A stretch of DNA of 64,000 nucleotides from Anaerolineae bacterium (GTDB lineage Bacteria > Chloroflexota > Anaerolineae > UBA1429). The stretch spans positions 120,590-184,589 of the forward strand of contig JAXGNH010000010.1 in the NCBI GenBank assembly GCA_040768165.1. Reading direction: 5' to 3'. The notes beneath the pieces were generated by a model. That model worked only from the letters and a program-made list of their open reading frames with translations, ran no database searches and was not told the DNA's origin. Below, one piece after another: positions 1 through 64,000 of this stretch (positions are counted from its first letter, which is position 1; each line of letters opens with the position of its first letter). A program made the position numbers and the translations under genes.

Positions 1-599
1 GACTCGCGCAGCTGCACCGGCTCGTTCTGCGCGTAGCAGATGGCGGCATCCACGCGTCCCTCCACCAGGCTAGCCACCTGGGTGTAGCCGATCACCTGGA
101 GGTTGACCTGGCTGGGCGCGATGCCGGCGGCGTCGAGGAACGCCAACCAGCCGATGTAACTGGCGCCCTCGGCGGCGGGGCTTCCCACCGTCTTGCCGAT
201 GAGGTCCTCGGGGGTGGTGATGCCGCTCTCAGCGAGCGAGACCACGCACACCGGAAAGTGGCGGTACCAGTTGAGGACGTAGGTAACCGGCAGGTCGTTG
301 GCGCGCGCCAGGATGACCTGGTCGCCGTTGGCGATGGCGAACTGCAGGTCGTTGGTGGCCACGCGCTGCAGCAGGTCGGTCTCCATGCCATAGTCGAGGA
401 CGACCTCGATTCCCTCCTCGGCAAAGTAGCCCTTCTCCATGGCCACGTACATGGGCGCGAACTGGACGTTGGGGATGAACCCCATGGCGATGGTGACCTG
501 GTGCGTCTCCCCGGTGGGGCCGGCGCCGGCGCGTGAGGAGCACCCCACGACGGCGAGTACCAGGATCAGGGCGATGCAGGCGAGTGCGCGATGCTTCAT
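1..599 (-). CDS. ABC transporter substrate-binding lipoprotein, NMT1/THI5-SsuA-like (C-terminus runs off the window)
   Basis: Absent from the ORF track because the frame stays open to position 1. My translation from ATG 599..597 gives MKHRALACIALILVLAVVGCSS (signal peptide plus lipobox Cys), then VTIAMGFIPNVQFAPMYVAMEKGYF. RBS GAGGTGGAG lies upstream. The gene sits directly downstream of the permease. Confidence 0.75.
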   Translation of the reverse strand, partial: MKHRALACIALILVLAVVGCSSRAGAGPTGETHQVTIAMGFIPNVQFAPMYVAMEKGYFAEEGIEVVLDYGMETDLLQRVATNDLQFAIANGDQVILARANDLPVTYVLNWYRHFPVCVVSLAESGITTPEDLIGKTVGSPAAEGASYIGWLAFLDAAGIAPSQVNLQVIGYTQVASLVEGRVDAAICYAQNEPVQLRE

Positions 600-623
600 T
601 CTCCACCTCGGTACAAGGATGAT

Positions 624-1451
624 CTATGCCCCTTCCTCGGGCCAGCGCCAGCGCAGGAGCGAGCCCTCGAGGAGTGACACCAACAGATAGAGCGCCAGGG
701 CGATGGCCATGAGGGTGAACAGCGCCACGAACATCAGCGGCGTGTCGAACAGTCCTCTGGCGAGGTTGACGAGAAACCCCAGCCCCCGGTCGGCGCCGAC
801 GAACTCGCCCACCACCGCGCCGATCACCGAGAGGGTTACCCCCACCTTGAGCCCGCCAAAAAGCACGGGGAGTGCCGCCGGCACCTCCAGGTAGCGAAAG
901 ATCTGCCAGCGGGTGGCCTCCAGGGAGCGCATCAGGTCCACGAGGTCGCTGTCGACGCTACGAATGCCCACCACGGTGTTGATCAGCACGGGGAAAAAGA
1001 GGGTCAGGGCGCAGACGAGCACCTTGGAGAGGCTGCCCACGCCGAACCAGATGACCAGCAAGGGGGCCAGCGCCACGATGGGCACCGCCTGCGAGGCGAC
1101 GATGTAGGGGGAGAGGATCCGCTCGAGGGTGCGCGACTTGGCCAGGAGGTACCCCAGCACCAGCGCCACCGAGAGGCCCAGCGCCAGGCCTCCGAACACC
1201 TCGCTCAGAGTGACCAAGACGTGCGCCTGGAGCGTGCCGTCCTGCACCGCCTGCGCGAAACGCGCGGCCACGCGCGCCGGCCCGGGCAGGACAAAGGCAG
1301 GGTATCCACCCCAGCGCACCACCAGATCCCACAGGGCGACAAAGACGAGCAGCGCCACGGGCGTGAGGGCGTGCTGCCAGGAGATGGGGGCTCGGGCGCG
1401 GCGGCGGAGCCGCTGGCCGGCATGGGTTCCGATCGTCCGACTCGTGTGCAT
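624..1451 (-). CDS. ABC transporter permease, NitT/TauT (SsuC/TauC-like) family
   Basis: ORF 624..1496. Multi-TM protein with the EAA-like loop region LMRSLEATRWQIFRYLEVPAALP. I place the start at ATG 1451 (MHTSRT), but it is uncertain because there is no SD and a terminator abuts it. Confidence 0.8.
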   Translation of the reverse strand: MHTSRTIGTHAGQRLRRRARAPISWQHALTPVALLVFVALWDLVVRWGGYPAFVLPGPARVAARFAQAVQDGTLQAHVLVTLSEVFGGLALGLSVALVLGYLLAKSRTLERILSPYIVASQAVPIVALAPLLVIWFGVGSLSKVLVCALTLFFPVLINTVVGIRSVDSDLVDLMRSLEATRWQIFRYLEVPAALPVLFGGLKVGVTLSVIGAVVGEFVGADRGLGFLVNLARGLFDTPLMFVALFTLMAIALALYLLVSLLEGSLLRWRWPEEGA

Positions 1452-1482
1452 AAGAAAAACCCCGTGCTGAACAGCAACGGGG
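1452..1482 (-). terminator. Intrinsic terminator-like hairpin plus U-tract immediately 5' of the permease start codon
   Basis: Minus strand reads ccccgttgctgttcagcacgggg followed by tttttctt and then ATG. Confidence 0.6.
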
Positions 1483-1675
1483 CTTGCCCTTACCACGTGG
1501 AGTGGGAATGCGGCCTTCTTTCATCCGGACTATACCGTCGGCTCCAGCGTCACTGGATCTGCCATTACTGGCTCGCGGGCTGGGCGGCTCACGCCGCCAC
1601 ACCGCCGATCGGGAATTGGCCCCTGAGGGAGCCTCACCCTGCCCCGAAGGCTGTTCGATTGTGAAATCTGGCTCG

Positions 1676-1704
1676 ATTATACGCCGACGTGGCGGGAGTG
1701 TCAA
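1676..1704 (-). promoter_or_regulatory. Consensus sigma70 promoter (TTGACA-17-TATAAT) for the ABC importer operon
   Basis: Minus strand reads ttgaca ctcccgccacgtcggcg tataat. Both hexamers are perfect and the spacer is 17 nt. Confidence 0.7.
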
Positions 1705-1713
1705 GCCATGAGC

Positions 1714-1801
1714 GGAGGTTGCAGGGCGACAGGTTGCAGGTTACAGGCTTCAGGGAATGGCCTCGCCAGAGCCTGTAACCTGCAACCTGTCACCTGTCAC
1801 C
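1714..1801. repeat. Family A palindromic element (CAGGTNN heptamer arms)
   Basis: gacaggttgcaggttacaggct ... agcctgtaacctgcaacctgtc inverted arms. Confidence 0.85.
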
Positions 1802-1939
1802 CCGCTTTCCGGCCGCCACGCGCGAGGCCGAGTTCCGCCCACACTTGACCCCCTTCTGTCGCCATGCTATCATCGTGCCGCTTGCGGGAGGACACGCCGC
1901 AGACGGGCCGATGCACCCAGATCACCTGCAGGGGGCCTC

Positions 1940-2143
1940 ATGTTCAAGATATTCAAGTATCTGTTCGGCTTGTGGGTGGGGGCCAACATCATCGCGGCGC
2001 CGGTCGCTTGGCTGGTGCTGTACGTGATGGTGGGCAAGGTGCCCATGCCGCACAAGACAGGGCTGAGGCTCATGACCGTGGGCGAAGCCACCGACCACGT
2101 CCGCAGCCTCGTCGCGAAAGGAGTGGCGACCTACCATGGGTAG
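1940..2143 (+). CDS. Small hydrophobic membrane protein (hypothetical)
   Basis: ATG at 1940 inside ORF 1757..2143. MFKIFKYLFGLWVGANIIAAPVAWLVLYVMV is one TM helix. Its stop overlaps the next start (ATGGGTAG). Confidence 0.45.
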   Translation: MFKIFKYLFGLWVGANIIAAPVAWLVLYVMVGKVPMPHKTGLRLMTVGEATDHVRSLVAKGVATYHG

Positions 2144-2405
2144 TTCCTTCAGGCGCGGGTTCATCACTGGGCTACTGGGGCCGCTGGCGTTTCTCGTCGC
2201 CCTGGTGGCGTGGATCTATCGCAGCACCGGCAGGCTCCCCTTCCCGGTCAAGAGCGAGAATCAGGGAGAGTTGCTCATCGCCCTCGTGCCGCCCGAGGAC
2301 GTGAACACACACTGGCAGGTGTGGCGGCAGGAACTGGCGCCCGCCGTGACCAAGGTGCGCGAGTTGTACGAGGATGTGCGCGACACCTTTCTCAGCAACG
2401 CCTGA
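2136..2405 (+). CDS. Small membrane protein (hypothetical)
   Basis: ORF 2136..2405 with an N-terminal TM helix (GLLGPLAFLVALVAWIY). Translationally coupled to the preceding small ORF. Confidence 0.5.
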   Translation: MGSSFRRGFITGLLGPLAFLVALVAWIYRSTGRLPFPVKSENQGELLIALVPPEDVNTHWQVWRQELAPAVTKVRELYEDVRDTFLSNA

Positions 2406-2439
2406 GTGGCTGCGGGACACTGAGCAGATGAACGTCAAC

Positions 2440-2463
2440 GAGGCGGGCCTTTCGGCCCGCCTC
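2440..2463. terminator. GC hairpin between convergent genes (terminator-like, no clear U-tract)
   Basis: gaggcgggcc tttc ggcccgcctc, a perfect 10-bp stem. Confidence 0.4.
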
Positions 2464-2504
2464 GCGTCGTATGTCCGGCTGTGACGGTCGACGGCGTCAA
2501 CCGT

Positions 2505-3218
2505 CTAGGCGCGTCCCCACTTTTCGTAGGCGTCCTTGAACGACATCCCCTTGGCAAAGTCCTCGCGCATCCCCTGCTCGCGGCGCTCGATCTCTTCGGC
2601 CTTGATGAGGGCCTCCATGGCGATCTCTTGCGGCACGACGATGACGCCGTCCTGCTCGGCGATGATCCAGTCGCCCGGCGCCACGCGCACCTGGCTCGTG
2701 AGGGTGCCGGGCATGGCGATGGGCACGTTCGCGGCCTGGATGCTCCAGCGGCCGGCCGACTCGATGGGTGACGTGCCTCGGGCACACACGGTATAGCCGG
2801 GGATGACCTCGAGCCCCCAGCTATCGCGGATAAAGCCGTCGAGCACGATCCCCTTGGCGCCCGACTGCATCAGGTGCCAACTCGTCATCTCGCCGAACTT
2901 GCCCGTCCAGCGCTCGCCGCCGCTATCGACGACCACCACGCAGCCGGGATAGTACAAGTCGCGAGGCCGCACCATGGCGTTGGTGGCCTCGTTCTTGGCG
3001 GCCTCGATCTCCTCACGCGTGCGGGGGTCACGGCCGCCGCGCAGCGTCACCACCTTGCCCGCCAGATGGGTATGGGGGAAGAGGGGACGGATCCCCAGAT
3101 CGAGGCACTGGTTGGGGTACCCCATCGGATCAAGGGTGTCGTAGAGGTTGGCGACCCGGATCTTGTCCCAGCGCGCCTGCAGTTCGAGAACGGAATAGTC
3201 CTTCTCACTCTCCGCCAT
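2505..3218 (-). CDS. RraA-family protein (4-hydroxy-4-methyl-2-oxoglutarate aldolase / RraA-like)
   Basis: ORF 2505..3287. I place the start at ATG 3218 (MAESEK), preceded by GGAGGA. Resembles the RraA/DlpA family (GEMTSWHLMQSGAKGIVLDGFIRD). Confidence 0.65.
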   Translation of the reverse strand: MAESEKDYSVLELQARWDKIRVANLYDTLDPMGYPNQCLDLGIRPLFPHTHLAGKVVTLRGGRDPRTREEIEAAKNEATNAMVRPRDLYYPGCVVVVDSGGERWTGKFGEMTSWHLMQSGAKGIVLDGFIRDSWGLEVIPGYTVCARGTSPIESAGRWSIQAANVPIAMPGTLTSQVRVAPGDWIIAEQDGVIVVPQEIAMEALIKAEEIERREQGMREDFAKGMSFKDAYEKWGRA

Positions 3219-3294
3219 GCCGATCCTCCAGATGATGTGTGGTAGGCCGTGCCAGGGAGGGCACGGCGCGCGGCCGGAGACGCTCACTGGGGCG

Positions 3295-3324
3295 AGTCTA
3301 GCCGAGGTGCGACAACGCTGTCAA
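3295..3324 (-). promoter_or_regulatory. Candidate promoter TTGACA-18-TAGACT
   Basis: Minus strand reads ttgaca gcgttgtcgcacctcggc tagact, upstream of the RraA-like gene. Confidence 0.45.
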
Positions 3325-3340
3325 ACGACGCGGGCGGGTC

Positions 3341-3537
3341 CCGGTTGCGGGTTCCGGGTTTCGGGTTATGTATTGTGGGTTGTGGGTTACTGGAGTCGCG
3401 CGCCGGTCGGATGACGGTTACAGGTTCCAGGTTGCAGGTACCAGGCAAGCGTGGGGTCACTCGCTAGAGTCTGGAACCTGTCACCTGGGACCTGCAACGC
3501 CCGGCTCTAGTAACCCACAACCCACAACGCACAACCC
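3341..3537. repeat. Family A nested palindrome (GGGTTNN outer arms, CAGGTNN inner arms)
   Basis: Outer arms are gggttccgggtttcgggttat..gtgggttgtgggttac versus gtaacccacaacccacaacgcacaaccc. Inner arms are 3417-3445 versus 3471-3497. Confidence 0.9.
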
Positions 3538-3548
3538 TCCACCGGGTG

Positions 3549-3557
3549 TGCTATAAT
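3549..3557 (+). promoter_or_regulatory. Extended -10 promoter element TGcTATAAT
   Basis: tgctataat lies 41 nt upstream of the GTG start of the GH38 gene. There is no good -35. Confidence 0.45.
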
Positions 3558-3597
3558 GTGCGCAGACGCACGCTGCGAGCGGAAAGGGGAGGGACGC

Positions 3598-6096
3598 GTG
3601 AGCGAGGACGATCGGCAGGTTATCGTCCACATGGTCGGCAACGCCCACATCGATCCAATCTGGCTGTGGACGGTGGAGGAGGGGCGCGAGGAGGTGCTGG
3701 CGTCGTACCGCACCGCCGTCAGCCTCCTGCGCGAGTTCGATGGATACGTGTTTACCAGCGGCGCCACCGTCACCTATCGCTGGGTGGCCGAGGACGACCC
3801 CGCGCTGTTCGAGGAGATTCGCGCTGCGGTGGCCGCCGGGCGCTGGAATCTGGTGACGGGCTGGTGGGTGCAGCCGGACTGCAACCTCCCCTCGGGCGAG
3901 TCGTTCGCCCGGCACGCCCTCTATGGCCAGCGCTACCTCGAGGCGGTGTTCGGCCGTCGCGCGCGGGTGGGATACGCCGTGGACTCGTTCGGGCACGCCG
4001 GCACGCTGCCGCAACTCCTCGCGCTGGGCGGGCTGGACAGCTATGTCTTTTTCCGGCCCGGACCCAAGGAAAAGGACCTGCCCGTCGGCCCCTTCTGGTG
4101 GGAGGGGCCCGATGGCAGCCGCGTGCTCGCCTGTCGCCCGCCCCTCCACTATGGTACGCCGGGCGACGTGGACATTGCGGCGCGCATCGAGGCCGCGGCC
4201 GTGGAGGGCGCCACGGATCGCCTCCCCCTCACCATGTGCTTCTATGGCGTGGGCAATCACGGCGGGGGGCCCACCCGCGCCAGCGTGGCCGAGATTGCCG
4301 CGCTCTCGGCTGCCGACGGGGCCGTGCGGCCGATCTTTTCCTCGCCGGAGCGCTACCTAGACGCCGTGCGTGCCCTGCCCGATGCCTGGCCGGTGGTGCG
4401 TGACGATCTGCAGCACCATGCTCGCGGCTGTTACTCGGTGCTCTCGCGGGTAAAGCGGGAGAACCGCCGCGCCGAGGATGCCCTGGTGCGCGCTGAGCGC
4501 CTGGCTGCGCTGGGCGCCGCGGTGGCGGGATCGAACCCCGGCACCGAGCGCCTGCGGAGCGCCTGGGAGGGGGTGCTGTTCAGCCAGTTCCATGACGTGC
4601 TGGCGGGTACCTCCATTCGCGATGCCTACGAGGGCGTGTGGCGCCTGTACGACGCCGCTCAGGAGACCGCCGCGGAGGTCCTCGACGGCGCCCTGGAGGC
4701 GCTGGGCGCTAGGCTGGGCGTCCGCGACCAGGGGCGCCCGCTGATGGTATGGAACCTGCTTCCCTGGGAGCGCAGCGACGTGGTGCGCTTTGCCCTGCGC
4801 ATGGCGGACTGGCGGCATGACCCCTGGGGTAAGCGGTTCCCCGGACAGCCCATCGTGACGGACGCCGAGGGGCGACGCGTGCCGGCCCGCCTGACCGAGG
4901 TGGTGATGGATTACAACACCTACGTGGTGCACGCCGAGGCGCAGATCACGCTGTCGGCGCTCGGCGCGGCGGTCTTTTACGTGGAGGTGCCCGAGATGGC
5001 GCCCCCTACGGAGGAGCCGCCCCGGCCGCAGACCGATACCATCGGCAACGACATGCTGCGCCTGCGCGTGGACGCGGATACGGGGGCCCTGGCCAGCCTG
5101 GTGGACATCGCCTCGGGTCGCGAGTACCTGGCGGGGCCGGCGAGCCTGCCGCTGGTGATCGACGACCCCAGCGACACCTGGAGCCACAACGTGGACGCCT
5201 ACCCGGACGTCATCGGCGCGTTCCGCGCCACGGGGCCGGTGGAACTGGTGGCGGACGATGGCGTGCGTCGCACCCTCCGCGTAGAGAGCGCCTGGGGCCG
5301 CTCGCGTATCACACAGGAGTACACCCTCTACCCCCGCAAGCGCGTCGTGGATGTGACCCTCACCATCGACTGGCACGAGCAGCTCAAAATGCTCAAGCTA
5401 GCTTTCCCGCTGGCGCTCTCGGGGACGCGCGTCACTGCCTCGGCGCCCTATGGATGGGTCGAGCGCCAGGCCGATGGACAGGAGGAACCCTGTCAGTCGT
5501 GGGTGGACGTGAGCGGCGAGGGCCCGGAGGGGGCGCTGGGCGTCTGCTTTATCAATGATAGCAAGTACGGCTATGACGTGCTGGACAACACCTTTCGCCT
5601 GAGCGTACTGCGCAGCCCCATCTATGCCTTTCACGTCCCGCGCATGATGGTGCCCGGCGTCACCTACCCCTACATCGACCAGGGACGGCAGGTGGTGCGG
5701 CTGCGGCTGCTGCCGCACGACGGCGAGTGGCGGGCGGTGCATCCGGTGCGCCAGAGCGAGGCGCTGCACCATCCGTTCATCCCGCGGTGGGTCGCGCCGC
5801 GCTCCGGCACGCGGCACAGCCTGTCCCTGCTGCGCGTCTCGCCGGAGGACGTGGTGCTCACCGTGGCCAAAATGGCCGAGGACGGCGAGCGCCTCATCGT
5901 GCGCGGTTACGAGACGGCGGGGCGGCCGGCGAGGGTCGTGATCGCATCCGCGGCCCTGGGACATACCTGGACCCACGCCGTACGGCCCCACGAGGTGTGG
6001 ACGCTGGCCCTGCCCCTGGACGGCGGGGCGCCCGTCCCACTGAATCTGCTGGAGGAGCCGCTGGCGGACGCGCGGCCCGCCGACGCGCAACCCTGA
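3598..6096 (+). CDS. GH38 alpha-mannosidase
   Basis: ORF 3556..6096. GTG 3598 is preceded by GGGGAGGG. N-terminal signature HMVGNAHIDPIWLWTVEEGREEV and DSFGHAGTLPQLL are typical of GH38. Confidence 0.85.
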   Translation: MSEDDRQVIVHMVGNAHIDPIWLWTVEEGREEVLASYRTAVSLLREFDGYVFTSGATVTYRWVAEDDPALFEEIRAAVAAGRWNLVTGWWVQPDCNLPSGESFARHALYGQRYLEAVFGRRARVGYAVDSFGHAGTLPQLLALGGLDSYVFFRPGPKEKDLPVGPFWWEGPDGSRVLACRPPLHYGTPGDVDIAARIEAAAVEGATDRLPLTMCFYGVGNHGGGPTRASVAEIAALSAADGAVRPIFSSPERYLDAVRALPDAWPVVRDDLQHHARGCYSVLSRVKRENRRAEDALVRAERLAALGAAVAGSNPGTERLRSAWEGVLFSQFHDVLAGTSIRDAYEGVWRLYDAAQETAAEVLDGALEALGARLGVRDQGRPLMVWNLLPWERSDVVRFALRMADWRHDPWGKRFPGQPIVTDAEGRRVPARLTEVVMDYNTYVVHAEAQITLSALGAAVFYVEVPEMAPPTEEPPRPQTDTIGNDMLRLRVDADTGALASLVDIASGREYLAGPASLPLVIDDPSDTWSHNVDAYPDVIGAFRATGPVELVADDGVRRTLRVESAWGRSRITQEYTLYPRKRVVDVTLTIDWHEQLKMLKLAFPLALSGTRVTASAPYGWVERQADGQEEPCQSWVDVSGEGPEGALGVCFINDSKYGYDVLDNTFRLSVLRSPIYAFHVPRMMVPGVTYPYIDQGRQVVRLRLLPHDGEWRAVHPVRQSEALHHPFIPRWVAPRSGTRHSLSLLRVSPEDVVLTVAKMAEDGERLIVRGYETAGRPARVVIASAALGHTWTHAVRPHEVWTLALPLDGGAPVPLNLLEEPLADARPADAQP

Positions 6097-6154
6097 CGCC
6101 CCCGATCGTGTCCTATGAGCAAGGGGACGGCCTGCCGTCCCTTGAGGAGGCCCG

Positions 6155-6601
6155 ATGACGCTTTCTCCGTACGCCATCATCCTGATACCCTTCGCCGCAC
6201 TGCTGGTGGTCCTGGGGTTCGTCACGCTGAACCGCTATATCGCCTACAAGGAGCGCGTCGAACTGGCCCGCCTGGGGTTCTCCCTGGAGGACCTGAACCG
6301 AGACGCGGCCGCCAAGCGGCACGGCCATCGCGGCGTGTTGTGGGGCGGTGTCATGACCGCCATGAGCGGCCTGGCGCTGCTCCTCGGCCTGTCGACGCTG
6401 GGGATGGGCGCCTGGCTGCTGGGGGGGTTGCTGCCGCTCTTTGTGGGCCTCGGCATGGTGTTCATCTACTTCAACACCTCGGGGGCCGCGCCGGGTCCGT
6501 CGGTGGAACGCGACGAACCGCCTTTGGACGGGGGCGCGGAGGTCAATCCCTTTGTCACCGAGAGTGAGAAAGCGCGGAACGACGGGCCTGACGTCCGCTG
6601 A
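6155..6601 (+). CDS. Membrane protein, unknown function
   Basis: ORF with about 4 TM segments. RBS GAGGAGG. Its stop overlaps the sigma-factor start (TGATG). Confidence 0.55.
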   Translation: MTLSPYAIILIPFAALLVVLGFVTLNRYIAYKERVELARLGFSLEDLNRDAAAKRHGHRGVLWGGVMTAMSGLALLLGLSTLGMGAWLLGGLLPLFVGLGMVFIYFNTSGAAPGPSVERDEPPLDGGAEVNPFVTESEKARNDGPDVR

Positions 6602-7224
6602 TGGCGCGAGCGGAACGCGCCCCGGCGAGCGCCGCGCCTCCGGGGGCAGGGGCCGTGGATGATCCCCTGGCCGCCCTGGTGGAGCGCTGCCGTCACGGCG
6701 ACATGGAGGCCTTTGAGCGCGTGGTGGCCGAGACGCAGAGTGGCGTCTACAATCTGGCCTACAGCCTCCTCGGCAACCACGAGGAGGCGCAGGACGCCAC
6801 GCAAGAGATCTATGTGCGGGTGTGGCGCGCCCTCCCGAGCTTTCGTGGTGATGCCCGCCTGACCACGTGGCTCTATCGCATCGCCGTGAACAGCTGCCTC
6901 AACCGGCGGCGCAGGCTCAAGGGGCGTATGGCCGAGGTGGAGGACGATGGCATCCTGGAGCGTCTCGAGTCTTCGGAGGCGGACCCCGCCGATGTCGCCA
7001 TCCAGAACGACCGCAACCGCACGCTCTGGGCGGCGGTGAGGCGCCTTCCCGCCAAGTATCAGACGGTGATCCACCTCTTCTATCAACAGCAGTTGACGTA
7101 CGACGAGATGGCCGAGGTGCTGGCCATGCCGTTGGGCACGATCAAGGCGCAGCTAAACCGTGCTCGACATGCCCTGGCGGATATGCTTTACTCCGGGCAG
7201 AAGGAACAACGCGATGCAGTGTGA
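6601..7224 (+). CDS. ECF-subfamily RNA polymerase sigma-70 factor
   Basis: Region 2 (EAQDATQEIYVRVWRAL..WLYRIAVNSCLNRRR) and region 4 (LTYDEMAEVLAMPLGTIKAQLNRAR). Confidence 0.9.
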   Translation: MARAERAPASAAPPGAGAVDDPLAALVERCRHGDMEAFERVVAETQSGVYNLAYSLLGNHEEAQDATQEIYVRVWRALPSFRGDARLTTWLYRIAVNSCLNRRRRLKGRMAEVEDDGILERLESSEADPADVAIQNDRNRTLWAAVRRLPAKYQTVIHLFYQQQLTYDEMAEVLAMPLGTIKAQLNRARHALADMLYSGQKEQRDAV

Positions 7225-7822
7225 TCAGGTACAACCCAGACTGAGCGAATACATTGCCGACATGGCGTCGGGAAGGGGTGGGGGCGCGTCATATGACGCC
7301 GACGCGCTGGAGAGGCACCTCGCCGAGTGCCCGGCGTGTCGCGCCGAGGCGGAGCGCCTGCGCTACGTCGAGGAGGCGCTGTGGAGCTACCCCGGCGTGA
7401 CGCCGCCCGCCACCCTGACGGCCGACGTCATGCGGCGCGTGGCCCTCGAGCACCCGGCGCCCGAGGAAGCATGGCGCGTGCTCCCCTGGGACGTGTGGGT
7501 GCCCGCGGTGGCGTTCCTCCTGGCGCTGCTGGTGGCCGTGGCCTCCATCCCGCCACACATGTTGCCCATGGTGCCGGGCCAGGAGATTGGCGGCACCGTC
7601 GCCTCCTGGTCCGAGCAGGTGAACGTCTTCCTGACGCCGCTGCAGGGGCCGGTGCAGGGCGGGCTGCTGTGGTCCGTCCTGGCGGCCATCCTGGCGACCA
7701 CCGCCGGCCTCGGCCTCAGCCTTGCCCTCAGCGAGTGGTCGTCCGACGAGGTGAGCGCCATGGAATCGCGCGTCACCGACGCCGCCTCGCGCCTCTGGAA
7801 CACCGCAAGACGGGCACACTAG
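7214..7822 (+). CDS. Anti-sigma factor, zf-HC2 type, membrane-anchored
   Basis: ATG 7214 (MQCDQVQPRLSEY) overlaps the sigma gene by 11 nt. H-x3-C-x2-C motif HLAECPACRAE, with TM helices downstream. Confidence 0.75.
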   Translation: MQCDQVQPRLSEYIADMASGRGGGASYDADALERHLAECPACRAEAERLRYVEEALWSYPGVTPPATLTADVMRRVALEHPAPEEAWRVLPWDVWVPAVAFLLALLVAVASIPPHMLPMVPGQEIGGTVASWSEQVNVFLTPLQGPVQGGLLWSVLAAILATTAGLGLSLALSEWSSDEVSAMESRVTDAASRLWNTARRAH

Positions 7823-7831
7823 CGAACTCTC

Positions 7832-7929
7832 GGAACGCGGATGAACGCGGATCATACGGATCAACGCGGATTCTCTACTATATGATCCTATCCGTGTTAG
7901 TCCGCATAATCCGTGTTCATCCGCGTTCC
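7832..7929. repeat. Family B palindromic element (NNACGCGGAT decamer arms)
   Basis: ggaacgcggatgaacgcggatcatacggatcaacgcggat ... atccgtgttagtccgcataatccgtgttcatccgcgttcc. Confidence 0.9.
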
Positions 7930-7950
7930 GTGTCCCCTCCCCCGTACGAT

Positions 7951-7979
7951 TTGCCCTGAGACGCCATCTCCCGCATACT
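7951..7979 (+). promoter_or_regulatory. Candidate promoter TTGCCC-17-CATACT
   Basis: Upstream of the aconitase gene, with RBS AAGGAG at 8002-8007. Confidence 0.4.
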
Positions 7980-8013
7980 GTGGTGCCATCTGACGGTTCG
8001 ACAAGGAGCATCC

Positions 8014-9945
8014 ATGGGCCACAACCTCGTACACAAGATCGTCCGCGACCACCTCGTCTCTGGTGATATGATGCCCGGCTCCGAGATTGGCCTGCGCATC
8101 GACCAGACCCTCACGCAGGACTCGACCGGCACCATGACCTACCTGCAGTTCGAGGCGCTGGACCTGCCTCGGGTGCGCGTCGACCAGGCGGTGGCCTATG
8201 CCGACCACAACATGCTGCAGGCCGACTTTCGCAACGCCGACGACCACCGCTATCTGCAGACGGTGGCGGCGCGCTACGGTCTGTACTTTTCGCGGCCGGG
8301 AAACGGCATCTGCCACCAGGTGCATCTGGAGCGCTTTGCCGCGCCCGGCGAGACGTTACTGGGGGCGGACAGCCATACCCCCACGGCGGGGGGTGTGGGC
8401 GCCCTGGCCATCGGCGCCGGCGGGCTCGACGTGGCCGTGGCCATGGCGGGTGAGCCGTTCTACGTCCCCATGCCGCGCGTCGTGCTGGTGCGCCTCAGCG
8501 GCACTCTCGCGCCGTGGGCCTCGGCCAAGGACGTCATCCTGGAGCTGCTGCGACGCCTGTCGGTCAAGGGGGGCGTGGGGCGCGTCATCGAATACGGCGG
8601 GCCCGGCGTGGCCGCGCTGACGGTGCCGCAGCGCGCCACCATCACGAACATGGGCGCCGAGTTGGGCGCCACGAGTTCGATCTTTCCCAGCGACGAGGTG
8701 ACGCGGCGCTTCCTCGTCGCCCAGGGACGCGAGGGGGACTGGCGCCCGCTGGCCGCCGACTCTGACGCCGACTATGAGCTGGTGATCGATATCGACCTCT
8801 CGGCGCTGGAGCCGCTGGTGGCCAAGCCCCACAGCCCCGACGCCGTGGTGCCCGTGAGCGAGGTCACCGGCCTGCCGGTGCAGCAGGTGTGCATCGGGAG
8901 CTGCACGAACTCGTCGGTGGTCGACCTAGAAGTCGTGGCCGCCATGCTGCGCGGCAAGACGGTGCATCCGGGCGTGTCCCTCACCATCAGCCCGGGGAGC
9001 AAGCAAGCGCTGGAGATGATCGCCCGCAGCGGGGCGCTCGCCGACCTTATCGCCGCCGGCGCGCGCATCCTCGAGGCGGGTTGCGGCCCCTGCATCGGGA
9101 TGGGACAGGCGCCCGCCAGTGGGGCGATCTCGGTGCGCTCCTTCAACCGCAACTTCCCGGGGCGCAGCGGCACGGCCGACGCGCAGGTGTATCTGGCGGG
9201 GCCCGAGACGTGCGCCGCCGCGGCCATCGCCGGCGCGCTCGCCGACCCGCGGGAGCTGGGCACGCCGCCCGTCGTGTCGACGCCCGAGGCCTATAACGTG
9301 AACGACAACATGATCATCCCACCCCTCGCCGACGGGTCGGGGGTGGAGGTCGTCCGCGGGCCGAACATCAAGCCGCTGCCGACGCGTGGCCCCCTGGTGG
9401 CCGATCTCGAGGGCGAGCTGCTGTTGGTGATGGGCGACAACATCACCACCGACCACATCATGCCCAGTGGCGCCGACCTGCTGCCGTTCCGTTCCAACGT
9501 GCCCGCCCTGAGCGACCACGCCTTCGAGCGCGTGGATGCCACCTTCCCGGCGCGCGCTAGGGCGGCCGGTGGTGGCATCGTCATGGGGGGGGAGAACTAT
9601 GGCCAGGGCTCCAGCCGCGAGCATGCCGCCCTCGTGCCCATGGCCCTCGGCGTGCAGGCCGTCCTTGCCAAGAGTTTTGCGCGCATCCACCAGGCGAACC
9701 TGGTGAACGTGGGCATCCTGCCCCTCGTCCTGGCCGACCCCGCCGACCACGGGCGCTGTCAACAGGGCGATCGTCTGCGCATCACCGGCGTGCGGCGGGC
9801 GCTGAGAGAGGGCGCGCCCCTGACCGTCGAGAACCTCACCCGCGGCCTCACCATTTCGGTGCGCTATGACCTCTCCCCGCGTCAGGTGGAGGTGATCCTG
9901 GCGGGCGGGCTGCTCAACCTGATCCGCGAGCGCGCCGGCGCATAG
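8014..9945 (+). CDS. Aconitase-family hydratase (about 640-aa single-chain type)
   Basis: Fe-S ligand motifs IGSCTNSS and GCGPCIGMG. Other conserved motifs are DSHTPTAGG and a C-terminal swivel domain ([14 protein letters not shown]). Confidence 0.85.
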
Positions 9946-9952
9946 GGAACAA

Positions 9953-10028
9953 GGACGCGGATAAACGCGGATCATGTACCGGGATTGGAATCCGCGGTAA
10001 TCCGCTCAATCCGTGGCGATCCGCGTCC
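9953..10028. repeat. Family B palindromic element
   Basis: ggacgcggataaacgcggatcat ... atccgcggtaatccgctcaatccgtggcgatccgcgtcc. Confidence 0.85.
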
Positions 10029-10064
10029 CCGTTCTCCCCACCAACTGAGCGAAGAGGAGCAACG

Positions 10065-11084
10065 ATGACACACACCGTGACACTGATACCCGGGGACGGC
10101 ATTGGACCGGAGGTGGCGGGCGCCATGCGGCGCGTCGTGGAGGCGACGGGCGTCGCCATCGAGTGGGAGGTGCTCGACGCCGGCGAGGCCGTCATCGAGC
10201 AGTACGGCACGCCCCTGCCCGATCATATTCTGGAGTCGATCCGCCGCAACCGCGTGGGGATCAAGGGGCCCATCACCACGCCGGTGGGCAAGGGATTCCG
10301 CAGCGTGAACGTGGCGCTGCGCAAGGAACTCGACCTGTACGCCAACGTGCGCCCCGCTACGAGCATCCCCGGCGTGCCGGCGCGCTACGAGGGGGTCGAC
10401 CTCGTCATCGTGCGGGAGAACACCGAGGGGCTCTATGTGGGGATCGAGCACGACGTGATCGCCAACCAGGCCGCCGAGGCGATCCGCATCATTACGCGGC
10501 GCGCCACGGAGCGCGTGGTGCGATTCGCCTTCGAGTACGCCCGCGCCAACGGCCGCAAGCTGGTCACCGCCGTGCACAAGGCCAACATACTAAAGCTGAC
10601 GGACGGCCTCTTTTTGCGGGTGGCGCAAGAGGTGGCTGCCGAGTACCCCGATATCGCCTTCAACGAGCGCATCGTCGACAACCTGTGCATGCAGTTGGTG
10701 CAGCGCCCCCACGAGTACGACGTGCTGGTGCTGCCCAACCTGTTTGGCGACATCGTCAGCGACCTGTGCTCGGGGCTGGTCGGCGGGTTGGGGGTGACGC
10801 CCGGCGCCAACATGGGGGACGGCATCGCCGTGTTCGAGCCGGTGCACGGCTCGGCGCCCAAGTACACGGGCAAGAACGTGGTGAACCCCACGGCGACGAT
10901 CCGCAGCGGGGCGCTGATGCTGCGCTTCCTGGGGGAGACGGCCGCGGCGGAGCGCATCGAGCGCGCCGTAGCCCACGTCATCGCCGAGGGGCGGGCGACC
11001 ACCTACGACCTCAAGCCGCGCCGCGACGACCCCACCGCGGTAGGCACCCAACAAATGGCCGACGCCATCATCGCCGCACTCTAG
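10065..11084 (+). CDS. NAD-type isocitrate (or homoisocitrate) dehydrogenase, IDH3-like
   Basis: [62 protein letters not shown]. Confidence 0.8.
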
Positions 11085-11088
11085 AGAC

Positions 11089-11253
11089 GGAACGCGGATG
11101 AACGCGGATGGAACGGATTAGCGCGGATTTCTCTTTTTTACGCAGAGAACAGAGACCGTAGAGTAGTGGTATGAACGCGTTGTCTCTGCGATCTCTGCGG
11201 TAAAGGGGTCTTGATCCGCGTTGATCCGATCCATCCGCGTTTATCCGCGTTCC
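11089..11253. repeat. Family B palindromic element with inserted CTCTGCG-type inner palindrome
   Basis: Outer arms are ggaacgcggatgaacgcggatggaacggat / atccgatccatccgcgtttatccgcgttcc. Inner arms are tacgcagagaacagagac / gtctctgcgatctctgcggta. Confidence 0.85.
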
Positions 11254-12413
11254 ATCTGCGTGCGCGGTACGGCGACGAGGGAGCAGGCGGCGGCGACGAG
11301 CATGAGCCAGGGGAGCACACCCAGCGCCGTGCCCAGGCCGACGCGGTCGGCCGCCAACCCGAGGATCCACGCCCCACCACCGCCGCTGACAAAGGTGAAC
11401 CCCAGGATCAACCCCGAGATCATCGCCATGCGTTGCGGGAACTGGCGCTGCGCCGCCACCACAAACAAGGTGTGCGACGGGCCGATGATCAACCCCGACA
11501 GCACGAACGCGGCGTCGCTCAGCAGCCCCTCTCCGTGCAGGAACAGGTAGAGTAGTCCCCCGCCCACCACCATGGTGCTGGCCAGCACGCTGCGAATCCC
11601 CACACGATCCGCTACGTACGAGCCCATGACGCCGCCGATAGCGGTGGCAAAGAGGAACAGCGACATGAGCACGCCATAGCTGGCGGGCGATGCGCCCATG
11701 TCCTGCTGATACTTGGGCACATAGCTGTTCAGGCTGTGGTAGGTCAGCGATCGGAAGGCCGTGGCGATGAGCAGGAACGCCACCAGCACCCAGAAGGCGC
11801 CGCCGGAGGCGCCGTTCGTCATCGCCGCGGGCTGGTCGCCCTTTTTCGCCGTCGCGAGGCGCACCGGGATCCACGGGCGCACGACGACGAGCGCTACGGT
11901 GACGGTGACGGCCGAGATGGCCAGCAGCGAGGTGCGCCCAAAGGTGCTCAACAGCACGCCGCTGGCCGCCGAGCCAAACGTGGTGCCTAGGGTGCCGCCC
12001 AGAAAGAACACCGCCGCCGCCGTGGCGCCCCAGCGCCGGCCGCCCGACACGGTGGCGTTGACGGCGCCCTGCGGATGCCAGGCGCCCGATCCGAGCCCCG
12101 CCAGGGCCACGAAGGCGGCCAGAAGCGTCTTGGATGGGGCGAGGATGACGCCGGAGAACATGATCGTGGTCCAGATGATGGCCCCCACGCCAAAGAGCCG
12201 CCCGCCCCACCGCTCGCTGAGTCGGCCAAAGAGGGGCTGGGTGAGGGATGAGAACAGCTGGTACAGGAGCAGGATAAAGCCGATCTCGGAGTTCGCGAGT
12301 CCCATGGTGACGCTCAAACTGGCCAACAACACCGGTGCGACGCCGAACCAGACGTCATGGGCCGCATGGCCGACGGAGACACCCAGGAGGGTGCGGTCCT
12401 TGGCGATAGACAT
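11241..12413 (-). CDS. MFS transporter
   Basis: 390-aa 12-TM-like protein with the MFS motif LFGRLSERWGGR. The last codons and the stop lie inside repeat B (RTQMERG*). Confidence 0.8.
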   Translation of the reverse strand: MSIAKDRTLLGVSVGHAAHDVWFGVAPVLLASLSVTMGLANSEIGFILLLYQLFSSLTQPLFGRLSERWGGRLFGVGAIIWTTIMFSGVILAPSKTLLAAFVALAGLGSGAWHPQGAVNATVSGGRRWGATAAAVFFLGGTLGTTFGSAASGVLLSTFGRTSLLAISAVTVTVALVVVRPWIPVRLATAKKGDQPAAMTNGASGGAFWVLVAFLLIATAFRSLTYHSLNSYVPKYQQDMGASPASYGVLMSLFLFATAIGGVMGSYVADRVGIRSVLASTMVVGGGLLYLFLHGEGLLSDAAFVLSGLIIGPSHTLFVVAAQRQFPQRMAMISGLILGFTFVSGGGGAWILGLAADRVGLGTALGVLPWLMLVAAACSLVAVPRTQMERG

Positions 12414-12445
12414 CCCGATTCCTTTGCGATAGAGGCTGAGGAAGG

Positions 12446-12474
12446 ATTATAGGCGGCGGAGCGGGGAGCGTCAA
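12446..12474 (-). promoter_or_regulatory. Promoter TTGACG-17-TATAAT for the MFS gene
   Basis: Minus strand reads ttgacg ctccccgctccgccgcc tataat. Confidence 0.6.
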
Positions 12475-12483
12475 CGGCGCATG

Positions 12484-12527
12484 GGGCGGGGTTGCGGGTG
12501 TGGGTTGTGCGTTGTGTGTTGTGGGTG
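12484..12527. repeat. Family A half element (GGGTTNN-type arm only)
   Basis: gggcggggttgcgggtgtgggttgtgcgttgtgtgttgtgggtg. Confidence 0.6.
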
Positions 12528-12604
12528 AAGGCTGCTGGTGGCAGGAGCGCCTACCCCTCTGCCGGTACTCCGAACCGCAGCACGCTGGGGGAGGAGGCAC
12601 GGTG

Positions 12605-13615
12605 TCAGCAGATGCGCGGCAACTGCTCGCCGGCGAGCATGTCGAGGAGGCGATGGGTGCCCAGCGGGGTGCGCAGGACCACACGACTCCTCTCCGCAGC
12701 GCGCACGTCGCCGATGGCGGCCGCCTCGGCGCCCAGCGGGTGGGCGCGCATGGCGGCAAGCACCGCTTCCGCCGCCTCGGGCGCGACGATGGCGATGAGC
12801 TTGCCCTCGTTGGCCACATAGAGGGGATCCAGGCCCAGCAGCTCGGAGGCGACGCGCACGGCGTCGTGCACCGGCACGGCGTCCTCATCGATGGCGATCG
12901 AAACCTCCGAGGCGGCGGCCAACTCGTTGAGCGCCGTCGCCAGCCCGCCGCGCGTGGGGTCGCGCAGCACGTGGATGGCCCCACCCCCCGCCGCCAGCAT
13001 GTCGGCCACCAGGCCGTTGAGGGGCGCGCAGTCGCTCCGCAGGGGGCTCTGGAAACGCAGCCCCTCGCGCTGCGTCATGATCGCCAGGCCGTGGTCGCCC
13101 ATGGCGCCGCTGACGAGCACCACGTCGCCGGGGCGAGCCCCCGCGGCAGAGATGCACACTCTCTCGGGCACCACCCCCACCCCCGCCGTGGTGATGAACA
13201 GCCGGTCGACGCCGCCGCGCTCCACCACCTTGGTGTCGCCCGCCACCACGCGCACGCCGGCCTGAGCGGCGGCCGCCGCCATGGAGGCTACGATGCGATC
13301 CAGCTCCACTAGGGGGAGCCCCTCCTCGATGATGAACGCGGCGGTGAGGTAGAGGGGGCGGGCGCCGCGCATGGCCAGGTCATTCACCGTACCGCAGACG
13401 GCCAGCTTGCCGATATCGCCGCCGGGAAAGGCGATGGGCCGCACGACATAGCCGTCGGTGGTCATCACAACGCGCCCCGGCCCCAAGGCGATCTCGGTGG
13501 CGTCCTCCAGAGCGCCGGCGGGGCGGCCCAGGTGGGGGAGAAAGACCTGCTCCACCAACTCCTGGCTCAGCAGCCCACCGCTGCCGTGGGCCAGCAGAAT
13601 GATGTCGTCGCTCAT
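12605..13615 (-). CDS. hypE: Hydrogenase maturation protein HypE
   Basis: MSDDIILLAHGSGG start, AIR-synthase-like fold motifs, C-terminal PRIC. ATGA overlap with hypD. Confidence 0.9.
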   Translation of the reverse strand: MSDDIILLAHGSGGLLSQELVEQVFLPHLGRPAGALEDATEIALGPGRVVMTTDGYVVRPIAFPGGDIGKLAVCGTVNDLAMRGARPLYLTAAFIIEEGLPLVELDRIVASMAAAAAQAGVRVVAGDTKVVERGGVDRLFITTAGVGVVPERVCISAAGARPGDVVLVSGAMGDHGLAIMTQREGLRFQSPLRSDCAPLNGLVADMLAAGGGAIHVLRDPTRGGLATALNELAAASEVSIAIDEDAVPVHDAVRVASELLGLDPLYVANEGKLIAIVAPEAAEAVLAAMRAHPLGAEAAAIGDVRAAERSRVVLRTPLGTHRLLDMLAGEQLPRIC

Positions 13616-14748
13616 GGCCGCGAGGCCCCTCCGTAGCGATAGTAGGCGGCACACGACCCCTCGCCCGAGACCATGCAGGGGCCGACGGGTTGGGCAGGGG
13701 TGCAGGCGCGGCCAAAGAGGGGGCACTCGGGGGGCTCGATGGCGCCCCGCAGCACCTCGCCACAGCGGCAGCCGCGCTCCTCGGCGGTGCGCCCGCCGGC
13801 GGGGGCCGGCAATTCAAAGAGGCGCCGCGCGTCGTGGGCGGCGTACGCGGGGCGCAGCGCCAGCCCGCTCCCCGGCACGACGCCGAGGCCGCGCCATTCG
13901 GCGTTCGCCGGCTCGAACACGCGCCCCAGCAACGCCTGGGCCACGCGGTTCCCCTCGGCGGTGACGCCGCGCCGGTAGGCGTTCACCACCCGCGGCTCGC
14001 CGTCCACTGCGGCCGTCACGAGTTGTTCGATGGCGTAGAGCATGTCCAGCGGCTCGAACCCCGACACGGCGCAGGGGAGGCCATACTCCGCCGGTAGGAA
14101 CTCCCAGGCTCGCCAGCCGGTGATGGCCGTCACGTGGCCCGGGCCAATGATGCCGTCCAGGCAGGCTTCGCCGGCTTCCAGGATGGCGCGCATGGCGGGT
14201 GGGGTGAGCTTGTGCATGGAGTAGACGGACAAGTTACCCAGCCCCTCGGCGCGGGCCGCCTCCAGGACGGCGGCCACGGTGGGCGCCGTGGTCTCGAAAC
14301 CGATCCCCAGCATGACGACCTTCAGTTCGGGCCGCCGGCGCGCCAGGTCCATGGCGTCGAGGGCCGAGTAGACGACGTGCACGTCGGCGCCGGCGGCGCG
14401 CGCCTCCTGCAGGCTAGAGCGCGTACCCGGTACCCGCACCATGTCGCCAAAGGTGGCCACCGCCACGCCCGGAAGGCTTGCCATGGCGATGGCGGCGTCG
14501 ATGTCGGCGTCGGCCGTCACGCACACCGGGCACCCCGGCCCCGAGAGGAGTCGGACGTCGGGCGCCAGCGCCTCACGGATGCCGTAGCGCATGATGGCGT
14601 GGGTATGGCCGCCGCAGAACTCCATGAGGCGCAGGGGCTCACGCCTCCGGCGCGCGGCGGCGCGCCGCCGGATGGCGTCCAGCAGCGCCCGCGCGGCGCC
14701 GGGCTCGCGAAAGGCCGCAGGGTCGCGGTGCGCGGCGGTGTCCGTCAC
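13612..14748 (-). CDS. hypD: Hydrogenase maturation protein HypD
   Basis: MEFCGGHTH, GPGCPVCV and GFETTAP motifs. Confidence 0.9.
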   Translation of the reverse strand: MTDTAAHRDPAAFREPGAARALLDAIRRRAAARRRREPLRLMEFCGGHTHAIMRYGIREALAPDVRLLSGPGCPVCVTADADIDAAIAMASLPGVAVATFGDMVRVPGTRSSLQEARAAGADVHVVYSALDAMDLARRRPELKVVMLGIGFETTAPTVAAVLEAARAEGLGNLSVYSMHKLTPPAMRAILEAGEACLDGIIGPGHVTAITGWRAWEFLPAEYGLPCAVSGFEPLDMLYAIEQLVTAAVDGEPRVVNAYRRGVTAEGNRVAQALLGRVFEPANAEWRGLGVVPGSGLALRPAYAAHDARRLFELPAPAGGRTAEERGCRCGEVLRGAIEPPECPLFGRACTPAQPVGPCMVSGEGSCAAYYRYGGASRP

Positions 14749-15029
14749 AGGCGCTCGTCCGTTCCGGGCTCCGGGGCGCCATCATCGGCCGGCGAGCCGC
14801 TCGCCGCGCGACGTCTGGCCGCCTCGATCTCGGCGAAAAGCGCCAGTGTCTCGCGGGCCTCCGCCTCGTCGACGACGTTGATGGCGAATCCGGCGTGCAC
14901 CAGGACATAGTCGCCGACCTGGGCCTCGGGCGTCAGCGCCAGGCTCACGTGACGCATCACACCGCCCATCTCGACCGTCGCCAGGTCACCGTCGATGGCG
15001 GCGATGCGGAGGGGGATTGCTAGGCACAT
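14745..15029 (-). CDS. hypC: Hydrogenase assembly chaperone HypC/HupF
   Basis: N-terminal MCLAIP, and VLVHAGFAI. Confidence 0.85.
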   Translation of the reverse strand: MCLAIPLRIAAIDGDLATVEMGGVMRHVSLALTPEAQVGDYVLVHAGFAINVVDEAEARETLALFAEIEAARRRAASGSPADDGAPEPGTDERL

Positions 15030-15062
15030 GGGGCTATGCTCCTATGTGTGAGTACGGATCAA

Positions 15063-15140
15063 GGGCTATTAGCTCTTGGCTCTTTGCCAGTGCGTCTCAC
15101 CTGCTCAATGCTCACGGTCAAGAGCCAATAGCCAAAGGCC
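15063..15140. repeat. Palindromic intergenic element with GGCTNTT heptamers (inside the hyp operon)
   Basis: ggctattagctcttggctcttt ... caagagccaatagccaaaggcc. Confidence 0.6.
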
Positions 15141-15161
15141 AACAGCGCTCTAGCGTCGGGC

Positions 15162-17604
15162 TCACAGTTTCCAGCTGATCGCCGCTGTAACGACTGCTTG
15201 CCCCAACGCCAACCCGCCGTCGTTGCAGGGCACCTGGCGATGGGTCAGGACGTCGAACCTGCGGTCGCGCAGGGCGGGCACTACCAGCGCCAGGAGGAGG
15301 CGGTTCTGGAAGCAGCCGCCGCTGAGCGCCACGCGGTTCAGGCCGGTGGCGGTGCGTAGGCGCTCACACACGTCGACGATCATCGCCGCCAGGGTGCGGT
15401 GAAAGCGCGCTGCGACCTCGGCGCTGGGCCGGCCACGGGCCATGTCATCTACGAGCGCCGCGAACAGCGGCGCCAGGCCGATCTCCAGGCGCTCCGGCAG
15501 GGGACGCTCCACGCGCCCCCATCGCTGGACGTCACTGTGAGACGTGGTGGCGTAGGGATAGGATTCGGTGTCGGAAGGGCGGTCACGCAGGACCGCCCTT
15601 ACGGCGTCACCGGGTAGGGGCGGTCCCGCGTGACCGCCCTCTGTCCCCGCTGCGTGACCGCCCTCCGTGCCGACGCGATCGTTTTCCTCGGTGGCCGCCA
15701 TCTCGAGCGCGATGGCGGCCTGCCCCTCGTAGCTTACCTCATGGCACACGCCGAGGAGGGACGAGACGGCGTCGAACAGCCGCCCCGCCGAGCTGTTGGG
15801 CGGGGCATTGATCCCCCGCGCGACCATGGCGTCGAGGGCGGCGCGCTCCGCCTCACCGATGAAGGCCAGCGTCTCGGGGAGGGGGACGTCCCCCAGCAGT
15901 CGTCGCAGATAGGCATACGCCAGGCGATACGGCCGGTGGACGGCGGCGTCGCCCCCGGGCAGCGGCAAGTACTGCAGGTGGGCGGCGCGCTCAAAGCCAG
16001 CGGCGTCGCCCACCAGGAACTCGCCCCCCCAGACGGCGCCGTCCAGGCCGTAACCGGCGCTATCCCAGATGACGCCGATGGCGGGCGCCATCTCACCCCC
16101 TCCGCGCGATCCGCCAGGCACGCCGCCAGGTGGGCGTGGTGGTGCTGCACCGCCACGTGCTCCAACCCCTCCTGCCTCGCCAGGTCCAGCCCATAGCGCG
16201 TGGCCATGTAATCGGGGTGCATATCGGTGGCCACGACGGCCGGGTCGATGTGGAACAGCCGCCGGTAGAGCGCCAGTGTGTCCTCGAAGTGTTTCAGCGT
16301 CTCCACGTTGTCCAAATCGCCGATGTGCTGGCTGAGAAAGGCGTAGCGGTCGCGCGTCAAGCAAAAGGCGTTCTTGAGCTGGGCGCCGCAGGCCAGGGTG
16401 GGCCGCGTCTCCCACGGCAGGGCGATGGGCGAGGGGGCATAGCCACGGGCGCGTCGCACCGGGCTGCGGCCCTCCCGCGGGCACGAGCCAGACGCTGTCG
16501 TCGTAGCGCGAGCGGATGTCGCGGTTGTGCGCCAGGAAGGCGTCGGCGATGCCCCGCAGGCGGCGCAGCGCCTCGTCGTTGTCGCCGGCGATGGGCTCCT
16601 CCGACAGGTTGCCGCTGGTCATCACCAGCGGGCGTGGCCGACGTCGTGCAGCAAGAGATGGTGCAGCGGGGTGTAGGGCAGCATCACTCCGAGGTAGTGG
16701 CTGCCGGGCGCGCCACTCCCGACACGATGTCGGATTCCTCGCGCCAGGGGAGCAACACGATGGGGGCCGCCGTGGAGGCAAGCAGTGCGCGTTCCACCTC
16801 ATCCGGCGTGGCGTGAAGCCAGCACCCGCCCGTCGGCCAGCATCACGGCAAAAGGCTTGTCGGGGCGACGCTTGCGTTGCCGTAACCTGGCGACGGCCTC
16901 GTTCGTCGCGTCGCAGGCGAGCTGAAGGCTCAATCCCTTGACCGCCACGATGCGCCCTCGCGGAGCAGCGCGCGGCGGCGCGCCGTGAATGGCGTCGACG
17001 CGCGGCGTCGTCGCGCTCCTCGCCAGGCCACTCCTCTGCGTCCAGCAGCCCTGCGCTGCGGCCGCAGACGGGGCAGGCGCTGGGCTGGGCGGAAGCGTCG
17101 GTCGAGGGGTCCTCGTACCGGCAGCGCATTCCGAGCACATGGCGAACGCGCGCATGGTGGTTGCCGGTCGTAGGGCAGATCGTCGATGATGGTAAAGCGC
17201 GGGCCGCAGTGGGTGCAGTTGGTAAAGGGATAGCGGTAGCGTCGGTCCGTCGGGGCGAGCACCTCGCGCCGGCAGGCCTCGCAGGTCGCTACATCGGGCG
17301 AGACGAGCTGGTAGGCCCCCGCCTGGGGCGCGCTGTGCACGATGGTGAATGCCTCGAGCCCCTGGGGCGCGACCGGTTCGCTGTCGAGGGATGCGATGCG
17401 GGCCAGGGGCGGCGCCTCCTCGCGGATGGCGCGCACGAACCGCTCCAGGGCCTTGGCCTGCCCCTCGACGACTATCTCGACGCCCCAGGAGGTGTTGCGC
17501 ACCCATCCCATGACGTCGTGTTCCTGCGCCAGGCGGTAGATGTGGGGCCGAAACCCGACCCCCTGCACCACACCGCGGACGGCCACGCGGCGAGCGACGG
17601 GCAT
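15162..17604 (-). pseudogene. hypF: hypF (carbamoyltransferase HypF) disrupted by multiple frameshifts
   Basis: HypF-like segments are spread over all three minus-strand frames. The acylphosphatase and Zn-finger part (VRGVVQGVGFRP, CTHCGPRF) is in the 16930..17727 frame. RPATTMRAFAMCSECAA and GRIVAVKGLSLQLACDATNEAVARLRQRKRRPDKPFAVM are in the 16799..18067 frame. YEDP..AQPSACPVCG, LVMTSGNLSEEP and the C-terminal 300 aa are in the 15162..17138 frame. The middle part is in the 15734..16459 frame. Confidence 0.8.
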
Positions 17605-18269
17605 CACGACTTCCCGTTCGTCGCGCGCTCCAGCAACCACGCGATCCACGCATCCATCCCCGCGCCGGTGGTGCACGAGACCTGGAAGATGGCGATGTCG
17701 GGGTTGAGGCTGTGCACCAGGCGGCAAAACGTGTCCATGTCGAACGGCACGTAGGGCAGGAGGTCCGCCTTGGTGACCACGAGCACGTCCACCGCGCTAT
17801 AGATGCTGGGGTACTTGTGGGGCTTGTCGTCCCCCTCGGGGACGCTGGCGATGGCCAGGCGCGTGTGCTCGCCGAGGTCGAACCCCACCGGGCAGATGAG
17901 GTTGCCCACGTTCTCGATGAACAGCAGGTCCATCTCATCCAGGGGGAGCTGGTCCAGCGCGGCACGCACCTGCGGGGCGTCGAGGTGGCAGCCGCCGCCG
18001 GTATTGATCTGCACGGCGGGCAGGCCGAGGGCGCGCACCTTGTCCGTGTCCACGTTCGAGGCCACATCCCCTTCTATGACGCCCACGCGCCGGCGCTCTC
18101 CGAGCGCCAGGGCGGTGTGGGTGATGAGGGTGGTCTTGCCCGCCCCGGGCGAGGCCATGACGTTGACGCAGTGCACGCCATGGGCGTCCAACAGCGTGCG
18201 ATTGCGGGCGGCGACGTCATCGTTGGCGCCCAGGATCTTCTCCACCACGGATATATGCTCGGGCGTCAT
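17604..18269 (-). CDS. hypB: Hydrogenase nickel-incorporation GTPase HypB
   Basis: P-loop SPGAGKTT, GGGCHLDA, ENVGNLICP. TGATG overlap with the hypF start. Confidence 0.9.
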   Translation of the reverse strand: MTPEHISVVEKILGANDDVAARNRTLLDAHGVHCVNVMASPGAGKTTLITHTALALGERRRVGVIEGDVASNVDTDKVRALGLPAVQINTGGGCHLDAPQVRAALDQLPLDEMDLLFIENVGNLICPVGFDLGEHTRLAIASVPEGDDKPHKYPSIYSAVDVLVVTKADLLPYVPFDMDTFCRLVHSLNPDIAIFQVSCTTGAGMDAWIAWLLERATNGKS

Positions 18270-18272
18270 CGG

Positions 18273-18614
18273 CTACTCCACCTCGATACTGTCCACATAG
18301 AACTCGCGCCCGGTATCGATCCGGGCGGAGGCCGCGCCGCAGGAGGGACAGGTCCAGTCGGCGTCCCGGGGCTGCCAGCGATGCCCGCACGCGCCGCAGA
18401 TCAGTCCCACCGGCAGGCGGCGGAACGCCAGCTCTGCGCCCGCCGCGATGGTGTCGCGGCTGAGAAAGTCAAAGTAGAACTGCACGCTGTCGTCCACGAT
18501 GCTGGACAGCTCGCCGATCACCAGGTTGATGCGCAGCACGCGGCTGGCCCCCGCCCTCTCGGCGTGGCGCCGGACGATGTCCATGACGCTCTCGGTAACG
18601 CTCAGTTCGTGCAT
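18273..18614 (-). CDS. hypA: Hydrogenase nickel-insertion protein HypA
   Basis: MHELSV start at ATG 18614. Zn site CGACGH...CPSCG. Confidence 0.85.
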   Translation of the reverse strand: MHELSVTESVMDIVRRHAERAGASRVLRINLVIGELSSIVDDSVQFYFDFLSRDTIAAGAELAFRRLPVGLICGACGHRWQPRDADWTCPSCGAASARIDTGREFYVDSIEVE

Positions 18615-18623
18615 AATGTCAGC

Positions 18624-18653
18624 ATTATACCGTGTCACCATGCGCCCCCGCAA
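18624..18653 (-). promoter_or_regulatory. Candidate promoter TTGCGG-18-TATAAT, implying a near-leaderless hypA mRNA
   Basis: The TATAAT ends 9 nt before the hypA ATG. Confidence 0.4.
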
Positions 18654-18689
18654 GCAAAAAGCGGAGGCGACGAGTCCAGTATGGGGGGT

Positions 18690-18786
18690 GGAACGCGGAT
18701 GAACGCGGATCATACGGATTTTCGCGGATTGGTTTGCATGTCGTCAGATCCGCGTCAATCCGCAGAATCCGCGTTCATCCGCGTTC
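18690..18786. repeat. Family B palindromic element
   Basis: ggaacgcggatgaacgcggatcatacggat ... atccgcagaatccgcgttcatccgcgttc. Confidence 0.9.
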
Positions 18787-18829
18787 TATCCCCTTTGTCT
18801 ACGGACGGGTGTGCCGGTAGAATGGGGGC

Positions 18830-19525
18830 ATGGTCAACGACAACACGAACGGCATCGGCACGCATCGCGAGACGTCGCTCCACGCCGACCTCAAGGCGTG
18901 GTGCGCCGAGGACGGCGACCAGATCGAGGCGGTGGTCGACGGCTATATCATCGACGTGGTGCGCGGTGACCTGCTCATCGAGGTGCAGACGCGGGGCTTT
19001 GCGGCGCTGACGGCCAAGCTGACGGCGCTGCTGGAGAGCCACCCCGTGCGCCTGGTGCACCCCATCGCGCGGGAGCGCTGGATCGTGCGGGTGAGCGCCG
19101 ACGGCGAGATCCTGGGCCGGCGCAAGTCGCCCAAGCGGGGCCGGGTGGAGCAGGTATTCGCCGAGTTGGTGCGCTTTCCGTCGCTCATCCACCATCCCCG
19201 CTTTGCGCTGGATGTGCTCCTGACGCGCGAGGAGGAGGTGCGCTGCGACGACGGGCGCGGGAGTTGGCGCCGCAAGGGGTGGAGCATCGTCGACCGGCGG
19301 CTGCTCGGCGTGGATGAGCGCATCCATCTGGAGGACGTCGGCGACCTGCGCGCCCTGCTGCCCTCCGGCCTGCCGCAGCCCTTTACCACCCTGGACCTCG
19401 CCGAGGGCCTGGGCGTGCCCCGCCGCCTGGCACAGCAGATGGCGTATTGCCTGCGGGAGATGGGGGCGATCGAGGCGGTGGGGCGGAGGGGGAGGAGCCT
19501 GCTCTACGATGGCGACCGTGGCTAG
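18830..19525 (+). CDS. Conserved hypothetical protein with PD-(D/E)xK-like nuclease core and C-terminal wHTH-like tail
   Basis: HRETSLHADLK ... VDGYIIDVVRGDLLIEVQTRGF (D..D-x-E-x-Q/K pattern). C-terminus is LDLAEGLGVPRRLAQQMAYCLREMGAIE. Confidence 0.5.
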   Translation: MVNDNTNGIGTHRETSLHADLKAWCAEDGDQIEAVVDGYIIDVVRGDLLIEVQTRGFAALTAKLTALLESHPVRLVHPIARERWIVRVSADGEILGRRKSPKRGRVEQVFAELVRFPSLIHHPRFALDVLLTREEEVRCDDGRGSWRRKGWSIVDRRLLGVDERIHLEDVGDLRALLPSGLPQPFTTLDLAEGLGVPRRLAQQMAYCLREMGAIEAVGRRGRSLLYDGDRG

Positions 19526-20418
19526 GTGCCCTCGCGCCACTGGATCGACAGAGGGTCCCACCCTCCGACAGCTTCTCCCCGCAACACGGGATGAAAGAAC
19601 TTGCACGCCACGTCAAACCCTTGTTCCACTGTCGTGACGCCGATGCCCGTACCACGAACGAGCGCTCGGAAGGGTGAACCCCAAGTCTCCGGCGGCTCGG
19701 GCAGTCGCTGTGGTGGTTCGCTGCCATCGCGCGCCCGAAAGGTCGCCACCAGCGCCGCGTGGAGCGCAGGTCCATCGATGGGCGTCGACAGCGCGATGAG
19801 CACGATATCCACAAGGTCCTTGACTCTGCTGCCCTCGCCGCCCGCATGAGGACGCGTGTAGGCGTGAGCCTTCTCAGCCAAGTGCTGACTTAAGGGATAG
19901 CAGGGGACGGTGCATGGGTCGATCCCGGCGAAGGTCAGCAGGCTCGGGGGACTGAGGCGTTCGAGCGGCTCTACGACGGGATCACCCCAGCCGACGTCCA
20001 CATGAAAGGCCTCAAACACCCTATCGGCGAGCCGCGCCTCCACTCCGAACCGGGTGCCGCCGCCAGGCAGTTGGCCCTCAGAGGCGCGGAGCGGCCGCGC
20101 TACCGAGTATTGGAACCAGTCGCCGAGGTCCAGCATGGCGGCGCGCACAAGAAGATCGTGTGGGGAGTTGGCAGACGCGGTAAGGAGGAGGTCCACATCT
20201 TTGGTTGCCCTTGCGCGATCCGGAAAGCGCCACTGCAACGCGAGGCCGCCCCTCAGCGCCCAGTAATCGGGCTGATCGGTCGCCAGTCGGGCCATCAGCC
20301 GCTCAAAGGCGACCATCTTGCGTAGCCAGACGAGGGCGATGCCGGTCCCTCTGCTCTTATTGCGCAGACGATCCTCCAGGGCACGGCGAAAGGCGCCCGC
20401 GCTGGCATACACCATCAT
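19522..20418 (-). CDS. AbiEii/AbiGii-family nucleotidyltransferase toxin (DUF1814)
   Basis: VAFERLMARLA..WALRGGLALQWRF..RATKDVDLLL is typical of AbiEii. 4-nt overlap with the upstream AbiEi gene. Confidence 0.8.
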   Translation of the reverse strand: MMVYASAGAFRRALEDRLRNKSRGTGIALVWLRKMVAFERLMARLATDQPDYWALRGGLALQWRFPDRARATKDVDLLLTASANSPHDLLVRAAMLDLGDWFQYSVARPLRASEGQLPGGGTRFGVEARLADRVFEAFHVDVGWGDPVVEPLERLSPPSLLTFAGIDPCTVPCYPLSQHLAEKAHAYTRPHAGGEGSRVKDLVDIVLIALSTPIDGPALHAALVATFRARDGSEPPQRLPEPPETWGSPFRALVRGTGIGVTTVEQGFDVACKFFHPVLRGEAVGGWDPLSIQWREGT

Positions 20419-21011
20419 CCTTCACCCCTCAGCGCCTGTTCGATGAGGCGAGCGAGGCGGCCCCCGCGAGAGGACGCGTACCGGCGCAGGTGGCTGGCGG
20501 TCGTCATCCCTCGCCGCAGCGCCTCCCGGGCCGCCTGCGTCACGAGTTCGTCGGCTAGGCCGGCCTCGGCCACATCTGCCAGGGTGCGGGGCACGGTAGT
20601 TATCGGGAGCCCCTCGTAGTGCGTGGTGTCGCTCTTTGGCAAGTGCCCGGTATGGAGGCATATGCCGGTGCGGCGACGTGAGGACGTGCGAGGGACGGTG
20701 GCATGGACCTGTGATGGCAGGACGTCGGACAGATCGTACAGCGCCAGCGCCGTCTCGTGAGAGAGCACGGCACGCGGCCCCAGGGATAGGGACCACAGGA
20801 ACAGGTCCTCGTGAGGTGAGGAAGGGTAGTGTCTGAGACGGTACACGCCCTTTCTGACGCGCTCGATGCGTCCCGTAGTGGCATAGTAGGATAGCTGGCG
20901 GTAACTGAGCCCGGCAGCGATGGCTTGGCGCGAGGTGAAATAGCCCGCCTGGTCGTCGGCGATCTCGAAAAGTGCCTCAAAGAGCGCCTGATTCCTCGGA
21001 GTAGCCATCAC
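20415..21011 (-). CDS. AbiEi-family antitoxin/transcriptional regulator (type IV TA)
   Basis: N-terminal wHTH GYFTSRQAIAAGLSYRQLSYYATTGRIERVRKGVYRL, and a C-terminal AbiEi domain. Confidence 0.8.
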   Translation of the reverse strand: MMATPRNQALFEALFEIADDQAGYFTSRQAIAAGLSYRQLSYYATTGRIERVRKGVYRLRHYPSSPHEDLFLWSLSLGPRAVLSHETALALYDLSDVLPSQVHATVPRTSSRRRTGICLHTGHLPKSDTTHYEGLPITTVPRTLADVAEAGLADELVTQAAREALRRGMTTASHLRRYASSRGGRLARLIEQALRGEG

Positions 21012-21143
21012 GTGTGCACCAACTTGCTATTTTCGTAGGAATATGCACACATCATATCCGATCCCTCGGGCCGAGTCAAGAGCCTCATGTGGTGAGACGC
21101 CGCCCGAGGCGCTACGATCTCTGGCAGGTGACCGCAATCCTAC

Positions 21144-21173
21144 TTGACAGCGCCACCCCCTTCGGCGTATATG
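21144..21173 (+). promoter_or_regulatory. Candidate promoter TTGACA-18-TATATG
   Basis: Upstream of the GH116 gene, with RBS AGGAG at 21247-21251. Confidence 0.45.
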
Positions 21174-21260
21174 ACCCTCGACGGCCGCCGCACGTGGTCG
21201 TCACACGCCCCCCTTGGCTCCGTCTCACTGAAGCGACACACCGCCACAGGAGCGACGCTC

Positions 21261-23867
21261 ATGGCCATCACAACCGGTTATACTTCGGAAGAACTGCGCA
21301 CCATCGGCGCACCCCCCACGTATCAGGGACAGCAACTGCGAGAGATTGCCTTCCCACTGGGCGGCATCGGCACCGGCTGCGTGTCTCTGTCCGGCGCTGG
21401 CGAACTCGTGGACTGGGAGATATTCAACCGCCCTAACAAGGGCACGCGCCTGCCCTACACCTTTGTCTCCCTCTGGGTGCGACCCGAGGGGGGCGAGCCG
21501 CTGGCGCGGGTGGTGCAGGCGCCGCCGCAACCCCCCTTCAGCGGCGAGGGTGGCGGCGGCTACCGCGGCCTGGGGTTCGGCGTCACGCGCGAGAACGGCT
21601 CCGGGCTGCCCCACCTGCGCGGCGCCACCTTCCGCGGCGAGTTCCCCTTTGCCGAGATCGCCTTCGAGGACCCGACGCTGCCGGTGGAGGTGCGCCTCGA
21701 GGCATACAGCCCCTTCATCCCGCTGAACCCCGACGAATCGGGCATCCCTATTGCCGTGTTGCGCTACCATCTGCGCAACCGCTCCGACCGCCCCGTGGTG
21801 CTCACCCTGGCGGCCAACGTGTTCAATCCCATCGGCTACCCGGGCACGGGCCCCTTCATCGGTGAGCACCTGGGGGAGAACCTCAACACCTACGTGGACG
21901 ACGGCGCGGTGCGCGGCATCGCCTGCACCTCGACGCGCCTCGCGCCGGAGGGCCCCGCCTACGGCACGCTGGCCCTCACCACCACCTGGCCCGAGGTGAC
22001 GCAGCAGGCCTGCTGGCTGCGGAGCGGCTGGTTCGACATGATGCACGACTTCTGGGATCACTTTGCGACCACCGGTACCCTGGAGCCGCGCGACCTGGGG
22101 CCGTCGGAGCCGGGCACGAGCGACGTCGGCAGCCTCGGCCTGCGCGCCACGCTGCAGCCGGGGGAGGAGGTGGTGCTGCCCCTGGCCTACAGCTGGCATT
22201 TGCCCAACTTTCAGAAGTACTGGGCTGCCTCCGGGAGCGGCGCTTGTGCTTGTGGCGAAGGCGCGGTGTGGCGCAACTACTATGCCTCCCAGTGGGAGGA
22301 CGCGCTGGACGTGGCGCGCTACTACTATCGCCACGCGGAGCGCCTGTACGCCGACACGAAGCGTTTTCACGACGCCCTCTTCGCCTCAACGCTCCCCCCT
22401 TACGTGCTCGACGCGCTGTCGAGCCAAGCGTCTATCCTCCACAGCCCCACGGTGCTGCGCCTCACCGACGGCACCTTCTATGGGTTCGAGGGGTGCCACT
22501 GCGACAGCGGTTGTTGCGAGGGCTCGTGCACCCACGTGTGGAACTATGCCCAGACGGCGGCGTTCCTCTTTCCCTCCCTCGAGCGCTCGATGCGCGACGC
22601 CGACTATACCTACAACCTGCGCGACGACGGGCGCATGTGCTTTCGCCTGCAGCTCCCCCTGGGGAGTTCCCAGTGGGAGTACCACGCCGCGGCGGACGGC
22701 CAGATGGGCGGCGTCCTCAAGGTGTACCGCGACTGGCTCCTGAGCGGCGACGACGCCTGGCTGCGCGGGCTGTGGCCCAAGGTCAAAAAGGCGCTAGAGT
22801 ACGCCTGGGTGCAGTGGGACCCCGACCGCGACGGCGTGATGGAGGGGGTGCAGCACAACACCTACGACATCGAGTTCGTCGGCCCGAACACGATGATGGG
22901 CACCTTTTACCTGGGCGCCCTGCGCGCCGGCGAAGAGATGGCGCGCTACCTGGGCGATGAGGAGGCCGCCGCGTCCTATCGCGCCTGCTTCGATCGCGGG
23001 CGGGCGCGCCTGGAGCGCGAGCTGTACAACGGCGAGTACTATATCCAAAAGGTGGATCTGGAGACGGCGCCCAAGTACCAGTACGGCGAGGGGTGCCTGT
23101 CGGACCAGGTGATCGGGCAGTGGTTCGCCCACATCGTGGGGCTGGGCTACCTCCTCGACCCCGCCCACGTGCGGGGCGCCGTGGCCGCCATCCACCGCCA
23201 CAACTGGCGCGCCGATTTCTGGGAGCACGCCAATCCGCAGCGCATCTATGCCCTGAATGACGAGCAGGGGCTGCTGCTCTGCTCGTGGCCCAGGGGGGGC
23301 AGGCCGCAGTTCCCCTTTGTCTACTCGGACGAGGTGTGGTGCGGCATCGAGTACCAGGTGGCGAGCCATCTCATCTACGAGGGGCTGGTGGACGAGGGGC
23401 TGATGATCGCCAAGGGGGTGCGAGCGCGCCACGATGGGGAGCGGCGCAACCCCTGGAACGAGTTCGAGTGCGGCAGCCACTATGCCCGCTCGCTGGCCTC
23501 CTGGTCGCTGCTCACCGCCCTGTCGGGCTTTCGCTTCGACCTGCCCCACGGGACCATCGGCTTCTCGCCGCGGCTGGGCGCGGCGAACTGGCAGAGCTTT
23601 TGGTCCACCGGTACGGGTTGGGGCACCTTCAGTCAGCGGCGCCACAACGGCCGCGCCGAGGCGAATCTGTGCGTAGAGCAGGGGAGCCTGACGCTGCGCG
23701 ATCTGCTCCTGGGCAGCGTGGGCGAGGCGACGGGCGCACAGGCCGCCCTGAATGGCGACGCCCTGGCGGTAACCCTCGCCCCGCGCGCCGGCGGCGTGGC
23801 CCTCCAGTTCCCCGAAGGCGTCACCATCACCGCGGGGCAGATCCTGCGCGTGTCGCTCAAACGCTAA
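21261..23867 (+). CDS. GH116-family beta-glucosidase / glucosylceramidase-like (GBA2 type)
   Basis: ATG 21261 (MAITTGY). The N-terminal beta-sandwich signature FPLGGIGTGCVSLSGAGELVDWEIFNRPNK and the C-terminal (alpha/alpha)6 region are typical of GH116/DUF608. Confidence 0.8.
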   Translation: MAITTGYTSEELRTIGAPPTYQGQQLREIAFPLGGIGTGCVSLSGAGELVDWEIFNRPNKGTRLPYTFVSLWVRPEGGEPLARVVQAPPQPPFSGEGGGGYRGLGFGVTRENGSGLPHLRGATFRGEFPFAEIAFEDPTLPVEVRLEAYSPFIPLNPDESGIPIAVLRYHLRNRSDRPVVLTLAANVFNPIGYPGTGPFIGEHLGENLNTYVDDGAVRGIACTSTRLAPEGPAYGTLALTTTWPEVTQQACWLRSGWFDMMHDFWDHFATTGTLEPRDLGPSEPGTSDVGSLGLRATLQPGEEVVLPLAYSWHLPNFQKYWAASGSGACACGEGAVWRNYYASQWEDALDVARYYYRHAERLYADTKRFHDALFASTLPPYVLDALSSQASILHSPTVLRLTDGTFYGFEGCHCDSGCCEGSCTHVWNYAQTAAFLFPSLERSMRDADYTYNLRDDGRMCFRLQLPLGSSQWEYHAAADGQMGGVLKVYRDWLLSGDDAWLRGLWPKVKKALEYAWVQWDPDRDGVMEGVQHNTYDIEFVGPNTMMGTFYLGALRAGEEMARYLGDEEAAASYRACFDRGRARLERELYNGEYYIQKVDLETAPKYQYGEGCLSDQVIGQWFAHIVGLGYLLDPAHVRGAVAAIHRHNWRADFWEHANPQRIYALNDEQGLLLCSWPRGGRPQFPFVYSDEVWCGIEYQVASHLIYEGLVDEGLMIAKGVRARHDGERRNPWNEFECGSHYARSLASWSLLTALSGFRFDLPHGTIGFSPRLGAANWQSFWSTGTGWGTFSQRRHNGRAEANLCVEQGSLTLRDLLLGSVGEATGAQAALNGDALAVTLAPRAGGVALQFPEGVTITAGQILRVSLKR

Positions 23868-23874
23868 CGGCGCG

Positions 23875-24048
23875 ATTGCGGGTTACGGGTTGTGCGTTGC
23901 GCGTTGTGCGTTCATCGTTCGCGTATAGTGGGTTGCAGGTGACAGGCTCTCGCGCGTTCATACGCCAAAGCCTGTAACCTGCAACCTGTTCCTTGTCACA
24001 GCCCCTCCGTCCCGCAACTCATAACCCGCAACCCATGACGCACAGCCC
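23875..24048. repeat. Family A nested palindrome
   Basis: gcgggttacgggttgtgcg..gggttgcaggtgacaggct ... agcctgtaacctgcaacctgt..ataacccgcaaccc. Confidence 0.9.
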
Positions 24049-24052
24049 ACGC

Positions 24053-24081
24053 TTGACAACCATACCCCCGTATGGTATACT
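24053..24081 (+). promoter_or_regulatory. Promoter TTGACA-17-TATACT with embedded 7-4-7 palindrome ACCATAC-CCCC-GTATGGT (operator candidate)
   Basis: ttgaca accatacccccgtatgg tatact. The palindrome 24059..24076 fills the spacer. Confidence 0.6.
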
Positions 24082-24144
24082 TGTGACGGATTTCACAAGG
24101 GTACGTTGGAATCCGTAGTCGAGATACCGCGGGGGAAAGGGCAC

Positions 24145-26715
24145 ATGGCGACGTATGTGATCGTTGGTGGTGTGGCGGGGGGCGCCACGGCGGCGGCGCG
24201 GCTTCGGCGCATGGACGAGTCCGCCGAGATCGTTGTCTTGGAGCGGGGTGAGTACGTCTCGTTCGCCAACTGCGGCCTGCCGTACCACATCGGAGGCGTG
24301 ATCGAGCAGCGCGACGCCCTCCTGGTGTCGACGCCCGACAAGCTGTGCGCCGAGTTTGCCATCGACGTGCGCACCGAGCACGAGGTGCTGCGCATCGATC
24401 GCGAGGCGAAAGAGGTGGAGGTGCGCGAGGTGCGCACCGGCCGCGTCTACCGCCAGCCCTACGACCGCCTCATCCTGTCGCCGGGCGCCAAACCCATCGT
24501 GCCGCGCATCCCGGGCGCGGACCTTCCCGGCGTCTACACCCTGCGCTCCATGCGCGACATGGACGCCATCAAGGCGCCACTCGACGCCGGGCGCGTGCGC
24601 AGCGCCGTGGTGGTGGGCGGCGGCTTCATCGGGCTCGAGATGGCCGAGAACCTCAAGGAGCGCGGCGTCGAGGTGTCCCTGGTGGAGATGCTGCCCCAGG
24701 TGATGGCGCCCCTCGATTTCGAGATGGCCGCCATGCTGCACCGCGAACTGCGCGAGCATGGGGTGCGCCTCGGCCTGGGGGATGGCCTTCAAGAGATCGT
24801 CCGGGCGGACGATGAGCGCCTCACGGCCACCCTGGCCGGCGGCGCGACGCTCGAGGCAGATATGGTGGTACTGGCCATCGGCGTGCAGCCCGAGAACGAC
24901 CTGGCCCGCCAGGCCGGGTTGGACCTCGGCCCCAAGGGCCACATCTGCGTCGACGAGCACATGCGCACCTCCGACCCCAGCATCTATGCCGTGGGCGACG
25001 CCGTGCAGGTGATGAACCCCGTCCTGGAGACGCTGACGGCGGTGCCCCTGGCCGGGCCCGCCAACTGCCAGGCGCGCATCGCGGCGGACCATATCGTCGG
25101 GCACGACGCCCGCTATGTGGGCACTTATGGCACCTCCATCGTCAAGGTGTTCGGCCTCACCGCCGCCCTCACCGGCGCCAACAGCCGCACCCTGGGCCAG
25201 CAGGGCGTCGAGTACCTGACGAGCATCACGCACAGCCAGGACCACGTCGGCTACTACCCCGGCGCCACGCCGCAGACCATCAAGCTCCTCTATCGGCCCC
25301 ACGACGGCAAGCTCCTGGGAGCGCAGGTGGTGGGCGGCAATGCTGTGGACCGCACCATCGACGCCCTGGCCACGGCGCTGCAGGCGGGAATGACGGTGTT
25401 CGACCTGGAGCGGTTGGAGCTGGCCTACGCCCCTCCCTACGGCGGCGCCAAGGATCCTGTGAATATCGCCGGCTATGTGGCGGCCAATCGGCTGCGCGGC
25501 GATACCGAACTCGTGGAGTGGCCGCGGGTGAGGGAACTCGTGGAGGACGGCATGGGGGATGGCGCCTACGGCATCCTCGACGTGCGCACCGATCCCGAGT
25601 GGACGCTGGGCCACATCCCCGGCGCGGTGCACATCACCAACAGTGAGCTGCGATCTCGGCTCGACGAACTGGATCGGGACAAGGCGTGGATCGTCTACTG
25701 CAAGGTGGGGCGGCGCGCCTACGTCATGGAGCGTATGCTGCGCCAGCATGGCTTGCGCGTCCTGAACCTGAGCGGCGGCTGGGACGTGTATGCCGTGGCC
25801 ACCGAGCCCCAGAGCAACCTGATCGCCCCCGTCGAGGCGCCCGCGAAGGGCGGCGGGACGAACGGATCGAACGGCTACCGCGGCGGGGATGGAAACGGCG
25901 ACGGCGGCAATGGCCGCGGCAATGGCCGCGGCAACGGCAATGGTCACGTGACCGAGGCCGCGCCCGTGACGGAGCCAGTGATGGCCACAGCGCGGCTGAA
26001 CGCCATGGGCCTGCAGTGTCCCGGGCCGATCATGGCCGTCTACCGCCAGATGCAGGGGATGGTGGCGGGCGAGGTGCTCGAGGTGCAGGCCAGCGATCCC
26101 GGCTTTCGCCGCGACGTGGCCGCCTGGGCGGGGAGCACCGGCAACCGCCTGCTGGACCTCCGCGAGGAGGCGGGCGCCATCACCGCGCTGCTGCAAAAGG
26201 GCGCCCCGGCCACCGAGGCCGAGGCAGCGCCGCGATCCGCCGTCGCCCCGGCCAAGACGATGGTTGTCTTTTCCGGCGACCTGGACCACGCCCTGGCTTC
26301 CTTTGTTATCGCCAACGGCGCCGCGGCAATGGGGCAGCAGGTCACGATGTTCTTTACCTTCTGGGGGCTGAACGTGCTACGCCGGCGCGACGCACCGCGC
26401 ACCAACAAGAACATCGTGGAGCGCATGTTCGGCTGGATGCTACCCAAGGGCGCGGACGCGCTCAAGCTGTCGCAGCTCAACATGGGCGGTGCGGGCACCT
26501 GGATGATGAAGCAGGTGATGCGCTCCAAGCACATCGACTCTCTGCCGCGCCTCATGGAGACGGCGCTGGAGAACGGCGTGCGCATCATCGCCTGCCAGAT
26601 GTCGATGGACATGATGGGGATTCGGCCCGCGGAGCTGATCGACGGCGTGGAGGTCGGCGGGGTCGCGACGTTCATCAGCGAGACGGACAAGGCGAACGCG
26701 ACGCTGTTTATCTAG
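24145..26715 (+). CDS. CoA-disulfide/persulfide reductase fused to rhodanese, TusA-like and DsrE-like domains
   Basis: FAD motif VIVGGVAGG. CoADR active site SFANCGLPY. Rhodanese loop YCKVGRR. TusA motif LQCPGPIM. C-terminal DsrE/DsrF-like domain. A Gly/Asn/Arg-rich linker sits between rhodanese and TusA. Confidence 0.85.
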   Translation: MATYVIVGGVAGGATAAARLRRMDESAEIVVLERGEYVSFANCGLPYHIGGVIEQRDALLVSTPDKLCAEFAIDVRTEHEVLRIDREAKEVEVREVRTGRVYRQPYDRLILSPGAKPIVPRIPGADLPGVYTLRSMRDMDAIKAPLDAGRVRSAVVVGGGFIGLEMAENLKERGVEVSLVEMLPQVMAPLDFEMAAMLHRELREHGVRLGLGDGLQEIVRADDERLTATLAGGATLEADMVVLAIGVQPENDLARQAGLDLGPKGHICVDEHMRTSDPSIYAVGDAVQVMNPVLETLTAVPLAGPANCQARIAADHIVGHDARYVGTYGTSIVKVFGLTAALTGANSRTLGQQGVEYLTSITHSQDHVGYYPGATPQTIKLLYRPHDGKLLGAQVVGGNAVDRTIDALATALQAGMTVFDLERLELAYAPPYGGAKDPVNIAGYVAANRLRGDTELVEWPRVRELVEDGMGDGAYGILDVRTDPEWTLGHIPGAVHITNSELRSRLDELDRDKAWIVYCKVGRRAYVMERMLRQHGLRVLNLSGGWDVYAVATEPQSNLIAPVEAPAKGGGTNGSNGYRGGDGNGDGGNGRGNGRGNGNGHVTEAAPVTEPVMATARLNAMGLQCPGPIMAVYRQMQGMVAGEVLEVQASDPGFRRDVAAWAGSTGNRLLDLREEAGAITALLQKGAPATEAEAAPRSAVAPAKTMVVFSGDLDHALASFVIANGAAAMGQQVTMFFTFWGLNVLRRRDAPRTNKNIVERMFGWMLPKGADALKLSQLNMGGAGTWMMKQVMRSKHIDSLPRLMETALENGVRIIACQMSMDMMGIRPAELIDGVEVGGVATFISETDKANATLFI

Positions 26716-26723
26716 GGCAGTCT

Positions 26724-26895
26724 TGGGTCGTGAGTTATGGGTTGTGGGTTGGTTGATCGCGCGCAGCTGACTACGTAACAGGTGACAGGTTGCAGGTTGC
26801 AGGCTACAGCGGGTCTACGCGCTAGAGCCTGTGACCTGCAACCTGTTACCTGTAACAGCCCATCCATCCCGGAACCCGCGCCTCGCAACCCACAA
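26724..26895. repeat. Family A nested palindrome
   Basis: tatgggttgtgggttgg..gtaacaggtgacaggttgcaggttgcaggct ... agcctgtgacctgcaacctgttacctgtaac..gcaacccacaa. Confidence 0.9.
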
Positions 26896-29475
26896 CTACT
26901 GCGTTCGGTATAGTGCCACGTACGTCGAATAGTTCTGATAGATCAGCCGGATATAGTCCTGCGGCTGCTGGAGCGGGAGTGTCTCGTAGAACAGGTCGTG
27001 GTCGGCGATGGGCTGGTTGTTCGTCCAGCGGCCCATGTTGCCCGGGCCGGCGTTATAGCCCACCAGCGCCGCGATCCAGTCGCGGTCGTAGCGGTCGAGC
27101 AGCATGGCGAGATAGTAGACGCCGTAGCGCACGCTGACCACGGGGCGGGTGAGGATGGCCGGCGTGTAGCCGCTCTCGCCGAGGGAGCGGGCGATGTCGC
27201 CGCCGGTGGCGGGCATCACCTGGGTGAGGCCGGTGGCGCCGGCGTAGGACACCGCCTCGGCGTCAAAGCCGCTCTCCTGGCGCGTGAGGGCCAGGAAGAG
27301 GAGCGGATCCACGTGACGGCGGCGACACTCGTCGTCCACCAGGTGGCCGTAGGTGGTGGGGTAGGAGAGGCCCCACAGGGCGTCGGGCGCGTCGGCGGCG
27401 CCCGCCTCGCGCCCCAGAGTGCGCAGCCGGTTGGCGCACGACAGCGTCACGGCGTGCAGCCCCGCCTCGTCGCTGGCGCGCGTGAGCGCGAGGAGCTGGC
27501 GCGGGTCGTCCTTGACGGTGTCCAGGAGGGCGCGGTAGGCGGCGACCGCCTCGTTGTGCCACCCCAGCGCCAGGTAGGCGCGCCCTCGCAGGATCAGCGG
27601 ATGGCCGGCGACGTCGCCGGTCCCTCCCTCCGCCGCGGGGGCCCAACTATCCACCCACGAGGCGGCCTGCTGCCACTTGGCGGCGTCCATGGCGGTGCTC
27701 GGGATGACGTCGTTCATCTCTGCCGGAAGCACCGGCGAGATCCCCGCCAGGAGGTCGCGGGCGCGCAAGCCATAGTAGTAGGTGGGTGAGGCGGCGCGCG
27801 CCTGCTGCCAGTGGTTCACGGCCGCGTCGCGGTCGTCGCGCTTTTCGGCGGCCAGGCCGAGCCAGGTGTGCAGCCGGGCGCGCTCGTCGGCCGTACGGCC
27901 GGCCTCCAGCGATGCGCTCCAGGCGGCGGTGGCGGCGCTCATGTCGTTGCGGGCGTAGGCGGCCAGCCCCTCGCGAAAGAACGCCTCGGCGGCACGGCTG
28001 CTGCTCGGGTAGCGCGTGCGGAGGTCGCGGTAAGCGGCGCCGGCGCGCTCCCAGTCGCGGGCGCGCTCGACGCTGGTGGCCGCCGTCCAGAGCGCCTCGG
28101 GCGCCCGGGCATGGTCGGGGTGAGCGGCGGCAAAGGCCTGGTACACGCCCACGCCGTCGCCGCCGGCGGCCGCTACGGCGCTCGCCTTGCCGAACCAGGC
28201 GTCGGCCACCAGGGCGTTGCCCGGGAACCCGTCGATGACGGCCTCGTACGACTGGATTGCCTCGTCGTAGCGCTCCAGGCGCTGGAACGCCTGCCCCGCC
28301 AGGTAGTAGGCGGGCGCCGCCTCCTCGCCGGGGATGGTGGGTAGGTGGCGGTGGAGCGCCTCGATGCACGCCTCGTATTGCGCCCCCTGATAGAGGATGC
28401 CCGCCCGTTCATAGTCGTTCACCACCGTGACGCCGATCTGGTCCAGCGCGCCGAGCGCCGTGTAGGCGGCATAGGTGGCTGCGTATTCGGTCACCACGGC
28501 GGTGTACTTGGCGATGGCCTCCTCGTTTCGCCCCGCGTCGCGCAACGCATCCCCCTGCTTTAGCACGATGAGAGCGCGGTAGGGCGCGTTCTGCGCAAAG
28601 GCCAGGATCTCATCGTAGGCCTGCGCGGCGCCGTCCACATCGCCGCGTTTCAGGCGCACCGACGCTAGCTCTTCCAGCATCTCGGCGCGCCGCGAGGATG
28701 ACAGCGCCGCCTGGTCGATGGCCGTGAGCTGCGCCTCGGCCGGCTCCCACTCGTTTAGGGCGGCCAACGCTTTGGCCATGTGCCAGCGCACGTCGGGCGC
28801 CGCCTCGGGGCGGATCGCCAGGTAGCGCTCGTAGGCGTCCACGGCGGCCCGCCACTCCCCCATCGCCTCGTACGAGGTGGCGAGCAACGCCAGGCTGTCG
28901 GCCGTCTCGTCCTGCGAGCGCGCCTCCTCGATGACCACCGCCAGCACGGCGATCGCCTCGGTGTGGCGCCCCTCGGCGCGATAGGCGCGGGCCAGCGCCA
29001 GCACCATGGGCACGCGATGCGCCGGCTCGTCGGCGCGCAGCCGCTCCTCGAGGAGGACGATGGCCCGGCCATAGTCGCCATCTTTCAGCGCCCGGTCGAC
29101 CTCGGGCGGCAGCGCCCCCTCCTCATTGCCCGGATTCTCTGCCGCCGACACTGCCGGGGGATCATCCGCCGTGGGAGCCACCGGCTCGGGGGTGTCGGTG
29201 GGCGGCGGCAAGGTGGCGGTGTCCGTCGGCGCGGGCGTATCCGTCGCCGGGGGTGGCGTGTGGGTGGCGGCCGGCGCCTCGGTGGGCGCGGGAGCCTCCA
29301 TGGCCGTAGTGTCCGCCGCCGAGGGGGAGGCTGCTTCGGCGACGGAGTGGGCCGTCGGCTCTGGGGTGAGGGTCGGCTCACGCCTCCCATCCTTACAGCC
29401 CGCGAGGGCGAGGAGGGCGAGCAGGGCGATGCCGAGGTGGAGCACGTGCAGCGTGGATCGCGATGAGGCGGTCAT
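26896..29475 (-). CDS. Lipoprotein with Pro/Thr/Ala-rich linker, TPR repeats and C-terminal SLT lytic transglycosylase domain
   Basis: I place the start at ATG 29475 (RBS AAGGA). A GTG alternative exists at 29511. Lipobox LLALAGC. SLT motifs LTRQESGFD, ATGLTQVMP and YNAGPGN. Confidence 0.8.
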   Translation of the reverse strand: MTASSRSTLHVLHLGIALLALLALAGCKDGRREPTLTPEPTAHSVAEAASPSAADTTAMEAPAPTEAPAATHTPPPATDTPAPTDTATLPPPTDTPEPVAPTADDPPAVSAAENPGNEEGALPPEVDRALKDGDYGRAIVLLEERLRADEPAHRVPMVLALARAYRAEGRHTEAIAVLAVVIEEARSQDETADSLALLATSYEAMGEWRAAVDAYERYLAIRPEAAPDVRWHMAKALAALNEWEPAEAQLTAIDQAALSSSRRAEMLEELASVRLKRGDVDGAAQAYDEILAFAQNAPYRALIVLKQGDALRDAGRNEEAIAKYTAVVTEYAATYAAYTALGALDQIGVTVVNDYERAGILYQGAQYEACIEALHRHLPTIPGEEAAPAYYLAGQAFQRLERYDEAIQSYEAVIDGFPGNALVADAWFGKASAVAAAGGDGVGVYQAFAAAHPDHARAPEALWTAATSVERARDWERAGAAYRDLRTRYPSSSRAAEAFFREGLAAYARNDMSAATAAWSASLEAGRTADERARLHTWLGLAAEKRDDRDAAVNHWQQARAASPTYYYGLRARDLLAGISPVLPAEMNDVIPSTAMDAAKWQQAASWVDSWAPAAEGGTGDVAGHPLILRGRAYLALGWHNEAVAAYRALLDTVKDDPRQLLALTRASDEAGLHAVTLSCANRLRTLGREAGAADAPDALWGLSYPTTYGHLVDDECRRRHVDPLLFLALTRQESGFDAEAVSYAGATGLTQVMPATGGDIARSLGESGYTPAILTRPVVSVRYGVYYLAMLLDRYDRDWIAALVGYNAGPGNMGRWTNNQPIADHDLFYETLPLQQPQDYIRLIYQNYSTYVALYRTQ

Positions 29476-29507
29476 GCGCCGTGTGTCCTTTGTGTTCGTG
29501 CTCCGGA

Positions 29508-30683
29508 TCACGCCGATGCCCAGGCGGCGAGCGCGCGATCCAGCGCGGCGATCAGGTCGTCGGGATCCTCCAGGCCGATGCTGATGCGGTAGGTGTCGTT
29601 GTCCAGCCCCAGTTCCCGACGCAGGGCGGGATCCCCCTTCTGGTGGGTGATGAGGGGCAGGATGAGGCTCTCGTAGCCGCCCCAGCTATAGCCGAGGCGG
29701 TACAGGCCCAGGAGGGAATCCACGAAGCGGTGTTGGGCGGCCTCGTCGCGCGGCTGCAAGCGAAAGCCGAACAGCCCCGAGTAGCCGCACATCTGCGTCC
29801 TGGCGAGTTCGTACCCCGGGAAGGAGGGGAGCCCCGGATGACGCACCTCGCGCACCTCGGGCCGCGTCTCCAGCCAGCGGGCCACCTTGAGGGCCGACTC
29901 CTGGTGGCGCGCCATGCGCACCGGCAGGGTCCGCAGGCCACGGATCGTCAGGTAGGCGTCGTCGGGCGAGAGGATGCCGCCCAGGAGGCGGGCGGTGGCG
30001 CGCACCGGCTTCATCGCCTCGGCGCTGCCCGTCACGAGGCCCAGCATGAGGTCCGAGTGGCCGGCGATGTACTTGGTGCCGGCGTGGAGCGAGAGATCGA
30101 TCCCCAGCTCGATGGGCGTCTGGTAGAGGGGCGTGGCCCAGGTGTTGTCGATCATGGTGATGGCGCCGTGCTCGCGGGCCACCCGCGCCACGGAGCGTAG
30201 GTCCTGGATGTCAAAGGTCAGGCTGCCGGGCGATTCGACATAAATGACGCGCGTGTTGGGCCGCATGCGCGCCGACAGGTCGGCGCACTCGCCGCAGGGA
30301 AAGTACTCCGTCTCGACGCCGAGCTGCCGCAGCATGCCGTCGCAAAACTGGCGCACGGGGCCATAGACGCACGACACGACGAGCATATGGTCGCCCGATC
30401 GCAGGTAGGCGAGCAGGGCGGTGGTGATGGCCGCCATCCCCGAGGCGAACGCCTGGGCGTCGTCCGTCTTTTCGAGGAAGGCGATCTTTTCCTCGAGGAC
30501 GTGCGTGGTGGGGTTGCCCGAGCGACCGTAGACATAGTGCTGCTCGCGCCCCTCGGTGGTGTTCAGGTATTGCTGCAGCGACTCGAAGCAGAACAGCGAG
30601 GCGTGGACGACGGGCGGGTTGACGGCGCCGTTCCAGTCGCAAGGGGTGTCGCCGACGTGCAAGAGTTCGGTATCGCGCTTCAT
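29508..30683 (-). CDS. Cys/Met-metabolism PLP-dependent enzyme (cystathionine beta-lyase/gamma-synthase family)
   Basis: ATG 30683 (MKRDTELLH). YGRSGNPT, and the PLP-lysine region GTKYIAGHSDLMLG. Confidence 0.8.
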   Translation of the reverse strand: MKRDTELLHVGDTPCDWNGAVNPPVVHASLFCFESLQQYLNTTEGREQHYVYGRSGNPTTHVLEEKIAFLEKTDDAQAFASGMAAITTALLAYLRSGDHMLVVSCVYGPVRQFCDGMLRQLGVETEYFPCGECADLSARMRPNTRVIYVESPGSLTFDIQDLRSVARVAREHGAITMIDNTWATPLYQTPIELGIDLSLHAGTKYIAGHSDLMLGLVTGSAEAMKPVRATARLLGGILSPDDAYLTIRGLRTLPVRMARHQESALKVARWLETRPEVREVRHPGLPSFPGYELARTQMCGYSGLFGFRLQPRDEAAQHRFVDSLLGLYRLGYSWGGYESLILPLITHQKGDPALRRELGLDNDTYRISIGLEDPDDLIAALDRALAAWASA

Positions 30684-30786
30684 GGCCCTCACCTGGGGTT
30701 GCTGCGGCCGCGATGCTCGGCCGGTCTGGGGTGTAGGGGGCATCATAGCGGAGCGGGGGGGCGGTGTCAAAGACGGGCAGGAGATA

Positions 30787-30951
30787 GAACGCGGATGCAC
30801 GCGGATGGGGCGGATTTACGCGGATTCATACGGGAACTAACCAGAGGGCCGTGACCGCAGAGCAGAGGGCTTTTACGCAATCTCTGCGGCATCTACGGTA
30901 AGACCCTAACCGATCCGCGCTGATCCGCCAAATCCGCGTGCATCCGCGTTC
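30787..30951. repeat. Family B palindromic element with inner CTCTGCG-type block
   Basis: gaacgcggatgcacgcggatggggcggatttacgcggat ... atccgcgctgatccgccaaatccgcgtgcatccgcgttc. Confidence 0.85.
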
Positions 30952-30963
30952 TATTCCCCCTCA

Positions 30964-30992
30964 TTGACCGCATCGTCGGGCGCCGGTATACT
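30964..30992 (+). promoter_or_regulatory. Promoter TTGACC-17-TATACT
   Basis: ttgacc gcatcgtcgggcgccgg tatact, 30 nt upstream of ATG 31022. Confidence 0.55.
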
Positions 30993-31021
30993 GGCCGGTA
31001 TCCTGATCGAGAGAGTGATAC

Positions 31022-31447
31022 ATGGGTCGAATCATCAACACTGCCAGCCCCGGGAGCGAGCGCAACCGGCTGCGACGCACCATCGCCGAGATTCTGCGGC
31101 ACCTGATGTTCAAGCGCGGCGTGGACGATGAGGTGAAGGACATGACGGCGACCCTCGTGTTCGCGCTACGCGGCATCGCCGAGTCGGTGGAGGTGACCAC
31201 CGACGCCTGGGAGAAGCGCGACTACTATGTGAAGGCGGATCGCTTCCGCCTCGACTGGGAGTGGGTGACGCCGGCGGCGCGCCGCCTCGCGGCGCTGGTC
31301 CGCGAGGACCGCTGGCAGGACCTCCCGAGCGAGTTGGCGGCCCTGGCGCCCCGCTTTGGCGATATCCGCATCGCCAAGATGACGCGCGCCCCCTCTATCT
31401 GGGCGTCGGGCTATGAAACGCTGATGCAGGAGAAGGCGGGGGCGTAG
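31022..31447 (+). CDS. Hypothetical protein (141 aa), no recognisable domain
   Basis: ORF with its own promoter and coding-like composition. Confidence 0.5.
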   Translation: MGRIINTASPGSERNRLRRTIAEILRHLMFKRGVDDEVKDMTATLVFALRGIAESVEVTTDAWEKRDYYVKADRFRLDWEWVTPAARRLAALVREDRWQDLPSELAALAPRFGDIRIAKMTRAPSIWASGYETLMQEKAGA

Positions 31448-31458
31448 CGGGCGGAGCG

Positions 31459-31603
31459 CCGGTTGCGGGTTGCGAGCCGGAAGGGCGGTTGCAGGGCCCA
31501 GGTGGCAGGTTACAGGGTCTAGGGCGCCCCATCGTCTCGGGTCTGTAACCTGCAACCTGTCACCTGTACCAACTCTGCCGGCCCGGAACCCGGAACTCGC
31601 AAC
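31459..31603. repeat. Family A nested palindrome
   Basis: ccggttgcgggttgcg..ggcaggttacagggtc ... gtctgtaacctgcaacctgtcacctgt..cggaactcgcaac. Confidence 0.85.
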
Positions 31604-31629
31604 TCCCCGTCGAAAAGAGGAGGGCGACT

Positions 31630-33213
31630 ATGACGTCGCAGCCCCAACAGAACGCCGCAGCATCCATCGACGTCGAGGCGCCGATCTCGGCCGTGACGGT
31701 GTATCGGCGCGGCGCCCGCGTCACGCGCACGGGGCGCGTCGATGTGCTGCCCGGCGCCGTGGAACTCGCCCTGCGAGGCCTGCCGGCGTCGCTGGCGGCC
31801 GATTCGGTGCGCGCCCGAGGGCGCGGCTCGGCGGAGGCGCGGCTGCTGGGGGTGGATGTACGCCGCGCGTTCTATGCCCAGCCGGCGCAGGCGACGGTGC
31901 AGGCGCTCGGTCGCCAACTGCGCGAGCTAGAGGAGCAACAGCGGGCGCTGTCATTGCGCCGCGAGGCGGCGGAGGCCAACCGCACCCTGCTGTCGAACCT
32001 GGCGGCCTCGGCCGGACGGCAGTTGGCGCGGGCCATGGCACAGGGCCAGGCGAGGTCGGCCGAGGGCTTGGCTATCATCTTCTTTGTGCGCGAGCAGTTC
32101 GAGACGGCCAACGAGCGGCTCCTGGCGGTGGACCGGGAGGAACGGCACCTGCAGGATCGCATCGCGCAGGTGCGCGCCGAGCTAGAGAACGTCAGCGGGG
32201 GCGCGGACCGCGAGGGGTACGACGTGATCGTGGCGCTGGAGGCGAACAGCGCCGACACGCTGGAACTCGAGGTGACCTACAACGTCCCCAACGCCTCTTG
32301 GACGCCGCTCTACGACCTGCGCCTGTTCGAGGCGGAGGACGGACCCCGGATCGAGGCGACCTACCTGGCGGAGGTGTCGCAGCGCTCGGGTGAGGCGTGG
32401 GACGACGTGTCCCTGACCCTCTCCACGGCGCGTCCGGCCGGCGGGGAGCGGGTGCCAGAACTGCGTCCCTGGATCATCCGCACGGAGCTGCCGCCCATGC
32501 CGGCGCCCATGGCTCGGCGGGAGATGGGTGACATGGCGCTCCCCGCGATGGCCATGGAGGAGTCGGCCCCCCTGGAGGCGGAGGTCTCCAGCGACGGCCC
32601 CGCCGTCACCTTCCGCGTGCCCCGGCGGGCCTCGGTGCCGGGCGACGGCGGCCCACACAAGGCGACCATCGCCCGCCTCGACCTGATGTCAACCCTCGAC
32701 TATGTGACCGCTCCCAAGTTGGACGCGACGGCCTACCGCCGTGCTCGGGTGACGAACGCCAGCGCCTACGTGTTCCTCCCGGGGCGGGCGAATGTCTTTT
32801 GGGGGGACGAGTTCGTGGGGCGTGCCGCCCTCGAGACGGTGGCGCCCGGACAGACGTTCGAGCTGTCGCTGGGCGCCGACGATCGCGTCACCGTCAAGCG
32901 TGAGCCCGTCGCGCGGGGCGCCGACAAGGCGCTGCTGCGCGATGTGCGGCGCTCGCGCTACGGCTATGCCATCACCGTCACCAACCTCACCGGCGCGCCG
33001 CAGACGGTGGTGGTGCGCGACCAGATCCCCGTATCGACGAGCGAGCGCGTCACGGTGCGCCTCGATGAGGCCGACCCCCCGCCAAAAGAAAAGAGCGCGA
33101 TGGGCCTGCTAGAGTGGGAGTTGGCGCTGGACGCCGGTCAGGAGCAGATCATCACCTTCCTCTTTGTCGTGGAGCAGCCCCGCGACGTCACGGTGTACGG
33201 CCTGCCGGATTGA
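31630..33213 (+). CDS. DUF4139/DUF4140-family protein (mucoidy-inhibitor MuiA-like conserved hypothetical)
   Basis: An N-terminal beta-rich region, a central coiled coil (LRELEEQQRALSLRREAAEANRTLL) and a C-terminal DUF4139-like region. Assignment is from memory. Confidence 0.55.
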   Translation: MTSQPQQNAAASIDVEAPISAVTVYRRGARVTRTGRVDVLPGAVELALRGLPASLAADSVRARGRGSAEARLLGVDVRRAFYAQPAQATVQALGRQLRELEEQQRALSLRREAAEANRTLLSNLAASAGRQLARAMAQGQARSAEGLAIIFFVREQFETANERLLAVDREERHLQDRIAQVRAELENVSGGADREGYDVIVALEANSADTLELEVTYNVPNASWTPLYDLRLFEAEDGPRIEATYLAEVSQRSGEAWDDVSLTLSTARPAGGERVPELRPWIIRTELPPMPAPMARREMGDMALPAMAMEESAPLEAEVSSDGPAVTFRVPRRASVPGDGGPHKATIARLDLMSTLDYVTAPKLDATAYRRARVTNASAYVFLPGRANVFWGDEFVGRAALETVAPGQTFELSLGADDRVTVKREPVARGADKALLRDVRRSRYGYAITVTNLTGAPQTVVVRDQIPVSTSERVTVRLDEADPPPKEKSAMGLLEWELALDAGQEQIITFLFVVEQPRDVTVYGLPD

Positions 33214-33243
33214 GGCAAGATCGACGTAGAGTGAAACCGATGG

Positions 33244-33282
33244 CACGCGGATTTCGCGGATCGAACGCGGATTTTGCGGATC
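33244..33282. repeat. Family B half element
   Basis: cacgcggatttcgcggatcgaacgcggattttgcggatc. Confidence 0.6.
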
Positions 33283-33417
33283 TTTCTGGTTGCTTTATTG
33301 GTGAATTTGATCGTATCTCTTCCTGCTAACCCACCCCAAGCATCCCTCCAACATCCATACGTCGGGTTGCAGAGGCGCCAAGGGCGCAGATTCTGCCGTC
33401 GTGGAGGAGGTGTCCTC

Positions 33418-34377
33418 ATGGGAGCGTTGAACGGTCGGGTTGCCGTCGTGGCAGGGGCCACGCGGGGGGCGGGACGCGGCATTGCCGTGTCGCTGGGCGA
33501 GGCGGGGGCGACGGTCTATTGCACCGGCCGCAGCGTGCGCGGCCGGCCCGCCGGCAGTCGCCCGGAGACCATCGACGAGACGGCCGAGATGGTGAGCGCT
33601 CGCGGTGGCGTGGGGATCGCCATGCGTGTGGACCACAGCGAGCCGGAGGAGGTGCGCGCCCTCGCCGAGCGGGTACGCGTCGAGCAGGGCCGCCTCGATG
33701 TGCTGGTCAACGACATCTGGGGCGGCGATGAACTCACCGCCTGGGACAAACCCTTCTGGGAGCACTCGCTGGAGGACGGCCTGCTCATGCAGCGCCGCGC
33801 GGTGCATACCCACATCATCACCAGCCACTCCCTGGCGCCGCTGATGGTGGCGCGCGGCGCCGGCCTCATCATCGAGATCACCGACGGCGACAGCCTCGAC
33901 TATTACCGGGGCAACCTCTACTACGACCTCGCCAAGGTCTGCGCCATTCGCCTGGCCTACGCCATGGCGCAGGAACTCGAGCCGCACCACGTCACCGCGG
34001 TGGCCCTCACGCCGGGATTCTTGCGGTCGGAGGCGATGCTCGACTATTTCGGCGTCGCCGAGGCGAACTGGCGGGATGCGGCGGCCCAGGAACCCTCATT
34101 CGCCGGCTCCGAGACCCCCTACTACATCGGGCGGGCGGTGGCGGCGCTGGCGTCGGACCCCGACGTGTTTCGCTACACCGGGCTGACCTTGAGCACCTGG
34201 AACCTGGCCAGGGAGTACGGCTTTACCGACGTGGACGGCTCCCAGCCCTACTGGCCCGACTACTATGAGCCCGCGAGGCGGGAGGAGCCGGATCGCGAGG
34301 GGGACCTGGATCGCGAAGCGGATTTGGATCGCGAAAACTCGAAGGGGGCGAAAGACGCGAAAGGGGCTACGCCGTAG
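33418..34377 (+). CDS. SDR-family oxidoreductase with repeat-encoded acidic/basic C-terminal tail
   Basis: ATG 33418 after GGAGGAGG. VAGATRGAGRG and the YYDLAK catalytic motif. The tail EEPDREGDLDREADLDRENSKGAKDAKGATP is encoded by a GATCGCGAA-type repeat block. Confidence 0.8.
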   Translation: MGALNGRVAVVAGATRGAGRGIAVSLGEAGATVYCTGRSVRGRPAGSRPETIDETAEMVSARGGVGIAMRVDHSEPEEVRALAERVRVEQGRLDVLVNDIWGGDELTAWDKPFWEHSLEDGLLMQRRAVHTHIITSHSLAPLMVARGAGLIIEITDGDSLDYYRGNLYYDLAKVCAIRLAYAMAQELEPHHVTAVALTPGFLRSEAMLDYFGVAEANWRDAAAQEPSFAGSETPYYIGRAVAALASDPDVFRYTGLTLSTWNLAREYGFTDVDGSQPYWPDYYEPARREEPDREGDLDREADLDRENSKGAKDAKGATP

Positions 34378-34454
34378 CGCCGCCGCCCGCCGCGGGCCAG
34401 AGTTCGGTGCTCGCGTCGCAATGCCCGCCTGTGCACGCTGCGATAGCGCATGAT

Positions 34455-34775
34455 GCTGTAGGGTCCGCACGCTGTGCGGAAGGCGACGCGCTGTGCGTGG
34501 CCTGCCTGTCTCCTTGGGCGCCGCGAGCCAAAGCTCGGTAGCGCGCGATGCTGTAGGGTCCGCACGCTGTGCGGAAGGCGACGCGCTGTGCGTGGCTTGC
34601 CTGTCTCCTTGGGCGCCGCGAGCTAAGGCTCGGTAGCGCGATGCTGTAGGGTCCGCACGCTGTGCGGAAGGCGACGCGCTGTGCGTGGCCTGCCTGTCTC
34701 CTTGGGCGCCGCGAGCTAAAGCTCGGTAGCGCGATGCTGTAGGGGCCGCACGCTGTGCGGACCGCCGCTCGATGG
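34455..34775. repeat. Tandem array (about 3.4 x 93-95 bp) of GTAGGG-headed REP-like units
   Basis: Unit starts gctgtagggtccgcacgctgtgcgga at 34455, 34550, 34643 and 34736. Confidence 0.9.
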
Positions 34776-34807
34776 TCGGCATACATCGTAGATGGGGGGA
34801 ACGCACC

Positions 34808-35947
34808 ATGGCCGGACGCATTTTCGCCATTCAGAAGGATGGAACGCTGCACCCCATGACCGAGGCGCCCTATGCCGACGAAGACCTGTTCCAGCGTCTC
34901 CTGTCGGACTATCCCGACCTGCTGGTGGGCGAACAGGTCAACGAGGAGGCCCCGCGCCGATGGATGCTCGTCTCGCGCGAGGTGGGCGTGCCCCTGGAGG
35001 CGGAGGGCGGCGACACGTTCTCGGTGGATCACCTCTTTCTCGATCAGGACGGTGTGCCCACGCTCGTCGAGGTCAAGCGCAGCAGCGACCATCGCATCCG
35101 CCGGGAGGTGGTGGGGCAGATGCTCGACTATGCCGCCCATGCGGTGGCGCATTGGCGCCCTGATGCCATCAGAACGCGGTTCGAGGGTCAGTGTGCGCAG
35201 GGCGGCGCCGACCCCATGGCGCAGGTGGCGGAGTTGATTGATGCCGACCCCAGCGACGAGGAGGCGGTCGAGGAGTACTGGTCGCAGGTGGGCACGAACC
35301 TGCGGGCGGGCCGCATTCGCCTCATGTTCGTTGCCGATGTGATTGGCGGCGAGTTGCGCCGCGTTATCGAGTTCCTGAACCGCTTTATGGACCCCGTCGA
35401 GGTGCTGGGCGTCGAGATCCGCCAGTACCAGGGACGCGGCCTGCGGACGCTCGTGCCGCGCCTCGTGGGGCAGACCATGGCGACGCAGGGAAAAGCGGGC
35501 ACGAGCGCCGCCAAGCGCCAATGGGACGAGGAATCGTACTTCCGTGAACTCGAGGAGCGCCGTGGCCCCGACGAGGCGCGCGTCGCGAGGGCGATCCTGG
35601 AATGGGCAAAGCCGCGCGTGACGCGTGTCTGGTGGGGACGAGGCCAGGACGGGAACTTTGTGCCGACCCTGGATCACCATGGGAGAAAGCACCAAGTCTT
35701 TGGTGTCGTGACACGCGGAGTGGTGGACATCTACTTCCTCCCATATTCATACAAGCCGCCCTTTAGCGCTGAGAGCAAGAGGCTCGACCTTCTCGAGAGG
35801 CTGAACACCATCCCTGGGGTCTCTATCTCCAGGGAGAGTATCAGGAGGTATCCCAAGATCCGGCTGGCGACTCTGCTGGACGAGAAGGTTCTACAGCAGT
35901 TTCTTGCCGTATACGATTGGTACCTGGACGAGGTGCGCAAGACCTAA
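34808..35947 (+). CDS. PD-(D/E)xK nuclease-fold protein (NucS/DUF91-like core) with uncharacterised C-terminal half
   Basis: ATG 34808 (MAGRIFAIQ). Core is FSVDHLFLDQDGVPTLVEVKRSSD..REVVGQMLDYAA (D ... E-V-K). Confidence 0.6.
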   Translation: MAGRIFAIQKDGTLHPMTEAPYADEDLFQRLLSDYPDLLVGEQVNEEAPRRWMLVSREVGVPLEAEGGDTFSVDHLFLDQDGVPTLVEVKRSSDHRIRREVVGQMLDYAAHAVAHWRPDAIRTRFEGQCAQGGADPMAQVAELIDADPSDEEAVEEYWSQVGTNLRAGRIRLMFVADVIGGELRRVIEFLNRFMDPVEVLGVEIRQYQGRGLRTLVPRLVGQTMATQGKAGTSAAKRQWDEESYFRELEERRGPDEARVARAILEWAKPRVTRVWWGRGQDGNFVPTLDHHGRKHQVFGVVTRGVVDIYFLPYSYKPPFSAESKRLDLLERLNTIPGVSISRESIRRYPKIRLATLLDEKVLQQFLAVYDWYLDEVRKT

Positions 35948-36015
35948 CCCCGGGCGAGGGGTGGCGCGGGCGGAACCTTGCCTGGCAGGCGCAGGAGCTC
36001 GGTCAGCGCGCCGGC

Positions 36016-36042
36016 GGTCCGCACAGCGTGCGGACCCTACAG
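36016..36042. repeat. Inverted copy of the GTAGGG-TCCGCAC REP unit
   Basis: ggtccgcacagcgtgcggaccctacag is the reverse complement of the unit core at 34455-34775. Confidence 0.85.
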
Positions 36043-36211
36043 TACCGCGCCCCTAGCCTGCGCAGGCAGGCTTTGCAGGGCTAGCGCCGGGCCTCGGCCC
36101 GCGGCGTGTGCGGGCGTGTGAGGACCCTACGGCCCGCGATGCGTCTCCTTTCGCCCATTTCGCGCTTTCGCGATCCAAACGCCCCTGTGATCCAGGCGTC
36201 CCGCGTCCCCG

Positions 36212-36252
36212 ACACACAAACCGGGCTCCGGAGATTATCCTCTGAAGCCCGG
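36212..36252 (-). terminator. Intrinsic terminator after the FAH-family gene
   Basis: Minus strand reads ccgggcttcagaggataatctccggagcccgg followed by tttgtgtgt. Confidence 0.6.
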
Positions 36253-36273
36253 TGTCTGTTCCGGTACGCCTAG

Positions 36274-37191
36274 CTACTCTGCCGGCAATTCGATCACCGG
36301 GTTGCTCAGCGTGCCGAGCCCCTCGACGGTGATCTCGACGACGTCGCCGTCCGAGAGGGTGAAGGTGTCGGGCGGGACGATGCCCGTGCCTGTCATCACG
36401 AACACGCCATTAGGGAAGCTGTTGCAGCGCGCCAGGTAGCGCACCAGTTCCGTCAGCTTGCGATGGATGTGCGCCGTGCTCGTCTCGCCGGTGAACCCCG
36501 GCCGGCCGTCGCGGTAGATGGTGCACGACACCGGCAGCGCCAGGGGGTCGAACCCCTCGGTGGCCAGGCGTACCCACGGGCCCAGGGCGCAGCAGCGGTC
36601 GTACACCTTGGCCTGGGGCAGGTAGAGGGGGTTCTGCCCCTCGATGTCGCGGGAACTCATATCGTTGCCCACGGTGTACCCCGCGATCTCCATGGTGGGG
36701 GTGACCATCAGGGTTAGCTCCGCCTCGGGCACGTCCCACTGGGAATCGGCGCGGATCGCCACCGCCTCGCCGGGGCCCACCACGCGATGGGGCGTGGCCT
36801 TGAAGAAAATCTCGGGGCGCGGCGCCTCGTACACCCGGCCATAGATGGTCGGCTCGTTCGACTCGCGCATGCGCGCCTCGCGGCTCATCTCGTACGTCAC
36901 GCCGCAGGCCCACACCTCCTGGGTATCGAGGGGGGCGAGCACAAAGGGCGCGTTTGCGGGGTCGATGAGCGCCTCGGCGGAGGAGACGGCCTTGGCGGCG
37001 CCGGGCACCTGGGCGAGTTCGGCGATGGCCTGGGGCACGCGCCCCGCGGCGGCCTTGAGCCAGGCATCGAGGCTGGCGTATTCGGGACGGCCGAGCGCGG
37101 TGAGGTCATAGAGCCTGCCTTTGGCCACCAGGCCAAGGCGCACGTCGACCGCGGTCGTCTTGAAGCGGCAGAGGGAGAGATCGTTGGACAC
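36274..37191 (-). CDS. Fumarylacetoacetate hydrolase (FAH)-family enzyme, 2-keto-3-deoxy-sugar-acid dehydratase-like
   Basis: GTG start after AAGGAGG. FAH-fold motifs (EAELTLMV, GNDMSSRD, GTGIVPP). Confidence 0.7.
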   Translation of the reverse strand: MSNDLSLCRFKTTAVDVRLGLVAKGRLYDLTALGRPEYASLDAWLKAAAGRVPQAIAELAQVPGAAKAVSSAEALIDPANAPFVLAPLDTQEVWACGVTYEMSREARMRESNEPTIYGRVYEAPRPEIFFKATPHRVVGPGEAVAIRADSQWDVPEAELTLMVTPTMEIAGYTVGNDMSSRDIEGQNPLYLPQAKVYDRCCALGPWVRLATEGFDPLALPVSCTIYRDGRPGFTGETSTAHIHRKLTELVRYLARCNSFPNGVFVMTGTGIVPPDTFTLSDGDVVEITVEGLGTLSNPVIELPAE

Positions 37192-37253
37192 GAGTGCCTC
37201 CTTGAGACCAGCCCCCGCCGGGGGCGCGGATGGTGGGTGCGGTTGCGCCAGCC

Positions 37254-37281
37254 ATTATAGCCCGGGTTCAGGCGGCACAAA
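37254..37281 (-). promoter_or_regulatory. Candidate promoter TTGTGC-16-TATAAT
   Basis: Minus strand reads ttgtgc cgcctgaacccgggc tataat, upstream of the FAH gene. Confidence 0.45.
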
Positions 37282-37283
37282 AA

Positions 37284-37386
37284 CCGATGGTACGCTGATT
37301 CCGCTGGTCGGACGCTGATCTCCGCAGGTCCAAACAAGAGAATCTGCGGAATCAGCGCTTTATCTGCGGAATCAGCGTACCATCGG
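37284..37386. repeat. Family B-variant palindrome (ACGCTGAT / CTGCGGA arms)
   Basis: ccgatggtacgctgattcc ... ggaatcagcgtaccatcgg, perfect 19-bp outer arms. Confidence 0.9.
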
Positions 37387-37405
37387 ATTCACGCAAGCAG
37401 GCGCC

Positions 37406-39247
37406 CTACGAGGCCGGCACGTAGCTCGGCATGGTCTCGGCCGAGAGGAACTGGGTCTCGTACAGGTGGGCGTAGACGCCCTTTTTGGCCAGCAGCTCCT
37501 CGTGGGTGCCACGCTCGACGATCTGTCCGCCGTCGATCACCAGGATGGTGTGGGCGCGCTGTACCGTCGCCAGGCGGTGAGCGATGACGAGCGATGTGCG
37601 GCCGAACATCAGCGTCTCCATGGCATCCTGGATCAACCCCTCGGTGCGCAGGTCCACGTTAGACGTGGCCTCGTCCAGGATGAGCACCCGCGGCGCCGCC
37701 AGGATGACGCGCGCCAGGCAGATGAGCTGGCGCTGGCCGAGCGACACGTTGGCCGAGTTCTCGAGGATCTCGGTATCATAGCCGTCGGGGAGCCGCTCGA
37801 TGAACTCGTGGGCGTTGGCAGCCTTGGCAGCCGCGATGATGTCCTCGCGGCCGGCGTCGGGCCGGCCGAAGGCGATGTTGTAGGCGATGGAGCCCTGGAA
37901 CAGGAACGGCTCTTGCGGCACGACGCCCAGCTGCTCGCGCAGCGACTTGATGGTCACCTTGCGGATGTCGTACCCGTCGATGCATACCCTGCCACCCGAG
38001 ATCTCGTAAAAGCGCGACAGGACGTTGGTGACGGTGGTCTTGCCGGCGCCGGTGGGGCCCACCAGGGCCACCGTCTCGCCGGCGGGCACCTCAAAGCTCA
38101 CATCCTTCAGCACCGGCACGTTGGGCGCATAGGCAAAGTCCACGTGATCGAACAGCACGTGCCCCTTCACCGGCGGCAACTCTACGGCGTCGGGCGCGTC
38201 CTGGATGTCGGGCTCCTCATTGAGCACCTCGAGGATGCGCTCGCCGCCCGCCATGGCGGCCTGCCAGGTGTTAAAGATCATGCTGAGGTCCAGGATCGGC
38301 TGGAACAGCCGGCCCGTGTAGCTCAAAAAGGCCACCACCACGCCGATGGTGACGGCCCCCGCCGTCACAGCGCGACCGCCGAACCACAGGATGAGGCAGA
38401 TGGCGATCATGCTAAAGGCTTCCATGGTGGGGGTAAAAATGGAGGCCAGCGTGACGGCGGCGACGTGGGCGTCGCGGTTCTCGCGGTTGATCTCGTCGAA
38501 ATCGCGGCTGGTGCGGTCCTCCTCGGAAAAAGCCTGGATGACGCGCATGGCGCCCAAGTCCTCGGCCAGCCGGCCCGTGAGGATGCTCACCTTCTCACGG
38601 GTGCGGCGGTAGGCGAGGCGGGCGCGCCCGGCGAACATGAGCGTCGCCACGATCATCGGCGGCAGCACGAGGAAGGTCAGCAGCGCCAGGCGGGCGTTGA
38701 TGATCAGCATCACCGCAACGGTCGTGATGAGCACGACGACGTCACTGATCATGTTGATGAGCCCCTGAGAGAGGAGTTCGTTGATGACGCCGACGTCGCT
38801 GAGCATGCGCGAGATGAGCGATCCCGAGCCGTTGACGTCATAGTAGCGCATCGACAGCACCTGGTAGTGGCTAAAGAGCTGCGAGCGCATGGTGCGCAGC
38901 ACGTTGTTGCCCACCGTGTTGAGCAGCCACCGCCGGCGCCATCCGGAGGCAAAGTCGAGGATGTAGGCGACCAGGATAACGAGCGCCAAGCGGCTGAGCC
39001 CTGCCATGTTGCCGGCGGCGATGTGTTCGTCGATGGCGGTCTTGATGAGGTACGGCACGACCAGCGCAATGCCGGCGCCCGCCAGCATCAGCAGCACGCC
39101 CTCGACCATCTGGCGCTTGTAGGGCTTGAGGTAGGCCAGGAGCTGTTGCGTGATCTTCCAGTCGAATACTTTACCGGTGACCGATTTATAGTGGCCCACA
39201 TGGGCATGAGGGCCCCGAAACGATCCAGGACTAAAGGTGAAGCTCAT
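37406..39247 (-). CDS. ABC exporter, fused permease/ATPase (type I exporter, MsbA/multidrug-like)
   Basis: 6-TM domain, Walker A GPTGAGKTT, signature LSLGQRQ, Walker B ILILDEATS. Confidence 0.9.
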   Translation of the reverse strand: MSFTFSPGSFRGPHAHVGHYKSVTGKVFDWKITQQLLAYLKPYKRQMVEGVLLMLAGAGIALVVPYLIKTAIDEHIAAGNMAGLSRLALVILVAYILDFASGWRRRWLLNTVGNNVLRTMRSQLFSHYQVLSMRYYDVNGSGSLISRMLSDVGVINELLSQGLINMISDVVVLITTVAVMLIINARLALLTFLVLPPMIVATLMFAGRARLAYRRTREKVSILTGRLAEDLGAMRVIQAFSEEDRTSRDFDEINRENRDAHVAAVTLASIFTPTMEAFSMIAICLILWFGGRAVTAGAVTIGVVVAFLSYTGRLFQPILDLSMIFNTWQAAMAGGERILEVLNEEPDIQDAPDAVELPPVKGHVLFDHVDFAYAPNVPVLKDVSFEVPAGETVALVGPTGAGKTTVTNVLSRFYEISGGRVCIDGYDIRKVTIKSLREQLGVVPQEPFLFQGSIAYNIAFGRPDAGREDIIAAAKAANAHEFIERLPDGYDTEILENSANVSLGQRQLICLARVILAAPRVLILDEATSNVDLRTEGLIQDAMETLMFGRTSLVIAHRLATVQRAHTILVIDGGQIVERGTHEELLAKKGVYAHLYETQFLSAETMPSYVPAS

Positions 39248-41004
39248 TTACTCCCCCCTGCAGCAGGCTGAAGGGCTTGATCCTCCCGCCTGAGCTGGCG
39301 ATAGTAGATATCGGCATAGATGCCCGACTCGCGGATCAGATCGCTGTGGCGGCCCTGGGCCACCAGGCGCCCGTTGTCGAGCACCAGGATCAGGTCGGCG
39401 TTGCGCACGGTGGACACGCGCTGGGCGATGACGAAGGAGGTGCGCCCCTCCATGAGGCGCGCCAGGGCGGCCTGAATCTGCTGTTCGGTATCGGTGTCCA
39501 CGCTGGAGGTGGCGTCGTCCAGGATGAGGATGCGCGGGTCCATCAGCAGGGCGCGGGCGATGGCCACGCGCTGGCGCTGCCCGCCCGAGAGGGTCACGCC
39601 GCGCTCGCCCACGTCGGTGTTGTAGCCGTCGGACATCTGCACGATGAAATCGTGGGCCGCAGCGGCCCTGGCGGCCGCCTCGATCTCTTCCTGGGTCGCC
39701 TCGGGACGCCCGAAAGCAATGTTCTCGCGGATGGTGGTCGCAAAGAGGAGCGTCTCCTGGAGGACGATGCCGATCTGGCTGCGCAGCGACTCGAGCGTCA
39801 CTGTGCGAATGTCAGTGCCGTCGATGCGGATCGTGCCCTGCGTCGTCTCATAGAACCGGGGGATCAGGTTTGTGATGGTGCTCTTGCCCGACCCCGTGGG
39901 GCCCAGCAGGGCCACTACCTGGCCCGGCTTGACCTCGAAACTCACGTCCTGGAGGACCGGAGAGTCGTCAACATAGCTGAACGACACGTGGTCAAAGGTC
40001 ACCTGGCCGCGGATGGCGCCCATGGGCACGGCATCGGGCGAGTCCTCGACCTCGGATTCGGCGTCGAGGATCTCGAACACCCGGTCGGCCGAGGCGCGCG
40101 ACTCGCCCAGCATGGTGAGCAGGAATCCGAGGCGCCGCACGGGGTTCACCAACTGCAGGACATAGCTGTTGAAGGCGACGAGGGCACCCAGGGTGAGATT
40201 GCCCGCGATCACCTGCCAGCCGCCTACCCAGAGGACGAGCACCGTGCTCACCGAGGCGAGCAAGATCACCAGGGGCATGGCGAACGCGTTGAGGCGGTTG
40301 ATGGTCTGCGAGGTGTTAAAGATGGTGTCGTTCTCGCCGCCAAAACGCCCCATCTCGGCCGGCTCTTGAGCAAAGCCGCGCACCACGTGCATGCCACGCA
40401 GGTTCTGTTCCAGGCGCGATGTCAGGATGGCCGTCTGGTCCTGGCGGGCGTGGAACAGGGGGTGCACGCGCTCGATAAAGCTGCGCATGAACACGGTGAT
40501 GATGGGCATCACCACCAGCGCCATGGGCGCCAGCAGGGCGTTCATGCGGAACAGCGCCACGGTGGTGCCCACCAGCAGCACGAGGGCGTCAATGAGGCCC
40601 AGCACCCCGCGGCCGGTAATGCGCTGCAGCCGGTCGACGTCACTGGTGGCGCGAGACAGCAGCTGGCCCGTCTGTGCCCTGTCGTGGTAGCTGAAGGAGA
40701 GGCCCTGCAGCTTCCGATAGATCTCGTTGCGCAGGTTGTAGGCGATCCCCTGTGACACGCGTTCCGTCAAAAAGCCCTCAAAGAACCGAAAGACACCCTG
40801 CAAGAGGGTGGCCCCCAGGAGGAAGAACACCATCTGCGTGAGCACGTCGGGCCGGTTCTCGCCGATACCCACATCGACCACGCGCGCGACGAACTGCGGC
40901 CAGATGACGCGCACGGCGTTGATGCCCAGCATACAGAGATACGCCGCGATCTCGTGGGGCCAGTACTTGCGCATATAACCAAAGACCCGGAGGACAACTT
41001 TCAT
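39244..41004 (-). CDS. ABC exporter, fused permease/ATPase (partner subunit)
   Basis: Walker A GPTGSGKST, signature LSGGQRQR, Walker B ILILDDATS. 4-nt overlap with the downstream partner. Confidence 0.9.
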   Translation of the reverse strand: MKVVLRVFGYMRKYWPHEIAAYLCMLGINAVRVIWPQFVARVVDVGIGENRPDVLTQMVFFLLGATLLQGVFRFFEGFLTERVSQGIAYNLRNEIYRKLQGLSFSYHDRAQTGQLLSRATSDVDRLQRITGRGVLGLIDALVLLVGTTVALFRMNALLAPMALVVMPIITVFMRSFIERVHPLFHARQDQTAILTSRLEQNLRGMHVVRGFAQEPAEMGRFGGENDTIFNTSQTINRLNAFAMPLVILLASVSTVLVLWVGGWQVIAGNLTLGALVAFNSYVLQLVNPVRRLGFLLTMLGESRASADRVFEILDAESEVEDSPDAVPMGAIRGQVTFDHVSFSYVDDSPVLQDVSFEVKPGQVVALLGPTGSGKSTITNLIPRFYETTQGTIRIDGTDIRTVTLESLRSQIGIVLQETLLFATTIRENIAFGRPEATQEEIEAAARAAAAHDFIVQMSDGYNTDVGERGVTLSGGQRQRVAIARALLMDPRILILDDATSSVDTDTEQQIQAALARLMEGRTSFVIAQRVSTVRNADLILVLDNGRLVAQGRHSDLIRESGIYADIYYRQLRREDQALQPAAGGSK

Positions 41005-41019
41005 AAGCGATTTTCACCC

Positions 41020-41472
41020 TCACGTAAGTTCTGATTCGTCCACATCCGCGATCTCGGACAGCCTGGCAAGCGCCCGGTCGATCCCCTCCAATTCGTCGGG
41101 GTCCAGCTCGGGGAGCCGGGAGCGCAGCAACCAGATCATCCCAGCAGGCGTCGTGGTGGCGACCTGTCGTCCCTTTTCCGTGGGCTCGACGTAGACTTTG
41201 CGGCAGTCCTCGGTCGAGCGGCGTCGTGTAATATAGCCATCACGCTCCATGCGGTCCAAGAGTGAGGAGGTGGTGGCATCGCGCACATAGAGGTAGCGGC
41301 TGATTTGGCCGACGTTGCAGGGACCCTCCTGAACGAGGTGCCGGAGCACTGCCTGTTGTCTCCCAGAGATGTTGGCGCTCATGCGCACCTGCTCGCTCTT
41401 GCGCCGTTGGTAGCGCACCAACGTCAGGTAGCGATGCACGATCGATTCGGCCAGTACGCGCGCTCTGCTCAT
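41020..41472 (-). CDS. MarR-family transcriptional regulator
   Basis: wHTH region QQAVLRHLVQEGPCNVGQISRYLYVRDATTSSLLDRMERDGYITRRR. Confidence 0.8.
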   Translation of the reverse strand: MSRARVLAESIVHRYLTLVRYQRRKSEQVRMSANISGRQQAVLRHLVQEGPCNVGQISRYLYVRDATTSSLLDRMERDGYITRRRSTEDCRKVYVEPTEKGRQVATTTPAGMIWLLRSRLPELDPDELEGIDRALARLSEIADVDESELT

Positions 41473-41504
41473 AGGAGGGGTCCGTTCCGCCGGGGCCCAA
41501 AATG

Positions 41505-41547
41505 GTTAGCTAGCTAACGATTATACATCCATTCGCGAGGAGTGCAA
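41505..41547 (-). promoter_or_regulatory. marR-operon promoter (TTGCAC-16-TATAAT) with adjacent perfect 14-bp palindrome GTTAGCTAGCTAAC (operator candidate)
   Basis: The palindrome is at 41505..41518, immediately downstream of the -10 (41520..41525) on the minus strand. Confidence 0.55.
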
Positions 41548-41593
41548 GCGGCAATCGCGTTCGGCAGCATCCGGCGCACGCCGGTGGAGTTCC

Positions 41594-41721
41594 GTTGCAG
41601 GTTACAGGGGACAGGTTACAGGCCCTAGTGAACGACCCCCGTAGAGACTGTAACCTGCAATCCGACTTGGTAGCCCGTAACTCGTAACCCACAACTCGCC
41701 TATGACCTGCTACCTGTAACC
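41594..41721. repeat. Family A palindromic element
   Basis: gttgcaggttacaggggacaggttacaggcc ... gactgtaacctgcaatcc .. acctgctacctgtaacc. Confidence 0.8.
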
Positions 41722-41731
41722 TTGGAGGTGT

Positions 41732-41760
41732 TTGCCCCGAGCCCGTGGCTGACTTATACT
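41732..41760 (+). promoter_or_regulatory. Promoter TTGCCC-17-TATACT
   Basis: ttgccc cgagcccgtggctgact tatact, with RBS AGGAGGA at 41781. Confidence 0.5.
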
Positions 41761-41795
41761 CCGGCTCCAACCCACAGCAAAGGAGGAGCGCGCGC

Positions 41796-42248
41796 ATGGC
41801 TGAGAACGCCCTCGGCTCCGAGATCGTCTGTCAGGTAGGGGTGATTGTCGAGGATATCGCCAAGACGTCCAGGGCATGGGCGGACCTCTTGGGGGTGGAG
41901 CCGCCTCCCGCGCGGCTGACGGACGGGCAGGATGTGACGCATGCCCGCTATCGCGGCGAGGGCACCGACGCCCGCGCCAAGCTGGCCTTCTTTGACCTGG
42001 GCCAGGTGCAGCTCGAGCTGATCGAGCCGGTGGGCGGGCCGAGCACGTGGCGCGAGTTCCTCGACGCCCACGGCCAGGGGATACACCACATCGCCTTTCG
42101 CATCAAGGGGATGGACGGCGTCATCGCACGACTCGAGGCGCGGGGCGTGCCCCTGGTGCAGCGCGGCGACTATACGGGAGGATGTTACGCCTACCTGGAC
42201 GGCGTGCCCCAGTTGGGCGCCATCCTCGAGCTGCTGGAGAACTTCTAG
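41796..42248 (+). CDS. VOC/glyoxalase-family protein (methylmalonyl-CoA epimerase-like)
   Basis: VGVIVEDI..., LELIEPVGGPS, QGIHHIAFRI. Confidence 0.7.
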   Translation: MAENALGSEIVCQVGVIVEDIAKTSRAWADLLGVEPPPARLTDGQDVTHARYRGEGTDARAKLAFFDLGQVQLELIEPVGGPSTWREFLDAHGQGIHHIAFRIKGMDGVIARLEARGVPLVQRGDYTGGCYAYLDGVPQLGAILELLENF

Positions 42249-43142
42249 TCACACGATCACCAGCACCACGCCGAGGACCGACAGGGCGGTGCCGGCCGCC
42301 ACGTGGCGGCTAGGTCGCTCATGCAAAAAGATCATGCTGAGGGGCACGGCAAAGAGGGGCGCCGTGCACCCCACGATGGCCGTCTTGCTGGGGCCGGCGA
42401 GTTGCACCGCCGTCACATAGAGGGAGCCGCTGATCCCCCACCCCAGCAGCCCGGACAGGAGCAGGCAGCGCAGCATCGCCCGCTCGATGCGGCGGCCGGC
42501 GCCGAGCTGACCCCGCCGGGCGGCCACGGCGAGGGATAGCAGCACCACCACCGGCACGCGCACGCTGTTGGCGACGATGCTGTTGACTCCCCGCAGACCC
42601 AGCGCCACCAGGGTCGACGATAGGCCCCACAGAGCGGACGTGATCAGCGCCACGATCACGCCCCGGAGCAGCTGTTGGGGGGCGATGGCGTCCAGGGGCG
42701 CCGTCTGCACGCGGCCCCGGGGGCGCGCCACGAGGTAGACGCCCACCAGCACCAGCGCCATGCCGGCTAGGGTGGTCGCCTTGATCTGCTCGCCCAACAG
42801 GAGCACGCTAAAGACCACCGTAAAGATGGGGTAGCTGTTGGTGATGGGAAAGGCGCGGCTGACGCCCAGCGTCTTGAGGCTCGTGATGTAGAGGGCGTCG
42901 CCGACGACGCCACCCAGGATGACCGAGGCGGTGAGGAACAGCAGGCTCAGCCCCGTGAGTCGTTGGTAGTCGGGCAGGCCGCCCGTGATGAACACCAGCG
43001 GAATGATGACCAACATGCCCACGGCGGCGCGCAGGCCGTTCACCAGGAAGGGGTCTAGCCGCGTCGAGAGGGTGCGCAACAGGATGGTAGTGCTGGACCA
43101 GGTCATGGCCTGAATCAGCGCCAGCACGATGCCGGTGATCAT
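42249..43142 (-). CDS. EamA/DMT-family transporter
   Basis: 10-TM protein with two EamA-like halves. Confidence 0.75.
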   Translation of the reverse strand: MITGIVLALIQAMTWSSTTILLRTLSTRLDPFLVNGLRAAVGMLVIIPLVFITGGLPDYQRLTGLSLLFLTASVILGGVVGDALYITSLKTLGVSRAFPITNSYPIFTVVFSVLLLGEQIKATTLAGMALVLVGVYLVARPRGRVQTAPLDAIAPQQLLRGVIVALITSALWGLSSTLVALGLRGVNSIVANSVRVPVVVLLSLAVAARRGQLGAGRRIERAMLRCLLLSGLLGWGISGSLYVTAVQLAGPSKTAIVGCTAPLFAVPLSMIFLHERPSRHVAAGTALSVLGVVLVIV

Positions 43143-43377
43143 GGCTGCACCTACTCAGAGAGGATGGCGAGTTGGTGGCGGCGCGCCGGGTCACCGTGGG
43201 GCGCGGGTGCCGTAGGCTCGTGCGAGCCAGTATTCCATCGGCGCCGGGAATTGTCAAACATCATCTCACTCCCTCTCCTCCCAAATGTCGCCCCGCGTAA
43301 CCCTCGCGCATAGAGCAGTCTGGCGGGGGGCCGCCTCTGGGAGGTGAGGGAGGTACATACCGCTTCAAGGAGACGCG

Positions 43378-44736
43378 ATGTCCATCACCGCCCGAGACGT
43401 GCACGAGCATCTGCGCTCCCTGGGGCCCTGGGTCGCGTGGGACCGGGGCACCTGCGATGGGTTCAAACACGGCGACCCGGAGACCGCCGTCACCGGCATC
43501 GCCGTCACCTGGCAGTCGCTGCAGAACACGCTGGAGGAGGCTCACGCCAGGGGGCACAACCTCGTCATCACCCACGAGCCCACCTTTTACAGCCACATGG
43601 ACGACGACGCCGCCATGCGCGCCACGCCGCCCGGCCGGCGCAAGGCCGAGTTCCTCGATCGGACGGGGATGGTGGTGTACCGCTGTCACGATCTGTGGGA
43701 CATCTACCCGGAGAAGGGGATCGTGGACGCCTGGAGCGCCTTCTTGGATCTCGGCGCACCCATCGCGCGGGAGCGCTACTATAACCTCCATGCCGTGCCC
43801 GAAACGGCCGCCTGGGAGCTGGTGGGGCGCATCGCCCGCCAGGTGGCGCCCCTGGGGCAGCAGGCGGTGCAGTTCGTCGGCACCCCGTGGCAGATGGTCC
43901 ATCGCCTGGCGGTGGGCACGGGCGCCATCACCAACGTCCGCCGCATGGTGGAGCTGGGCGCCGACGTGGTGCTGGCCACCGACGACGGCGCCACTCTGTG
44001 GCGCGACGGCGCCTGGATGGCCGACCTCGGCGTGCCGATGATGGTGGTAAACCACACCACGGCCGAGATACCGGGTATGCGCAACCTCGCCGCGCATCTG
44101 GCGGAGCGGTTCCCGGCGGTGCCGGTCGAGTTCCTCGGGCCCACATGTGGCTACGAGATCTTGGCCACCGAGCGCGTGCGCGATACCGCCATCCGCATGC
44201 GACGCGACGACCTGGAGGGGCTGCCGCCGGTGGTGGTGCCCGAGGGGTACGTCTGCCGGCCCATGGCGCCCGACGAGGCCTGGGCCTACCTGGAGGTGAT
44301 GAACGCCTCGAACTATTCCGGCGAGGCGGATCAGGCCTGGTTCGACCGCACCTTTGCCGGCGATCCTGAATACGATCCCGCCCATCTGAAGCTCATCTGG
44401 CGGGGCGATCGCCCCGTAGCGGCGGCGGGCGCCTGGCACATCACCATCGACGACGAGCGTTGGGGCATGATCCATTGGGTGGGTGTGTCGAGGGACGAGC
44501 GCGGCGGGGGGTTGGGCAAGGCGGTGACGCTGGCCGCCCTGCACCGGCTGCGCGAGCGGGGGTTCACCCGCGCCATGCTCGACACGAACGCCTGGCGGCT
44601 GGCGGCGGTGGCGGCCTACATGCGACTCGGTTTCCGCCCCTGGCCCACCGAGCGCGGGCCGCAAGAGGTGTGGGACCGCGTCCTGACCGATATGGCGGCT
44701 TGGCGGCGCTGGGGCGCCCCCCGGCCAAGGGACTGA
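43378..44736 (+). CDS. NIF3-family (dinuclear metal centre) domain fused to C-terminal GNAT acetyltransferase
   Basis: The N-terminal 270 aa carry NLVITHEPTFY and HTTAEIPGM. The C-terminal domain has the GNAT motif RGGGLGKAV. Confidence 0.65.
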   Translation: MSITARDVHEHLRSLGPWVAWDRGTCDGFKHGDPETAVTGIAVTWQSLQNTLEEAHARGHNLVITHEPTFYSHMDDDAAMRATPPGRRKAEFLDRTGMVVYRCHDLWDIYPEKGIVDAWSAFLDLGAPIARERYYNLHAVPETAAWELVGRIARQVAPLGQQAVQFVGTPWQMVHRLAVGTGAITNVRRMVELGADVVLATDDGATLWRDGAWMADLGVPMMVVNHTTAEIPGMRNLAAHLAERFPAVPVEFLGPTCGYEILATERVRDTAIRMRRDDLEGLPPVVVPEGYVCRPMAPDEAWAYLEVMNASNYSGEADQAWFDRTFAGDPEYDPAHLKLIWRGDRPVAAAGAWHITIDDERWGMIHWVGVSRDERGGGLGKAVTLAALHRLRERGFTRAMLDTNAWRLAAVAAYMRLGFRPWPTERGPQEVWDRVLTDMAAWRRWGAPRPRD

Positions 44737-44756
44737 TGCGAATTGGAGGTCCTCCG

Positions 44757-47700
44757 GTGACGGAATCCCGCTCAAACCTGCGCGTGCTGGTGGCCGCCCC
44801 GCGTCCCGCGGGGCGCGAGCCGATGCCAACGCGCAGCCACGTGGAAGCAATGTATGATGCCCTGGAGGCCCAGGGGGACCGGGTGGAGGCTTACTGGCTC
44901 TACCCCGGGACGCCCGAGGCACTGGCCGCCCGACTCTCGGGGGACGACGGCCCTGCGCCCGACGTCGTCGTGCTCGATGTCGCCATGGAGATGGGCGCCG
45001 AGCCCCTGGCGTACCTGGAATCGGACGTGCCGGAGGGCGGGGCGCTGGCAGCTGGGGAGTTGGGCGCCATCCTGCGCCAGGGGAGCGCCGGCCTGGTGGT
45101 GCTGCGCCCGGCCATGTCGGCCGGCGCCGATCCGGCCAACGCTGACGCGGCAGCCGGCGGGCCGGCGCGCTATGCCGATGCCCTCGCCCGTCAGGCAGAA
45201 CTGGCCGTGCTGCGCGTCGACGAACGCCTGGACGAGGAGGCCCTGCGCGTCGCCATGACGGCGGCGCTGGCGGCGCTGCTGGCGGGGCATGCACCGGGCG
45301 AGGCCCTGGAGGAGGCGCGCCGTGCCCTCGCGGAGGGGGCGCCCCACGTGGACCCCGCCGAGGGACTGACCCTGCACGGCTCAGGGGGCGCGCCGGTGGT
45401 CGCGCCTCAGACGGGTGGGCGTGGCGTCGGCAAGGTAGTGCGCTTTCCGGGGGCAGAGCTGCAGCCCCCCTGGCGGCGCTTGGCCCAGGAGCCGGCCGAG
45501 GGGGGGCTGCCCCTCGAGCCGGAGCATGGCTGGGTGGGGCGCGCCGTCGAGCTGGCAGCGCTGGAGCGCGCCGCCCACGACGAGGCGGGCAACGGTATCA
45601 CGCTGATCCATGGCTACCATGGCGCCGGCAAGACCGCCCTCGCTGCCCACGCCGCGCGCTGGCTGGTGCGCACGGGGCGCTTTCGGCAGGTGGTGTACGT
45701 ACGATACGCCGAGGGGGGCTATGCCGAGCGCGCCCTGTACGCCGTGGGGGCGCGGCTGGTGGGCGACCGCTTTGACCTGCGCGCCCCCGACGCCGTCGGC
45801 GACGTGGAGCGGGCCCTAACCGAGACGCCGACCCTTGTCATCTGGGACGACGTCGATGCGCTCCTGCCCGAGGGTACCGCGCCCATCGCCGCCGGCGACC
45901 TCGAGGAGTTGCTCAAGCTGGGGGTTCGCCTGGCGGGGACCGGCACCTCGCGCTTGTGGGTGCTTTCAGAGACGGCGACGCTGCCGCATCCGGCGTACCG
46001 CGCCGGCGCCGTCACGCTGGCGCTGCCCGTCGCCGGGCTGGCCCCCGCCGACGCCGAGGATCTGGTGCGCAGGGTGTGGCCCGCCGGAGCGCTCGATGGC
46101 GTGGACGATGATGCCCTGCGGCGCATCATCTGGCGGCTGGGCGGCCAGCCACTGGCGCTGCGCGGCCTGGCGGCGCTCTTGGAGCATCGTGCGTTGGGGG
46201 AGGTCGCCGCCGAGCTGTCGGCGAGCCTGCCCGGGTTCGACCTCGGCGAGGCGCGGCTGCGCGACGAGGCGCTGCAGCTCGTCTTGCAGGCGCTGATGCG
46301 GTCGGTGGAGGAGGACCTCCGCCCCAAGCTGGAGGCGCTGGGGGTCTTTGCCGGGGGGCTGATGCGGCCATTGGGCGGCAACGTGGCAGAGTTGGAGGAC
46401 GCCGCGTGGGACCGGCTCGTGCGCCTGCTGAACGCCGCCGGACTCGTGCGCCAGCTCGAGGTGCCCGGCTTTAACGTGTCCTTTCTGCGCTTCCATCCCG
46501 CCCTGGCGCAGCACCTGGCGCGGCGTCTGCCGCCGCCCGTGCGCGTCGGGGCGCTGCATCGCCACGCCGGCGCCTACCTCGGCCTGCTCAAGTGGATGAT
46601 GCAGAACGCAGCGCAGCATGGCGCGGTGGTGCGCGCGCTGGCGCTCCGCGAGTTGGCCAACTTTCGTCGGGGCCTGGCCACGCTGTGTGACGCCCACGAA
46701 CTCAACGTAGCATCCGAGTACGCCAACCTGTGGCAGCGTTTCCTCGGGGACCTGGGTTTCCGCTCGGAGCATCAGGATTCCGCCCGGCGGCTGCGCGAGG
46801 CGGTGGCGCAGATGGTCCCGTCGGAGGGGCCGGTGCAGCGCGCGGGCGCGCGCTTTCTCATCGCCCAGGGGGAGCAACTCCTGGCCGCCGGGCGCGCCCC
46901 TGAGGCGGCCGTCATGCTGCAGCACCTGGTGGAGCGCATGGAGGCCGAGGGGGGCATGGCCTACAGCGGGCCGGAGGCGGTCCTCGACCTTGCCCAGGCC
47001 CGACGGCGTCTGGGGCGCGCCCTCGTCGTCGTGGGGCGGGGGGACGCCGCCGTGGCGGCCCTGACGGCGGCGCTGGGGTCGCTGAGCGAGGCGCGCGGCG
47101 ATGAGGCGCGCCAGGAGGCGATGCTGGCACGGCAAGACTTGGGCGACGCCTACCTGGCGGGGGGGCGCCCCACGGAGGCCGCCGAGGCGTATCGCCAGGG
47201 GCTGGAGATGGCGCGCGAACGCGATGATCGCCGCCTCATGGGCACGCTCAACGCGCAGCTCGGCACCATCGCGATGGCCCAGGACGACAAGGGCACCGCC
47301 CGGCAGCACCTGGAGGCGGCCCTCTTTGATCTCCAGACGACTAACGACGCCGCGGCGATGTCGGCCATCTGGAGTCAGCTCGGCACGCTGGCCTGGCGCG
47401 GCGCCGACCTCGAGGAGGCGGAGCGCTGCTACCAGCAGGCGCTGGAACTCGCCCGCCAGGCGGGGCAGCCGTTGGTGGAGGCCCAGGTGCACCTCCAACT
47501 GGCGCTCACGGCGCGCCAGGCCGACCGCCTGGCCGATGCCGAGGGGCACTATACCCAGGCGATCCGCATCTACCAGGAGAACAGCGTCCGCACGGGCCTC
47601 GTATCGGCCGAGGTGGCGCTCGCCGAACTGTTGTTGGGCGAGGGAGAGTTGGAAAAGGCGCGCGTCCACGCCGAAGCGGCCCGCGCCGTGGCCGAGGATC

Positions 47701-48389
47701 CGCGCGTGACGTTCGACGCCTGGGCGGTGTATGCGCTGTTGCAGCGCATCGCCGAGGCGCAGGGGGACGCCGAGCGCGGGGCGCATTGGCGCGCCAAGAC
47801 GCAAGAGGCTTTTGCGCATTCCCCCGAGGCGCAGCAGGTGCAGCAGCAGTGGCAGAGCGTCATCACCGGTGTAGCGAATGCCGCGCGCGGCGAGACCCTG
47901 GACGCGAATACGGTGGAGCTGCTGGAGCAGCTCGAGGGGCGCCAGGAGTGGCGCGACCTGGTGGGCGTCATCTGGCGCATCCTGGGCGGCGAGCGGGGGG
48001 CCGAGCTGTACGCCGAGCTGGACCACGTCGACGCCCTGGTGGTGCGGCGGACGCTGGAGGCGATCGAACGACCTCCGGAGGAGGCGGCGTCCGGAGATCA
48101 GGAGGAGGTGCCGGATATTGAGCGCTGGCCGGTGCCGCTCCCGCAACTCATGAGCGCCGTGGTGGCCGGCCTGCGGGGCGACCCCAACGCGCGGCGCCTG
48201 GTGGCGGGGGCGCTGGCGCGCATGGTGCAGGAGGATGCGCCCGAGTCGGCGCGGCGCTTTGCCGAGGCGCTGACGCGCATCCTGCGGGGCGAGCGCGACG
48301 AGTCGATGCTGGAGGGGCTGCCGAAGGAGGTGGCCGAGCCGCTGGCGGCGTTGCTGCGTGCGCTGGGCCAGACCAAGGCCGGCAACTGA
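44757..48389 (+). CDS. STAND NTPase: degenerate CHAT-like N-domain + NB-ARC ATPase + TPR array + duplicated C-terminal module
   Basis: GTG 44757 after GGAGG, with an alternative ATG at 44736 overlapping the upstream stop. Walker A GYHGAGKT, Walker B LVIWDDVD, RLWVLSET, and the GLPL-like LGGQPLAL. There are at least 8 TPR-like repeats (47000-47750). Confidence 0.8.
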   Translation: MTESRSNLRVLVAAPRPAGREPMPTRSHVEAMYDALEAQGDRVEAYWLYPGTPEALAARLSGDDGPAPDVVVLDVAMEMGAEPLAYLESDVPEGGALAAGELGAILRQGSAGLVVLRPAMSAGADPANADAAAGGPARYADALARQAELAVLRVDERLDEEALRVAMTAALAALLAGHAPGEALEEARRALAEGAPHVDPAEGLTLHGSGGAPVVAPQTGGRGVGKVVRFPGAELQPPWRRLAQEPAEGGLPLEPEHGWVGRAVELAALERAAHDEAGNGITLIHGYHGAGKTALAAHAARWLVRTGRFRQVVYVRYAEGGYAERALYAVGARLVGDRFDLRAPDAVGDVERALTETPTLVIWDDVDALLPEGTAPIAAGDLEELLKLGVRLAGTGTSRLWVLSETATLPHPAYRAGAVTLALPVAGLAPADAEDLVRRVWPAGALDGVDDDALRRIIWRLGGQPLALRGLAALLEHRALGEVAAELSASLPGFDLGEARLRDEALQLVLQALMRSVEEDLRPKLEALGVFAGGLMRPLGGNVAELEDAAWDRLVRLLNAAGLVRQLEVPGFNVSFLRFHPALAQHLARRLPPPVRVGALHRHAGAYLGLLKWMMQNAAQHGAVVRALALRELANFRRGLATLCDAHELNVASEYANLWQRFLGDLGFRSEHQDSARRLREAVAQMVPSEGPVQRAGARFLIAQGEQLLAAGRAPEAAVMLQHLVERMEAEGGMAYSGPEAVLDLAQARRRLGRALVVVGRGDAAVAALTAALGSLSEARGDEARQEAMLARQDLGDAYLAGGRPTEAAEAYRQGLEMARERDDRRLMGTLNAQLGTIAMAQDDKGTARQHLEAALFDLQTTNDAAAMSAIWSQLGTLAWRGADLEEAERCYQQALELARQAGQPLVEAQVHLQLALTARQADRLADAEGHYTQAIRIYQENSVRTGLVSAEVALAELLLGEGELEKARVHAEAARAVAEDPRVTFDAWAVYALLQRIAEAQGDAERGAHWRAKTQEAFAHSPEAQQVQQQWQSVITGVANAARGETLDANTVELLEQLEGRQEWRDLVGVIWRILGGERGAELYAELDHVDALVVRRTLEAIERPPEEAASGDQEEVPDIERWPVPLPQLMSAVVAGLRGDPNARRLVAGALARMVQEDAPESARRFAEALTRILRGERDESMLEGLPKEVAEPLAALLRALGQTKAGN

Positions 48390-48408
48390 GGAGTGACGGG
48401 CCCCGGCA

Positions 48409-48735
48409 TGTAGGGGCCGGACGCCGTCCGGCCCGCGCTGCGCGTATGGCCCACCCACGCTCGTCACGCGGCGCGCACCGGCGTGCGCGCCCTACACGGC
48501 GCTCGGTCGACATGCGTGCGGGGCATCGGCGTTTCCCGCTCCGCCGATGTAGGGGCCGGACGCTGTCCGGCCCGCGCTGCGCGCATGGCCCACCCACGCT
48601 CGTCACGCGGCGCGCACCGGCGTGCGCGCCCTACACGGTGCTCGGTCGACATGCGTGCGGGGCACCGGCGTTTCCCGCTCCGCCGATGGAGGGGCCGGAC
48701 GCCGTCCGGCCCGCGGCGCGGGGATCGGGGCGTTC
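48409..48735. repeat. Tandem array (about 2.3 x 139-140 bp), each unit carrying two GTAGGG-headed hairpins in opposite orientation
   Basis: Unit starts gtaggggccggacgc(c/t)gtccggcc at 48409 and 48549, and a ggagggg variant at 48688. Each unit has an internal ggcgcgcaccggcgtgcgcgccctac. Confidence 0.9.
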
Positions 48736-48991
48736 AGGAAGGGTTTGCGCGGACAGAGGGGCACTGTTCGTCCTGCGCCAGGCTGGTGGCCAGCAGGCGA
48801 CGAATCTCGGGGTAGCGGCGCACCACGAGGCGGATGAACCGCACGCCGGGGCGCCGCTTGCCGGCAAAGACCATGGAGAGCTGCCCGGTGGAGCAGCCCA
48901 CTTGGCGCGCCAAGCCGCGGTGGCTGAGGCAATCGCGCTCCGCGATGGCGTGCAGGGCGTCGATCATCGCCCGAATCTCAGTGTCTCGCAT
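48734..48991 (-). CDS. Small XRE/Cro-like HTH transcriptional regulator
   Basis: LSHRGLARQVGCSTGQLSMVFAGKR, with RBS GGGAGGAGG. Confidence 0.65.
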   Translation of the reverse strand: MRDTEIRAMIDALHAIAERDCLSHRGLARQVGCSTGQLSMVFAGKRRPGVRFIRLVVRRYPEIRRLLATSLAQDEQCPSVRANPS

Positions 48992-49046
48992 GCTGGCCTC
49001 CTCCCGCCGCTACCGCGCGGTATTGCGCGCTGCTGCGGCTGACCGC

Positions 49047-49075
49047 ATTATAGCACAAATGTTCTATTCCGGCAA
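49047..49075 (-). promoter_or_regulatory. Promoter TTGCCG-17-(TGc)TATAAT for the HTH gene
   Basis: Minus strand reads ttgccg gaatagaacatttgtgc tataat, including an extended -10. Confidence 0.55.
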
Positions 49076-49096
49076 CGCCCGCTCCTGGTAGGCGGT

Positions 49097-50191
49097 GTGA
49101 TGGGCAACGGCACGGAGCAACTGCATCCGCATAGGCCGCGTCGGCGCGTCGCCCACGTCCCGTGGGCGGCGATGGCCGTCATCGCCGGCCTGTTGCTGGC
49201 CGCCATGGCGGTGGCCAGCCTGGAGCTGCGCCCGGAGGGCGGTGCGCGCACCGCCCTGTGGGTCGTGGCGGCGCTGGGTGGAGGCCTGGCGCTGGGCGGC
49301 ACGGCGGCCCTGGCGTGGGGGCGGCTCCGCTCCCGCCGCGGCCTGCACCTCTCCGCTGGAGGGGGGCGTCGCTGGCTGTGGCCCGCCACGCTCGCCCTGT
49401 TGGCTCTCGCCATCCTATCCGCCGTGCTGCCCATCCCCTATCCCTCGCCGTGGTTGAGCCTCGTCCCACCGCTTCTCTTCCTGGCCGGTGCCGCGATCCT
49501 GATCGTGCGCATCCTGAGCGACGCCACCCCCTTGACGTACCATCGCGCCCTGCGCGCCTACCGTGAGGGGGACGCCCAGCGCGCGCTGGCGTTGGTGCGC
49601 CAGGCGGTCGTCGAGCGCCCCGACGGCGCCTCCCGCGGCGCGTACGGCGTGCACTATCTCGAGGCGATCCTCCTGCGCGAGAGCGGCGCACTCTCTGAGG
49701 CGCGCGAGGTCGCCGATCGCCTGGTGGCGTGGCGGCCGGACCTGTACTATGGCCATGCCGAGCAGGGGCTGACCCTGTTGGCCGCCGGCGATGCGGCCAC
49801 GGCGTGCGAGGCGCTGGAGCGGGCCGTGGAGCGCGCCCCGCGCCTGGCCGAGGCACACTACAACCTGGGCATGGCGCGGGCGGAGGCGGGTGACGCGGCC
49901 GGCGCCGTGGAGGCGCTGGAGTGTGCCCTGCGCCTGGGGCTGTCCGACGAGGTAACGCACCTCATCGCGCGGTATCAGCTCTATCGTGCCTATAGCGACG
50001 CCGGCCTGGCGCGGGAGGCGGCCGACATGGTGCGCTGGCTACGGCGACGCCGGGGCGCGGTGCGGCGCTGGCGCGAGGCGCTGGCCGCGGACCTCTCGGC
50101 GCCGCGTGCGCGCCGCCGGCGCGACGAGGCGATGATCGCCGAGATCGAGCGCGCTATCGCGGGAGAGAATCGTAACGCGGCGGCCAAGTAA
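49097..50191 (+). CDS. Membrane-anchored TPR-repeat protein
   Basis: About 4 N-terminal TM helices, then TPR-like repeats (AEAHYNLGMARAEAGDAAGAVEALECAL). The start is GTG 49097 or ATG 49100. Confidence 0.6.
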   Translation: MMGNGTEQLHPHRPRRRVAHVPWAAMAVIAGLLLAAMAVASLELRPEGGARTALWVVAALGGGLALGGTAALAWGRLRSRRGLHLSAGGGRRWLWPATLALLALAILSAVLPIPYPSPWLSLVPPLLFLAGAAILIVRILSDATPLTYHRALRAYREGDAQRALALVRQAVVERPDGASRGAYGVHYLEAILLRESGALSEAREVADRLVAWRPDLYYGHAEQGLTLLAAGDAATACEALERAVERAPRLAEAHYNLGMARAEAGDAAGAVEALECALRLGLSDEVTHLIARYQLYRAYSDAGLAREAADMVRWLRRRRGAVRRWREALAADLSAPRARRRRDEAMIAEIERAIAGENRNAAAK

Positions 50192-50426
50192 TCCACAGGT
50201 GTGTACACCCTGTGGATAACCCGGTGGGTAACCTCGAGAGGCATTTGCCCCTCCTCTCGCTTTGACGTATGCTCTGAGCGGTGCGCGCCTCACGGCATGA
50301 GGGCCCGCGCCGCCGGCCGCGATGTGACCGGCATTGTGTTGCGGTGAAACGCGAGCCCACCATTGCTCTCGGCCCGCGACCCGTCACGCACAACCCATCA
50401 CTACTACCCACGAAGGAGCCCCGATC

Positions 50427-51596
50427 ATGACCGATGCCTACAGCACGCTGAGCCCCTCGCCGCGCCTGCTGCTGGGCCCGGGTCCCAGCGAGATCGCGCC
50501 CCGGGTGCTGCGCGCCTGTGCCACACCCCTCCTGGGCTACCTCGACCCCGAGTACATCACGCTGATGGACGAGACCCAGACGCTGCTGCGCTACGTGTTC
50601 CACACGGACAATGCATGGACCATGTGCGTGCCCGGCACGGGGATGGCGGGCATGGAGGCGGCGCTCATCAACGCTTTCGAGCCGGGCGAGGACGTGGTCG
50701 TGTGCGTCAGCGGCGTCTTTGGCGAGCGCATGGTGGACGTGGCGCGACGCGCCGGCGCCCGGGTGACGCGCGTCGACGCCGAGTGGGGCACGGCGGTGCA
50801 GCCCGAGCAGGTGGCCGAGGCGTTACGCGGCGTCAAGGCCAAGGTGGTGGCCATCGTGCACGCCGAGACCTCCACCGGCGTGCTCCAGCCACTGGATGAT
50901 ATCGGCCGCGTCGTTCACGAGGCGGGCGCCCTCTCTTTGGTGGACTGCGTTACGTCGCTGGGCGGGATGCCCGTGGACGTCGACGAGCGCGGCATCGACA
51001 TCGCCTACAGCGGCACGCAAAAGTGCATCGGCGCCCCCCCTAGCCTGGCGCCCCTGACCATGAGCGCCGCCGCGGTGGAGGCGTTCAAGGCGCGCAAGAC
51101 GCCGGTGCAGAGCTTTTATCTCGACGCCGGCCAGATTTGGCGGTACTGGGGGCCCGAGCGTGCCTACCACCAGACGGGCATGATCAACATGCTCTACGCC
51201 CTGCGTGAGGCGCTGGTCATCATCAAGGAGGAGAGGCTGGAGGCGCGCTACGCCCGCCACCTCCGCAACCAGCGGGCGCTCATCGCCGGGCTGGAGGCCA
51301 TGGGCCTGCGGCCGGCGGTGGAGGACGCCGCTATTCGCCTCCCCTCGCTGACCACGGTGATGGTGCCAGAGGGGGCCAGCGACAAGGCGGTGCGCGACGG
51401 CCTCCTAACCAAGTACGGCATCGAGATCGGCGGCGGCCTCGGCAAGTACGCCGGCAAGGCGTGGCGCATCGGCCTGATGGGCTATGCCTCACAGCGCAGC
51501 AACGTGATGCTGCTGCTGTCGGCGTTGGGCGACCTCCTGACGAACGAGCGCGTCGACGAGGGGTTGGCGGCCGCTTCGGGGGTGTATGCCGCCTAG
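50427..51596 (+). CDS. Class-V aminotransferase (serine-pyruvate / alanine-glyoxylate aminotransferase-like)
   Basis: ATG 50427 after GAAGGAG. LLLGPGPSEI, and the PLP-lysine motif SGTQKCIG. Confidence 0.8.
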   Translation: MTDAYSTLSPSPRLLLGPGPSEIAPRVLRACATPLLGYLDPEYITLMDETQTLLRYVFHTDNAWTMCVPGTGMAGMEAALINAFEPGEDVVVCVSGVFGERMVDVARRAGARVTRVDAEWGTAVQPEQVAEALRGVKAKVVAIVHAETSTGVLQPLDDIGRVVHEAGALSLVDCVTSLGGMPVDVDERGIDIAYSGTQKCIGAPPSLAPLTMSAAAVEAFKARKTPVQSFYLDAGQIWRYWGPERAYHQTGMINMLYALREALVIIKEERLEARYARHLRNQRALIAGLEAMGLRPAVEDAAIRLPSLTTVMVPEGASDKAVRDGLLTKYGIEIGGGLGKYAGKAWRIGLMGYASQRSNVMLLLSALGDLLTNERVDEGLAAASGVYAA

Positions 51597-51620
51597 TACG
51601 ACCGCCCATGTGAGGCGGCT

Positions 51621-51691
51621 CTTTGTAGTGACGACTTCAGTCGTTTGCGTTGCTCTACAATGGCCTAGCGACTGAAGTCGCTACTACAAAG
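51621..51691. repeat. Inverted pair of GTAGTG-headed hairpin units (REP-like doublet)
   Basis: ctttgtagtgacgacttcagtcgt ... gcgactgaagtcgctactacaaag. Confidence 0.8.
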
Positions 51692-51759
51692 GCAGGCCGT
51701 CTCCACGATTGGACTGCCAGTTACCGTTGCAGTGCCAGTGTCCGGCGATAGAGGAGCGC

Positions 51760-52557
51760 ATGGCGAAGCGATATAGGGCGTTGAGTTGTGAGGTGTTGGC
51801 CCGTCATCTGTACCACGTGGCGGCGCGGGCGCCGGACGTGATCGATGTGGACCTGATCGACAAGGGGCTGCACAGCGAGCCCGACGTGCTGCGCGCCGAA
51901 CTGCAGCGACGCCTCGACGCCATCCCACGTGAAAAGTACGACGCCGTGCTGTTGGGCTACGGGCTGTGCAGCAACGCGGTGGCGGGGCTCGTCTGCCCCG
52001 TGGCGCCCATGGTCGTGCCCCGCGCTCACGACTGCATCACCCTCTACCTGGGCTCGGCCGACCGCTACGCGGCCGAGTTTCGCGCCAATCCGGGCACCTA
52101 CTGGTACACGGCGGACTATATCGAGCGGGGGGGTTCCAACGGCGATCGCATCGCGCTGGGCGCCTCCGTGGACGATAAAGAGATGGACGCCGTCTACCAC
52201 GAGTACGTCGCCAAGTACGGTCAGGACAACGCCGACTATCTCATGGAGGTGATGGGCGCCTGGCGGCAGCACTATAACCGGGCGGCGTACATCGACACCG
52301 AGGGGATCGTCCTGCCCGACTATACCGGGGAGGTGCAGGATCTGGCGGTGCGGCGCGGCTGGGCCTTCCAGCGCATGGCCGGCAGCCTGATCCTGGTGCG
52401 CGACCTCCTCGAGGGGCGCTGGGACGAGGAGCGCTATCTCATCGTGCCGCCGGGGCAGACCATCTCGCCCACCTACGATGCCTGTATCGCCAGGGCGGTG
52501 GACGCCAACGGAGCGTCCGATGACGCGGCCACCGGCCGCGCCGCCACGCGTGGATGA
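51760..52557 (+). CDS. DUF1638-domain protein
   Basis: ATG 51760 after [28 protein letters not shown] pattern, recalled from DUF1638. Confidence 0.55.
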
Positions 52558-52586
52558 TCGCAAGTCTAGTGTTGGGGAGCGATGGC

Positions 52587-54596
52587 ATGTCGAGCGTGAT
52601 CTCGCCGCAACTGACCGAACTGGCCGTCAACACCATCAAGATGTTGGCGGTGGATGCCGTGGAAAAGGCCAAGTCGGGCCACCCAGGGATGCCCATGGGC
52701 GCCGCCCACTATGCCTTTACCCTCTGGGCGCGCTACCTGCGCCATAACCCCAAGGACCCGACCTGGCCGAACCGCGACCGCTTTGTGCTCTCGGCGGGTC
52801 ACGGCTCGATGCTGTTGTACGCCCTGCTGCACCTGTCGGGGTACGACCTCCCCATGGAGGAGCTTCAGCGCTTCCGCCAGCTCGGCAGCAAGACGCCGGG
52901 CCACCCCGAATACGGGCTGACGCCGGGCGTCGAAACGACCACCGGCCCGCTGGGCCAGGGGCTCGCCAACGCCGTGGGGATGGCCATGGCCGCCCGCATG
53001 GCGGCCGCTCGCTACAACACCGCCGAACACGCCATCGTCGACCACTATGTCTATGGCATCGTGGGCGATGGCGACCTCATGGAGGGGGTAGCGTCCGAGG
53101 CGGCCTCGCTGGCGGGGCATCTGGGGCTGGGAAACCTCATCTTTTTCTACGACGACAACCGCATCAGCATCGAGGGATCCACCGACCTCGCCTTTACCGA
53201 GGATCGCGCCAAGCGCTTTGAGGCCTATGGCTGGCAGGTGCTGCATATCGACGGCCACGACCCCGAGGCGGCGGCGGCGGCCATCGAGGATGCCCAGCGC
53301 GAGACGGCGCGGCCGACGCTCATCGTGGCGCGCACGCACATCGCGCAGGGGAGCCCCAACAAGGTGGACACCGCCAGCGCCCATGGCGAGCCCCTGGGGC
53401 CGGACGAGGTGGCCGCCACGCGGCAGGCGCTGGGGTGGACGCTGGAGCCGTTTTCCGTGCCCGACGAGGTGCGTGCGCTCTTTGCGCGGCGCGCCGCCGA
53501 GTTGGAGAAGGAGTACGGCGCCTGGCAGAGGACGCTGCGCGCCTGGGCGACGGCGAACCCGGACCTCGCGGCAGAGCGCGAGCGTGCCCTGTGCAAGGCG
53601 CTGCCCGACGATCTCGAGGAGCAGCTCCAGGCGAGCCTGCCGGAGAAACCCAACGCCACCCGCCGCCTCAGCGGCGAGGTGCTGCAACGGATCGCCGAAA
53701 TCGCGCCCTACGTGGTAGGGGGTTCCGCCGACCTAGCGCCCTCCACGTCGACGCTCATCAAGGGGGCCGGCGATGTCGGTCCGGGGGCCTTTGAGGGGCG
53801 CAATTTTCACTTTGGCGTGCGCGAGCACGGCATGGGCGCCATCCTCAATGGGATGACGCTGTACGGAGGGTTCATCCCCTTTGGCGCCACGTTTCTGAGC
53901 TTTGCCGACTATATGCGGCCGCCGATCCGCCTGGCGTGCCTCATGGGGCTGCAGGTCATCTATGTCTTTACCCACGACAGCATCTTCCTGGGTGAGGACG
54001 GGCCGACGCATCAGCCCGTGGAGCAGATCGCCTCGCTGCGCCTCATCCCAGGGATGACCGTGATCCGCCCCGCCGACGGCCCGGAGGTGGCCGCCGCCTG
54101 GTCCCTAGCGCTCCGACACCAGACGGGCCCGACGGCCCTCGTCCTCACGCGCCAGGGCGTGCCGGCCATCGAGCGCGACCGACCCTTTGACATCGAGGCG
54201 TTCAACCGCGGCGGCTACATCGTCGCCGGACCGCAGCGGCGCTCGCCCGACGTGGTGCTGGTGGCCACCGGCTCCGAGCTGCACCTGGCGATGGCGGCGC
54301 GGGCGATCCTCGAGGAGGCGGGCTATGCGGTGCGCGTCGTCTCGATGGCGTGTCGCGTCCGCTTCCTGCGGCAGCCCCCGACCTACCGGGCCGAGATGAT
54401 CCCGCCCTCGGCGCGCAAGGTCGTCATCGAGGCGGGGGTGCGCTTTGGCTGGGACGAGGTGGTGGGGCGCAACGCCATGTTCATCACCCAGGACAGCTAT
54501 GGCGCCTCGGCGCCGTACCAGGTGCTGATGGAGCTAGTCGGCTTTACCCCAGAAGAGATCGCCCGCCGCGTGCTGGGCTGGCTCAAGGGGGAGTAG
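52587..54596 (+). CDS. tkt: Transketolase
   Basis: [44 protein letters not shown]. Confidence 0.95.
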
Positions 54597-54630
54597 CGCC
54601 AACCGGCGCATTGCGACCCGCAGGATGCAC

Positions 54631-54659
54631 GGGGCCGCCCCCTCGGGCGGCCCCTTTTT
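54631..54659 (+). terminator. Intrinsic terminator after tkt
   Basis: ggggccgcc ccctcg ggcggcccc followed by ttttt. Confidence 0.75.
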
Positions 54660-54671
54660 CGTGCCCCGGCC

Positions 54672-56129
54672 TCAGCGCTCCTGTCCCACGCCGAGGCGCC
54701 CAAAGGCCAGGCCACCCACGATGCGCAGGACGCCGATGACCGCCAGCGCCGGCACGATGCCGACCGCATCGGCCAGGAGTGTGCCGAGGAGCGGGCCGGC
54801 AAAGCCGCAGATGTTGGCCAAAAAGCTGTTGGCGGCGGCAAAGGTGGGGCGCTCCTCCTCGGTGGACACCTGCAGCAGGGTGTTGGTGAGGAATATGTTG
54901 GAGCCGGCGCCAAAGATGCCGCCGGCCATCGCCGGCAACAGCAGCATCTCGGGGGTAGTGGCGATGGACGTGAGCAGGGGATAGAGCGACACGCCCAGGG
55001 TGGAGGCCCACAGCCAGCGGCGACGCTCCGGCCGCGCCAGGACGCGCCCGAGCCCAAAGTAGGCGAACACGCTGAGAAAGCGCTCCACGGTGAGCAGGAT
55101 GCCGATCCAGGCGTCCGAGGCGCCCAGGGTGCGCACGCGGTAGACGGCATAGAGCGCCGACGGCATCGACATGCTGAGGCGATAGATGAACGACGCCGCC
55201 GAGTAGCGCCGAAAGGCCGGCGCGTCGCGCAGGAGCGTCATCATGGCGGACAGGTTGAAGCGACGCACCGCCGAGGGCGCGACCTCTCGCTCGGGGAGCT
55301 TGAGGCGCGACAGCACATAGATGCCGCCCAGGCCGGCAACAAAGGCGCTGCCGAACAGTACCTGGTAGTTGATGGGATAGGGAGCGCGATCGAGCCACTG
55401 GCCGGCCACGAAGCCGGCCAACGCCGCCGCCAGGCCGTTGATGGCCAGGCGGGTGCTCAGCAGCGTGGGGCGCCGATGGGGCGCCACGGCCTGCCCCAGG
55501 ATGGTGGTGAACGAGACGTCGACGGCCGACATGGGCACCGAGACGGCGCTGCGCGCCCCCACGAGGATGTAGGGAGCCAGCGTGGGGGGCAGGATGGGCA
55601 GGAACGCGAACATCCCCAGGATGGTTCGGTAGATGAGCCGTCCCCAGTTCACCGTCGCCACGAGGTTGCGCTGCCGCTGGACGAAGGAGCCCATGGGCAG
55701 CACGCTGACGATGATCACCAGGGCGGGGAGGGAGCTGTAGAGCCCCACCAGCCAGGTGGGCGCGCCCAGGCGCACGAGAAAGACGGATAGGAACGACATC
55801 ACCCCCGCATCGATGATCGCCTGAAAGATCACCTCGGTGCAGAGGATGCGCTCGTTGGGCAGCAGCGCCAGCGGCGCGCCGATCTTGAGCGCCAGTTGGG
55901 TGCGCAACCGGCCAAAGGGCCGCGCGGCGCGCGGCGCGGCCTCCGTCGCGGCGGGCTGTGCTACGCCTGGCGCTGCGTCGGCGCCGCCGTCGGACGGGTC
56001 GGTATACGCCCCTAGTTCTTCGGGGGTCGTCAAGGCGTATTGTCTCCCAGTACGGGCTGCGGCGTCGCGCGCCGGGGGGCACATGCTATGCTCGCGGCTC
56101 GCGACACCACCGTTCGCGAGGCCTCGCAC
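54672..56129 (-). CDS. MFS-like transporter (start uncertain)
   Basis: 12 predicted TM segments. The N-terminal 90 aa of the longest ORF are non-membrane and may not be translated. Confidence 0.6.
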   Translation of the reverse strand: MRGLANGGVASREHSMCPPARDAAARTGRQYALTTPEELGAYTDPSDGGADAAPGVAQPAATEAAPRAARPFGRLRTQLALKIGAPLALLPNERILCTEVIFQAIIDAGVMSFLSVFLVRLGAPTWLVGLYSSLPALVIIVSVLPMGSFVQRQRNLVATVNWGRLIYRTILGMFAFLPILPPTLAPYILVGARSAVSVPMSAVDVSFTTILGQAVAPHRRPTLLSTRLAINGLAAALAGFVAGQWLDRAPYPINYQVLFGSAFVAGLGGIYVLSRLKLPEREVAPSAVRRFNLSAMMTLLRDAPAFRRYSAASFIYRLSMSMPSALYAVYRVRTLGASDAWIGILLTVERFLSVFAYFGLGRVLARPERRRWLWASTLGVSLYPLLTSIATTPEMLLLPAMAGGIFGAGSNIFLTNTLLQVSTEEERPTFAAANSFLANICGFAGPLLGTLLADAVGIVPALAVIGVLRIVGGLAFGRLGVGQER

Positions 56130-56221
56130 GTGAGGCCTCTACCCAAGGCACATTCCCAGGGCGCTCCCTGCACGTCGCCGACCCCGCCGTCGCTCTACGC
56201 GCCGGCGTCGTGCGCGAGGCA

Positions 56222-57298
56222 TCAGCCCGCCAGCGCGCGGACCTGAGCGCGGATGGCGTCGCCCACCTCTCGCGTGGTGGCGCTGCCCCCGAGATCGGGC
56301 GTCAGCGTCCGGCCGGCGGCGGTGACCGCCTCGATGGCGCGCAGCGTGAGCGCGCCGGCATCGGCATGGCCCAGGTGATCGAGCAGCATCGACCCCGCCC
56401 AGATGGCGGCGATGGGGTTGGCGATCCCCTGGCCGGCGATGTCGGGCGCCGAGCCGTGCACCGGCTCGAACAGCGACGGGTAGCGCCGCTCGGGGTTGAT
56501 GTTGCCACTGGGGGGGATGCCCAGACTCCCCTGCAGCGCGCCTCCCAGGTCGGTGAGGATGTCGCCAAAGAGGTTCGAGGCCACCACCACGTCGAGGCTC
56601 TCCGGCGCCGTGACGAACCGCGCCGCCAGGGCGTCCACGTGGTACTGCCGGCACGCGACCTCGGGGTACTCGGCCTGGAGGGCGGCGAACACCTCGTCCC
56701 AGAAGACCATGCTGTACTGGAGGGCGTTGGATTTGGTGGCGCTCACCAGATCGCGGCGCGGGCGCCGCTTGGCGAGTTCAAAGCCGTAGCGCAGCACGCG
56801 CTCGATTCCCATGCGGGTGAACACCGAGGTCTGCACCACCACCTCATCGTCCATGCCGCGATGGGCGCGGCCGCCGACGCCGCTGTACTCCCCCTCGGTG
56901 TTCTCGCGGATGCACACCATGTCGATCTCGGCGGGGCCCTTGTCGCGCAGCGGCCCCGGCACGCCGGGCAACAGCTTGACCGGGCGAAGGTTGATGTACT
57001 GATCAAAGCTCTGGCGGATGGGCAGCAGCAGCCCCCAGAGGGAGATGTGGTCGGGCACGGGCGGAAAGCCGGCGGCGCCAAAGAGGATGCTGTCATAGTC
57101 GCCCAGGATGCGCAGACCGTCCTCGGGCATCATGCGCCCCTCGCGAAGGTAGTACTGGCACCCCCAGGGGTAGCGATCGAAGGTGAAGCGCAGGCCGCCG
57201 TGCACCTCCGCCACCACGTTCAGGGTATCCACCGCCTCGTTGATCGTATCGACGCCGATGCCGTCGCCGGGTATGGTCGCGATGCGCAACTGATCCAC
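56222..57298 (-). CDS. Tartrate dehydrogenase/decarboxylase (D-malate dehydrogenase) of the isocitrate/isopropylmalate dehydrogenase family
   Basis: [49 protein letters not shown]. Confidence 0.75.
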   Translation of the reverse strand: MDQLRIATIPGDGIGVDTINEAVDTLNVVAEVHGGLRFTFDRYPWGCQYYLREGRMMPEDGLRILGDYDSILFGAAGFPPVPDHISLWGLLLPIRQSFDQYINLRPVKLLPGVPGPLRDKGPAEIDMVCIRENTEGEYSGVGGRAHRGMDDEVVVQTSVFTRMGIERVLRYGFELAKRRPRRDLVSATKSNALQYSMVFWDEVFAALQAEYPEVACRQYHVDALAARFVTAPESLDVVVASNLFGDILTDLGGALQGSLGIPPSGNINPERRYPSLFEPVHGSAPDIAGQGIANPIAAIWAGSMLLDHLGHADAGALTLRAIEAVTAAGRTLTPDLGGSATTREVGDAIRAQVRALAG

Positions 57299-57403
57299 CG
57301 ATTCCGCCTCCCTCTACAAGGTCGAGGGCGCCTCCGCACCCTCGCCAGGACGCAGCGATTGTACCCCACCCACCGAGGAGTGCCAAGCGTCGAGGGTGAG
57401 GGG

Positions 57404-57547
57404 AGGGAACGCGGATGGACGCGGATTCAACGGATGAACACGGATCTCTATGGATGCCATGTCAGAGGGATAGAAGGGTGACCCAGTGCTCGGCGTGTCA
57501 GGGATCCATACCTCGGATCCGCGCCCATCCGCCTGACGCGTTCCCTC
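57404..57547. repeat. Family B palindromic element (degenerate)
   Basis: agggaacgcggatggacgcggattcaacggatgaacacggat ... ggatccgcgcccatccgcctgacgcgttccct. Confidence 0.8.
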
Positions 57548-57565
57548 TCCCCCATGGCCAGACGT

Positions 57566-57595
57566 TTGACACCCCCTTGGCACGGCCACTATAAT
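57566..57595 (+). promoter_or_regulatory. Promoter TTGACA-18-TATAAT
   Basis: ttgaca cccccttggcacggccac tataat. Confidence 0.65.
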
Positions 57596-57651
57596 CGCCA
57601 CAATCGCTCCGGCGCGGGGCTTGCCGCCTCGACGCCGGGCACGGAGGCGCG

Positions 57652-58545
57652 ATGGCTTGGAAGCCGGATAAGGCCCTGGGGCTGGGCGTGGGCCTGATGG
57701 TGGTGCTGGTCATCATCGGCATGGAGGCCTTTCTCCTGCAGAGCATGTTGGACCAGCCGCCGGGGCTAAACCTGTACGTGATGGCGTTGTTGTTCGTCCT
57801 CAGTCTCCCGCTGTTAGTGCTCTGGCTCTACTGGTACTATGGCCTGGCGACGTTGCGCTACACCATGGATCGCAACGCGCTGGTGATCGCCTGCGGCGCC
57901 AGTCGCTATGTGGTGCCGATGGAGGAGATCCGCCGCACCGTGCGGGGGGACGAGGTGTCGATCCTCCAGGGGTTTCGCGGCGTGGGATGGCCCGGCTACC
58001 TCATGGGCAGCCTGCGCCTGCGCGACCTGGGGCTGCTGCTGGTGGCCAGCACCGAGCCCGTCGAGCGGCAGCTCATCGTCGTGACCGACCGCATGTGTTA
58101 TGGCATCTCGCCGCGACAGCCGGAGCAGTTCCTGGCCGACCTGGCGGCGCGCCAGGCGCTGGGCGTGCTGCACCCGGCGGAGCAGACGGTCGAGTACGTC
58201 TCGTTCGTGGCGGCGCCCGTGTGGCGCGACCGCTGGTATTGGGCGACGGTGTTGCTGGCCTTTGTCGCCAACGCGGCGCTCTTTGGCATCATCGCGCTGC
58301 GCTACCCGACGCTGCCCGAGCGGCTGCCGCTGCACTTTGACGCCCAGGGGATGGTCGACCGCGTGGGGTTCAAGTCGGGGTTGATGGTCGTGCCGACCAT
58401 CGGGGCGCTGTCGTTGGCCGCCAACGGCGCGTTGGGCACCATCCTCCATGGCCGCGAGCGTCTGGCCGCCTACCTGCTGGCGGGCATGACGGTGATCCTG
58501 CAGGTGGTGCTCTGGGTCGCGGCGTTGGGGATCCTGGGCCGCTGA
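57652..58545 (+). CDS. Membrane protein with bPH-like middle region and DUF1648-like C-terminal module
   Basis: TM hairpin, then YTMDRNALVI (PH-like). The C-terminal RYPTLPERLPLHFDAQGMVDRVGFKS matches the DUF1648 pattern from memory. Confidence 0.55.
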   Translation: MAWKPDKALGLGVGLMVVLVIIGMEAFLLQSMLDQPPGLNLYVMALLFVLSLPLLVLWLYWYYGLATLRYTMDRNALVIACGASRYVVPMEEIRRTVRGDEVSILQGFRGVGWPGYLMGSLRLRDLGLLLVASTEPVERQLIVVTDRMCYGISPRQPEQFLADLAARQALGVLHPAEQTVEYVSFVAAPVWRDRWYWATVLLAFVANAALFGIIALRYPTLPERLPLHFDAQGMVDRVGFKSGLMVVPTIGALSLAANGALGTILHGRERLAAYLLAGMTVILQVVLWVAALGILGR

Positions 58546-58558
58546 GAACGGGGGCGAT

Positions 58559-59401
58559 GTGGGGCTGTTCCTCTTGGGCCTGGCTGCGGGGGTCGCCATC
58601 GGCCTGCTGGGCCGGCGGGCGCGCCTCTTTACCTATGGTGGCGCCGGAGCCCTTGGCGCCGTGGCGGGGGTGACGTTCTACGCCGCCGGGTGGACCTGGG
58701 GGGCGCTCCTGCTGGCGGCCGTCGCCGGCGCGGCGTTGTGGCGGCTGTACGGCGCCGCCGTCAAGCGCGAGCGCCTGGGGCCCTGCGGCATTCCCCGCGC
58801 CTGGGACTGGAGCGAGGTGCTGGCGTTGACCGGCTGGCCGGCGCTCCTAGCGGTGGTGACGCGGCTCGGGGCGGCTCCTTTCGGGTTTTACGCCGGCTTT
58901 TGCGGAGCCCTGGCCACCACGGCCGCCGACCGCTGGGCGACAGAGATCGGCCTGCTCAGCCCGCGCCCGCCGCGGCTGATCGTCAGCAGGCGCGAGGTGC
59001 GCGCCGGCACGCCGGGGGCCGTCTCCACGTTGGGCATCGTCGCGGCGGCGGGGGGCGCCTGGTTGATCGGCTTTCTCGGGATGCTGCTGCCGGTGGCGGT
59101 GGCATGGGTGCGCGACGAGCCGTGGGAGCCTGCCCTGGCGTGGCTGCCGGTGGCCGCCACGGCCGGCGGCGTCATCGGCGCCCTGGTGGACAGCATGCTG
59201 GCGGGCACCGCGCAGGCGGTGTACTATTGCGAAAAGTGCGAGCGCATCACCGAGCGGCCGGAGCGTTGCGACGGGGGGCGCGCCGAGCAGGTGCGCGGCT
59301 GGTGGTGGCTCACCAGCGACGGGATCGACCTGGTGTGCGCTATCCTGGGGGCGGCGGTCTCTGCGGCCATCGTAGGGTGGCTTGCGCCAGGTACCATCTA
59401 G
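58559..59401 (+). CDS. DUF92/TMEM19-family integral membrane protein
   Basis: GTG start. AADRWATEIG and GAVSTLG motifs. Confidence 0.65.
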   Translation: MGLFLLGLAAGVAIGLLGRRARLFTYGGAGALGAVAGVTFYAAGWTWGALLLAAVAGAALWRLYGAAVKRERLGPCGIPRAWDWSEVLALTGWPALLAVVTRLGAAPFGFYAGFCGALATTAADRWATEIGLLSPRPPRLIVSRREVRAGTPGAVSTLGIVAAAGGAWLIGFLGMLLPVAVAWVRDEPWEPALAWLPVAATAGGVIGALVDSMLAGTAQAVYYCEKCERITERPERCDGGRAEQVRGWWWLTSDGIDLVCAILGAAVSAAIVGWLAPGTI

Positions 59402-59410
59402 TGGTAGAAT
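59382..59410 (+). promoter_or_regulatory. Candidate promoter TTGCGC-17-TAGAAT
   Basis: Overlaps the 3' end of the DUF92 gene and lies upstream of the corrinoid-protein gene. Confidence 0.4.
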
Positions 59411-59491
59411 CGCGGTCACATGGGGCGCGTTTGGCGCGTCAGGTGGCGCGCGAATCGTCACCAACAGTCAAGCTCGGGGAGGACACAAGCC

Positions 59492-60127
59492 ATGGGTCAC
59501 AAGGAAACGATCTACCAGGGCATTCTAAATGGCAACATGAAGGCCGTGGAGGATGCCACCAAAGCAGCCCTGAGTGAGGCAGTGCCCGCGGGGGAGCTGC
59601 TGAACGAGGCCATGATCCCGGCGATGGCGGAGGTCGGTCGACTGTTTGAAGCCAACGAGTACTATGTGCCCGAGATGCTCATCGCCGCGCGCGCCATGAA
59701 GGCCGGCCTGGCCCTGTTGCGACCCGAGCTGGTGAAGGAAAAGGTAGAGCCGCTGGGCAAAGTGGTGCTTGGCACCGTCAAGGGCGACCTGCACGACATC
59801 GGCAAGAACCTGGTGTCCATCATGGTCGAGGGCGCGGGCTTTGAAGTGGTCGACCTGGGCGTCGACGTGGCCCCCGAAAAGTTTGTCGGTACCGCCAAGG
59901 AGCAGAACGCCGATGTCATCGGCCTCTCGGCGCTGCTCACCACCACCATGCCGAGCATGAAGAACACCATCGAGGCGGTCAAAGAGGCCGGGCTGGACGG
60001 CAAGGTCAAGGTCGTCATCGGTGGTGCACCGGTCACGCAAAAGTATGCCGACGAGATCGGCGCCGACGGCTATGCCCGCGACGCCGCCGCGGCCGCCACC
60101 CTCGTGAAGAAGCTGCTGGGCAAGTAG
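59492..60127 (+). CDS. Corrinoid (cobalamin-binding) protein, MtaC/MtbC-like
   Basis: B12-binding helical cap plus Rossmann domain. DxHxxG motif GDLHDIGKN, SALLTTTM, GGAP. Confidence 0.85.
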   Translation: MGHKETIYQGILNGNMKAVEDATKAALSEAVPAGELLNEAMIPAMAEVGRLFEANEYYVPEMLIAARAMKAGLALLRPELVKEKVEPLGKVVLGTVKGDLHDIGKNLVSIMVEGAGFEVVDLGVDVAPEKFVGTAKEQNADVIGLSALLTTTMPSMKNTIEAVKEAGLDGKVKVVIGGAPVTQKYADEIGADGYARDAAAAATLVKKLLGK

Positions 60128-60239
60128 CCTTGATCGTACGGGATGCATACAGAGGGCGCCCGGTGGGTGCCCTCTGTTCGAGAGCCTGGGGATCGATGCG
60201 AGGCCGTGGACGTGACCTGACCCTGGGGATGGAGGAGTC

Positions 60240-61265
60240 ATGCCCGATCGCGTCATTTCCCCGGCTGTGAATGCCGACGAAGCTACCCTGGAGCGTAGCC
60301 TCAGGCCGCGCGTGCTGGACGAGTACATCGGCCAGGAGCGCGTGGTCGAGAACCTGCGCGTCTTTCTCGAGGCCGCCAAGGCGCGCTCCGAGCCCCTCGA
60401 TCATACCCTGCTCTACGGCCCCCCCGGCCTCGGCAAGACGACCCTGGCGAACGTCATCGCCGCCGAGATGGGCGTGAGCATCAAGACCACCTCCGGGCCC
60501 GTCATCGAGCGGCCCGGCGACCTGGCCGCCATCCTCACCAACCTGCGCCAGGGCGATATCCTCTTTGTCGACGAGGTGCACCGCCTCAGCCACGTGGTGG
60601 AGGAGGTGCTCTACCCGGCGATGGAGGATTTTGCCCTCGACATCGTCATCGGCAAGGGCCCGGCGGCGCGCAGCATCCGCCTGAACCTGCCCCACTTTAC
60701 CCTCATCGGCGCCACCACCCGCATCGCCCTGATGACCTCGCCCCTGCGCGATCGCTTTGGCGTGATGTACCGCCTCGATTTCTACAGCCTCGAGGCGATG
60801 CGCGAGATCGTCTCGCGCTCGGCCGCCATCCTCGACGTGGCCATCGACGAGGCGGGCTGCCACGAGATCGCCAGCCGCTCCCGCGGCACGCCCCGCGTCG
60901 CCAACCGCCTGCTAAAGCGCGTGCGCGACTACGCCCAGGTGCGCGGCGACGGCGCCATCACCGCCAAGGTGGCGCGCGAGGCGCTGGAGATGCTCGAGGT
61001 GGACGACCTCGGCCTCGATAGCTCGGACCGGCGCGTGCTGCGGACGATCATCGAAAAGTTCGACGGTGGGCCCGTGGGGCTGGACACCATCGCCGCGGCG
61101 CTCAGCGAGGACGCCGATACCATCATGGACGTGTACGAGCCGTACCTGCTGCAGCTCGGCTTCCTTGACCGCACCGCCCGCGGACGCGTGGCCACCCGCC
61201 GCGCCTACGAGCACCTCGGCGTCCCAGACAACCGCGAGCAGAACGCCCAGGCAAGTCTGTTCTAG
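60240..61265 (+). CDS. ruvB: Holliday junction branch-migration helicase RuvB
   Basis: [13 protein letters not shown], Walker [12 protein letters not shown], Walker [10 protein letters not shown]. Confidence 0.95.
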
Positions 61266-61271
61266 TTAGTT

Positions 61272-61376
61272 CGATGGTACGCGGATTACGCAGATGGAAC
61301 GCTGATCAACGCAGATTATGGGGATTAGAAATCAGCGGAGATCTGCGTTGAACCAGCGGAATCTGCGTACTATCAG
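61272..61376. repeat. Family B-variant palindrome
   Basis: cgatggtacgcggattacgcagatggaacgctgatcaacgcagat ... atctgcgttgaaccagcggaatctgcgtactatc. Confidence 0.8.
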
Positions 61377-61423
61377 GCTCCCGATTCGACGTGCCTTTCT
61401 GGAAGTGAGTGCCCGATCTGAGC

Positions 61424-61795
61424 ATGGAAGCACGTGCTATCGTTCTCGACGCCGAGGGGCGTACCCTCTCGCCCTGCCCCGCGGACAAGGCGCGGCGCCT
61501 GGTGGCCCAGGGGCGCGCCGAGGTCGTCCGCGACGACCCCCTGACCATCCGCCTGACGCGCTCCGTCACCATCCCCGCGCCCACGCGTAGGGGCGACCGG
61601 CGGGTCGCCCAGGACCCTGCGCCCACGCGTAGGGGCGACCGGTGGGTCGCCCAGGACCCGGCACCCAGGCGTAGGGGCGACCGGTCGCCCAGAACCCGGC
61701 CATCGCGACGGTGGGCGACCGGCCGGTCGCCCAGGACCCGGCACCCACGCGTAGGGGCGACCGGCGGTCGCCCAGGACCCGGCACCCAGGCGTAG
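61424..61795 (+). CDS. Small ORF whose first 50 aa resemble the RRXRR/PLMP N-terminal domain of HNH/IscB-type nucleases. The remainder is translated REP array.
   Basis: MEARAIVLDAEGRTLSPCPADKARRLVAQGRAEVVRDDPLTIRLTRSV follows the pattern V.VLD..G.PL.PC.P.KAR.LL..G.A.VV...PFTI.L. The ORF then runs into 42-bp repeats and stops at a repeat TAG. Confidence 0.45.
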   Translation: MEARAIVLDAEGRTLSPCPADKARRLVAQGRAEVVRDDPLTIRLTRSVTIPAPTRRGDRRVAQDPAPTRRGDRWVAQDPAPRRRGDRSPRTRPSRRWATGRSPRTRHPRVGATGGRPGPGTQA

Positions 61796-62028
61796 GGGCG
61801 ACCGCGGGTCGCCCAGAACCCGGCCATCGCGACGGTGGGCGACCGGGTCGCCCAGGACCCGGCACCCAGGCGTAGGGGCGACCGGCGGGTCGCCCAGGAC
61901 CCGGCACCCAGGCGTAGGGGCGACCGGCGAGTCGCCCAGGACCCGGCGCCCACGCGTAGGGGCGACCGGCGGGTCGCCCAGGACCCGGCCATCGCGACGG
62001 TGGGCGACCGGCCGGTCGCCCCTACGAA
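61585..62028. repeat. Tandem array of 11 REP-like units (36-44 bp), each with hairpin GGGCGACC-N2-6-GGTCGCCC
   Basis: Two head types alternate, GCGTAGGGGCGACC and GCGACGGTGGGCGACC. The last unit closes as ggtcgcccctac. Confidence 0.95.
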
Positions 62029-62572
62029 GGTCGGCGAACGCCTGCTGCTGCACATCTGCTGCGGCCCTTGCGCGACGTACACCGTGGCCCACCTGCGCGG
62101 GCTGGGGTACGAGGTGACGGGCTACTGGTTCGGCCCCAATATCCACCCCTTCAGCGAGCACGAGCGCCGCCGCGAGGCGCTGGAGACGCTGGCCGCCGAT
62201 ATCGACCTGCCGGTGATCTGGGAGCCCGGGTATGAGATGCCCGAGTTCCTGCGCCTGGTGGCCGGCACCCCCGAGCGCCCGGCGCGCTGCCGCATCTGCT
62301 ACCGGATGCGCCTGGCGCGCACGGCCCGCGTCGCTGCGGCGGGCGGGTTCGACGCCTTTTCCACGACGCTGCTCATCAGCCCCTATCAGGACCTGGACGC
62401 CATCCGCGAGATCGGCGCGGAGGAGGGGGACGCCCAGCGCGTGCGGTTTTACTTTGAGAACCTGCGCAAGGGGTTCGCCGAGCACCATCGCCTGGCCCGC
62501 GAGCACGGGCTGTACATGCAGCGCTACTGCGGGTGCGTGTATAGCGAGTGGGAGGGGTTGCGGGGGAGGTGA
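62000..62572 (+). CDS. queH: Epoxyqueuosine reductase QueH (DUF208)
   Basis: LLLHICCGPCA, RCRICY, STTLLISPYQ, YCGCVYSE. The start is uncertain: GTG 62000 lies inside the last repeat unit, and the conserved core begins near 62040. Confidence 0.8.
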   Translation: MGDRPVAPTKVGERLLLHICCGPCATYTVAHLRGLGYEVTGYWFGPNIHPFSEHERRREALETLAADIDLPVIWEPGYEMPEFLRLVAGTPERPARCRICYRMRLARTARVAAAGGFDAFSTTLLISPYQDLDAIREIGAEEGDAQRVRFYFENLRKGFAEHHRLAREHGLYMQRYCGCVYSEWEGLRGR

Positions 62573-62622
62573 GGGACAGCCGGGGGGCCGGCGCCCCGTG
62601 GAGCCATTCTAGAGCAAAACGA

Positions 62623-62651
62623 TTGACTTGTATGTCGCCTTACCCTATGGT
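62623..62651 (+). promoter_or_regulatory. Candidate promoter TTGACT-17-TATGGT
   Basis: ttgact tgtatgtcgccttaccc tatggt. Confidence 0.45.
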
Positions 62652-62673
62652 GGATATGGGGGAATCATGACGG

Positions 62674-62707
62674 CGGTCGCGCGGCGTCGCGCGATCGTTT
62701 TTGTTTT
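62674..62707 (+). terminator. Strong intrinsic terminator (10-bp GC stem plus TTTTTGTTTT)
   Basis: cggtcgcgcg gcgt cgcgcgatcg tttttgtttt. It lies between the candidate promoter and the ABM-like gene. Confidence 0.7.
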
Positions 62708-62750
62708 GTCTGGATAGCGCGCCCAACAGTGGGCGCAAAGGGAGCGTACC

Positions 62751-63062
62751 ATGTTTGCGCGTGTTAGCCGATACCATGGGGACCCGGGGAAGGTGAAGGA
62801 GGCCTTTACCGCGCCGAGCCCCGCCGAACTCGGCCAGACCCCCGGATACCTGGGCGCCTATGTGCTGGTCGACGAAAAGAGGGGCAAGGCGATCACCATC
62901 ACGCTCTGGGAGACGGAGGAGGCGATGCACGATAGTATCGCCCTCGCCGATCGCCTGCGCCAGGAGGCCAGCGACCAGGCCGGCGGCAAGGAGAAACCTA
63001 CGTACGAGATGTACGAGGTGGTGGAGGTGCCGGAATTCGCCAAGGAGTTGGTGCGGCGGTAG
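62751..63062 (+). CDS. Small dimeric alpha/beta-barrel (ABM-like) protein
   Basis: 103 aa. The pattern GYLGAYVLVDEKRGKAITITLWETEEAM is typical of ABM/DUF-type ferredoxin-like folds. RBS AGGGAG. Confidence 0.5.
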   Translation: MFARVSRYHGDPGKVKEAFTAPSPAELGQTPGYLGAYVLVDEKRGKAITITLWETEEAMHDSIALADRLRQEASDQAGGKEKPTYEMYEVVEVPEFAKELVRR

Positions 63063-63072
63063 GTGGGGAGGT

Positions 63073-63100
63073 GTAGGGGCGACCGGCCGGTCGCCCCTAC
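63073..63100. repeat. Single canonical GTAGGG-headed REP hairpin
   Basis: gtaggggcgaccggccggtcgcccctac, a perfect palindrome. Its CTA supplies the stop codon of the radical-SAM gene. Confidence 0.9.
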
Positions 63101-64000
63101 GGTGTGAGCGTCGGAGGCCTCCCCTCATCGGCAGATGCGTAATCGCGCACGAAATCCTCGAACCCATTTCGGATGTTCTCGCGGAACGCCTGCGATACGA
63201 GCGAATCGCCGAATAGCTGGAACGACCGGCTGCGATATTGCGTGTTCAGCGTGTACATCAGTCTCTGAAGATCGACATAATCACTCACAGAGCCCTCGTT
63301 GAGTTCGAGGAATGGATAAAGCTTGCCGTTCAGCATCTCCAGCCGCTCATCCCATCCCCGCTCACGGAAAAAGCCCTCGTACTGGTGGTAGATGTCGGTG
63401 GTAGGCACTGGCGTGAAGAGCATGGGGATGCACGATCCGACCACCTCCGAGACGAACATTACCGACTTGACCACGTCGTCGATCTTTTCGTTGGGAAGGC
63501 CGTAGAGCACAAAGGCGTTCACGTCCATGTGCCGAAGGTTGAAGCCGGCGCTTTCGGCCATTCGGACGGCAGTAACGAACTGCTCTAGGGTGACGTGGCG
63601 GCGGTTGAGTTGCGACAGATGGGTTTGGTTGATCGTCTCGCAGGGCAGGTACAGCCGCTGCATGTTCGCCTGCTTGAGAAGGTCGAGCAGACGCTGCGAC
63701 TGGCTCAGGTGGCGCACGTCCAGCCCCTCCGGTGCGTACAGTCGATAGAAACGGCTGTCGGCGATGAGCGCCCCTAGGAGCCGCTGAAAGTTGCGCTCGT
63801 GATCCCACAGCAGGAAATCCGCGTAGAAGGCAAAGTCCTTGATGCCGTAGGTGTCCTGAGCGTGTTGCATCTCTGCCACGATGTCGTCTACGGGGCGATA
63901 CTCGACGTGCCGCCGCCCGCCATTGATTGTGCGCTGAGCGCAGTAGGCGCAGTTGTACGGGCAGCCCCGGGCAGGCGTGACGATGGCATAGTCCGGGGGC
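63097..64000 (-). CDS. Radical SAM protein (N-terminus beyond the window)
   Basis: The frame is open to position 64000. My translation of the last 120 nt gives PPDYAIVTPARGCPYNCAYCAQR (CxxxCxxC). GC is visibly lower than in the neighbours. Confidence 0.7.
   Translation of the reverse strand, partial: PPDYAIVTPARGCPYNCAYCAQRTINGGRRHVEYRPVDDIVAEMQHAQDTYGIKDFAFYADFLLWDHERNFQRLLGALIADSRFYRLYAPEGLDVRHLSQSQRLLDLLKQANMQRLYLPCETINQTHLSQLNRRHVTLEQFVTAVRMAESAGFNLRHMDVNAFVLYGLPNEKIDDVVKSVMFVSEVVGSCIPMLFTPVPTTDIYHQYEGFFRERGWDERLEMLNGKLYPFLELNEGSVSDYVDLQRLMYTLNTQYRSRSFQLFGDSLVSQAFRENIRNGFEDFVRDYASADEGRPPTLTP

What the first reader, a model, noticed from the sequence alone, without database searches (positions are those of the whole stretch)
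34285..36180. Single nuclease-fold gene bracketed by a symmetric, two-layer inverted repeat structure: cassette-like insertion between two metabolic genes
The order is [GATCGCGAA-type block 34285-34365] [3.4 tandem GTAGGG-TCCGCAC units 34455-34775] [gene 34808-35947] [one inverted GTAGGG-TCCGCAC unit 36016-36042, plus a partial one at 36118-36132] [inverted GATCGCGAA-type block 36133-36180]. Both repeat layers are mirrored around the gene, as with terminal inverted repeats of a mobile cassette. The gene encodes a 379-aa protein with a PD-(D/E)xK core (VDHLFLDQDGVPTLVEVKRSSD, NucS/DUF91-like). Its C-terminal half is unassignable and its last 250 nt are visibly AT-richer than the surroundings. 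Flanking genes (SDR, FAH hydrolase) are unrelated metabolism. GTAG-headed REPs are normally mobilised by RAYT (Y1-HUH) transposases. A PD-(D/E)xK nuclease sitting inside a REP doublet would be a different association, possibly a REP-linked homing or defence nuclease.
Basis: partly seen in the sequence, partly recalled or inferred. Interest (0 to 1): 0.7.

Follow-up and report, generated by a model that had tools for sequence, protein, structure and literature searches.

The report
Ordinary REP repeats flanking nuclease gene
The mirrored repeats around this gene are real, but they belong to repeat families scattered through this bacterium's intergenic DNA, and the gene is a long-standing resident nuclease of an uncharacterised, probably defence-related family, not a recently inserted mobile cassette.

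Summary
A 3.3-copy 93-nt tandem array of GTAGGG-hairpin (REP) units and a GGATCGCGAA block lie left of a 379-aa gene, and both are mirrored on its right. The interpretation mostly fails.

- **The repeats are not specific to this gene.** The same REP core occurs at about 11 other loci of same-sample contigs, next to housekeeping genes and never next to this nuclease. The outer block also recurs elsewhere as a tight palindrome.
- **The right-hand repeats belong with the FAH gene.** In relatives, right REP, outer block and terminator stay with FAH whether or not the nuclease is present.
- **The nuclease is an old resident.** It sits at the same locus, between a conserved 141-aa gene and FAH, in at least three related Anaerolineae. 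It is about as diverged (74-83% aa) as its neighbours (78-87%).
- **Gene content there varies.** The site is empty in a distant relative, and one close relative carries a REP-mediated deletion.
- **The link to REPs is local.** 29 homologue loci (about 300 kb) hold no such REPs.

The protein has a RecB/NucS-like PD-(D/E)xK domain plus a conserved C-terminal domain with no solved relative. It matches the untested PADLOC candidate PDC-S11 and sits beside BREX, Hma and Mokosh-like genes elsewhere. Interest is low to moderate.

The parts
33415..34377 (+). SDR (short-chain dehydrogenase) gene. Its last ~30 codons (from ~34290) are read from the repeat block.
   Evidence: Pfam adh_short / adh_short_C2. 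Homologues are 289-295 aa, and homology ends at residue 285 of 320.
34290..34367 (+). Module A, the 'outer block': GGATCGCGAA units with period 18, followed by CGAAAG-type units.
   Evidence: TRF rows 34290-34335 and 34331-34367. 88% complementary to 36148-36179. The same module forms a tight palindrome with a ~55-nt spacer in L098 and L096.
34368..34451 (+). Degenerate REP (GTAGCGCCGCC...) plus spacer. This is the middle part of the left composite arm.
   Evidence: 62-nt arm 34378-34439 is 71% complementary to 36055-36116. Arm alignment.
34452..34767 (+). Tandem array of 93-95-nt units, each starting with a GTAGGG-headed REP hairpin. REP heads are at 34458, 34553, 34646 and 34739.
   Evidence: TRF period 93, 3.3 copies, 96% matches. 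REP scan. DNA fold. The same-species contig L001 is 188 bp shorter here, two units fewer.
34808..35947 (+). 379-aa stand-alone nuclease. N-terminal RecB/NucS-like PD-(D/E)xK domain (aa 1-222), disordered linker (223-236), conserved C-terminal domain (239-379) with no solved relative.
   Evidence: ORF. AF2 pLDDT 87.8, C-domain alone 97.5. Foldseek top hits NucS/EndoMS, probability 0.97-0.99. Invariant D79/E88/K90/Q104. PADLOC PDC-S11 E=3.6e-11. No Pfam, NCBIfam or PHROG hit.
36013..36042 (-). Inverted REP (R'): CGGCGGTCCGCACAGCGTGCGGACCCTACAG.
   Evidence: 100% complementary to 34456-34480. An identical 30 nt lies next to FAH in L132 and in L135, which lacks the nuclease. L005 has a diverged copy with two compensatory stem changes.
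36043..36132 (-). Spacer with the GCCTGCCTGCGCAGGC hairpin and a degenerate inverted REP (36105-36132).
   Evidence: A marginal Rfam CRISPR-DR28 hit at 36054-36077 (35.4 bits against a cut-off of 35) is judged a chance match to the palindrome.
36143..36180 (-). Module A', the inverted outer block: CTTTCGCCCATTTCGCGCTTTCGCGATCC.
   Evidence: pair I5. Present next to FAH in L132 and truncated in L135.
36220..36253 (-). Terminator-like hairpin downstream of FAH: ACCGGGCTCCGGAG...CTCTGAAGCCCGGT.
   Evidence: Read from the sequence. Conserved in L005, L132 and L135.
36274..37191 (-). FAA-hydrolase family gene (FAH), convergent with the nuclease gene.
   Evidence: Pfam FAA_hydrolase. ABC-FAH synteny is conserved in relatives.
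31022..31447 (+). Conserved 141-aa gene (P141). It marks the left edge of the variable stretch that holds DUF4139, SDR and the nuclease.
   Evidence: P141 lies 68 nt from FAH in L139, directly before the nuclease in L133 and L137, and before DUF4139 in L138 and L135.

Best explanation
The repeats are members of two genome-wide intergenic repeat families of this Anaerolineae bacterium, arranged in mosaic, much like the BIME clusters of E. coli.
- One family is made of GTAG-type REP hairpins (R).
- The other is a 'GGATCGCGAAAG...CGAAAG' periodic block (A).

The modules lie co-oriented with the gene they follow. The (+) modules follow the (+) gene on the left: SDR here, the 141-aa gene in L137. 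The (-) modules R'-A'-terminator follow FAH. Because those outer genes converge, the modules mirror each other around whatever lies between them.

What lies between is a single-copy, vertically inherited nuclease gene. It has occupied this stretch between the 141-aa gene and FAH since before these species split. The stretch gains and loses genes, and the REPs take part in that turnover through copy-number change and one REP-microhomology deletion. They do not carry the gene.

The protein itself is most likely a Mg2+-dependent RecB/NucS-like DNA endonuclease. Its conserved C-terminal domain probably binds DNA or senses a signal. Its family behaves like a stand-alone anti-phage or anti-MGE defence gene.

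*Shown:* repeat dispersal, synteny, fold, catalytic motifs, defence neighbourhoods.
*Inferred:* nuclease activity, the defence role, any role of the REPs in transcript ends.
For: **Dispersal of the repeats**
- The REP core GTAGGGNCCGCACGCTGTGCGG was found in 21 stretches, about 11 distinct loci beyond this one. They come from the same samples, with the same GC (0.66-0.72) and similar coverage.
- tblastn finds the nuclease only in the three stretches that are this locus.
- REP-adjacent genes elsewhere are IMP cyclohydrolase, ribosomal protein S4, HPPK, a PPIase, rhomboid, URO-D and others.
- The window holds 22 GTAGG-hairpin REPs at 5 intergenic sites.
- Module A/A' and the composite R'-spacer-A' arm recur in L096 and L098 at about 68% identity over 190 nt, co-oriented with the adjacent genes.

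**Synteny in relatives**
- L139: P141, 68 nt, FAH. The site is empty.
- L005: P141, an R'-like unit, terminator, FAH.
- L135 (FAH 93% identical): a DUF4139 remnant fused to R' at a CGGCGG(T/C)CC(G/A)CACA microhomology.
- L137: P141, R, nuclease.
- L132: R, nuclease, R', A', terminator, FAH.
- L133: P141, no REP, nuclease.
- Nuclease identity is 74-83%, against 78-87% for P141 and FAH in the species that carry it.

**Homologues elsewhere**
- No REPs in about 300 kb of 29 loci.
- No flanking inverted repeats.
- Neighbours include HmaC, Mokosh-like and RtcR genes, SAVED-CHAT, PDC-S03, BREX-1 and Tn/PinE.

**Protein**.

**Literature**: GTAG REPs occur in Chloroflexi, lie mostly downstream of genes, and form clusters that reiterate flanking DNA (PMC3733652).
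Against: - **The bracketing is unusual.** In about 210 kb sampled from this organism, this is the only place where inverted REPs bracket a single gene.
- **A REP travels with the nuclease.** A REP sits 45-70 nt upstream of the nuclease start in three species even though the upstream gene differs. That REP is linked to the nuclease's 5' flank at least as much as to the preceding gene.
- **The locus REPs are unusually conserved.** They carry a private variant (GTAGGGT..., against GTAGGGG... elsewhere). They are far better conserved between species (30/30 nt) than the surrounding DNA (about 77%), which points to some selection or homogenisation that I cannot explain.
- **No RAYT was found.** The sampled REP loci hold none, so what propagates these REPs is unknown.
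- **Module A is poorly sampled.** It was seen at only one other locus.
- **Same-genome assignment is inferred.** Placing the REP-bearing contigs in the window's genome rests on shared samples, GC and coverage.
- **No experiment.** No nuclease or defence activity has been shown for this family.
Confidence: 0.75

Rival explanations
1. Ancient cassette-type acquisition. The nuclease gene entered the convergent P141/FAH spacer once, in an ancestor of this clade. It either landed inside a pre-existing inverted REP pair or arrived together with its two REPs. The arrangement has been inherited vertically since.
For: - The site is empty in the more distant L139, where only 68 nt separate P141 and FAH.
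- R(+)-nuclease-R'(-) is conserved in the window, L132 and L137.
- The gene-specific DNA between the inner REPs is only the ORF plus about 40 nt of leader.
- The family is patchy and associated with mobile elements and defence islands elsewhere.
Against: - R' remains with FAH where the nuclease is absent (L005, L135).
- L133 has the nuclease with no upstream REP.
- No second copy exists, and no direct repeats mark the boundaries.
- The event, if real, is old and cannot be separated from later REP colonisation.
- This rival is compatible with the best explanation for the present state. It differs only on origin.
Confidence: 0.15
2. An active or recently active mobile element. The two composite arms are terminal inverted repeats, and [A-R...nuclease...R'-A'] moves as a unit.
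For: Inverted arms of about 190 nt at 70-75% identity bracket one gene.
Against: - The arms are members of dispersed families found without the gene.
- The left arm overlaps the SDR reading frame.
- The right arm is present without the gene in two relatives.
- The gene is single-copy.
- It is syntenic across species, with divergence like that of its neighbours.
- No transposase or recombinase lies within the arms.
Confidence: 0.04
3. A REP-associated nuclease. In this clade the PD-(D/E)xK protein recognises or processes the GTAGGG hairpins, working like a RAYT, which would explain why inverted REPs flank it.
For: - The position is RAYT-like: single copy, vertically inherited, flanked by inverted REPs in three species.
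- The locus REPs are highly conserved, with compensatory stem changes in L005.
- No Y1/HUH transposase was found beside ten REP-adjacent genes.
Against: - The family as a whole shows no REP association: 0 REPs in 29 loci, and no flanking inverted repeats.
- L133 lacks the upstream REP.
- L005 and L135 keep the REP without the nuclease at this locus.
- Only about 210 kb of a multi-Mb genome was sampled, so a RAYT may simply have been missed.
- The family's neighbours elsewhere are defence systems, not repeats.
Confidence: 0.04

Closest known systems
GTAG-type REPs and their clusters (E. coli BIMEs; REPINs; GTAG families of Di Nocera et al. 2013, PMC3733652)
   Same: - GTAG(GG) head next to a 7-9 bp GC-rich stem with a 3-4 nt loop.
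- Extragenic, mostly downstream of genes, with many dispersed copies.
- Occur as singletons, inverted dimers and tandem clusters that reiterate flanking DNA.
- Several stem variants coexist in one genome.
- Already reported in Chloroflexi.
   Different: - A second non-REP periodic block (A) is combined with them here.
- No cognate RAYT has been identified.
- One inverted pair is separated by a 1.2-kb gene instead of a short spacer.
REPtron (a RAYT gene flanked by inverted REPs)
   Same: A single-copy gene bracketed by inverted REPs and inherited vertically.
   Different: - The enclosed protein is a PD-(D/E)xK nuclease, not a Y1/HUH transposase.
- Its homologues in other genomes are not flanked by repeats.
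NucS/EndoMS (PDB 2vld, 5gke) and the RecB-like PD-(D/E)xK nucleases
   Same: - Best structural match (Foldseek probability 0.97-0.99).
- D...ExK and QxxxY motifs are conserved.
   Different: - No sequence-level match to Pfam NucS or to any PDB chain.
- TM-scores are low (0.2-0.33).
- It carries an extra 140-aa C-terminal domain absent from NucS.
- There is no evidence of a mismatch-repair role.
PADLOC PDC-S11 (untested single-gene phage defence candidate from 'guilt by embedding', bioRxiv 10.1101/2024.01.29.577857)
   Same: - All 68 diverse family members hit PDC-S11 models, with a best E of 1.7e-18.
- One homologue lies beside HmaC and another beside BREX-1.
   Different: - The match covers only the N-terminal nuclease part (profile positions 12-216 of 358).
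- In the window the gene has metabolic neighbours.
- No defence activity has been reported for it in the papers I could read.
Shedu (SduA)
   Same: A stand-alone PD-(D/E)xK defence nuclease with a variable accessory domain. There are weak hits to SduA_C and to PDB 8ps5.
   Different: - The hits are not significant (Pfam E >= 0.027 in 4 of 68 members; Foldseek probability 0.33).
- The domain order is reversed, with the nuclease N-terminal here.

Membership tests
GTAG-type REP | GTAG head adjacent to a short GC-rich stem-loop | tested here: met
   GTAGGG plus a 7-9 bp perfect stem with a 3-nt loop.
GTAG-type REP | Many dispersed, mostly extragenic copies in the same genome | tested here: met
   22 in the window at 5 sites. 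About 11 further loci carry the identical 22-nt core. That those contigs belong to the same genome is inferred from shared samples, GC and coverage.
GTAG-type REP | Occurs as inverted dimers and tandem clusters that include flanking DNA | tested here: met
   48410-48634 (+-+-), 63073/63100, 61587-62025, L092, L102 and L111. Literature description.
GTAG-type REP | A cognate RAYT (Y1/HUH transposase) in the genome | tested here: inconclusive
   None among ten REP-adjacent ORFs. Only about 210 kb of the genome was available.
REPtron / RAYT | Gene flanked by inverted REPs | tested here: met
   34739(+) and 36040(-). Also seen in L132 and L137.
REPtron / RAYT | The enclosed protein is a Y1/HUH tyrosine transposase | tested here: not met
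   No Pfam hit of any kind. The fold and motifs are PD-(D/E)xK.
REPtron / RAYT | The repeat association holds across the protein family | tested here: not met
   0 REPs in 29 homologue loci. No flanking inverted repeats in 4 loci.
Mobile cassette / transposon with terminal inverted repeats | The inverted repeats are specific to the element | tested here: not met
   Both layers occur elsewhere without the gene.
Mobile cassette / transposon with terminal inverted repeats | A precise empty site in relatives | tested here: not met
   L139 is empty of everything between P141 and FAH. L005 and L135 keep the right arm. No SDR-FAH junction was found.
Mobile cassette / transposon with terminal inverted repeats | More than one copy, or target-site duplication | tested here: not met
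   Single copy. No direct repeat at the outer boundaries among the families.
RecB/NucS-like PD-(D/E)xK nuclease superfamily | Catalytic D...(D/E)xK motif | tested here: met
   D79, E88 and K90 are invariant in 68 sequences at 38-54% identity.
RecB/NucS-like PD-(D/E)xK nuclease superfamily | QxxxY motif in the following helix | tested here: met
   Q104 is invariant and Y108 is at least 90% conserved. That this motif marks RecB-like nucleases is from my own knowledge.
RecB/NucS-like PD-(D/E)xK nuclease superfamily | Fold similarity to a solved member | tested here: met
   2vld and 5gke: probability 0.97-0.99, E 0.03-0.09, TM 0.2-0.33. The best viral match is Bacillus phage G Gp54, E 7e-8.
NucS/EndoMS family proper (Pfam PF01939) | Sequence match to the family model | tested here: not met
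   No Pfam hit at E <= 1 for the window protein. No NucS hit among 68 members at E <= 0.1.
PADLOC PDC-S11 | Match to the PDC-S11 profile | tested here: met
   E 3.6e-11 for residues 12-250 against profile positions 12-216 of 358. 68 of 68 family members match. The match is partial, covering the N-terminal domain only.
PADLOC PDC-S11 | Demonstrated anti-phage activity | not testable with these tools
   The source preprint describes PDCs as untested candidates. A 2026 preprint that mentions PDC-S11 and 'NucS-like' could not be opened.
CRISPR array | Repeats separated by unique spacers | tested here: not met
   There is one marginal Rfam DR28 hit at 36054-36077. The 93-nt units are 96-99% identical over their whole length and contain no spacers.

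The most novel reading that the evidence does not exclude
In this Anaerolineae clade the PD-(D/E)xK nuclease has been recruited as the enzyme that recognises or propagates the GTAGGG REPs. That would make it a non-HUH functional analogue of a RAYT. It would explain four things:
- the inverted REP pair around the gene is conserved across species;
- those REPs carry a private GTAGGGT variant;
- they are kept 30/30 identical while the flanks drift to about 77%;
- no RAYT was seen in the sampled REP loci.
Probability: 0.04. Interest if true: 0.8.

Novelty: new member of a known kind. Interest (0 to 1): 0.22.

Why it matters
The result is mainly a caution. In REP-rich genomes, mirrored repeats around a gene can arise simply because convergent genes each carry their own co-oriented 3' repeat modules. 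Such symmetry alone is not evidence of a mobile cassette.

Two smaller points have value:
- **A REP-mediated deletion.** L135 shows a concrete deletion junction formed between a REP and a chance REP-like 14-mer inside a coding gene. It illustrates how REPs remodel a variable stretch of genome.
- **A large uncharacterised nuclease family.** The family is large: 8,534 clusters at 50% identity at E <= 0.001, 2,392 of them at E <= 1e-30. It has no Pfam model. Its C-terminal domain is predicted with high confidence and has no solved relative. It recurs beside BREX, Hma and Mokosh-like genes. This makes it a reasonable candidate for experimental testing as a single-gene defence nuclease.

Tried and rejected
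- **SDR-FAH empty site.** I searched FAH relatives in GTDB genomes. None has SDR or the nuclease next to FAH. SDR has no close relative (best 75%, in other phyla), so that junction probably never existed outside this species.
- **L005 and L135 as 'empty sites'.** I first read them this way and then rejected it. L135 is a deletion derivative, with its junction inside DUF4139. L005 keeps the REP unit.
- **The AT-rich 3' end as a foreign segment.** Rejected, because the orthologues share the low GC. A separate oddity remains. Nucleotides 811-1080 of the window gene diverge from both orthologues (46-68%), while those two are 74-80% identical to each other.
- **CRISPR.** One marginal Rfam repeat hit with no array.
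- **Identity of the C-terminal domain.** Sequence and profile searches of the PDB found nothing. Foldseek on the isolated domain gave no hit with E < 0.4. The best shape matches were the T4 MotA double-wing domain and DR2400/DUF419 (TM 0.38-0.51). This is a lead only.
- **Pfam on 68 members.** Only insignificant OapB and SduA_C hits.
- **Promoter and terminator scan of the locus.** Nothing useful.
- **GenBank phage genomes.** No homologue. IMG/VR has 20 distant ones.
- **A 2026 preprint.** It mentions PDC-S11 and 'NucS-like' but could not be opened.


Full report
**1. The observation**

The sequence is as described.
- TRF finds a 93-nt unit repeated 3.3 times at 34452-34761, with 96% matches.
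- Each unit begins with GTAGGG followed by TCCGCAC-GCT-GTGCGGA, a perfect 7-9 bp stem with a 3-nt loop.
- On the far side of the gene, 36018-36042 is the exact reverse complement of 34456-34480.
- The innermost pair, 34729-34767 / 36012-36050, is 92% complementary over 39 nt.
- A degenerate copy sits at 36118-36130.
- The outer GGATCGCGAA / TTCGCGATCC blocks are 88% complementary over 32 nt.
- Aligning the whole left flank with the reverse complement of the right flank shows continuous homology of about 70-75% over about 190 nt. The two 'layers' are parts of one composite arm: outer block A, a degenerate REP, a spacer, then a REP.
- The motif is over-represented: 11 matches against 2.6 expected, and 0 of 100 shuffles reach 11.

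The gene, 34808-35947, is an intact 379-aa ORF flanked by an SDR gene and an FAA-hydrolase family gene (FAH).

One correction concerns the left outer block, which lies inside the SDR reading frame. SDR homologues are 289-295 aa, and similarity stops at residue 285 of this 320-aa ORF. The frame runs on into the repeat.

**2. Both repeat layers are dispersed families**

*In the window.* GTAGG-headed perfect hairpins occur 22 times at five intergenic sites, with several stem variants:
- 15614;
- this locus;
- 48410-48634, in alternating orientation;
- an array of about ten at 61587-62025;
- an inverted pair at 63073/63100.

*Across public metagenomes.* An exact search for GTAGGGNCCGCACGCTGTGCGG returned 21 stretches.
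- All come from the three sample sets that also hold near-identical copies of this locus.
- GC is 0.66-0.72 and coverage is similar.
- Three stretches are this locus. The rest collapse to about 11 other loci.
- tblastn finds no nuclease in any of them.
- The genes beside those REPs are ordinary: IMP cyclohydrolase, ribosomal protein S4, an SDR, HPPK, a PPIase, rhomboid, URO-D, an aldo-keto reductase and a methyltransferase.

*The outer block.* In L098 and L096 the block GGATCGCGAAAG...(CGAAAG)n and its inverse form a tight palindrome with a spacer of about 55 nt. Next to it lies a REP and a second inverse block. That REP-spacer-block composite is about 68% identical to the window's right arm over 190 nt.
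- In those convergent intergenic regions the (+) modules follow the (+) gene and the (-) modules follow the (-) gene.
- The same rule fits the window. A-r-R(x3.3) follows SDR on the plus strand, and terminator-A'-r'-R' follows FAH on the minus strand.

*Layered symmetry is common here.* The window also holds (GAACGCGGAT)n...(ATCCGCGTTC)n palindromes and nested heptamer palindromes at many intergenic sites.

This behaviour matches published descriptions of GTAG REPs: downstream of genes, in dimers, and in clusters that reiterate flanking DNA, including in Chloroflexi (PMC3733652).

**3. Comparative genomics of the locus**

The stable frame is a conserved 141-aa gene (P141, window 31022-31447, plus strand) on the left and FAH-ABC-ABC-MarR (minus strand) on the right. 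What lies between them differs among relatives.

| Locus | P141 identity | FAH identity | Nuclease identity | Arrangement between P141 and FAH |
|---|---|---|---|---|
| L139 | 75% | 70.5% | absent | 68 nt holding one terminator-like hairpin; empty |
| L005 | 90% | 86% | absent | One REP-like unit homologous to window 36014-36107, then terminator |
| L135 | 87% | 93% | absent | DUF4139 remnant fused to R', then truncated A' and terminator |
| L137 | 87.5% | contig ends | 83% over the first 35 aa | 55 nt, a REP, 45 nt, then the nuclease |
| L132 | contig ends | 83% | 82% | Degenerate REP, nuclease, identical R', A', terminator |
| L133 | 78% | contig ends | 74% | 120 nt with no REP, then the nuclease, with an apparent frameshift |
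| L138 | 80% | contig ends | contig ends | DUF4139 |

Details on three of these:
- **L005.** The REP-like stem differs from the window's by two compensatory double changes.
- **L135.** The DUF4139 remnant is fused directly to R'. The junction is CGGCGG(T/C)CC(G/A)CACA, which occurs both in the DUF4139 coding sequence and at the inner edge of the REP. L135 is therefore a deletion derivative of a window-like arrangement, not an empty site.
- **L132.** The R' is identical to the window's over 30 nt.

Three conclusions follow.
1. R'-A'-terminator belongs with FAH, whether or not the nuclease is present.
2. The nuclease has been at this locus in several species, and its divergence resembles that of its neighbours. 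It is an old resident, not a recent arrival.
3. The stretch between P141 and FAH is a variable region where genes come and go, and REPs take part in that. The evidence is the L135 deletion and a 188-bp difference (two units) in the tandem array between the window and the same-species contig L001.

I found no junction in which SDR abuts FAH. SDR has no relative closer than 75%.

**4. The protein**

*No named family.* There are no Pfam, NCBIfam or PHROG hits and no PDB hit by sequence or profile.

*A very large family with a fixed length of about 380 aa.*
- More than 6,750 hits in the word-indexed search.
- 8,534 clusters at 50% identity at E <= 0.001, of which 2,392 are at E <= 1e-30.
- RefSeq calls its members 'hypothetical protein'.

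*Structure.*
- AlphaFold2 gives a confident two-domain model: pLDDT 87.8, with a disordered linker at 223-236.
- The best solved matches are NucS/EndoMS: 2vld and 5gke, probability 0.97-0.99, E 0.03-0.09, with low TM because of the extra domain.
- E25, E58, D74, D79, T85, E88, K90, R98, R99, Q104, W158 and R171 are invariant across 68 members at 38-54% identity, and Y108 is nearly so. This gives the D...ExK and QxxxY signature of RecB-like nucleases; the significance of that signature is from my own knowledge.
- Modelled alone, the C-terminal 143 residues reach pLDDT 97.5. They have no significant structural neighbour. The best shape matches are the T4 MotA double-wing DNA-binding domain and DR2400/DUF419 (TM 0.38-0.51, E about 0.6-1.4).

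*Defence signals.*
- The window protein and all 68 diverse members hit PADLOC's PDC-S11 models through the N-terminal domain.
- PDC systems are untested candidates found by 'guilt by embedding'.
- Homologues elsewhere sit beside HmaC, beside a Mokosh-like helicase and RtcR, beside a SAVED-CHAT protein, and beside a Uma2/PDC-S03 gene wedged between hutH and hutU.
- Others sit beside BREX-1 brxL-pglZ-pglX on a Sinorhizobium plasmid and beside PinE and Tn genes on another plasmid.
- One lies on the opposite strand among tail genes of an apparent phage.

*No repeats around homologues.* These homologues have tight gene spacing and no flanking inverted repeats. About 300 kb of 29 homologue loci contain no GTAGG-hairpin REP.

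**5. The AT-richer tail**

GC falls to 0.56-0.585 at 35600-35900. The L132 and L133 orthologues show the same fall, so it reflects the composition of this domain.

A separate oddity remains unexplained. Nucleotides 811-1080 (about aa 271-360) of the window gene are only 46-68% identical to either orthologue, while those two are 74-80% identical to each other. This patch was either replaced or evolved fast in the window lineage. The residues invariant across the C-domain alignment are all retained in the window protein.

**6. Mechanism and what remains open**

The best-supported account has two parts.
- The repeats are ordinary REP/BIME-type intergenic modules, co-oriented with the two convergent outer genes.
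- The gene between them is a vertically inherited, stand-alone RecB/NucS-like endonuclease of a defence-associated family.

Nuclease activity, the role of the C-terminal domain and any defence function are inferred, not shown.

Several points argue for caution:
- This is the only place in about 210 kb of sampled sequence where inverted REPs bracket a single gene.
- A REP sits 45-70 nt upstream of the nuclease start in three species, although the upstream gene differs.
- The REPs at this locus carry a private T variant and are 30/30 identical between species, against about 77% for the surrounding DNA.
- No RAYT was found, though the sample is small.

These points keep alive two lesser readings: an ancient insertion of the gene into, or together with, a REP pair, and, at low probability, a lineage-specific functional link between the nuclease and the REPs.

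**7. Verdict**

The nuclease fold, a possible defence role and a variable locus stand. The cassette with terminal inverted repeats and the REP-linked nuclease do not. The feature is a new member of known kinds, and its interest is low to moderate.

Noticed in passing
window 3335-3540, 26724-26880, 31455-31600; also 1716-1801, 12489-12526, 23870-23919, 41594-41622: Nested heptamer palindromes fill several intergenic regions. An outer arm (GGGTTGY)n and an inner arm (CAGGTTR)n surround a short centre, followed by mirrored (YAACCTG)n and (RCAACCC)n. They form a two-layer mirror structure 150-200 nt long. Function is unknown, and I know of no described family like it.
   Followed up: partly
window 7833-7928, 11089-11251, 18691-18791, 30789-30948; half-sites at 33245-33282, 57407-57445, 61273-61316: A second family of palindromes has periodic arms, (GAACGCGGAT)n ... 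(ATCCGCGTTC)n, with 40-100 nt between the arms. They lie between genes. The unit resembles the 'outer block' GGATCGCGAA with one base more.
   Followed up: partly
window 48408-48715, 61573-62025, 63073-63100: There are other GTAGGG-REP clusters with different stems (GCCGGAC, CGCGCAC, GCGACC). One is an alternating +-+- array with period 139. Another is an array of about ten copies with period 42/80. My crude gene map lets an ORF (61835-62572) run into that second array.
   Followed up: no
L135 2370-2400 versus window 32640-32660 and 36012-36026: This is a deletion junction in a close relative. The DUF4139 coding sequence (CGGCGGCCCACACA) is joined to the REP's inner edge (CGGCGGTCCGCACA). The deletion removes the rest of DUF4139 and everything up to the REP. 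It is a clear case of a REP taking part in a microhomology deletion.
   Followed up: yes
window 34270-34377: The SDR reading frame extends about 30 codons into the repeat block, encoding ...PDREGDLDREADLDRENSKGAKDAKGATP. Its homologues lack this tail.
   Followed up: yes
window 35618-35887 (gene nt 811-1080): A patch of the nuclease gene is 46-68% identical to both orthologues, while those two are 74-80% identical to each other. This points to a replaced or fast-evolving segment in the C-terminal domain.
   Followed up: partly
L089 3848-8879: In another organism a homologue of the nuclease, together with a Uma2/PDC-S03 gene, sits between hutH (aromatic lyase) and hutU (urocanase). The pair appears to have been inserted into a histidine-utilisation operon.
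   Followed up: no
L133 365-1506: The orthologous nuclease in this relative matches in two reading frames that switch near nt 550. This is either a pseudogene or an assembly error.
   Followed up: no
window 1509-1655 (-): An FMN riboswitch, Rfam RF00050, at 90.1 bits.
   Followed up: no
window 36054-36077 (-): A marginal Rfam hit to CRISPR-DR28 (35.4 bits against a cut-off of 35) falls on the GCCTGCCTGCGCAGGC hairpin of the right arm. There is no array, so I judge it a chance match.
   Followed up: yes

Follow-up and report, generated by a model that had tools for sequence, protein, structure and literature searches.

CHAT (caspase-like) protease domains are found in bacterial STAND proteins, where the protease (PF12770) is combined with an NB-ARC or AAA_16 NTPase domain (NOD) and TPRs. 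Examples include P0015, P0016, P0018, P0019, P0045, and P0122, as well as the TIR-CHAT-NOD-TPR proteins P0020-P0030. These CHAT-NOD-TPR STAND proteases retain both dyad motifs (HFDGHG and ACQS), possess an extra ~90-160-aa N-terminal region, and often carry 2-7 copies of a C-terminal module (here called the GER module) or additional TIR or kinase domains. The His-Cys dyad is also retained in SAVED-CHAT, DdvA, and Csx29, none of which has a NOD. SAVED-CHAT is activated via its SAVED domain and Csx29 via the Cas7-11-crRNA complex; Csx29, from type III-E CRISPR, is described as a TPR-CHAT protein. DdvA, an anti-sigma TPR-CHAT protein, combines CHAT with TPRs and keeps H862/C907 (PMC11506125). Inactive versions of the fold are known as well. 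In NTP-dependent conflict systems of multicellular bacteria, Kaur, Burroughs, Iyer and Aravind (2020) described effector domains with an inactive caspase fold, proposed to work by binding or as dominant negatives (PMC7159879). Pseudo-orthocaspases are stand-alone C14 p20 domains with Tyr/Ser variants (Klemencic et al. 2019; PMC6426788). Phyla with filamentous or multicellular members, Chloroflexi among them, are enriched for inactive-caspase systems (PMC7159879, PMC6426788).

The 64-kb stretch of DNA analyzed here (the window, whose numbering is used throughout) contains a STAND gene of related architecture (Table 1). It starts with the GTG at 44757, its stop ends at 48389, and its product is 1,210 aa; this forward-strand ORF exists exactly as proposed in an earlier note on the sequence, and the flanks given there (a NIF3-GNAT fusion, REP arrays, and an HTH regulator gene) were also found. 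The start residue is equivalent among homologues, full-length homologues share 39-99% identity, and the GC3 of the frame (0.87) matches that of adjacent genes. The protein resembles the CHAT-NOD-TPR STAND proteases in domain order, in its homologous N-domain, NOD, and TPRs, and in having the same GER modules. In contrast to those proteases, its clade shows Ala/Ala or other substitutions at the dyad positions, carries one or two modules, and occurs in Anaerolineae at a single syntenic position only. The protein appears to descend from a bacterial cell-death or immunity protein and to have been re-purposed without cutting activity, rather than to serve as an active antiviral weapon.

Table 1. 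Features of the STAND gene and its immediate flanks (window coordinates)
Feature	Coordinates	Strand	Basis or remark
NIF3-GNAT fusion gene	43378..44736	+	ends 20 nt upstream of STAND gene
Shine-Dalgarno-like GGAGG	44745..44749	+	8 nt before GTG start, read from sequence
CDS, 1,210-aa pseudo-CHAT / NOD / TPR / GER-module STAND protein	44757..48389	+	ORF and translation
Caspase/CHAT-fold domain, dyad-less, residues 1-205	44757..45371	+	AF2, Foldseek, hhalign
Ala76 codon, catalytic His position	44982..44984	+	HFDGHG in active relatives, VLDVAM here
Ala119 codon, catalytic Cys position	45111..45113	+	LNACQS in active relatives, LRPAMS here
Linker, residues 206-258, low confidence	45372..45530	+	alignment; pLDDT 50-70
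NB-ARC-type nucleotide-binding domain, residues 259-480	45531..46196	+	Pfam, motifs, conservation
Walker A GYHGAGKT, residues 286-293	45612-45635	+	motif position
Walker B LVIWDDVD, residues 360-367	45834-45857	+	motif position
RLWVLSET, residues 399-406	45951-45974	+	motif position
GxP-like motif LGGQPLAL, residues 461-468	46137-46160	+	motif position
Winged-helix/arm region, residues 481-740	46197..46976	+	consensus of alignment
Conserved RFHPAL, residues 578-583	46488-46505	+	alignment consensus
TPR array (MalT-like), residues 741-1005	46977..47771	+	TPR_12 3e-14, TPR_MalT 2.7e-13
C-terminal module 1 (GER module), residues 1028-1106	47838..48074	+	alignment, conservation, AF2
C-terminal module 2, residues 1126-1210	48132..48386	+	diverged second copy
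REP-like intergenic array	48408..48725	.	2.3 tandem copies, 139-bp unit
85-aa XRE-type HTH gene	48734..48991	-	convergent with STAND gene

The AF2 model of the N-domain (pLDDT 86.6, pTM 0.80) adopts a caspase-like fold. Foldseek searches of the PDB returned SAVED-CHAT (8tl0) as the best match (E 1e-7), followed by DdvA (8rw5/8rot), caspase-4/11, MALT1, and separase, and the top 24 matches (E <= 1e-3) were all CHAT, caspase, or MALT1. SAVED-CHAT and DdvA were the best structural matches (E 1e-7 to 7e-6), with a TM-score of only ~0.5. By hhalign, the dead clade aligned with the Pfam-verified active CHAT domains of P0015-P0027 at 99.8% probability (E 5e-29), and the P0015 CHAT domain matched the window in tblastn (E 2e-6). 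The by-eye alignment to the CHAT scaffold in the earlier note was reproduced with MAFFT and hhalign, but the homologous region is ~205 aa followed by a 50-aa linker, not the 330 aa proposed, and it is shorter at its N terminus than canonical CHAT. A Pfam search of the protein gave no CHAT match at E <= 1; the orthologue P0009 exceeds the CHAT gathering score (25.9 versus 24), over profile positions 176-270 only. The alignment to P0015 begins at about residue 160 of P0015, whose Pfam CHAT match begins at residue 94; the dead clade lacks the preceding region, at the N-terminal end of the Pfam model, and does not have a full-length domain. The N-domain is CHAT-derived, with a caspase-hemoglobinase alpha/beta fold, but is not a CHAT protease. 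The linker that follows holds a clade-specific conserved motif (GVGKVVRFP..L.P.W.RLA.EP..GGLPxEP; KVVRFP at 45432-45449), and its mean column identity (0.65) is higher than that of the N-domain (0.52).

Both catalytic positions are replaced, as had been claimed: in the MAFFT and hhalign alignments with active CHAT domains, His corresponds to Ala76 (within VLDVAME, residues 72-78) and Cys to Ala119 (within LRPAMSAG, residues 116-123). The loss is clade-wide. None of the 37 aligned members has the catalytic His, two have a Cys at the aligned column, and none has a complete dyad; both residues are retained in 24 longer relatives. The sole candidate effector domain of the STAND protein is one without catalytic residues. 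The arrangement had been considered undescribed, which is true in part. Inactive caspase-fold effectors are already described in NTPase-centered systems (PMC7159879), and both these and pseudo-orthocaspases resemble the present protein in placing a non-catalytic caspase fold at the effector position of an NTPase-regulated system. In the Kaur systems, however, caspase domains are fused to vWA within MoxR-vWA ternary systems, whereas here CHAT is fused directly to an NB-ARC-type NOD, and no MoxR or vWA domains were found among the window neighbors or the called genes of homologous loci. A literature search turned up no account of an orthologous clade in which a dyad-less CHAT is joined to NOD-TPR.

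The assignment of an NB-ARC-type STAND NTPase followed by TPRs was supported by Pfam, and the motifs quoted for it are all present. AAA_22, AAA_16, and NB-ARC matches span residues 259-440; AAA_22 scores 31.4 bits (over its cutoff of 27), NB-ARC falls just under its cutoff (22.3 versus 23.5 bits), and AAA_16 falls under its own (25.8 versus 32.6 bits). The orthologue P0009 passes NB-ARC at 25.5 bits. Residues 242-758 gave zero matches to PDB sequences. The protein has both a GxxxxGK[TS] Walker A and an hhhhDD Walker B. Across the clade, the Walker A Lys is changed to Arg in 2 of 14 members (P0003 and P0005) and the second acidic residue of Walker B varies (DD, DG, DH, DN), so NTPase catalysis appears to be relaxed in the clade as well. 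By position and motif resemblance, LGGQPLAL and RFHPAL are possible equivalents of GLPL and MHD, with the histidine of RFHPAL as a possible MHD-like His. Pfam TPR_12 and TPR_MalT (PF17874) match at approximately residues 750-1020. A NOD joined to a MalT-like TPR sensor in a chromosomal, non-mobile context is also seen in MalT/AfsR-type signaling STANDs, but a caspase-fold N-terminal domain is found here and no DNA-binding output domain was detected.

The C terminus ends in two related modules, as proposed, although each is ~80 aa rather than ~60 aa. The duplication was recovered by hhalign (module 1 against module 2, 92.6% probability, E 4.4e-7) and by BLASTP (E 0.005); the namesake motifs are WRILGGERG (residues 1073-1081) and LTRILRGERD (residues 1172-1181). 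Module 1 (consensus W..I.GVA.A.RGE...W..L...IWRILGGERG..L...LDHVDALVVRR.LEAI) is the most conserved region of the protein, with a mean column identity of 70%, and is modeled by AF2 as a helical unit with pLDDT > 90. Module 2 is found in only some orthologues, judged by hmmsearch domain matches. The GER-module profile matches 613 representative proteins, and the module also occurs in tandem arrays on active CHAT-STANDs and in stand-alone two-copy proteins. No counterparts were found in Pfam, NCBIfam, or PDB, and Foldseek against the PDB gave no fold match (best E 2.1). EAD1-11 (the effector-associated, Death-like adaptor domains) was considered as an identity for the module and rejected; only 1 of 14 members matches (EAD2, E 0.01).

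A genome scan found 15 matches, all in Chloroflexota (mostly Anaerolineae/Anaerolineales MAGs) and one per MAG, although the search patterns were strict and may have underestimated both phyletic breadth and copy number. All or part of a recurring gene order, NIF3-GNAT, STAND, HTH, TPR-membrane protein, (aminotransferase), DUF1638, transketolase, is found in the window and at L001, L007, L012, L013, L019, L021, L022, L025, L031, and L032. These 11 distinct loci share housekeeping genes, either NIF3-GNAT upstream (the window, L001, L021, L022, L031, and L032) or TPR-membrane protein, DUF1638, or transketolase downstream, and STAND identity among them is only 33-77%. Because there is one match per MAG, all in Chloroflexota, with a recurring gene order and a GC3 equal to that of the neighbors, the gene is vertically inherited within a group of Chloroflexota, where it occupies a single fixed place on the chromosome.

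The antiviral role suggested in the earlier note is not supported by this context. The protein is like Avs in its tripartite plan (N-terminal domain, STAND NTPase, C-terminal TPR sensor), but it differs in lacking an enzymatic effector, a PADLOC match, and a defense-island context, and in its vertical, syntenic inheritance. PADLOC matches were limited to a generic TPR model (3e-7) and mad8 (0.008), PHROGs gave no match, and neither a defense island nor a neighboring protease was seen at ~25 homologous loci. Homologues lay in housekeeping contexts, the outcome that the note itself had named as counting against defense. Two considerations count in the other direction: the ancestral TIR-CHAT-NOD/kinase-CHAT-NOD family is typical of conflict systems, and conserved hotspots can house defense genes. 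An Avs-like sensor could still operate if its oligomerized pseudo-CHAT recruited and activated, or dominantly inhibited, an active CHAT or caspase paralogue encoded elsewhere, much as cFLIP does with caspase-8. The conflict-type ancestry, with TIR-CHAT-NOD-TPR and kinase-CHAT-NOD-TPR relatives, the high model confidence of the retained caspase fold, and purifying selection on the N-domain are in keeping with such an adaptor, as are the dominant-negative and peptide-binding roles proposed for inactive caspase domains (PMC7159879). We nevertheless consider it doubtful, given that a protease or effector gene adjoins the STAND gene at none of ~25 loci, that the trans-acting partner postulated earlier was not found there, that the gene is passed on as one syntenic copy instead of being patchily distributed, and that some orthologues at the same position have no N-domain. 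No protease, effector, second CHAT, STAND, or module gene was found in the 64-kb window or fetched loci.

The neighboring genes allow another interpretation, in which the protein would be the sensor half of a module with the adjacent XRE-type HTH and TPR membrane protein, a MalT-like ATP-dependent regulator that has no DNA-binding domain itself and acts through the HTH. An HTH gene of 80-105 aa lies directly downstream at 13 of the ~20 loci with downstream sequence (tblastn synteny), with HTH_3/HTH_31 domain calls among its homologues; the TPR membrane protein follows in the window, L001, L007, L012, and L019, and the TPR region of the STAND protein matches the TPR_MalT model. However, the HTH gene is convergent and not co-transcribed, it is missing from L002, L007, L015, L017, L020, and L025, and conserved synteny alone would predict the adjacency. 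Any functional link is putative, and we regard this interpretation as unlikely.

In a neighbor-joining tree of the NOD region (built without support values), the clade is monophyletic and forms without the N-domain are nested within it. Some N-domain-less database entries may be fragments; comparison with upstream genes confirmed only those at L021, L022, and L025. Because these complete orthologues occupy the same position and begin 50-97 aa ahead of Walker A, the N-domain is dispensable in some lineages. The overall dN/dS of 0.23-0.25 indicates that the gene is functional and under purifying selection. The N-domain gives 0.29-0.39 and the TPRs 0.14-0.17, with every domain < 0.4, and the N-domain value indicates that this domain does something in this sub-clade; one such role could be to recruit an active protease whose gene lies elsewhere. 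These results largely refute the view that a conflict system has left behind a decaying gene without current function. Loss of the dyad, truncation and repeated loss of CHAT, the Walker A Lys-to-Arg change and variable Walker B of some members, and an in-frame TAG in one orthologue (L013) would fit decay, but ORFs of ~1,075-1,260 aa are intact in all 37 aligned members (mostly from distinct 50%-identity clusters) and the GER module is very highly conserved, making a relic very improbable.

The reading that we prefer, at a probability of about 0.5, is that of a protease-dead CHAT-NOD-TPR STAND acting as a non-proteolytic, nucleotide-switched scaffold or sensor, a mechanism suggested by the architecture. 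It would descend from CHAT (caspase-like) protease STANDs such as those of bacterial conflict and cell-death systems. Within one Chloroflexota (Anaerolineae) sub-lineage, the gene would have settled as a single copy at a fixed chromosomal position and been passed on vertically; there the His-Cys dyad and the N-terminal stretch of CHAT would have been lost while the GER-module array shrank to one or two copies. The protein would still be a nucleotide-bound switch: the TPR array and highly conserved GER module(s) may recognize a partner or ligand that is itself conserved and probably cellular, and ATP binding by the NB-ARC domain may lead to conformational change or oligomerization. The output would be scaffolding or sequestration rather than proteolysis, with the pseudo-CHAT as an accessory protein- or peptide-binding or dimerization surface, dispensable in some lineages.

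The REP-like array lies outside the STAND gene, and each of its 139-bp units bears GC-rich palindromes (GGGCCGGACGCCGTCCGGCCC; GGCGCGCACCGGCGTGCGCGCC). The HTH gene beyond it has a promoter-like site at 49075-49047.

The frame beginning at 44757 is the coding frame of the STAND gene, as judged from its GC3 (0.87, the same as in adjacent genes), from full-length homologues (39–99% identity) that begin at the residue matching its GTG start, and from an overall dN/dS of 0.23–0.25 calculated against its two closest relatives. A TTG at 44460 was ruled out as an upstream start because it overlaps the NIF3-GNAT fusion gene located 5′ and homologues start at the GTG-equivalent site. The gene has a higher GC content (73–75%) than its flanks (63–69%), which hinted at recent horizontal acquisition. 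This was ruled out: GC3 equals that of the neighbors, the excess sits in first codon positions (GC1 of 0.83) of an Ala/Gly/Arg-rich protein, and distant relatives carry the gene in a syntenic position. Terminator and promoter scans yielded nothing informative for this gene, and public annotation describes its relatives merely as "tetratricopeptide repeat protein." Every motif quoted in the earlier note was found, in the order given there. The features are collected in the table.

Features of the STAND gene, its product and the adjoining 3′ region
Feature	Residues	Nucleotides	Strand	Remarks
STAND CDS, 1,210 aa		44757–48389	+	intact ORF; GTG start preceded by GGAGG
Pseudo-CHAT/NOD linker	206–258	45372–45530		pLDDT 50–70; predicted disordered
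Module 1	1028–1106			in all orthologues; best-conserved part of the protein
Module 2	1126–1210			after an acidic linker; in only about half of orthologues
REP-like array		48408–48725		2.3 tandem copies of a 139-bp unit, between STAND and the convergent HTH gene
HTH gene, XRE-type, 85 aa		48734–48991	-	divergent pair with the 364-aa gene
364-aa protein gene		49097–50191	+	hydrophobic N-terminal segments; C-terminal TPRs
DUF1638 gene		51709–52557		just upstream of transketolase; 4-nt overlap

At the N terminus lies a CHAT domain that is both dead and truncated. A bona fide Pfam CHAT domain (E 1e-22 to 1e-29) sits immediately ahead of the NTPase in distant full-length relatives (P0015, P0016, P0018, and P0019; 29–33% identity) and in relatives with a TIR or kinase prefix (P0020–P0030), and the orthologue P0009 scores barely above the CHAT gathering threshold. 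MAFFT aligned query residues 1–205 with these CHAT domains, placing "VLDVAM" and "LRPAMS" opposite "HFDGHG" and "LNACQS" of the active relatives, with Ala76 at the catalytic His position and Ala119 at the catalytic Cys position. A profile–profile comparison of 14 dyad-less sequences with 7 active CHAT domains gave 99.8% probability (E 5e-29, 240 columns), and tblastn of the P0015 CHAT domain against the window returned a match at E 2e-6. The AlphaFold2 model of the domain (pLDDT 86.6, pTM 0.80) matched SAVED-CHAT (8tl0, E 1e-7), the TPR-CHAT anti-sigma factor DdvA, caspase-4/-11, MALT1, CED-3, and separase; flavodoxin-like folds ranked below all of these CHAT/caspase-type matches. A word-indexed homologue search with the domain alone returned none, its Ala/Leu/Arg-rich sequence saturating the candidate pool. 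The by-eye CHAT alignment in the earlier note, with its dead dyad, was therefore correct; the 330 residues it assigned to the domain are instead about 205, followed by a linker of about 50. An alignment of the 63 family members having the N-terminal region extended the result to the clade of 1,075–1,262-aa proteins, in which the His is absent throughout (0/37) and a Cys stands at the aligned column in just 2 of 37. Both residues are kept in 24 longer relatives, and the first 65–160 residues of active relatives, which lie ahead of the aligned core, are missing from the clade. The solved CHAT protein DdvA likewise retains its dyad (H862/C907; PMC11506125), unlike the query. Protease activity has been reported for Csx29.

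Pfam placed the central P-loop NTPase at residues 259–440, with AAA_22 above threshold and NB-ARC just below it (22.3 bits; cutoff 23.5), and a TPR array at about 750–1020 (TPR_12, TPR_MalT); it gave no match for residues 1–258 or 1020–1210. NCBIfam and PADLOC added nothing specific for the query, and a PDB sequence search with the NOD region found no matches. The Walker A Lys is replaced by Arg (GSGRT) in two orthologues, P0003 and P0005 (listed with L032 4521–8126 and L001 10001–13570), and the second acidic residue of Walker B varies across the clade (DD, DG, DH, or DN). These substitutions show relaxation of the NTPase motifs within the clade and suggest that ATP hydrolysis is not uniformly required. 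The linker preceding the NOD contains a motif, GVGKVVRFP..L.P.W.RLA.EP..GGLPPEP, whose conservation in the dead clade exceeds that of the N-domain and of which the GGLPP.P end alone is common to active relatives; a role as a docking peptide is conceivable.

The two C-terminal modules are homologous to each other (BLASTP E 0.005; hhalign 92.6%, E 4.4e-7), and mean column identity is about 0.70 in module 1 versus 0.52 in the N-domain. AlphaFold2 predicted each as a compact five-helix unit with a "GGERG" loop between helices (pLDDT 88.6). Pfam, NCBIfam, PHROGs, and PADLOC models did not match the module, Foldseek of the C-terminal model found no structural neighbor in PDB or BFVD (best E 2.1 and 0.7), and a PDB sequence search with the C-terminal profile returned chance-level matches alone (E ≥ 0.07). 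Resemblances of the model to TPR, 14-3-3, and SNAP-like folds were set aside as generic helical repeats, and an EAD/Death-like identity was ruled out. The word-indexed search with the C terminus alone, also saturated by Ala/Leu/Arg-rich sequence, retrieved just 3 near-identical fragments. A module profile was then searched against 1.84 billion representative proteins (clusters at 50% identity), matching 613 at E ≤ 1e-3 and 146 at E ≤ 1e-10. The module occurs in 1–7 (possibly 11) tandem copies at the C termini of CHAT-NOD-TPR proteins with intact dyads (P0045, P0091, P0122, and others), on CHAT-less NOD-TPR proteins and other STANDs, and in complete stand-alone two-copy proteins of 190–210 aa (P0086, P0081, P0089, P0174, P0170, P0102, P0138, P0167, and P0168). 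Given these wide matches in varied settings, the module is a real domain, widely distributed and apparently undescribed, of which the query has a reduced array.

In a neighbor-joining tree of the NOD region (calculated without support values), the dyad-less proteins form one clade apart from active CHAT-NOD-TPR proteins, and forms lacking the N-domain are nested at several places inside it. Three of the latter, checked as complete (L021 2185–5151, L022 7628–10594, and L025 7499–10540), share that one syntenic site, immediately following NIF3-GNAT or preceding DUF1638/transketolase, and have merely 50–97 codons from the upstream stop to Walker A, with no CHAT-like domain. When one genome per GTDB species was scanned with sequence patterns, 15 loci emerged, each from a separate assembly and all in Chloroflexota, mostly Anaerolineae/Anaerolineales MAGs. 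The order in the window, ABC-ABC-MarR-(glyoxalase-EamA)-NIF3-GNAT, STAND, REP array, HTH on the minus strand, TPR membrane protein, aminotransferase V, DUF1638, and transketolase, recurs fully or partly in L001, L007, L012, L013, L019, L021, L022, L025, L031, and L032; across these loci, identity is just 33–77% for STAND, against 57–74% for the flanking enzymes. In L004, L006, L008, L018, and L023, only the downstream HTH gene is kept, among different and equally ordinary neighbors; L002 has different ordinary neighbors without the HTH gene, and the L010 sequence stops at the STAND gene. No defense island, protease, or effector neighbor was present at the homologous loci examined, and no second CHAT, STAND, or module-bearing gene was found in the 64-kb window or in the fetched loci. 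The Avs-like antiviral reading in the earlier note is thus not supported. Its model, a receptor that recruits a protease in trans, gains no support from genomic context, is weakened because N-less orthologues exist, and appears unlikely. A functional link between STAND and the neighboring HTH/TPR-membrane pair also appears unlikely and is indistinguishable from plain synteny.

Several smaller features of these loci were recorded. The HTH/364-aa divergent pair is kept 3′ of STAND in L001, L012, and L019, and upstream of the HTH gene the stretch 49075–49047 matches a sigma-70-like promoter (TTGCCG-17-TATAAT). Two perfect palindromes rich in GC, GGGCCGGACGCCGTCCGGCCC and GGCGCGCACCGGCGTGCGCGCC, occur in each 139-bp unit of the array, and a looser copy of the first lies at 34739–34763. 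The DUF1638-transketolase pairing is kept in L001, L021, L022, and L025 (DUF1638 57–70% and transketolase 67–72% identical). In L006, a 1,466-aa RHS/YD-repeat toxin gene (3620–8364) and a small RHS fragment have inserted immediately 5′ of the STAND orthologue, so this position tolerates insertions of conflict genes. In L013 (MAG DAOTZU010000073), a single in-frame TAG at about 9110 replaces a Tyr of the query in an otherwise conserved frame; the TAG reflects a sequencing error or marks a recent pseudogene.

Selection is purifying in every domain: dN/dS is 0.29–0.39 in the N-domain (the least constrained), 0.14–0.17 in the TPRs, and 0.13–0.35 in the modules. A functionless relic is therefore very improbable. 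The most constrained, invariant unit is the NOD, TPRs, and module 1, and the gene's behavior is that of a single-copy resident. These properties, with a protease dead everywhere and an N-domain expendable in some lineages, lead us to favor, at a probability of about 0.5, a scaffold or sensor that is switched by nucleotide, does not act by proteolysis, and derives from caspase-type STAND conflict proteins; in it, the pseudo-CHAT domain would serve as an accessory binding or dimerization surface.

Multicellular bacteria are known to have NTPase-regulated conflict systems whose effector position is taken by an inactive caspase-fold domain; in MoxR-vWA systems, about 70% of the caspase domains carried by the vWA component are inactive, with a dominant-negative or peptide-binding role proposed (PMC7159879). 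The C14 family, too, has known pseudo-orthocaspases (PMC6426788). Our literature search turned up no account of a conserved orthologous clade in which a dyad-less CHAT domain is joined to an NB-ARC-type NOD, or of the C-terminal module; thus, inactive caspase-fold effectors are already described, while this clade and the module apparently are not. One chromosomal position shows a series from active CHAT-NOD-TPR relatives through dyad-less CHAT to orthologues without CHAT, with purifying selection maintained on the NOD-TPR-module core throughout. The clade is a tractable case for the role of a STAND receptor after effector death, whether as scaffold, decoy, regulator, or partner of a trans-acting protease, and a test of whether multicellular bacteria recruit conflict-system receptors into housekeeping. 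Defining the module family (613 clusters at 50% identity) would better annotate many large STAND proteins now labeled only by their TPRs.

More speculatively, a caspase-type STAND immune or cell-death receptor may have been domesticated in filamentous Anaerolineae as a core non-proteolytic regulator; its business end would be the helical "WRILxGERD" module of about 75 aa, a new class of STAND sensor/adaptor repeats, with the free two-copy proteins as potential binding partners. The stand-alone proteins lie in ordinary neighborhoods unrelated to STAND genes (loci L027–L030), and a role as STAND operon partners was rejected, as both proteins looked up (P0086 and P0167) were in unrelated contexts. 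On the contig of P0045 (JGI 3300047160), the active seven-module CHAT-NOD-TPR relative, a 312-aa gene without a Pfam match or dead-clade equivalent overlaps and precedes the CHAT-NOD-TPR gene (4476–5414 and 5398–11331); it is a possible operon partner or substrate.

Follow-up and report, generated by a model that had tools for sequence, protein, structure and literature searches.

The interval 61424–62572 (+) of the window, that is, of the whole 64-kb stretch of DNA that was analysed, is very probably a single gene, which encodes an N-terminal PLMP-like domain, a repeat-filled linker and the catalytic domain of QueH. This high confidence is meant for the best explanation as a whole, with the fusion gene, the amplification of a REP-type repeat in the linker, the translation of the array, the status given below to the shortened loops and the inferred role of the PLMP-like domain. 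The locus is ordinary as a queH gene and unusual as the home of a PLMP domain and of a coding REP array. New here are the translated, copy-number-variable REP array and the QueH domain architecture.

The gene directly upstream is ruvB (60240–61265, +; Pfam RuvB_N, AAA_lid_4 and RuvB_C), the end of which is followed by a 158-bp spacer and by an ATG at 61424. A small ORF (61409/61424–61795, +) reads MEARAIVLDAEGRTLSPCPADKARRLVAQGRAEVVRDDPLTIRL from this ATG. It begins with the PLMP-like domain, corresponding to the N-terminal part of RRXRR (residues 1–51; 61424–61576, +) and identified by PF14239, by profile matches to the IscB PLMP domains in the PDB and by AF2/Foldseek, and it enters the interdomain linker, a REP-derived tandem array of 11 units (61570–62026, +) recognised by its core pattern, by TRF and by the same-species alleles. 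The small ORF ends at an in-frame TAG (61793–61795, +) in the GTAGGGG head of unit 6; its frame reopens at the next codon and remains open to 62572 as QueH. The QueH catalytic domain occupies 62042–62572 (+), stop codon included, and its LLLHICCGPCA motif starts at 62042, directly after the last array unit. The initial annotation had placed the small ORF, an 11-unit array, the TAG at 61793 and QueH in one frame, and all of them are present in the sequence; for the array, the 11 units, often of 42 bp, stand, whereas the unit length ranges from 38 to 42 bp and not from 36 to 44 bp. The frame common to the small ORF and QueH is not a coincidence of GC-rich DNA, since in relatives the two parts form one ORF.

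The PLMP-like domain and its fusion to QueH

We compared the N-terminal domain with known families by profile search and by fold. The window domain matched the Pfam profile RRXRR (PF14239) with an E-value of 1.8e-09 (38.2 bits, cut-off 25), the match being limited to profile positions 2–45 of 174. The orthologous domains, of which 60 were tested, all passed PF14239, and the mean column identity across them was 60%. A profile of these 60 domains, run against solved structures, matched the IscB entries 9k30 (2e-8), 9k2z (9e-8) and 9nvu (8e-7) at PLMP positions; 7xht, 7utn, 11hx and 9liq were found at about 7e-4 to 8e-4, and the IsrB structure 8dmb weakly. The AF2 model of the window domain (pLDDT 86) exhibits strands at residues 4–8, 32–37 and 40–44 and a helix at residues 20–28. 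In a Foldseek search of the PDB, the nine best matches of this model are IscB/IsrB PLMP domains, with TM values of 0.71–0.81 and an rmsd of 0.6–1.9 Å, superposed over 44–48 residues at 33–41% identity. The next match is the N-terminal domain of IF3 (IF3-N), a resemblance that has already been reported for the PLMP domain of IsrB (PMC9581776). The position of the PLMP motif aligns to (E/R)-L-S-P (LSPC), in which the L and the second P are retained and the first P and the M replaced. Profile search and fold agree that the N-terminal domain is a true homologue of PLMP, and the PLMP/RRXRR similarity first noticed in the 50-aa segment is confirmed by the PF14239 score, the IscB profile matches and the fold.

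The same module occurs elsewhere. The 51-aa domain on its own returned no match in a word-indexed protein search, whereas an exhaustive representative search succeeded: it found the module also alone in small proteins, or in 2–3 tandem copies (P0001, P0011, P0015, P0016), as well as in a true RRXRR+HNH protein (P0017).

The C-terminal part of the gene matched PF02677 with an E-value of 1.4e-56 (191.8 bits, cut-off 23.5) over profile positions 1–173 of 175. It carries the motifs LLLHICCGPCA, RCRICY and YCGCVY, and the HxCCxPC, CxxC and CGC columns are invariant in 101 orthologues. The model of an orthologue (P0029, pLDDT 92) superposed on the Thermotoga maritima QueH structures 7lc5 and 7lc7 with a TM of 0.88–0.89 and an rmsd of 1.7–1.8 Å, at 35% identity. 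Judged from its sequence, the catalytic part is an ordinary QueH, a predicted epoxyqueuosine reductase. Like T. maritima QueH, the window protein follows the family profile from end to end with its C-terminal 175 residues. The T. maritima protein, of 178 residues, has no N-terminal domain, whereas the window gene adds the PLMP-like domain and the linker; in the window species, PLMP and QueH are further separated by translated repeats, up to about 150 aa long, that T. maritima QueH lacks.

A scan with the QueH part, one genome per species, gave 80 loci, the 17 closest from Chloroflexota/Anaerolineae MAGs and 63 from other phyla. One of the 17 (L005) is labelled Thioalkalivibrio and is probably a mis-binned contig. 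By tblastn with the 51-aa domain, the domain lies directly upstream of queH in 14 of the 17 Chloroflexota loci, and an HMM of the domain likewise found it at 14 of these 17 and at none of the 63 loci of other phyla; the Anaerolineae queH loci L008, L010 and L016 are without it. When the frames were read, domain and QueH formed a single ORF of about 245–260 aa in each of the 14 domain-positive relatives, with a Pro/Glu-rich linker of about 15 aa between the PLMP domain and LLLHICC.... More than 100 database proteins of 245–260 aa have the precomputed architecture PF14239+PF02677 and, where named by their source, they are epoxyqueuosine reductases QueH of Anaerolineae/Chloroflexi. In most relatives the ruvB stop overlaps the PLMP-queH start (cTGATG) and the ruvB-queH spacer is absent. 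The comparison of this interval, which the initial annotation had recommended, shows PLMP and QueH as one ORF directly after ruvB. In Bacillus the arrangement is ruvAB-queA-tgt, which the ruvB linkage of PLMP-queH recalls. A conserved upstream 'peptide' (YHHGCLRAVP...) seen in the relatives comes from translating the 3' end of ruvB in a wrong frame, and is not a structured RNA.

The PLMP-like domain is therefore the conserved N-terminal domain of QueH itself in Anaerolineae-type Chloroflexota. The idea of the small ORF as a stand-alone gene is refuted by the fusion to QueH in the 14 Chloroflexota loci and the >100 proteins. No literature linking QueH with PLMP or RRXRR was found, the architecture being implicit in Pfam annotations, and the PLMP-QueH architecture is previously undescribed.

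The homology of the domain to the PLMP domain of IscB had also suggested that an IscB/IsrB/IshB-type (OMEGA) element decayed beside queH and left the 50-aa ORF as its stand-alone relic. The PLMP domain of IscB and IsrB packs on RuvC and touches the omega-RNA at its terminal hairpins, for the most part irrespective of their sequence (PMC9640706, PMC9581776). Compared with the IscB/IsrB PLMP domains (7xht, 7utn, 8csz, 9k2z, 9k30, 8dmb), the window domain has the same fold, with profile E-values down to 2e-8. Its setting differs: it is attached to a tRNA-modifying enzyme and not to RuvC/HNH, its motif is LSPC and not PLMP, and PLMP-queH is a chromosomal housekeeping gene beside ruvB, whereas IscB and IsrB are parts of IS200/605 elements. 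The absence of a RuvC or HNH part after the 50-aa domain, already stated in the initial annotation, was upheld by Pfam, which showed linker and QueH in that place, the RRXRR coverage ending at profile position 45. The omega-RNA-like structure proposed upstream was searched with Rfam and none was found: positions 58000–64000 of the window gave, at E≤1, no omega-RNA/HEARO-like RNA, riboswitch or other relevant RNA, and 12 related loci gave no omega-RNA/HEARO-like match at gathering scores. A decayed element is further at odds with a domain that is well conserved, matches PF14239 in all cases tested and is fused to QueH in so many proteins, and the overlap of the ruvB stop with the domain start in relatives leaves no space for such an element. 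With nuclease domains and omega-RNA both absent, membership in IscB/IsrB is refuted; the domain belongs to QueH, and the relic reading is scarcely tenable.

The repeat array in the linker

The core pattern GGCGACC(N0-4)GGTCGCC occurs 11 times between 61592 and 62020, with about 0 occurrences expected by chance, and the core-to-core spacings are 42, 42, 38, 42, 41, 41, 39, 42, 42 and 42 bp. TRF reported a period of 42 with 10.1 copies at 61573–61989. Each unit combines an 8-bp G+C stem with a loop of 0–4 nt and about 20 nt of spacer. The array, when in register, encodes 14-aa repeats of the DPAPTRRGDRRVAQ type, with four Arg and two Asp per 14 residues. The array is tolerated in the linker because a 42-bp step spans 14 codons and only one of the three frames on its strand contains stops. 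The repeat peptide gave no match in a protein search at E≤1e-5; composition filtering is the probable cause, and the result is not evidence of absence.

The parent element, GTAGGGGCGACCGGCCGGTCGCCCCTAC, is a perfect palindrome that is found in one single copy in the window, at 63073–63100 (no strand assigned), between convergent genes. The repeat family thus has two sites in the 64-kb window, this one and the queH array; further REP sites are implied by loose contig ends in which the repeat continues into different sequence. At the site of the 63073–63100 palindrome, the same-species contig L081 carries a four-unit array with a 42-bp period which is non-coding. The 42-bp period is therefore intrinsic to the amplification of the repeat and not the product of codon selection.

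L081 and L084 are independent metagenome contigs of the window's species, with flanks more than 99% identical. In L081, whose protein (P0025) is 96% identical to the window protein in the protein database search, the queH linker contains four units of exactly 42 bp each in one uninterrupted ORF of 305 aa. L084, obtained by the metagenome scan, contains ten units, each of 42 bp, in one ORF of 371 aa, the protein being PLMP + (DPAPTRRGDRRVAQ-like)x10 + QueH. At 84% identity, L082/P0026 presents 2.8 units in frame in an ORF of 275 aa. The linker of L085 holds one diverged hairpin (...CATAGGAGCGACCGGAGGGTCGCGCCT...), that of L086 a decayed REP palindrome (CGTAGGGGCCACCAGCCGCCCGCCCCTAT), and that of L001 no palindrome. 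The copy number across strains and relatives is then about 1, 2.8, 4, 10 and 11 units, the values other than the window's 11 being read from short-read assemblies in which arrays may be collapsed or rearranged. The initial annotation had considered that queH merely acquired a repeat-derived 5' extension, with its start at the GTG at 62000, which does not hold in general: the same-species alleles read the whole array as one ORF. Its alternative, a PLMP remnant and queH driven apart by REP amplification, is nearly right, with the difference that both parts belong to one ORF.

We propose that, in the ancestor of the species group, a REP-type palindrome (GTAGGGGCGACCGGCCGGTCGCCCCTAC) arrived in the linker codons. 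The array would then have grown and shrunk in 42-bp steps (hairpin plus 20-nt spacer), for which we infer slippage or unequal recombination as the mechanism. With 14 codons per unit in a stop-free frame, the array would be translated into (DPAPTRRGDRRVAQ)n, which would prolong the linker with Arg-rich and probably disordered sequence. AF2 modelled the linker of the orthologue with lower confidence than any other part of the protein except the C-terminal tail.

Two known types of palindromic repeat resemble this array. The Rickettsia palindromic elements (RPEs), like other MITE/REP insertions that are read as part of a gene, are palindromic elements inside protein-coding genes, which are in frame and translated (PMC10969869). 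The array shares with them a palindrome in a coding gene, a frame that is kept and translation at a tolerant site; the host ORF is open through the element in the ORFs of 305, 371 and 275 aa, the window allele being the exception. The window repeat has, however, a palindrome of 28 nt in a unit of 42 bp, against about 150 bp for RPEs, is without sequence relation to them and, unlike them, is amplified in tandem and variable in copy number within the species, like a coding VNTR. With the REP/BIME elements of Enterobacteria and Pseudomonas, the repeat shares the short, G+C-rich, imperfectly palindromic character and the occurrence both singly between convergent genes and in clusters. Whereas REP/BIME copies alternate in orientation, those of the window all point the same way and recur every 42 bp, and one array is inside a coding region. 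As to the extragenic location typical of REP, the copy at 63073–63100 conforms and the array in the coding linker does not.

Shortened loops and the in-frame TAG in the window allele

In the window sequence, units 3–7 (61654–61854, +) form a section out of register in the unit table, with a net change of −9 nt. Four loops are shortened: by 4 nt in unit 3 (61654–61691, 38 bp), by 1 nt in unit 5 (61734–61774, 41 bp), by 1 nt in unit 6 (61775–61815, 41 bp) and by 3 nt in unit 7 (61816–61854, 39 bp), unit 4 in between being of 42 bp. The sequence goes out of frame in the unit 3 loop and comes back into it in the unit 6 loop (61683–61804; −6 nt in total), and the −3 of unit 7 is frame-neutral. The loss of frame over 61683–61804 and the reading of the TAG, which precedes the restoration of the frame by 10 nt, are consequences of these shortened loops.

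The 14 units of L081 and L084 are all of 42 bp and none has a short loop. Logan contigs from several metagenomes with the species show the full 4-nt loop at 61680–82, 61764/5 and 61803 (units 3, 5 and 6), and no Logan contig crosses the loop of unit 7; as these contigs end within the array and can be placed on more than one unit, they reveal loop forms and not the order or number of units, and the populations behind the compared contigs are not the window's identical strain. Sampled 31-mers of 61655–61860 reached a maximum share of 0.44 in any indexed run, which roughly equals the proportion of words lying clear of the short loops, and no indexed run holds the short-loop words. No Nanopore runs holding the locus were listed. 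Between the window and L084, the PLMP domain differs by 2 changes in 150 nt and QueH by 3 changes in 549 nt, all synonymous, so that the QueH codons display no decay.

The short loops are more likely to reflect a consensus error at G+C-rich hairpins, or a lesion that is private and very recent, than the normal state of the gene. Chance (1 in 3) could account for the net value of −9, as could real mutations that compensated one another. The window sequence nevertheless contains the TAG and the frame shifts, and if it is correct, the fusion gene of the strain would be split or becoming a pseudogene: a PLMP protein of 128 aa would end at the repeat-borne TAG, and QueH would be made from the GTG at 61835 or at 62000, or not at all. 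The loop sequences (CCGGCCGG, GGCGGG) are small direct repeats which could slip in vivo, B-type units provide in-frame GTG codons, and Thermotoga has a functional QueH of about 178 aa that stands alone (7lc5). Against a split gene, both GTG codons are without a Shine-Dalgarno-like sequence, the array is without a promoter-like site (the promoter/terminator scan found nothing inside the ruvB-queH spacer or the array), the short loops are missing from the L081 and L084 units and from the contigs of other runs, which have full loops, and the purely synonymous differences of QueH from the intact allele make any inactivation very recent. A split gene or pseudogene, taken as a whole, is a live rival, possible though on the doubtful side, and we rate a consensus error or a very recent private lesion of an intact fusion gene above an established split gene. 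That same-species alleles differ (4, 10 and 11 units), and that the frame-breaking changes all fall in loops and jointly restore the frame, would also be expected of a phase-variation switch, in which loop-length changes that are not multiples of 3 turn full-length PLMP-QueH off and on while 42-bp copy-number changes tune the length of the linker. Such a switch is very improbable, because a single interrupted allele is seen and is unsupported elsewhere, four separate changes exceed the need of a simple switch and no reason is known to phase-vary a tRNA modification enzyme.

Possible role of the fusion protein and of the PLMP domain

Under the preferred reading of an intact fusion gene, PLMP-queH would be transcribed with ruvB, and its product would carry the QueH catalytic domain behind a PLMP-like domain of about 50 aa, the two being joined by a flexible linker rich in Pro. 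By analogy with IscB and IsrB, PLMP may be an accessory RNA-binding module that helps QueH to bind tRNA, giving an extra grip on the tRNA whose wobble epoxyqueuosine QueH reduces. The linker would tether the two domains flexibly, and the translated repeat would lengthen this tether and add positive charge to it. PLMP may instead act as a protein-protein module, as in IscB it also packs against RuvC.

That L008, L010 and L016 lack the PLMP domain, and that the QueH proteins of other phyla work without one, counts against the best explanation as a whole.

In a wider proposal, PLMP, to date not known outside OMEGA nucleases, would be a general, free-living module for binding RNA hairpins in cellular enzymes, which in Anaerolineae tethers QueH to tRNA; in the window species, the translated, Arg-rich REP array would lengthen this tether, and its strain-variable copy number (4–11 units) and frameshifts in the loops would tune or switch the enzyme. 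We consider this combination unlikely, and a general PLMP module, if true, would bear on where IscB and IsrB obtained their PLMP domain.

The locus places PLMP outside RNA-guided nucleases, in a tRNA-modifying enzyme that has it as a conserved part across a whole bacterial class. PLMP-QueH then makes it possible to test what PLMP does by itself, be it the binding of RNA hairpins or of tRNA, and what its origin in evolution is. The locus also illustrates how a REP-type palindrome can be domesticated in nature into a coding linker of variable copy number, with intermediates in relatives. For annotation, gene callers will split or truncate genes of this kind, and assemblies of G+C-rich hairpin arrays merit distrust.

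A second repeat family is present upstream of the gene. The ruvB-queH spacer contains an imperfect palindrome of about 100 nt (61273–61374, no strand assigned), an inverted repeat with 45-nt arms that are 76% complementary, which separates ruvB and queH, genes that overlap in most relatives, and of which another copy lies at 37287–37387.

Palindrome arrays at a non-coding site

The window contains one perfect palindrome (GTAGGGGCGACCGGCCGGTCGCCCCTAC, 63073-63100) related to the linker array of PLMP-queH by its REP type, and located in the intergenic region on which an ABM-like gene and a radical-SAM gene converge. At the same site of the metagenome contig L081, which belongs to another assembly of the same species, four units were found (1660-1815), again with a period of 42 bp. 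Therefore, array expansion also occurs at non-coding sites.

Across the array and queH, the minus strand presents long ORFs of 258 and 377 aa (61306-62506). These are not genes but a product of the high G+C content together with the palindromic units.

The ruvB/PLMP-queH junction

In many Anaerolineae (loci L002-L017, e.g. L002 near 3818), ruvB and PLMP-queH share their stop and start codons in the motif cTGATG. This overlap suggests that the recombination gene and the queuosine gene are translationally coupled. A PLMP-queH near-identical to that of L002, an Anaerolineales MAG, is present on the 3.1-kb contig of locus L005 (DSBO01000229.1), which bears the label Thioalkalivibrio sp. and is probably mis-binned.

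In the window, the ruvB-queH spacer, where stop and start codons overlap in most relatives, is occupied by an imperfect palindromic element of a second repeat family (61273-61374), of approximately 100 nt and with the termini GATGGTACGC...GCGTACCATC. Another copy, of similar length and with the same termini, lies at 37287-37387, and diverged versions of the spacer element are present at the same position in the conspecific contigs L081 and L084 and in L082, a relative at 84% identity.

The ORF located 5' of ruvB (59420-60127) resembles, by its DLHDIGKNLV motif, a cobalamin-binding domain protein. Its counterpart in L082 is annotated PF02607/PF02310, and the surrounding gene neighbourhood is conserved there.

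PLMP-like modules in other proteins

PLMP-like modules were also found beyond nucleases and QueH (proteins P0001, P0011, P0015, P0016, P0008, P0010 and P0019), either as stand-alone modules, in proteins of 66-140 aa, or in tandem, with 2 or 3 copies per protein. P0011 (191 aa) consists of three copies, and three are also present in P0001, a protein of 674 aa.
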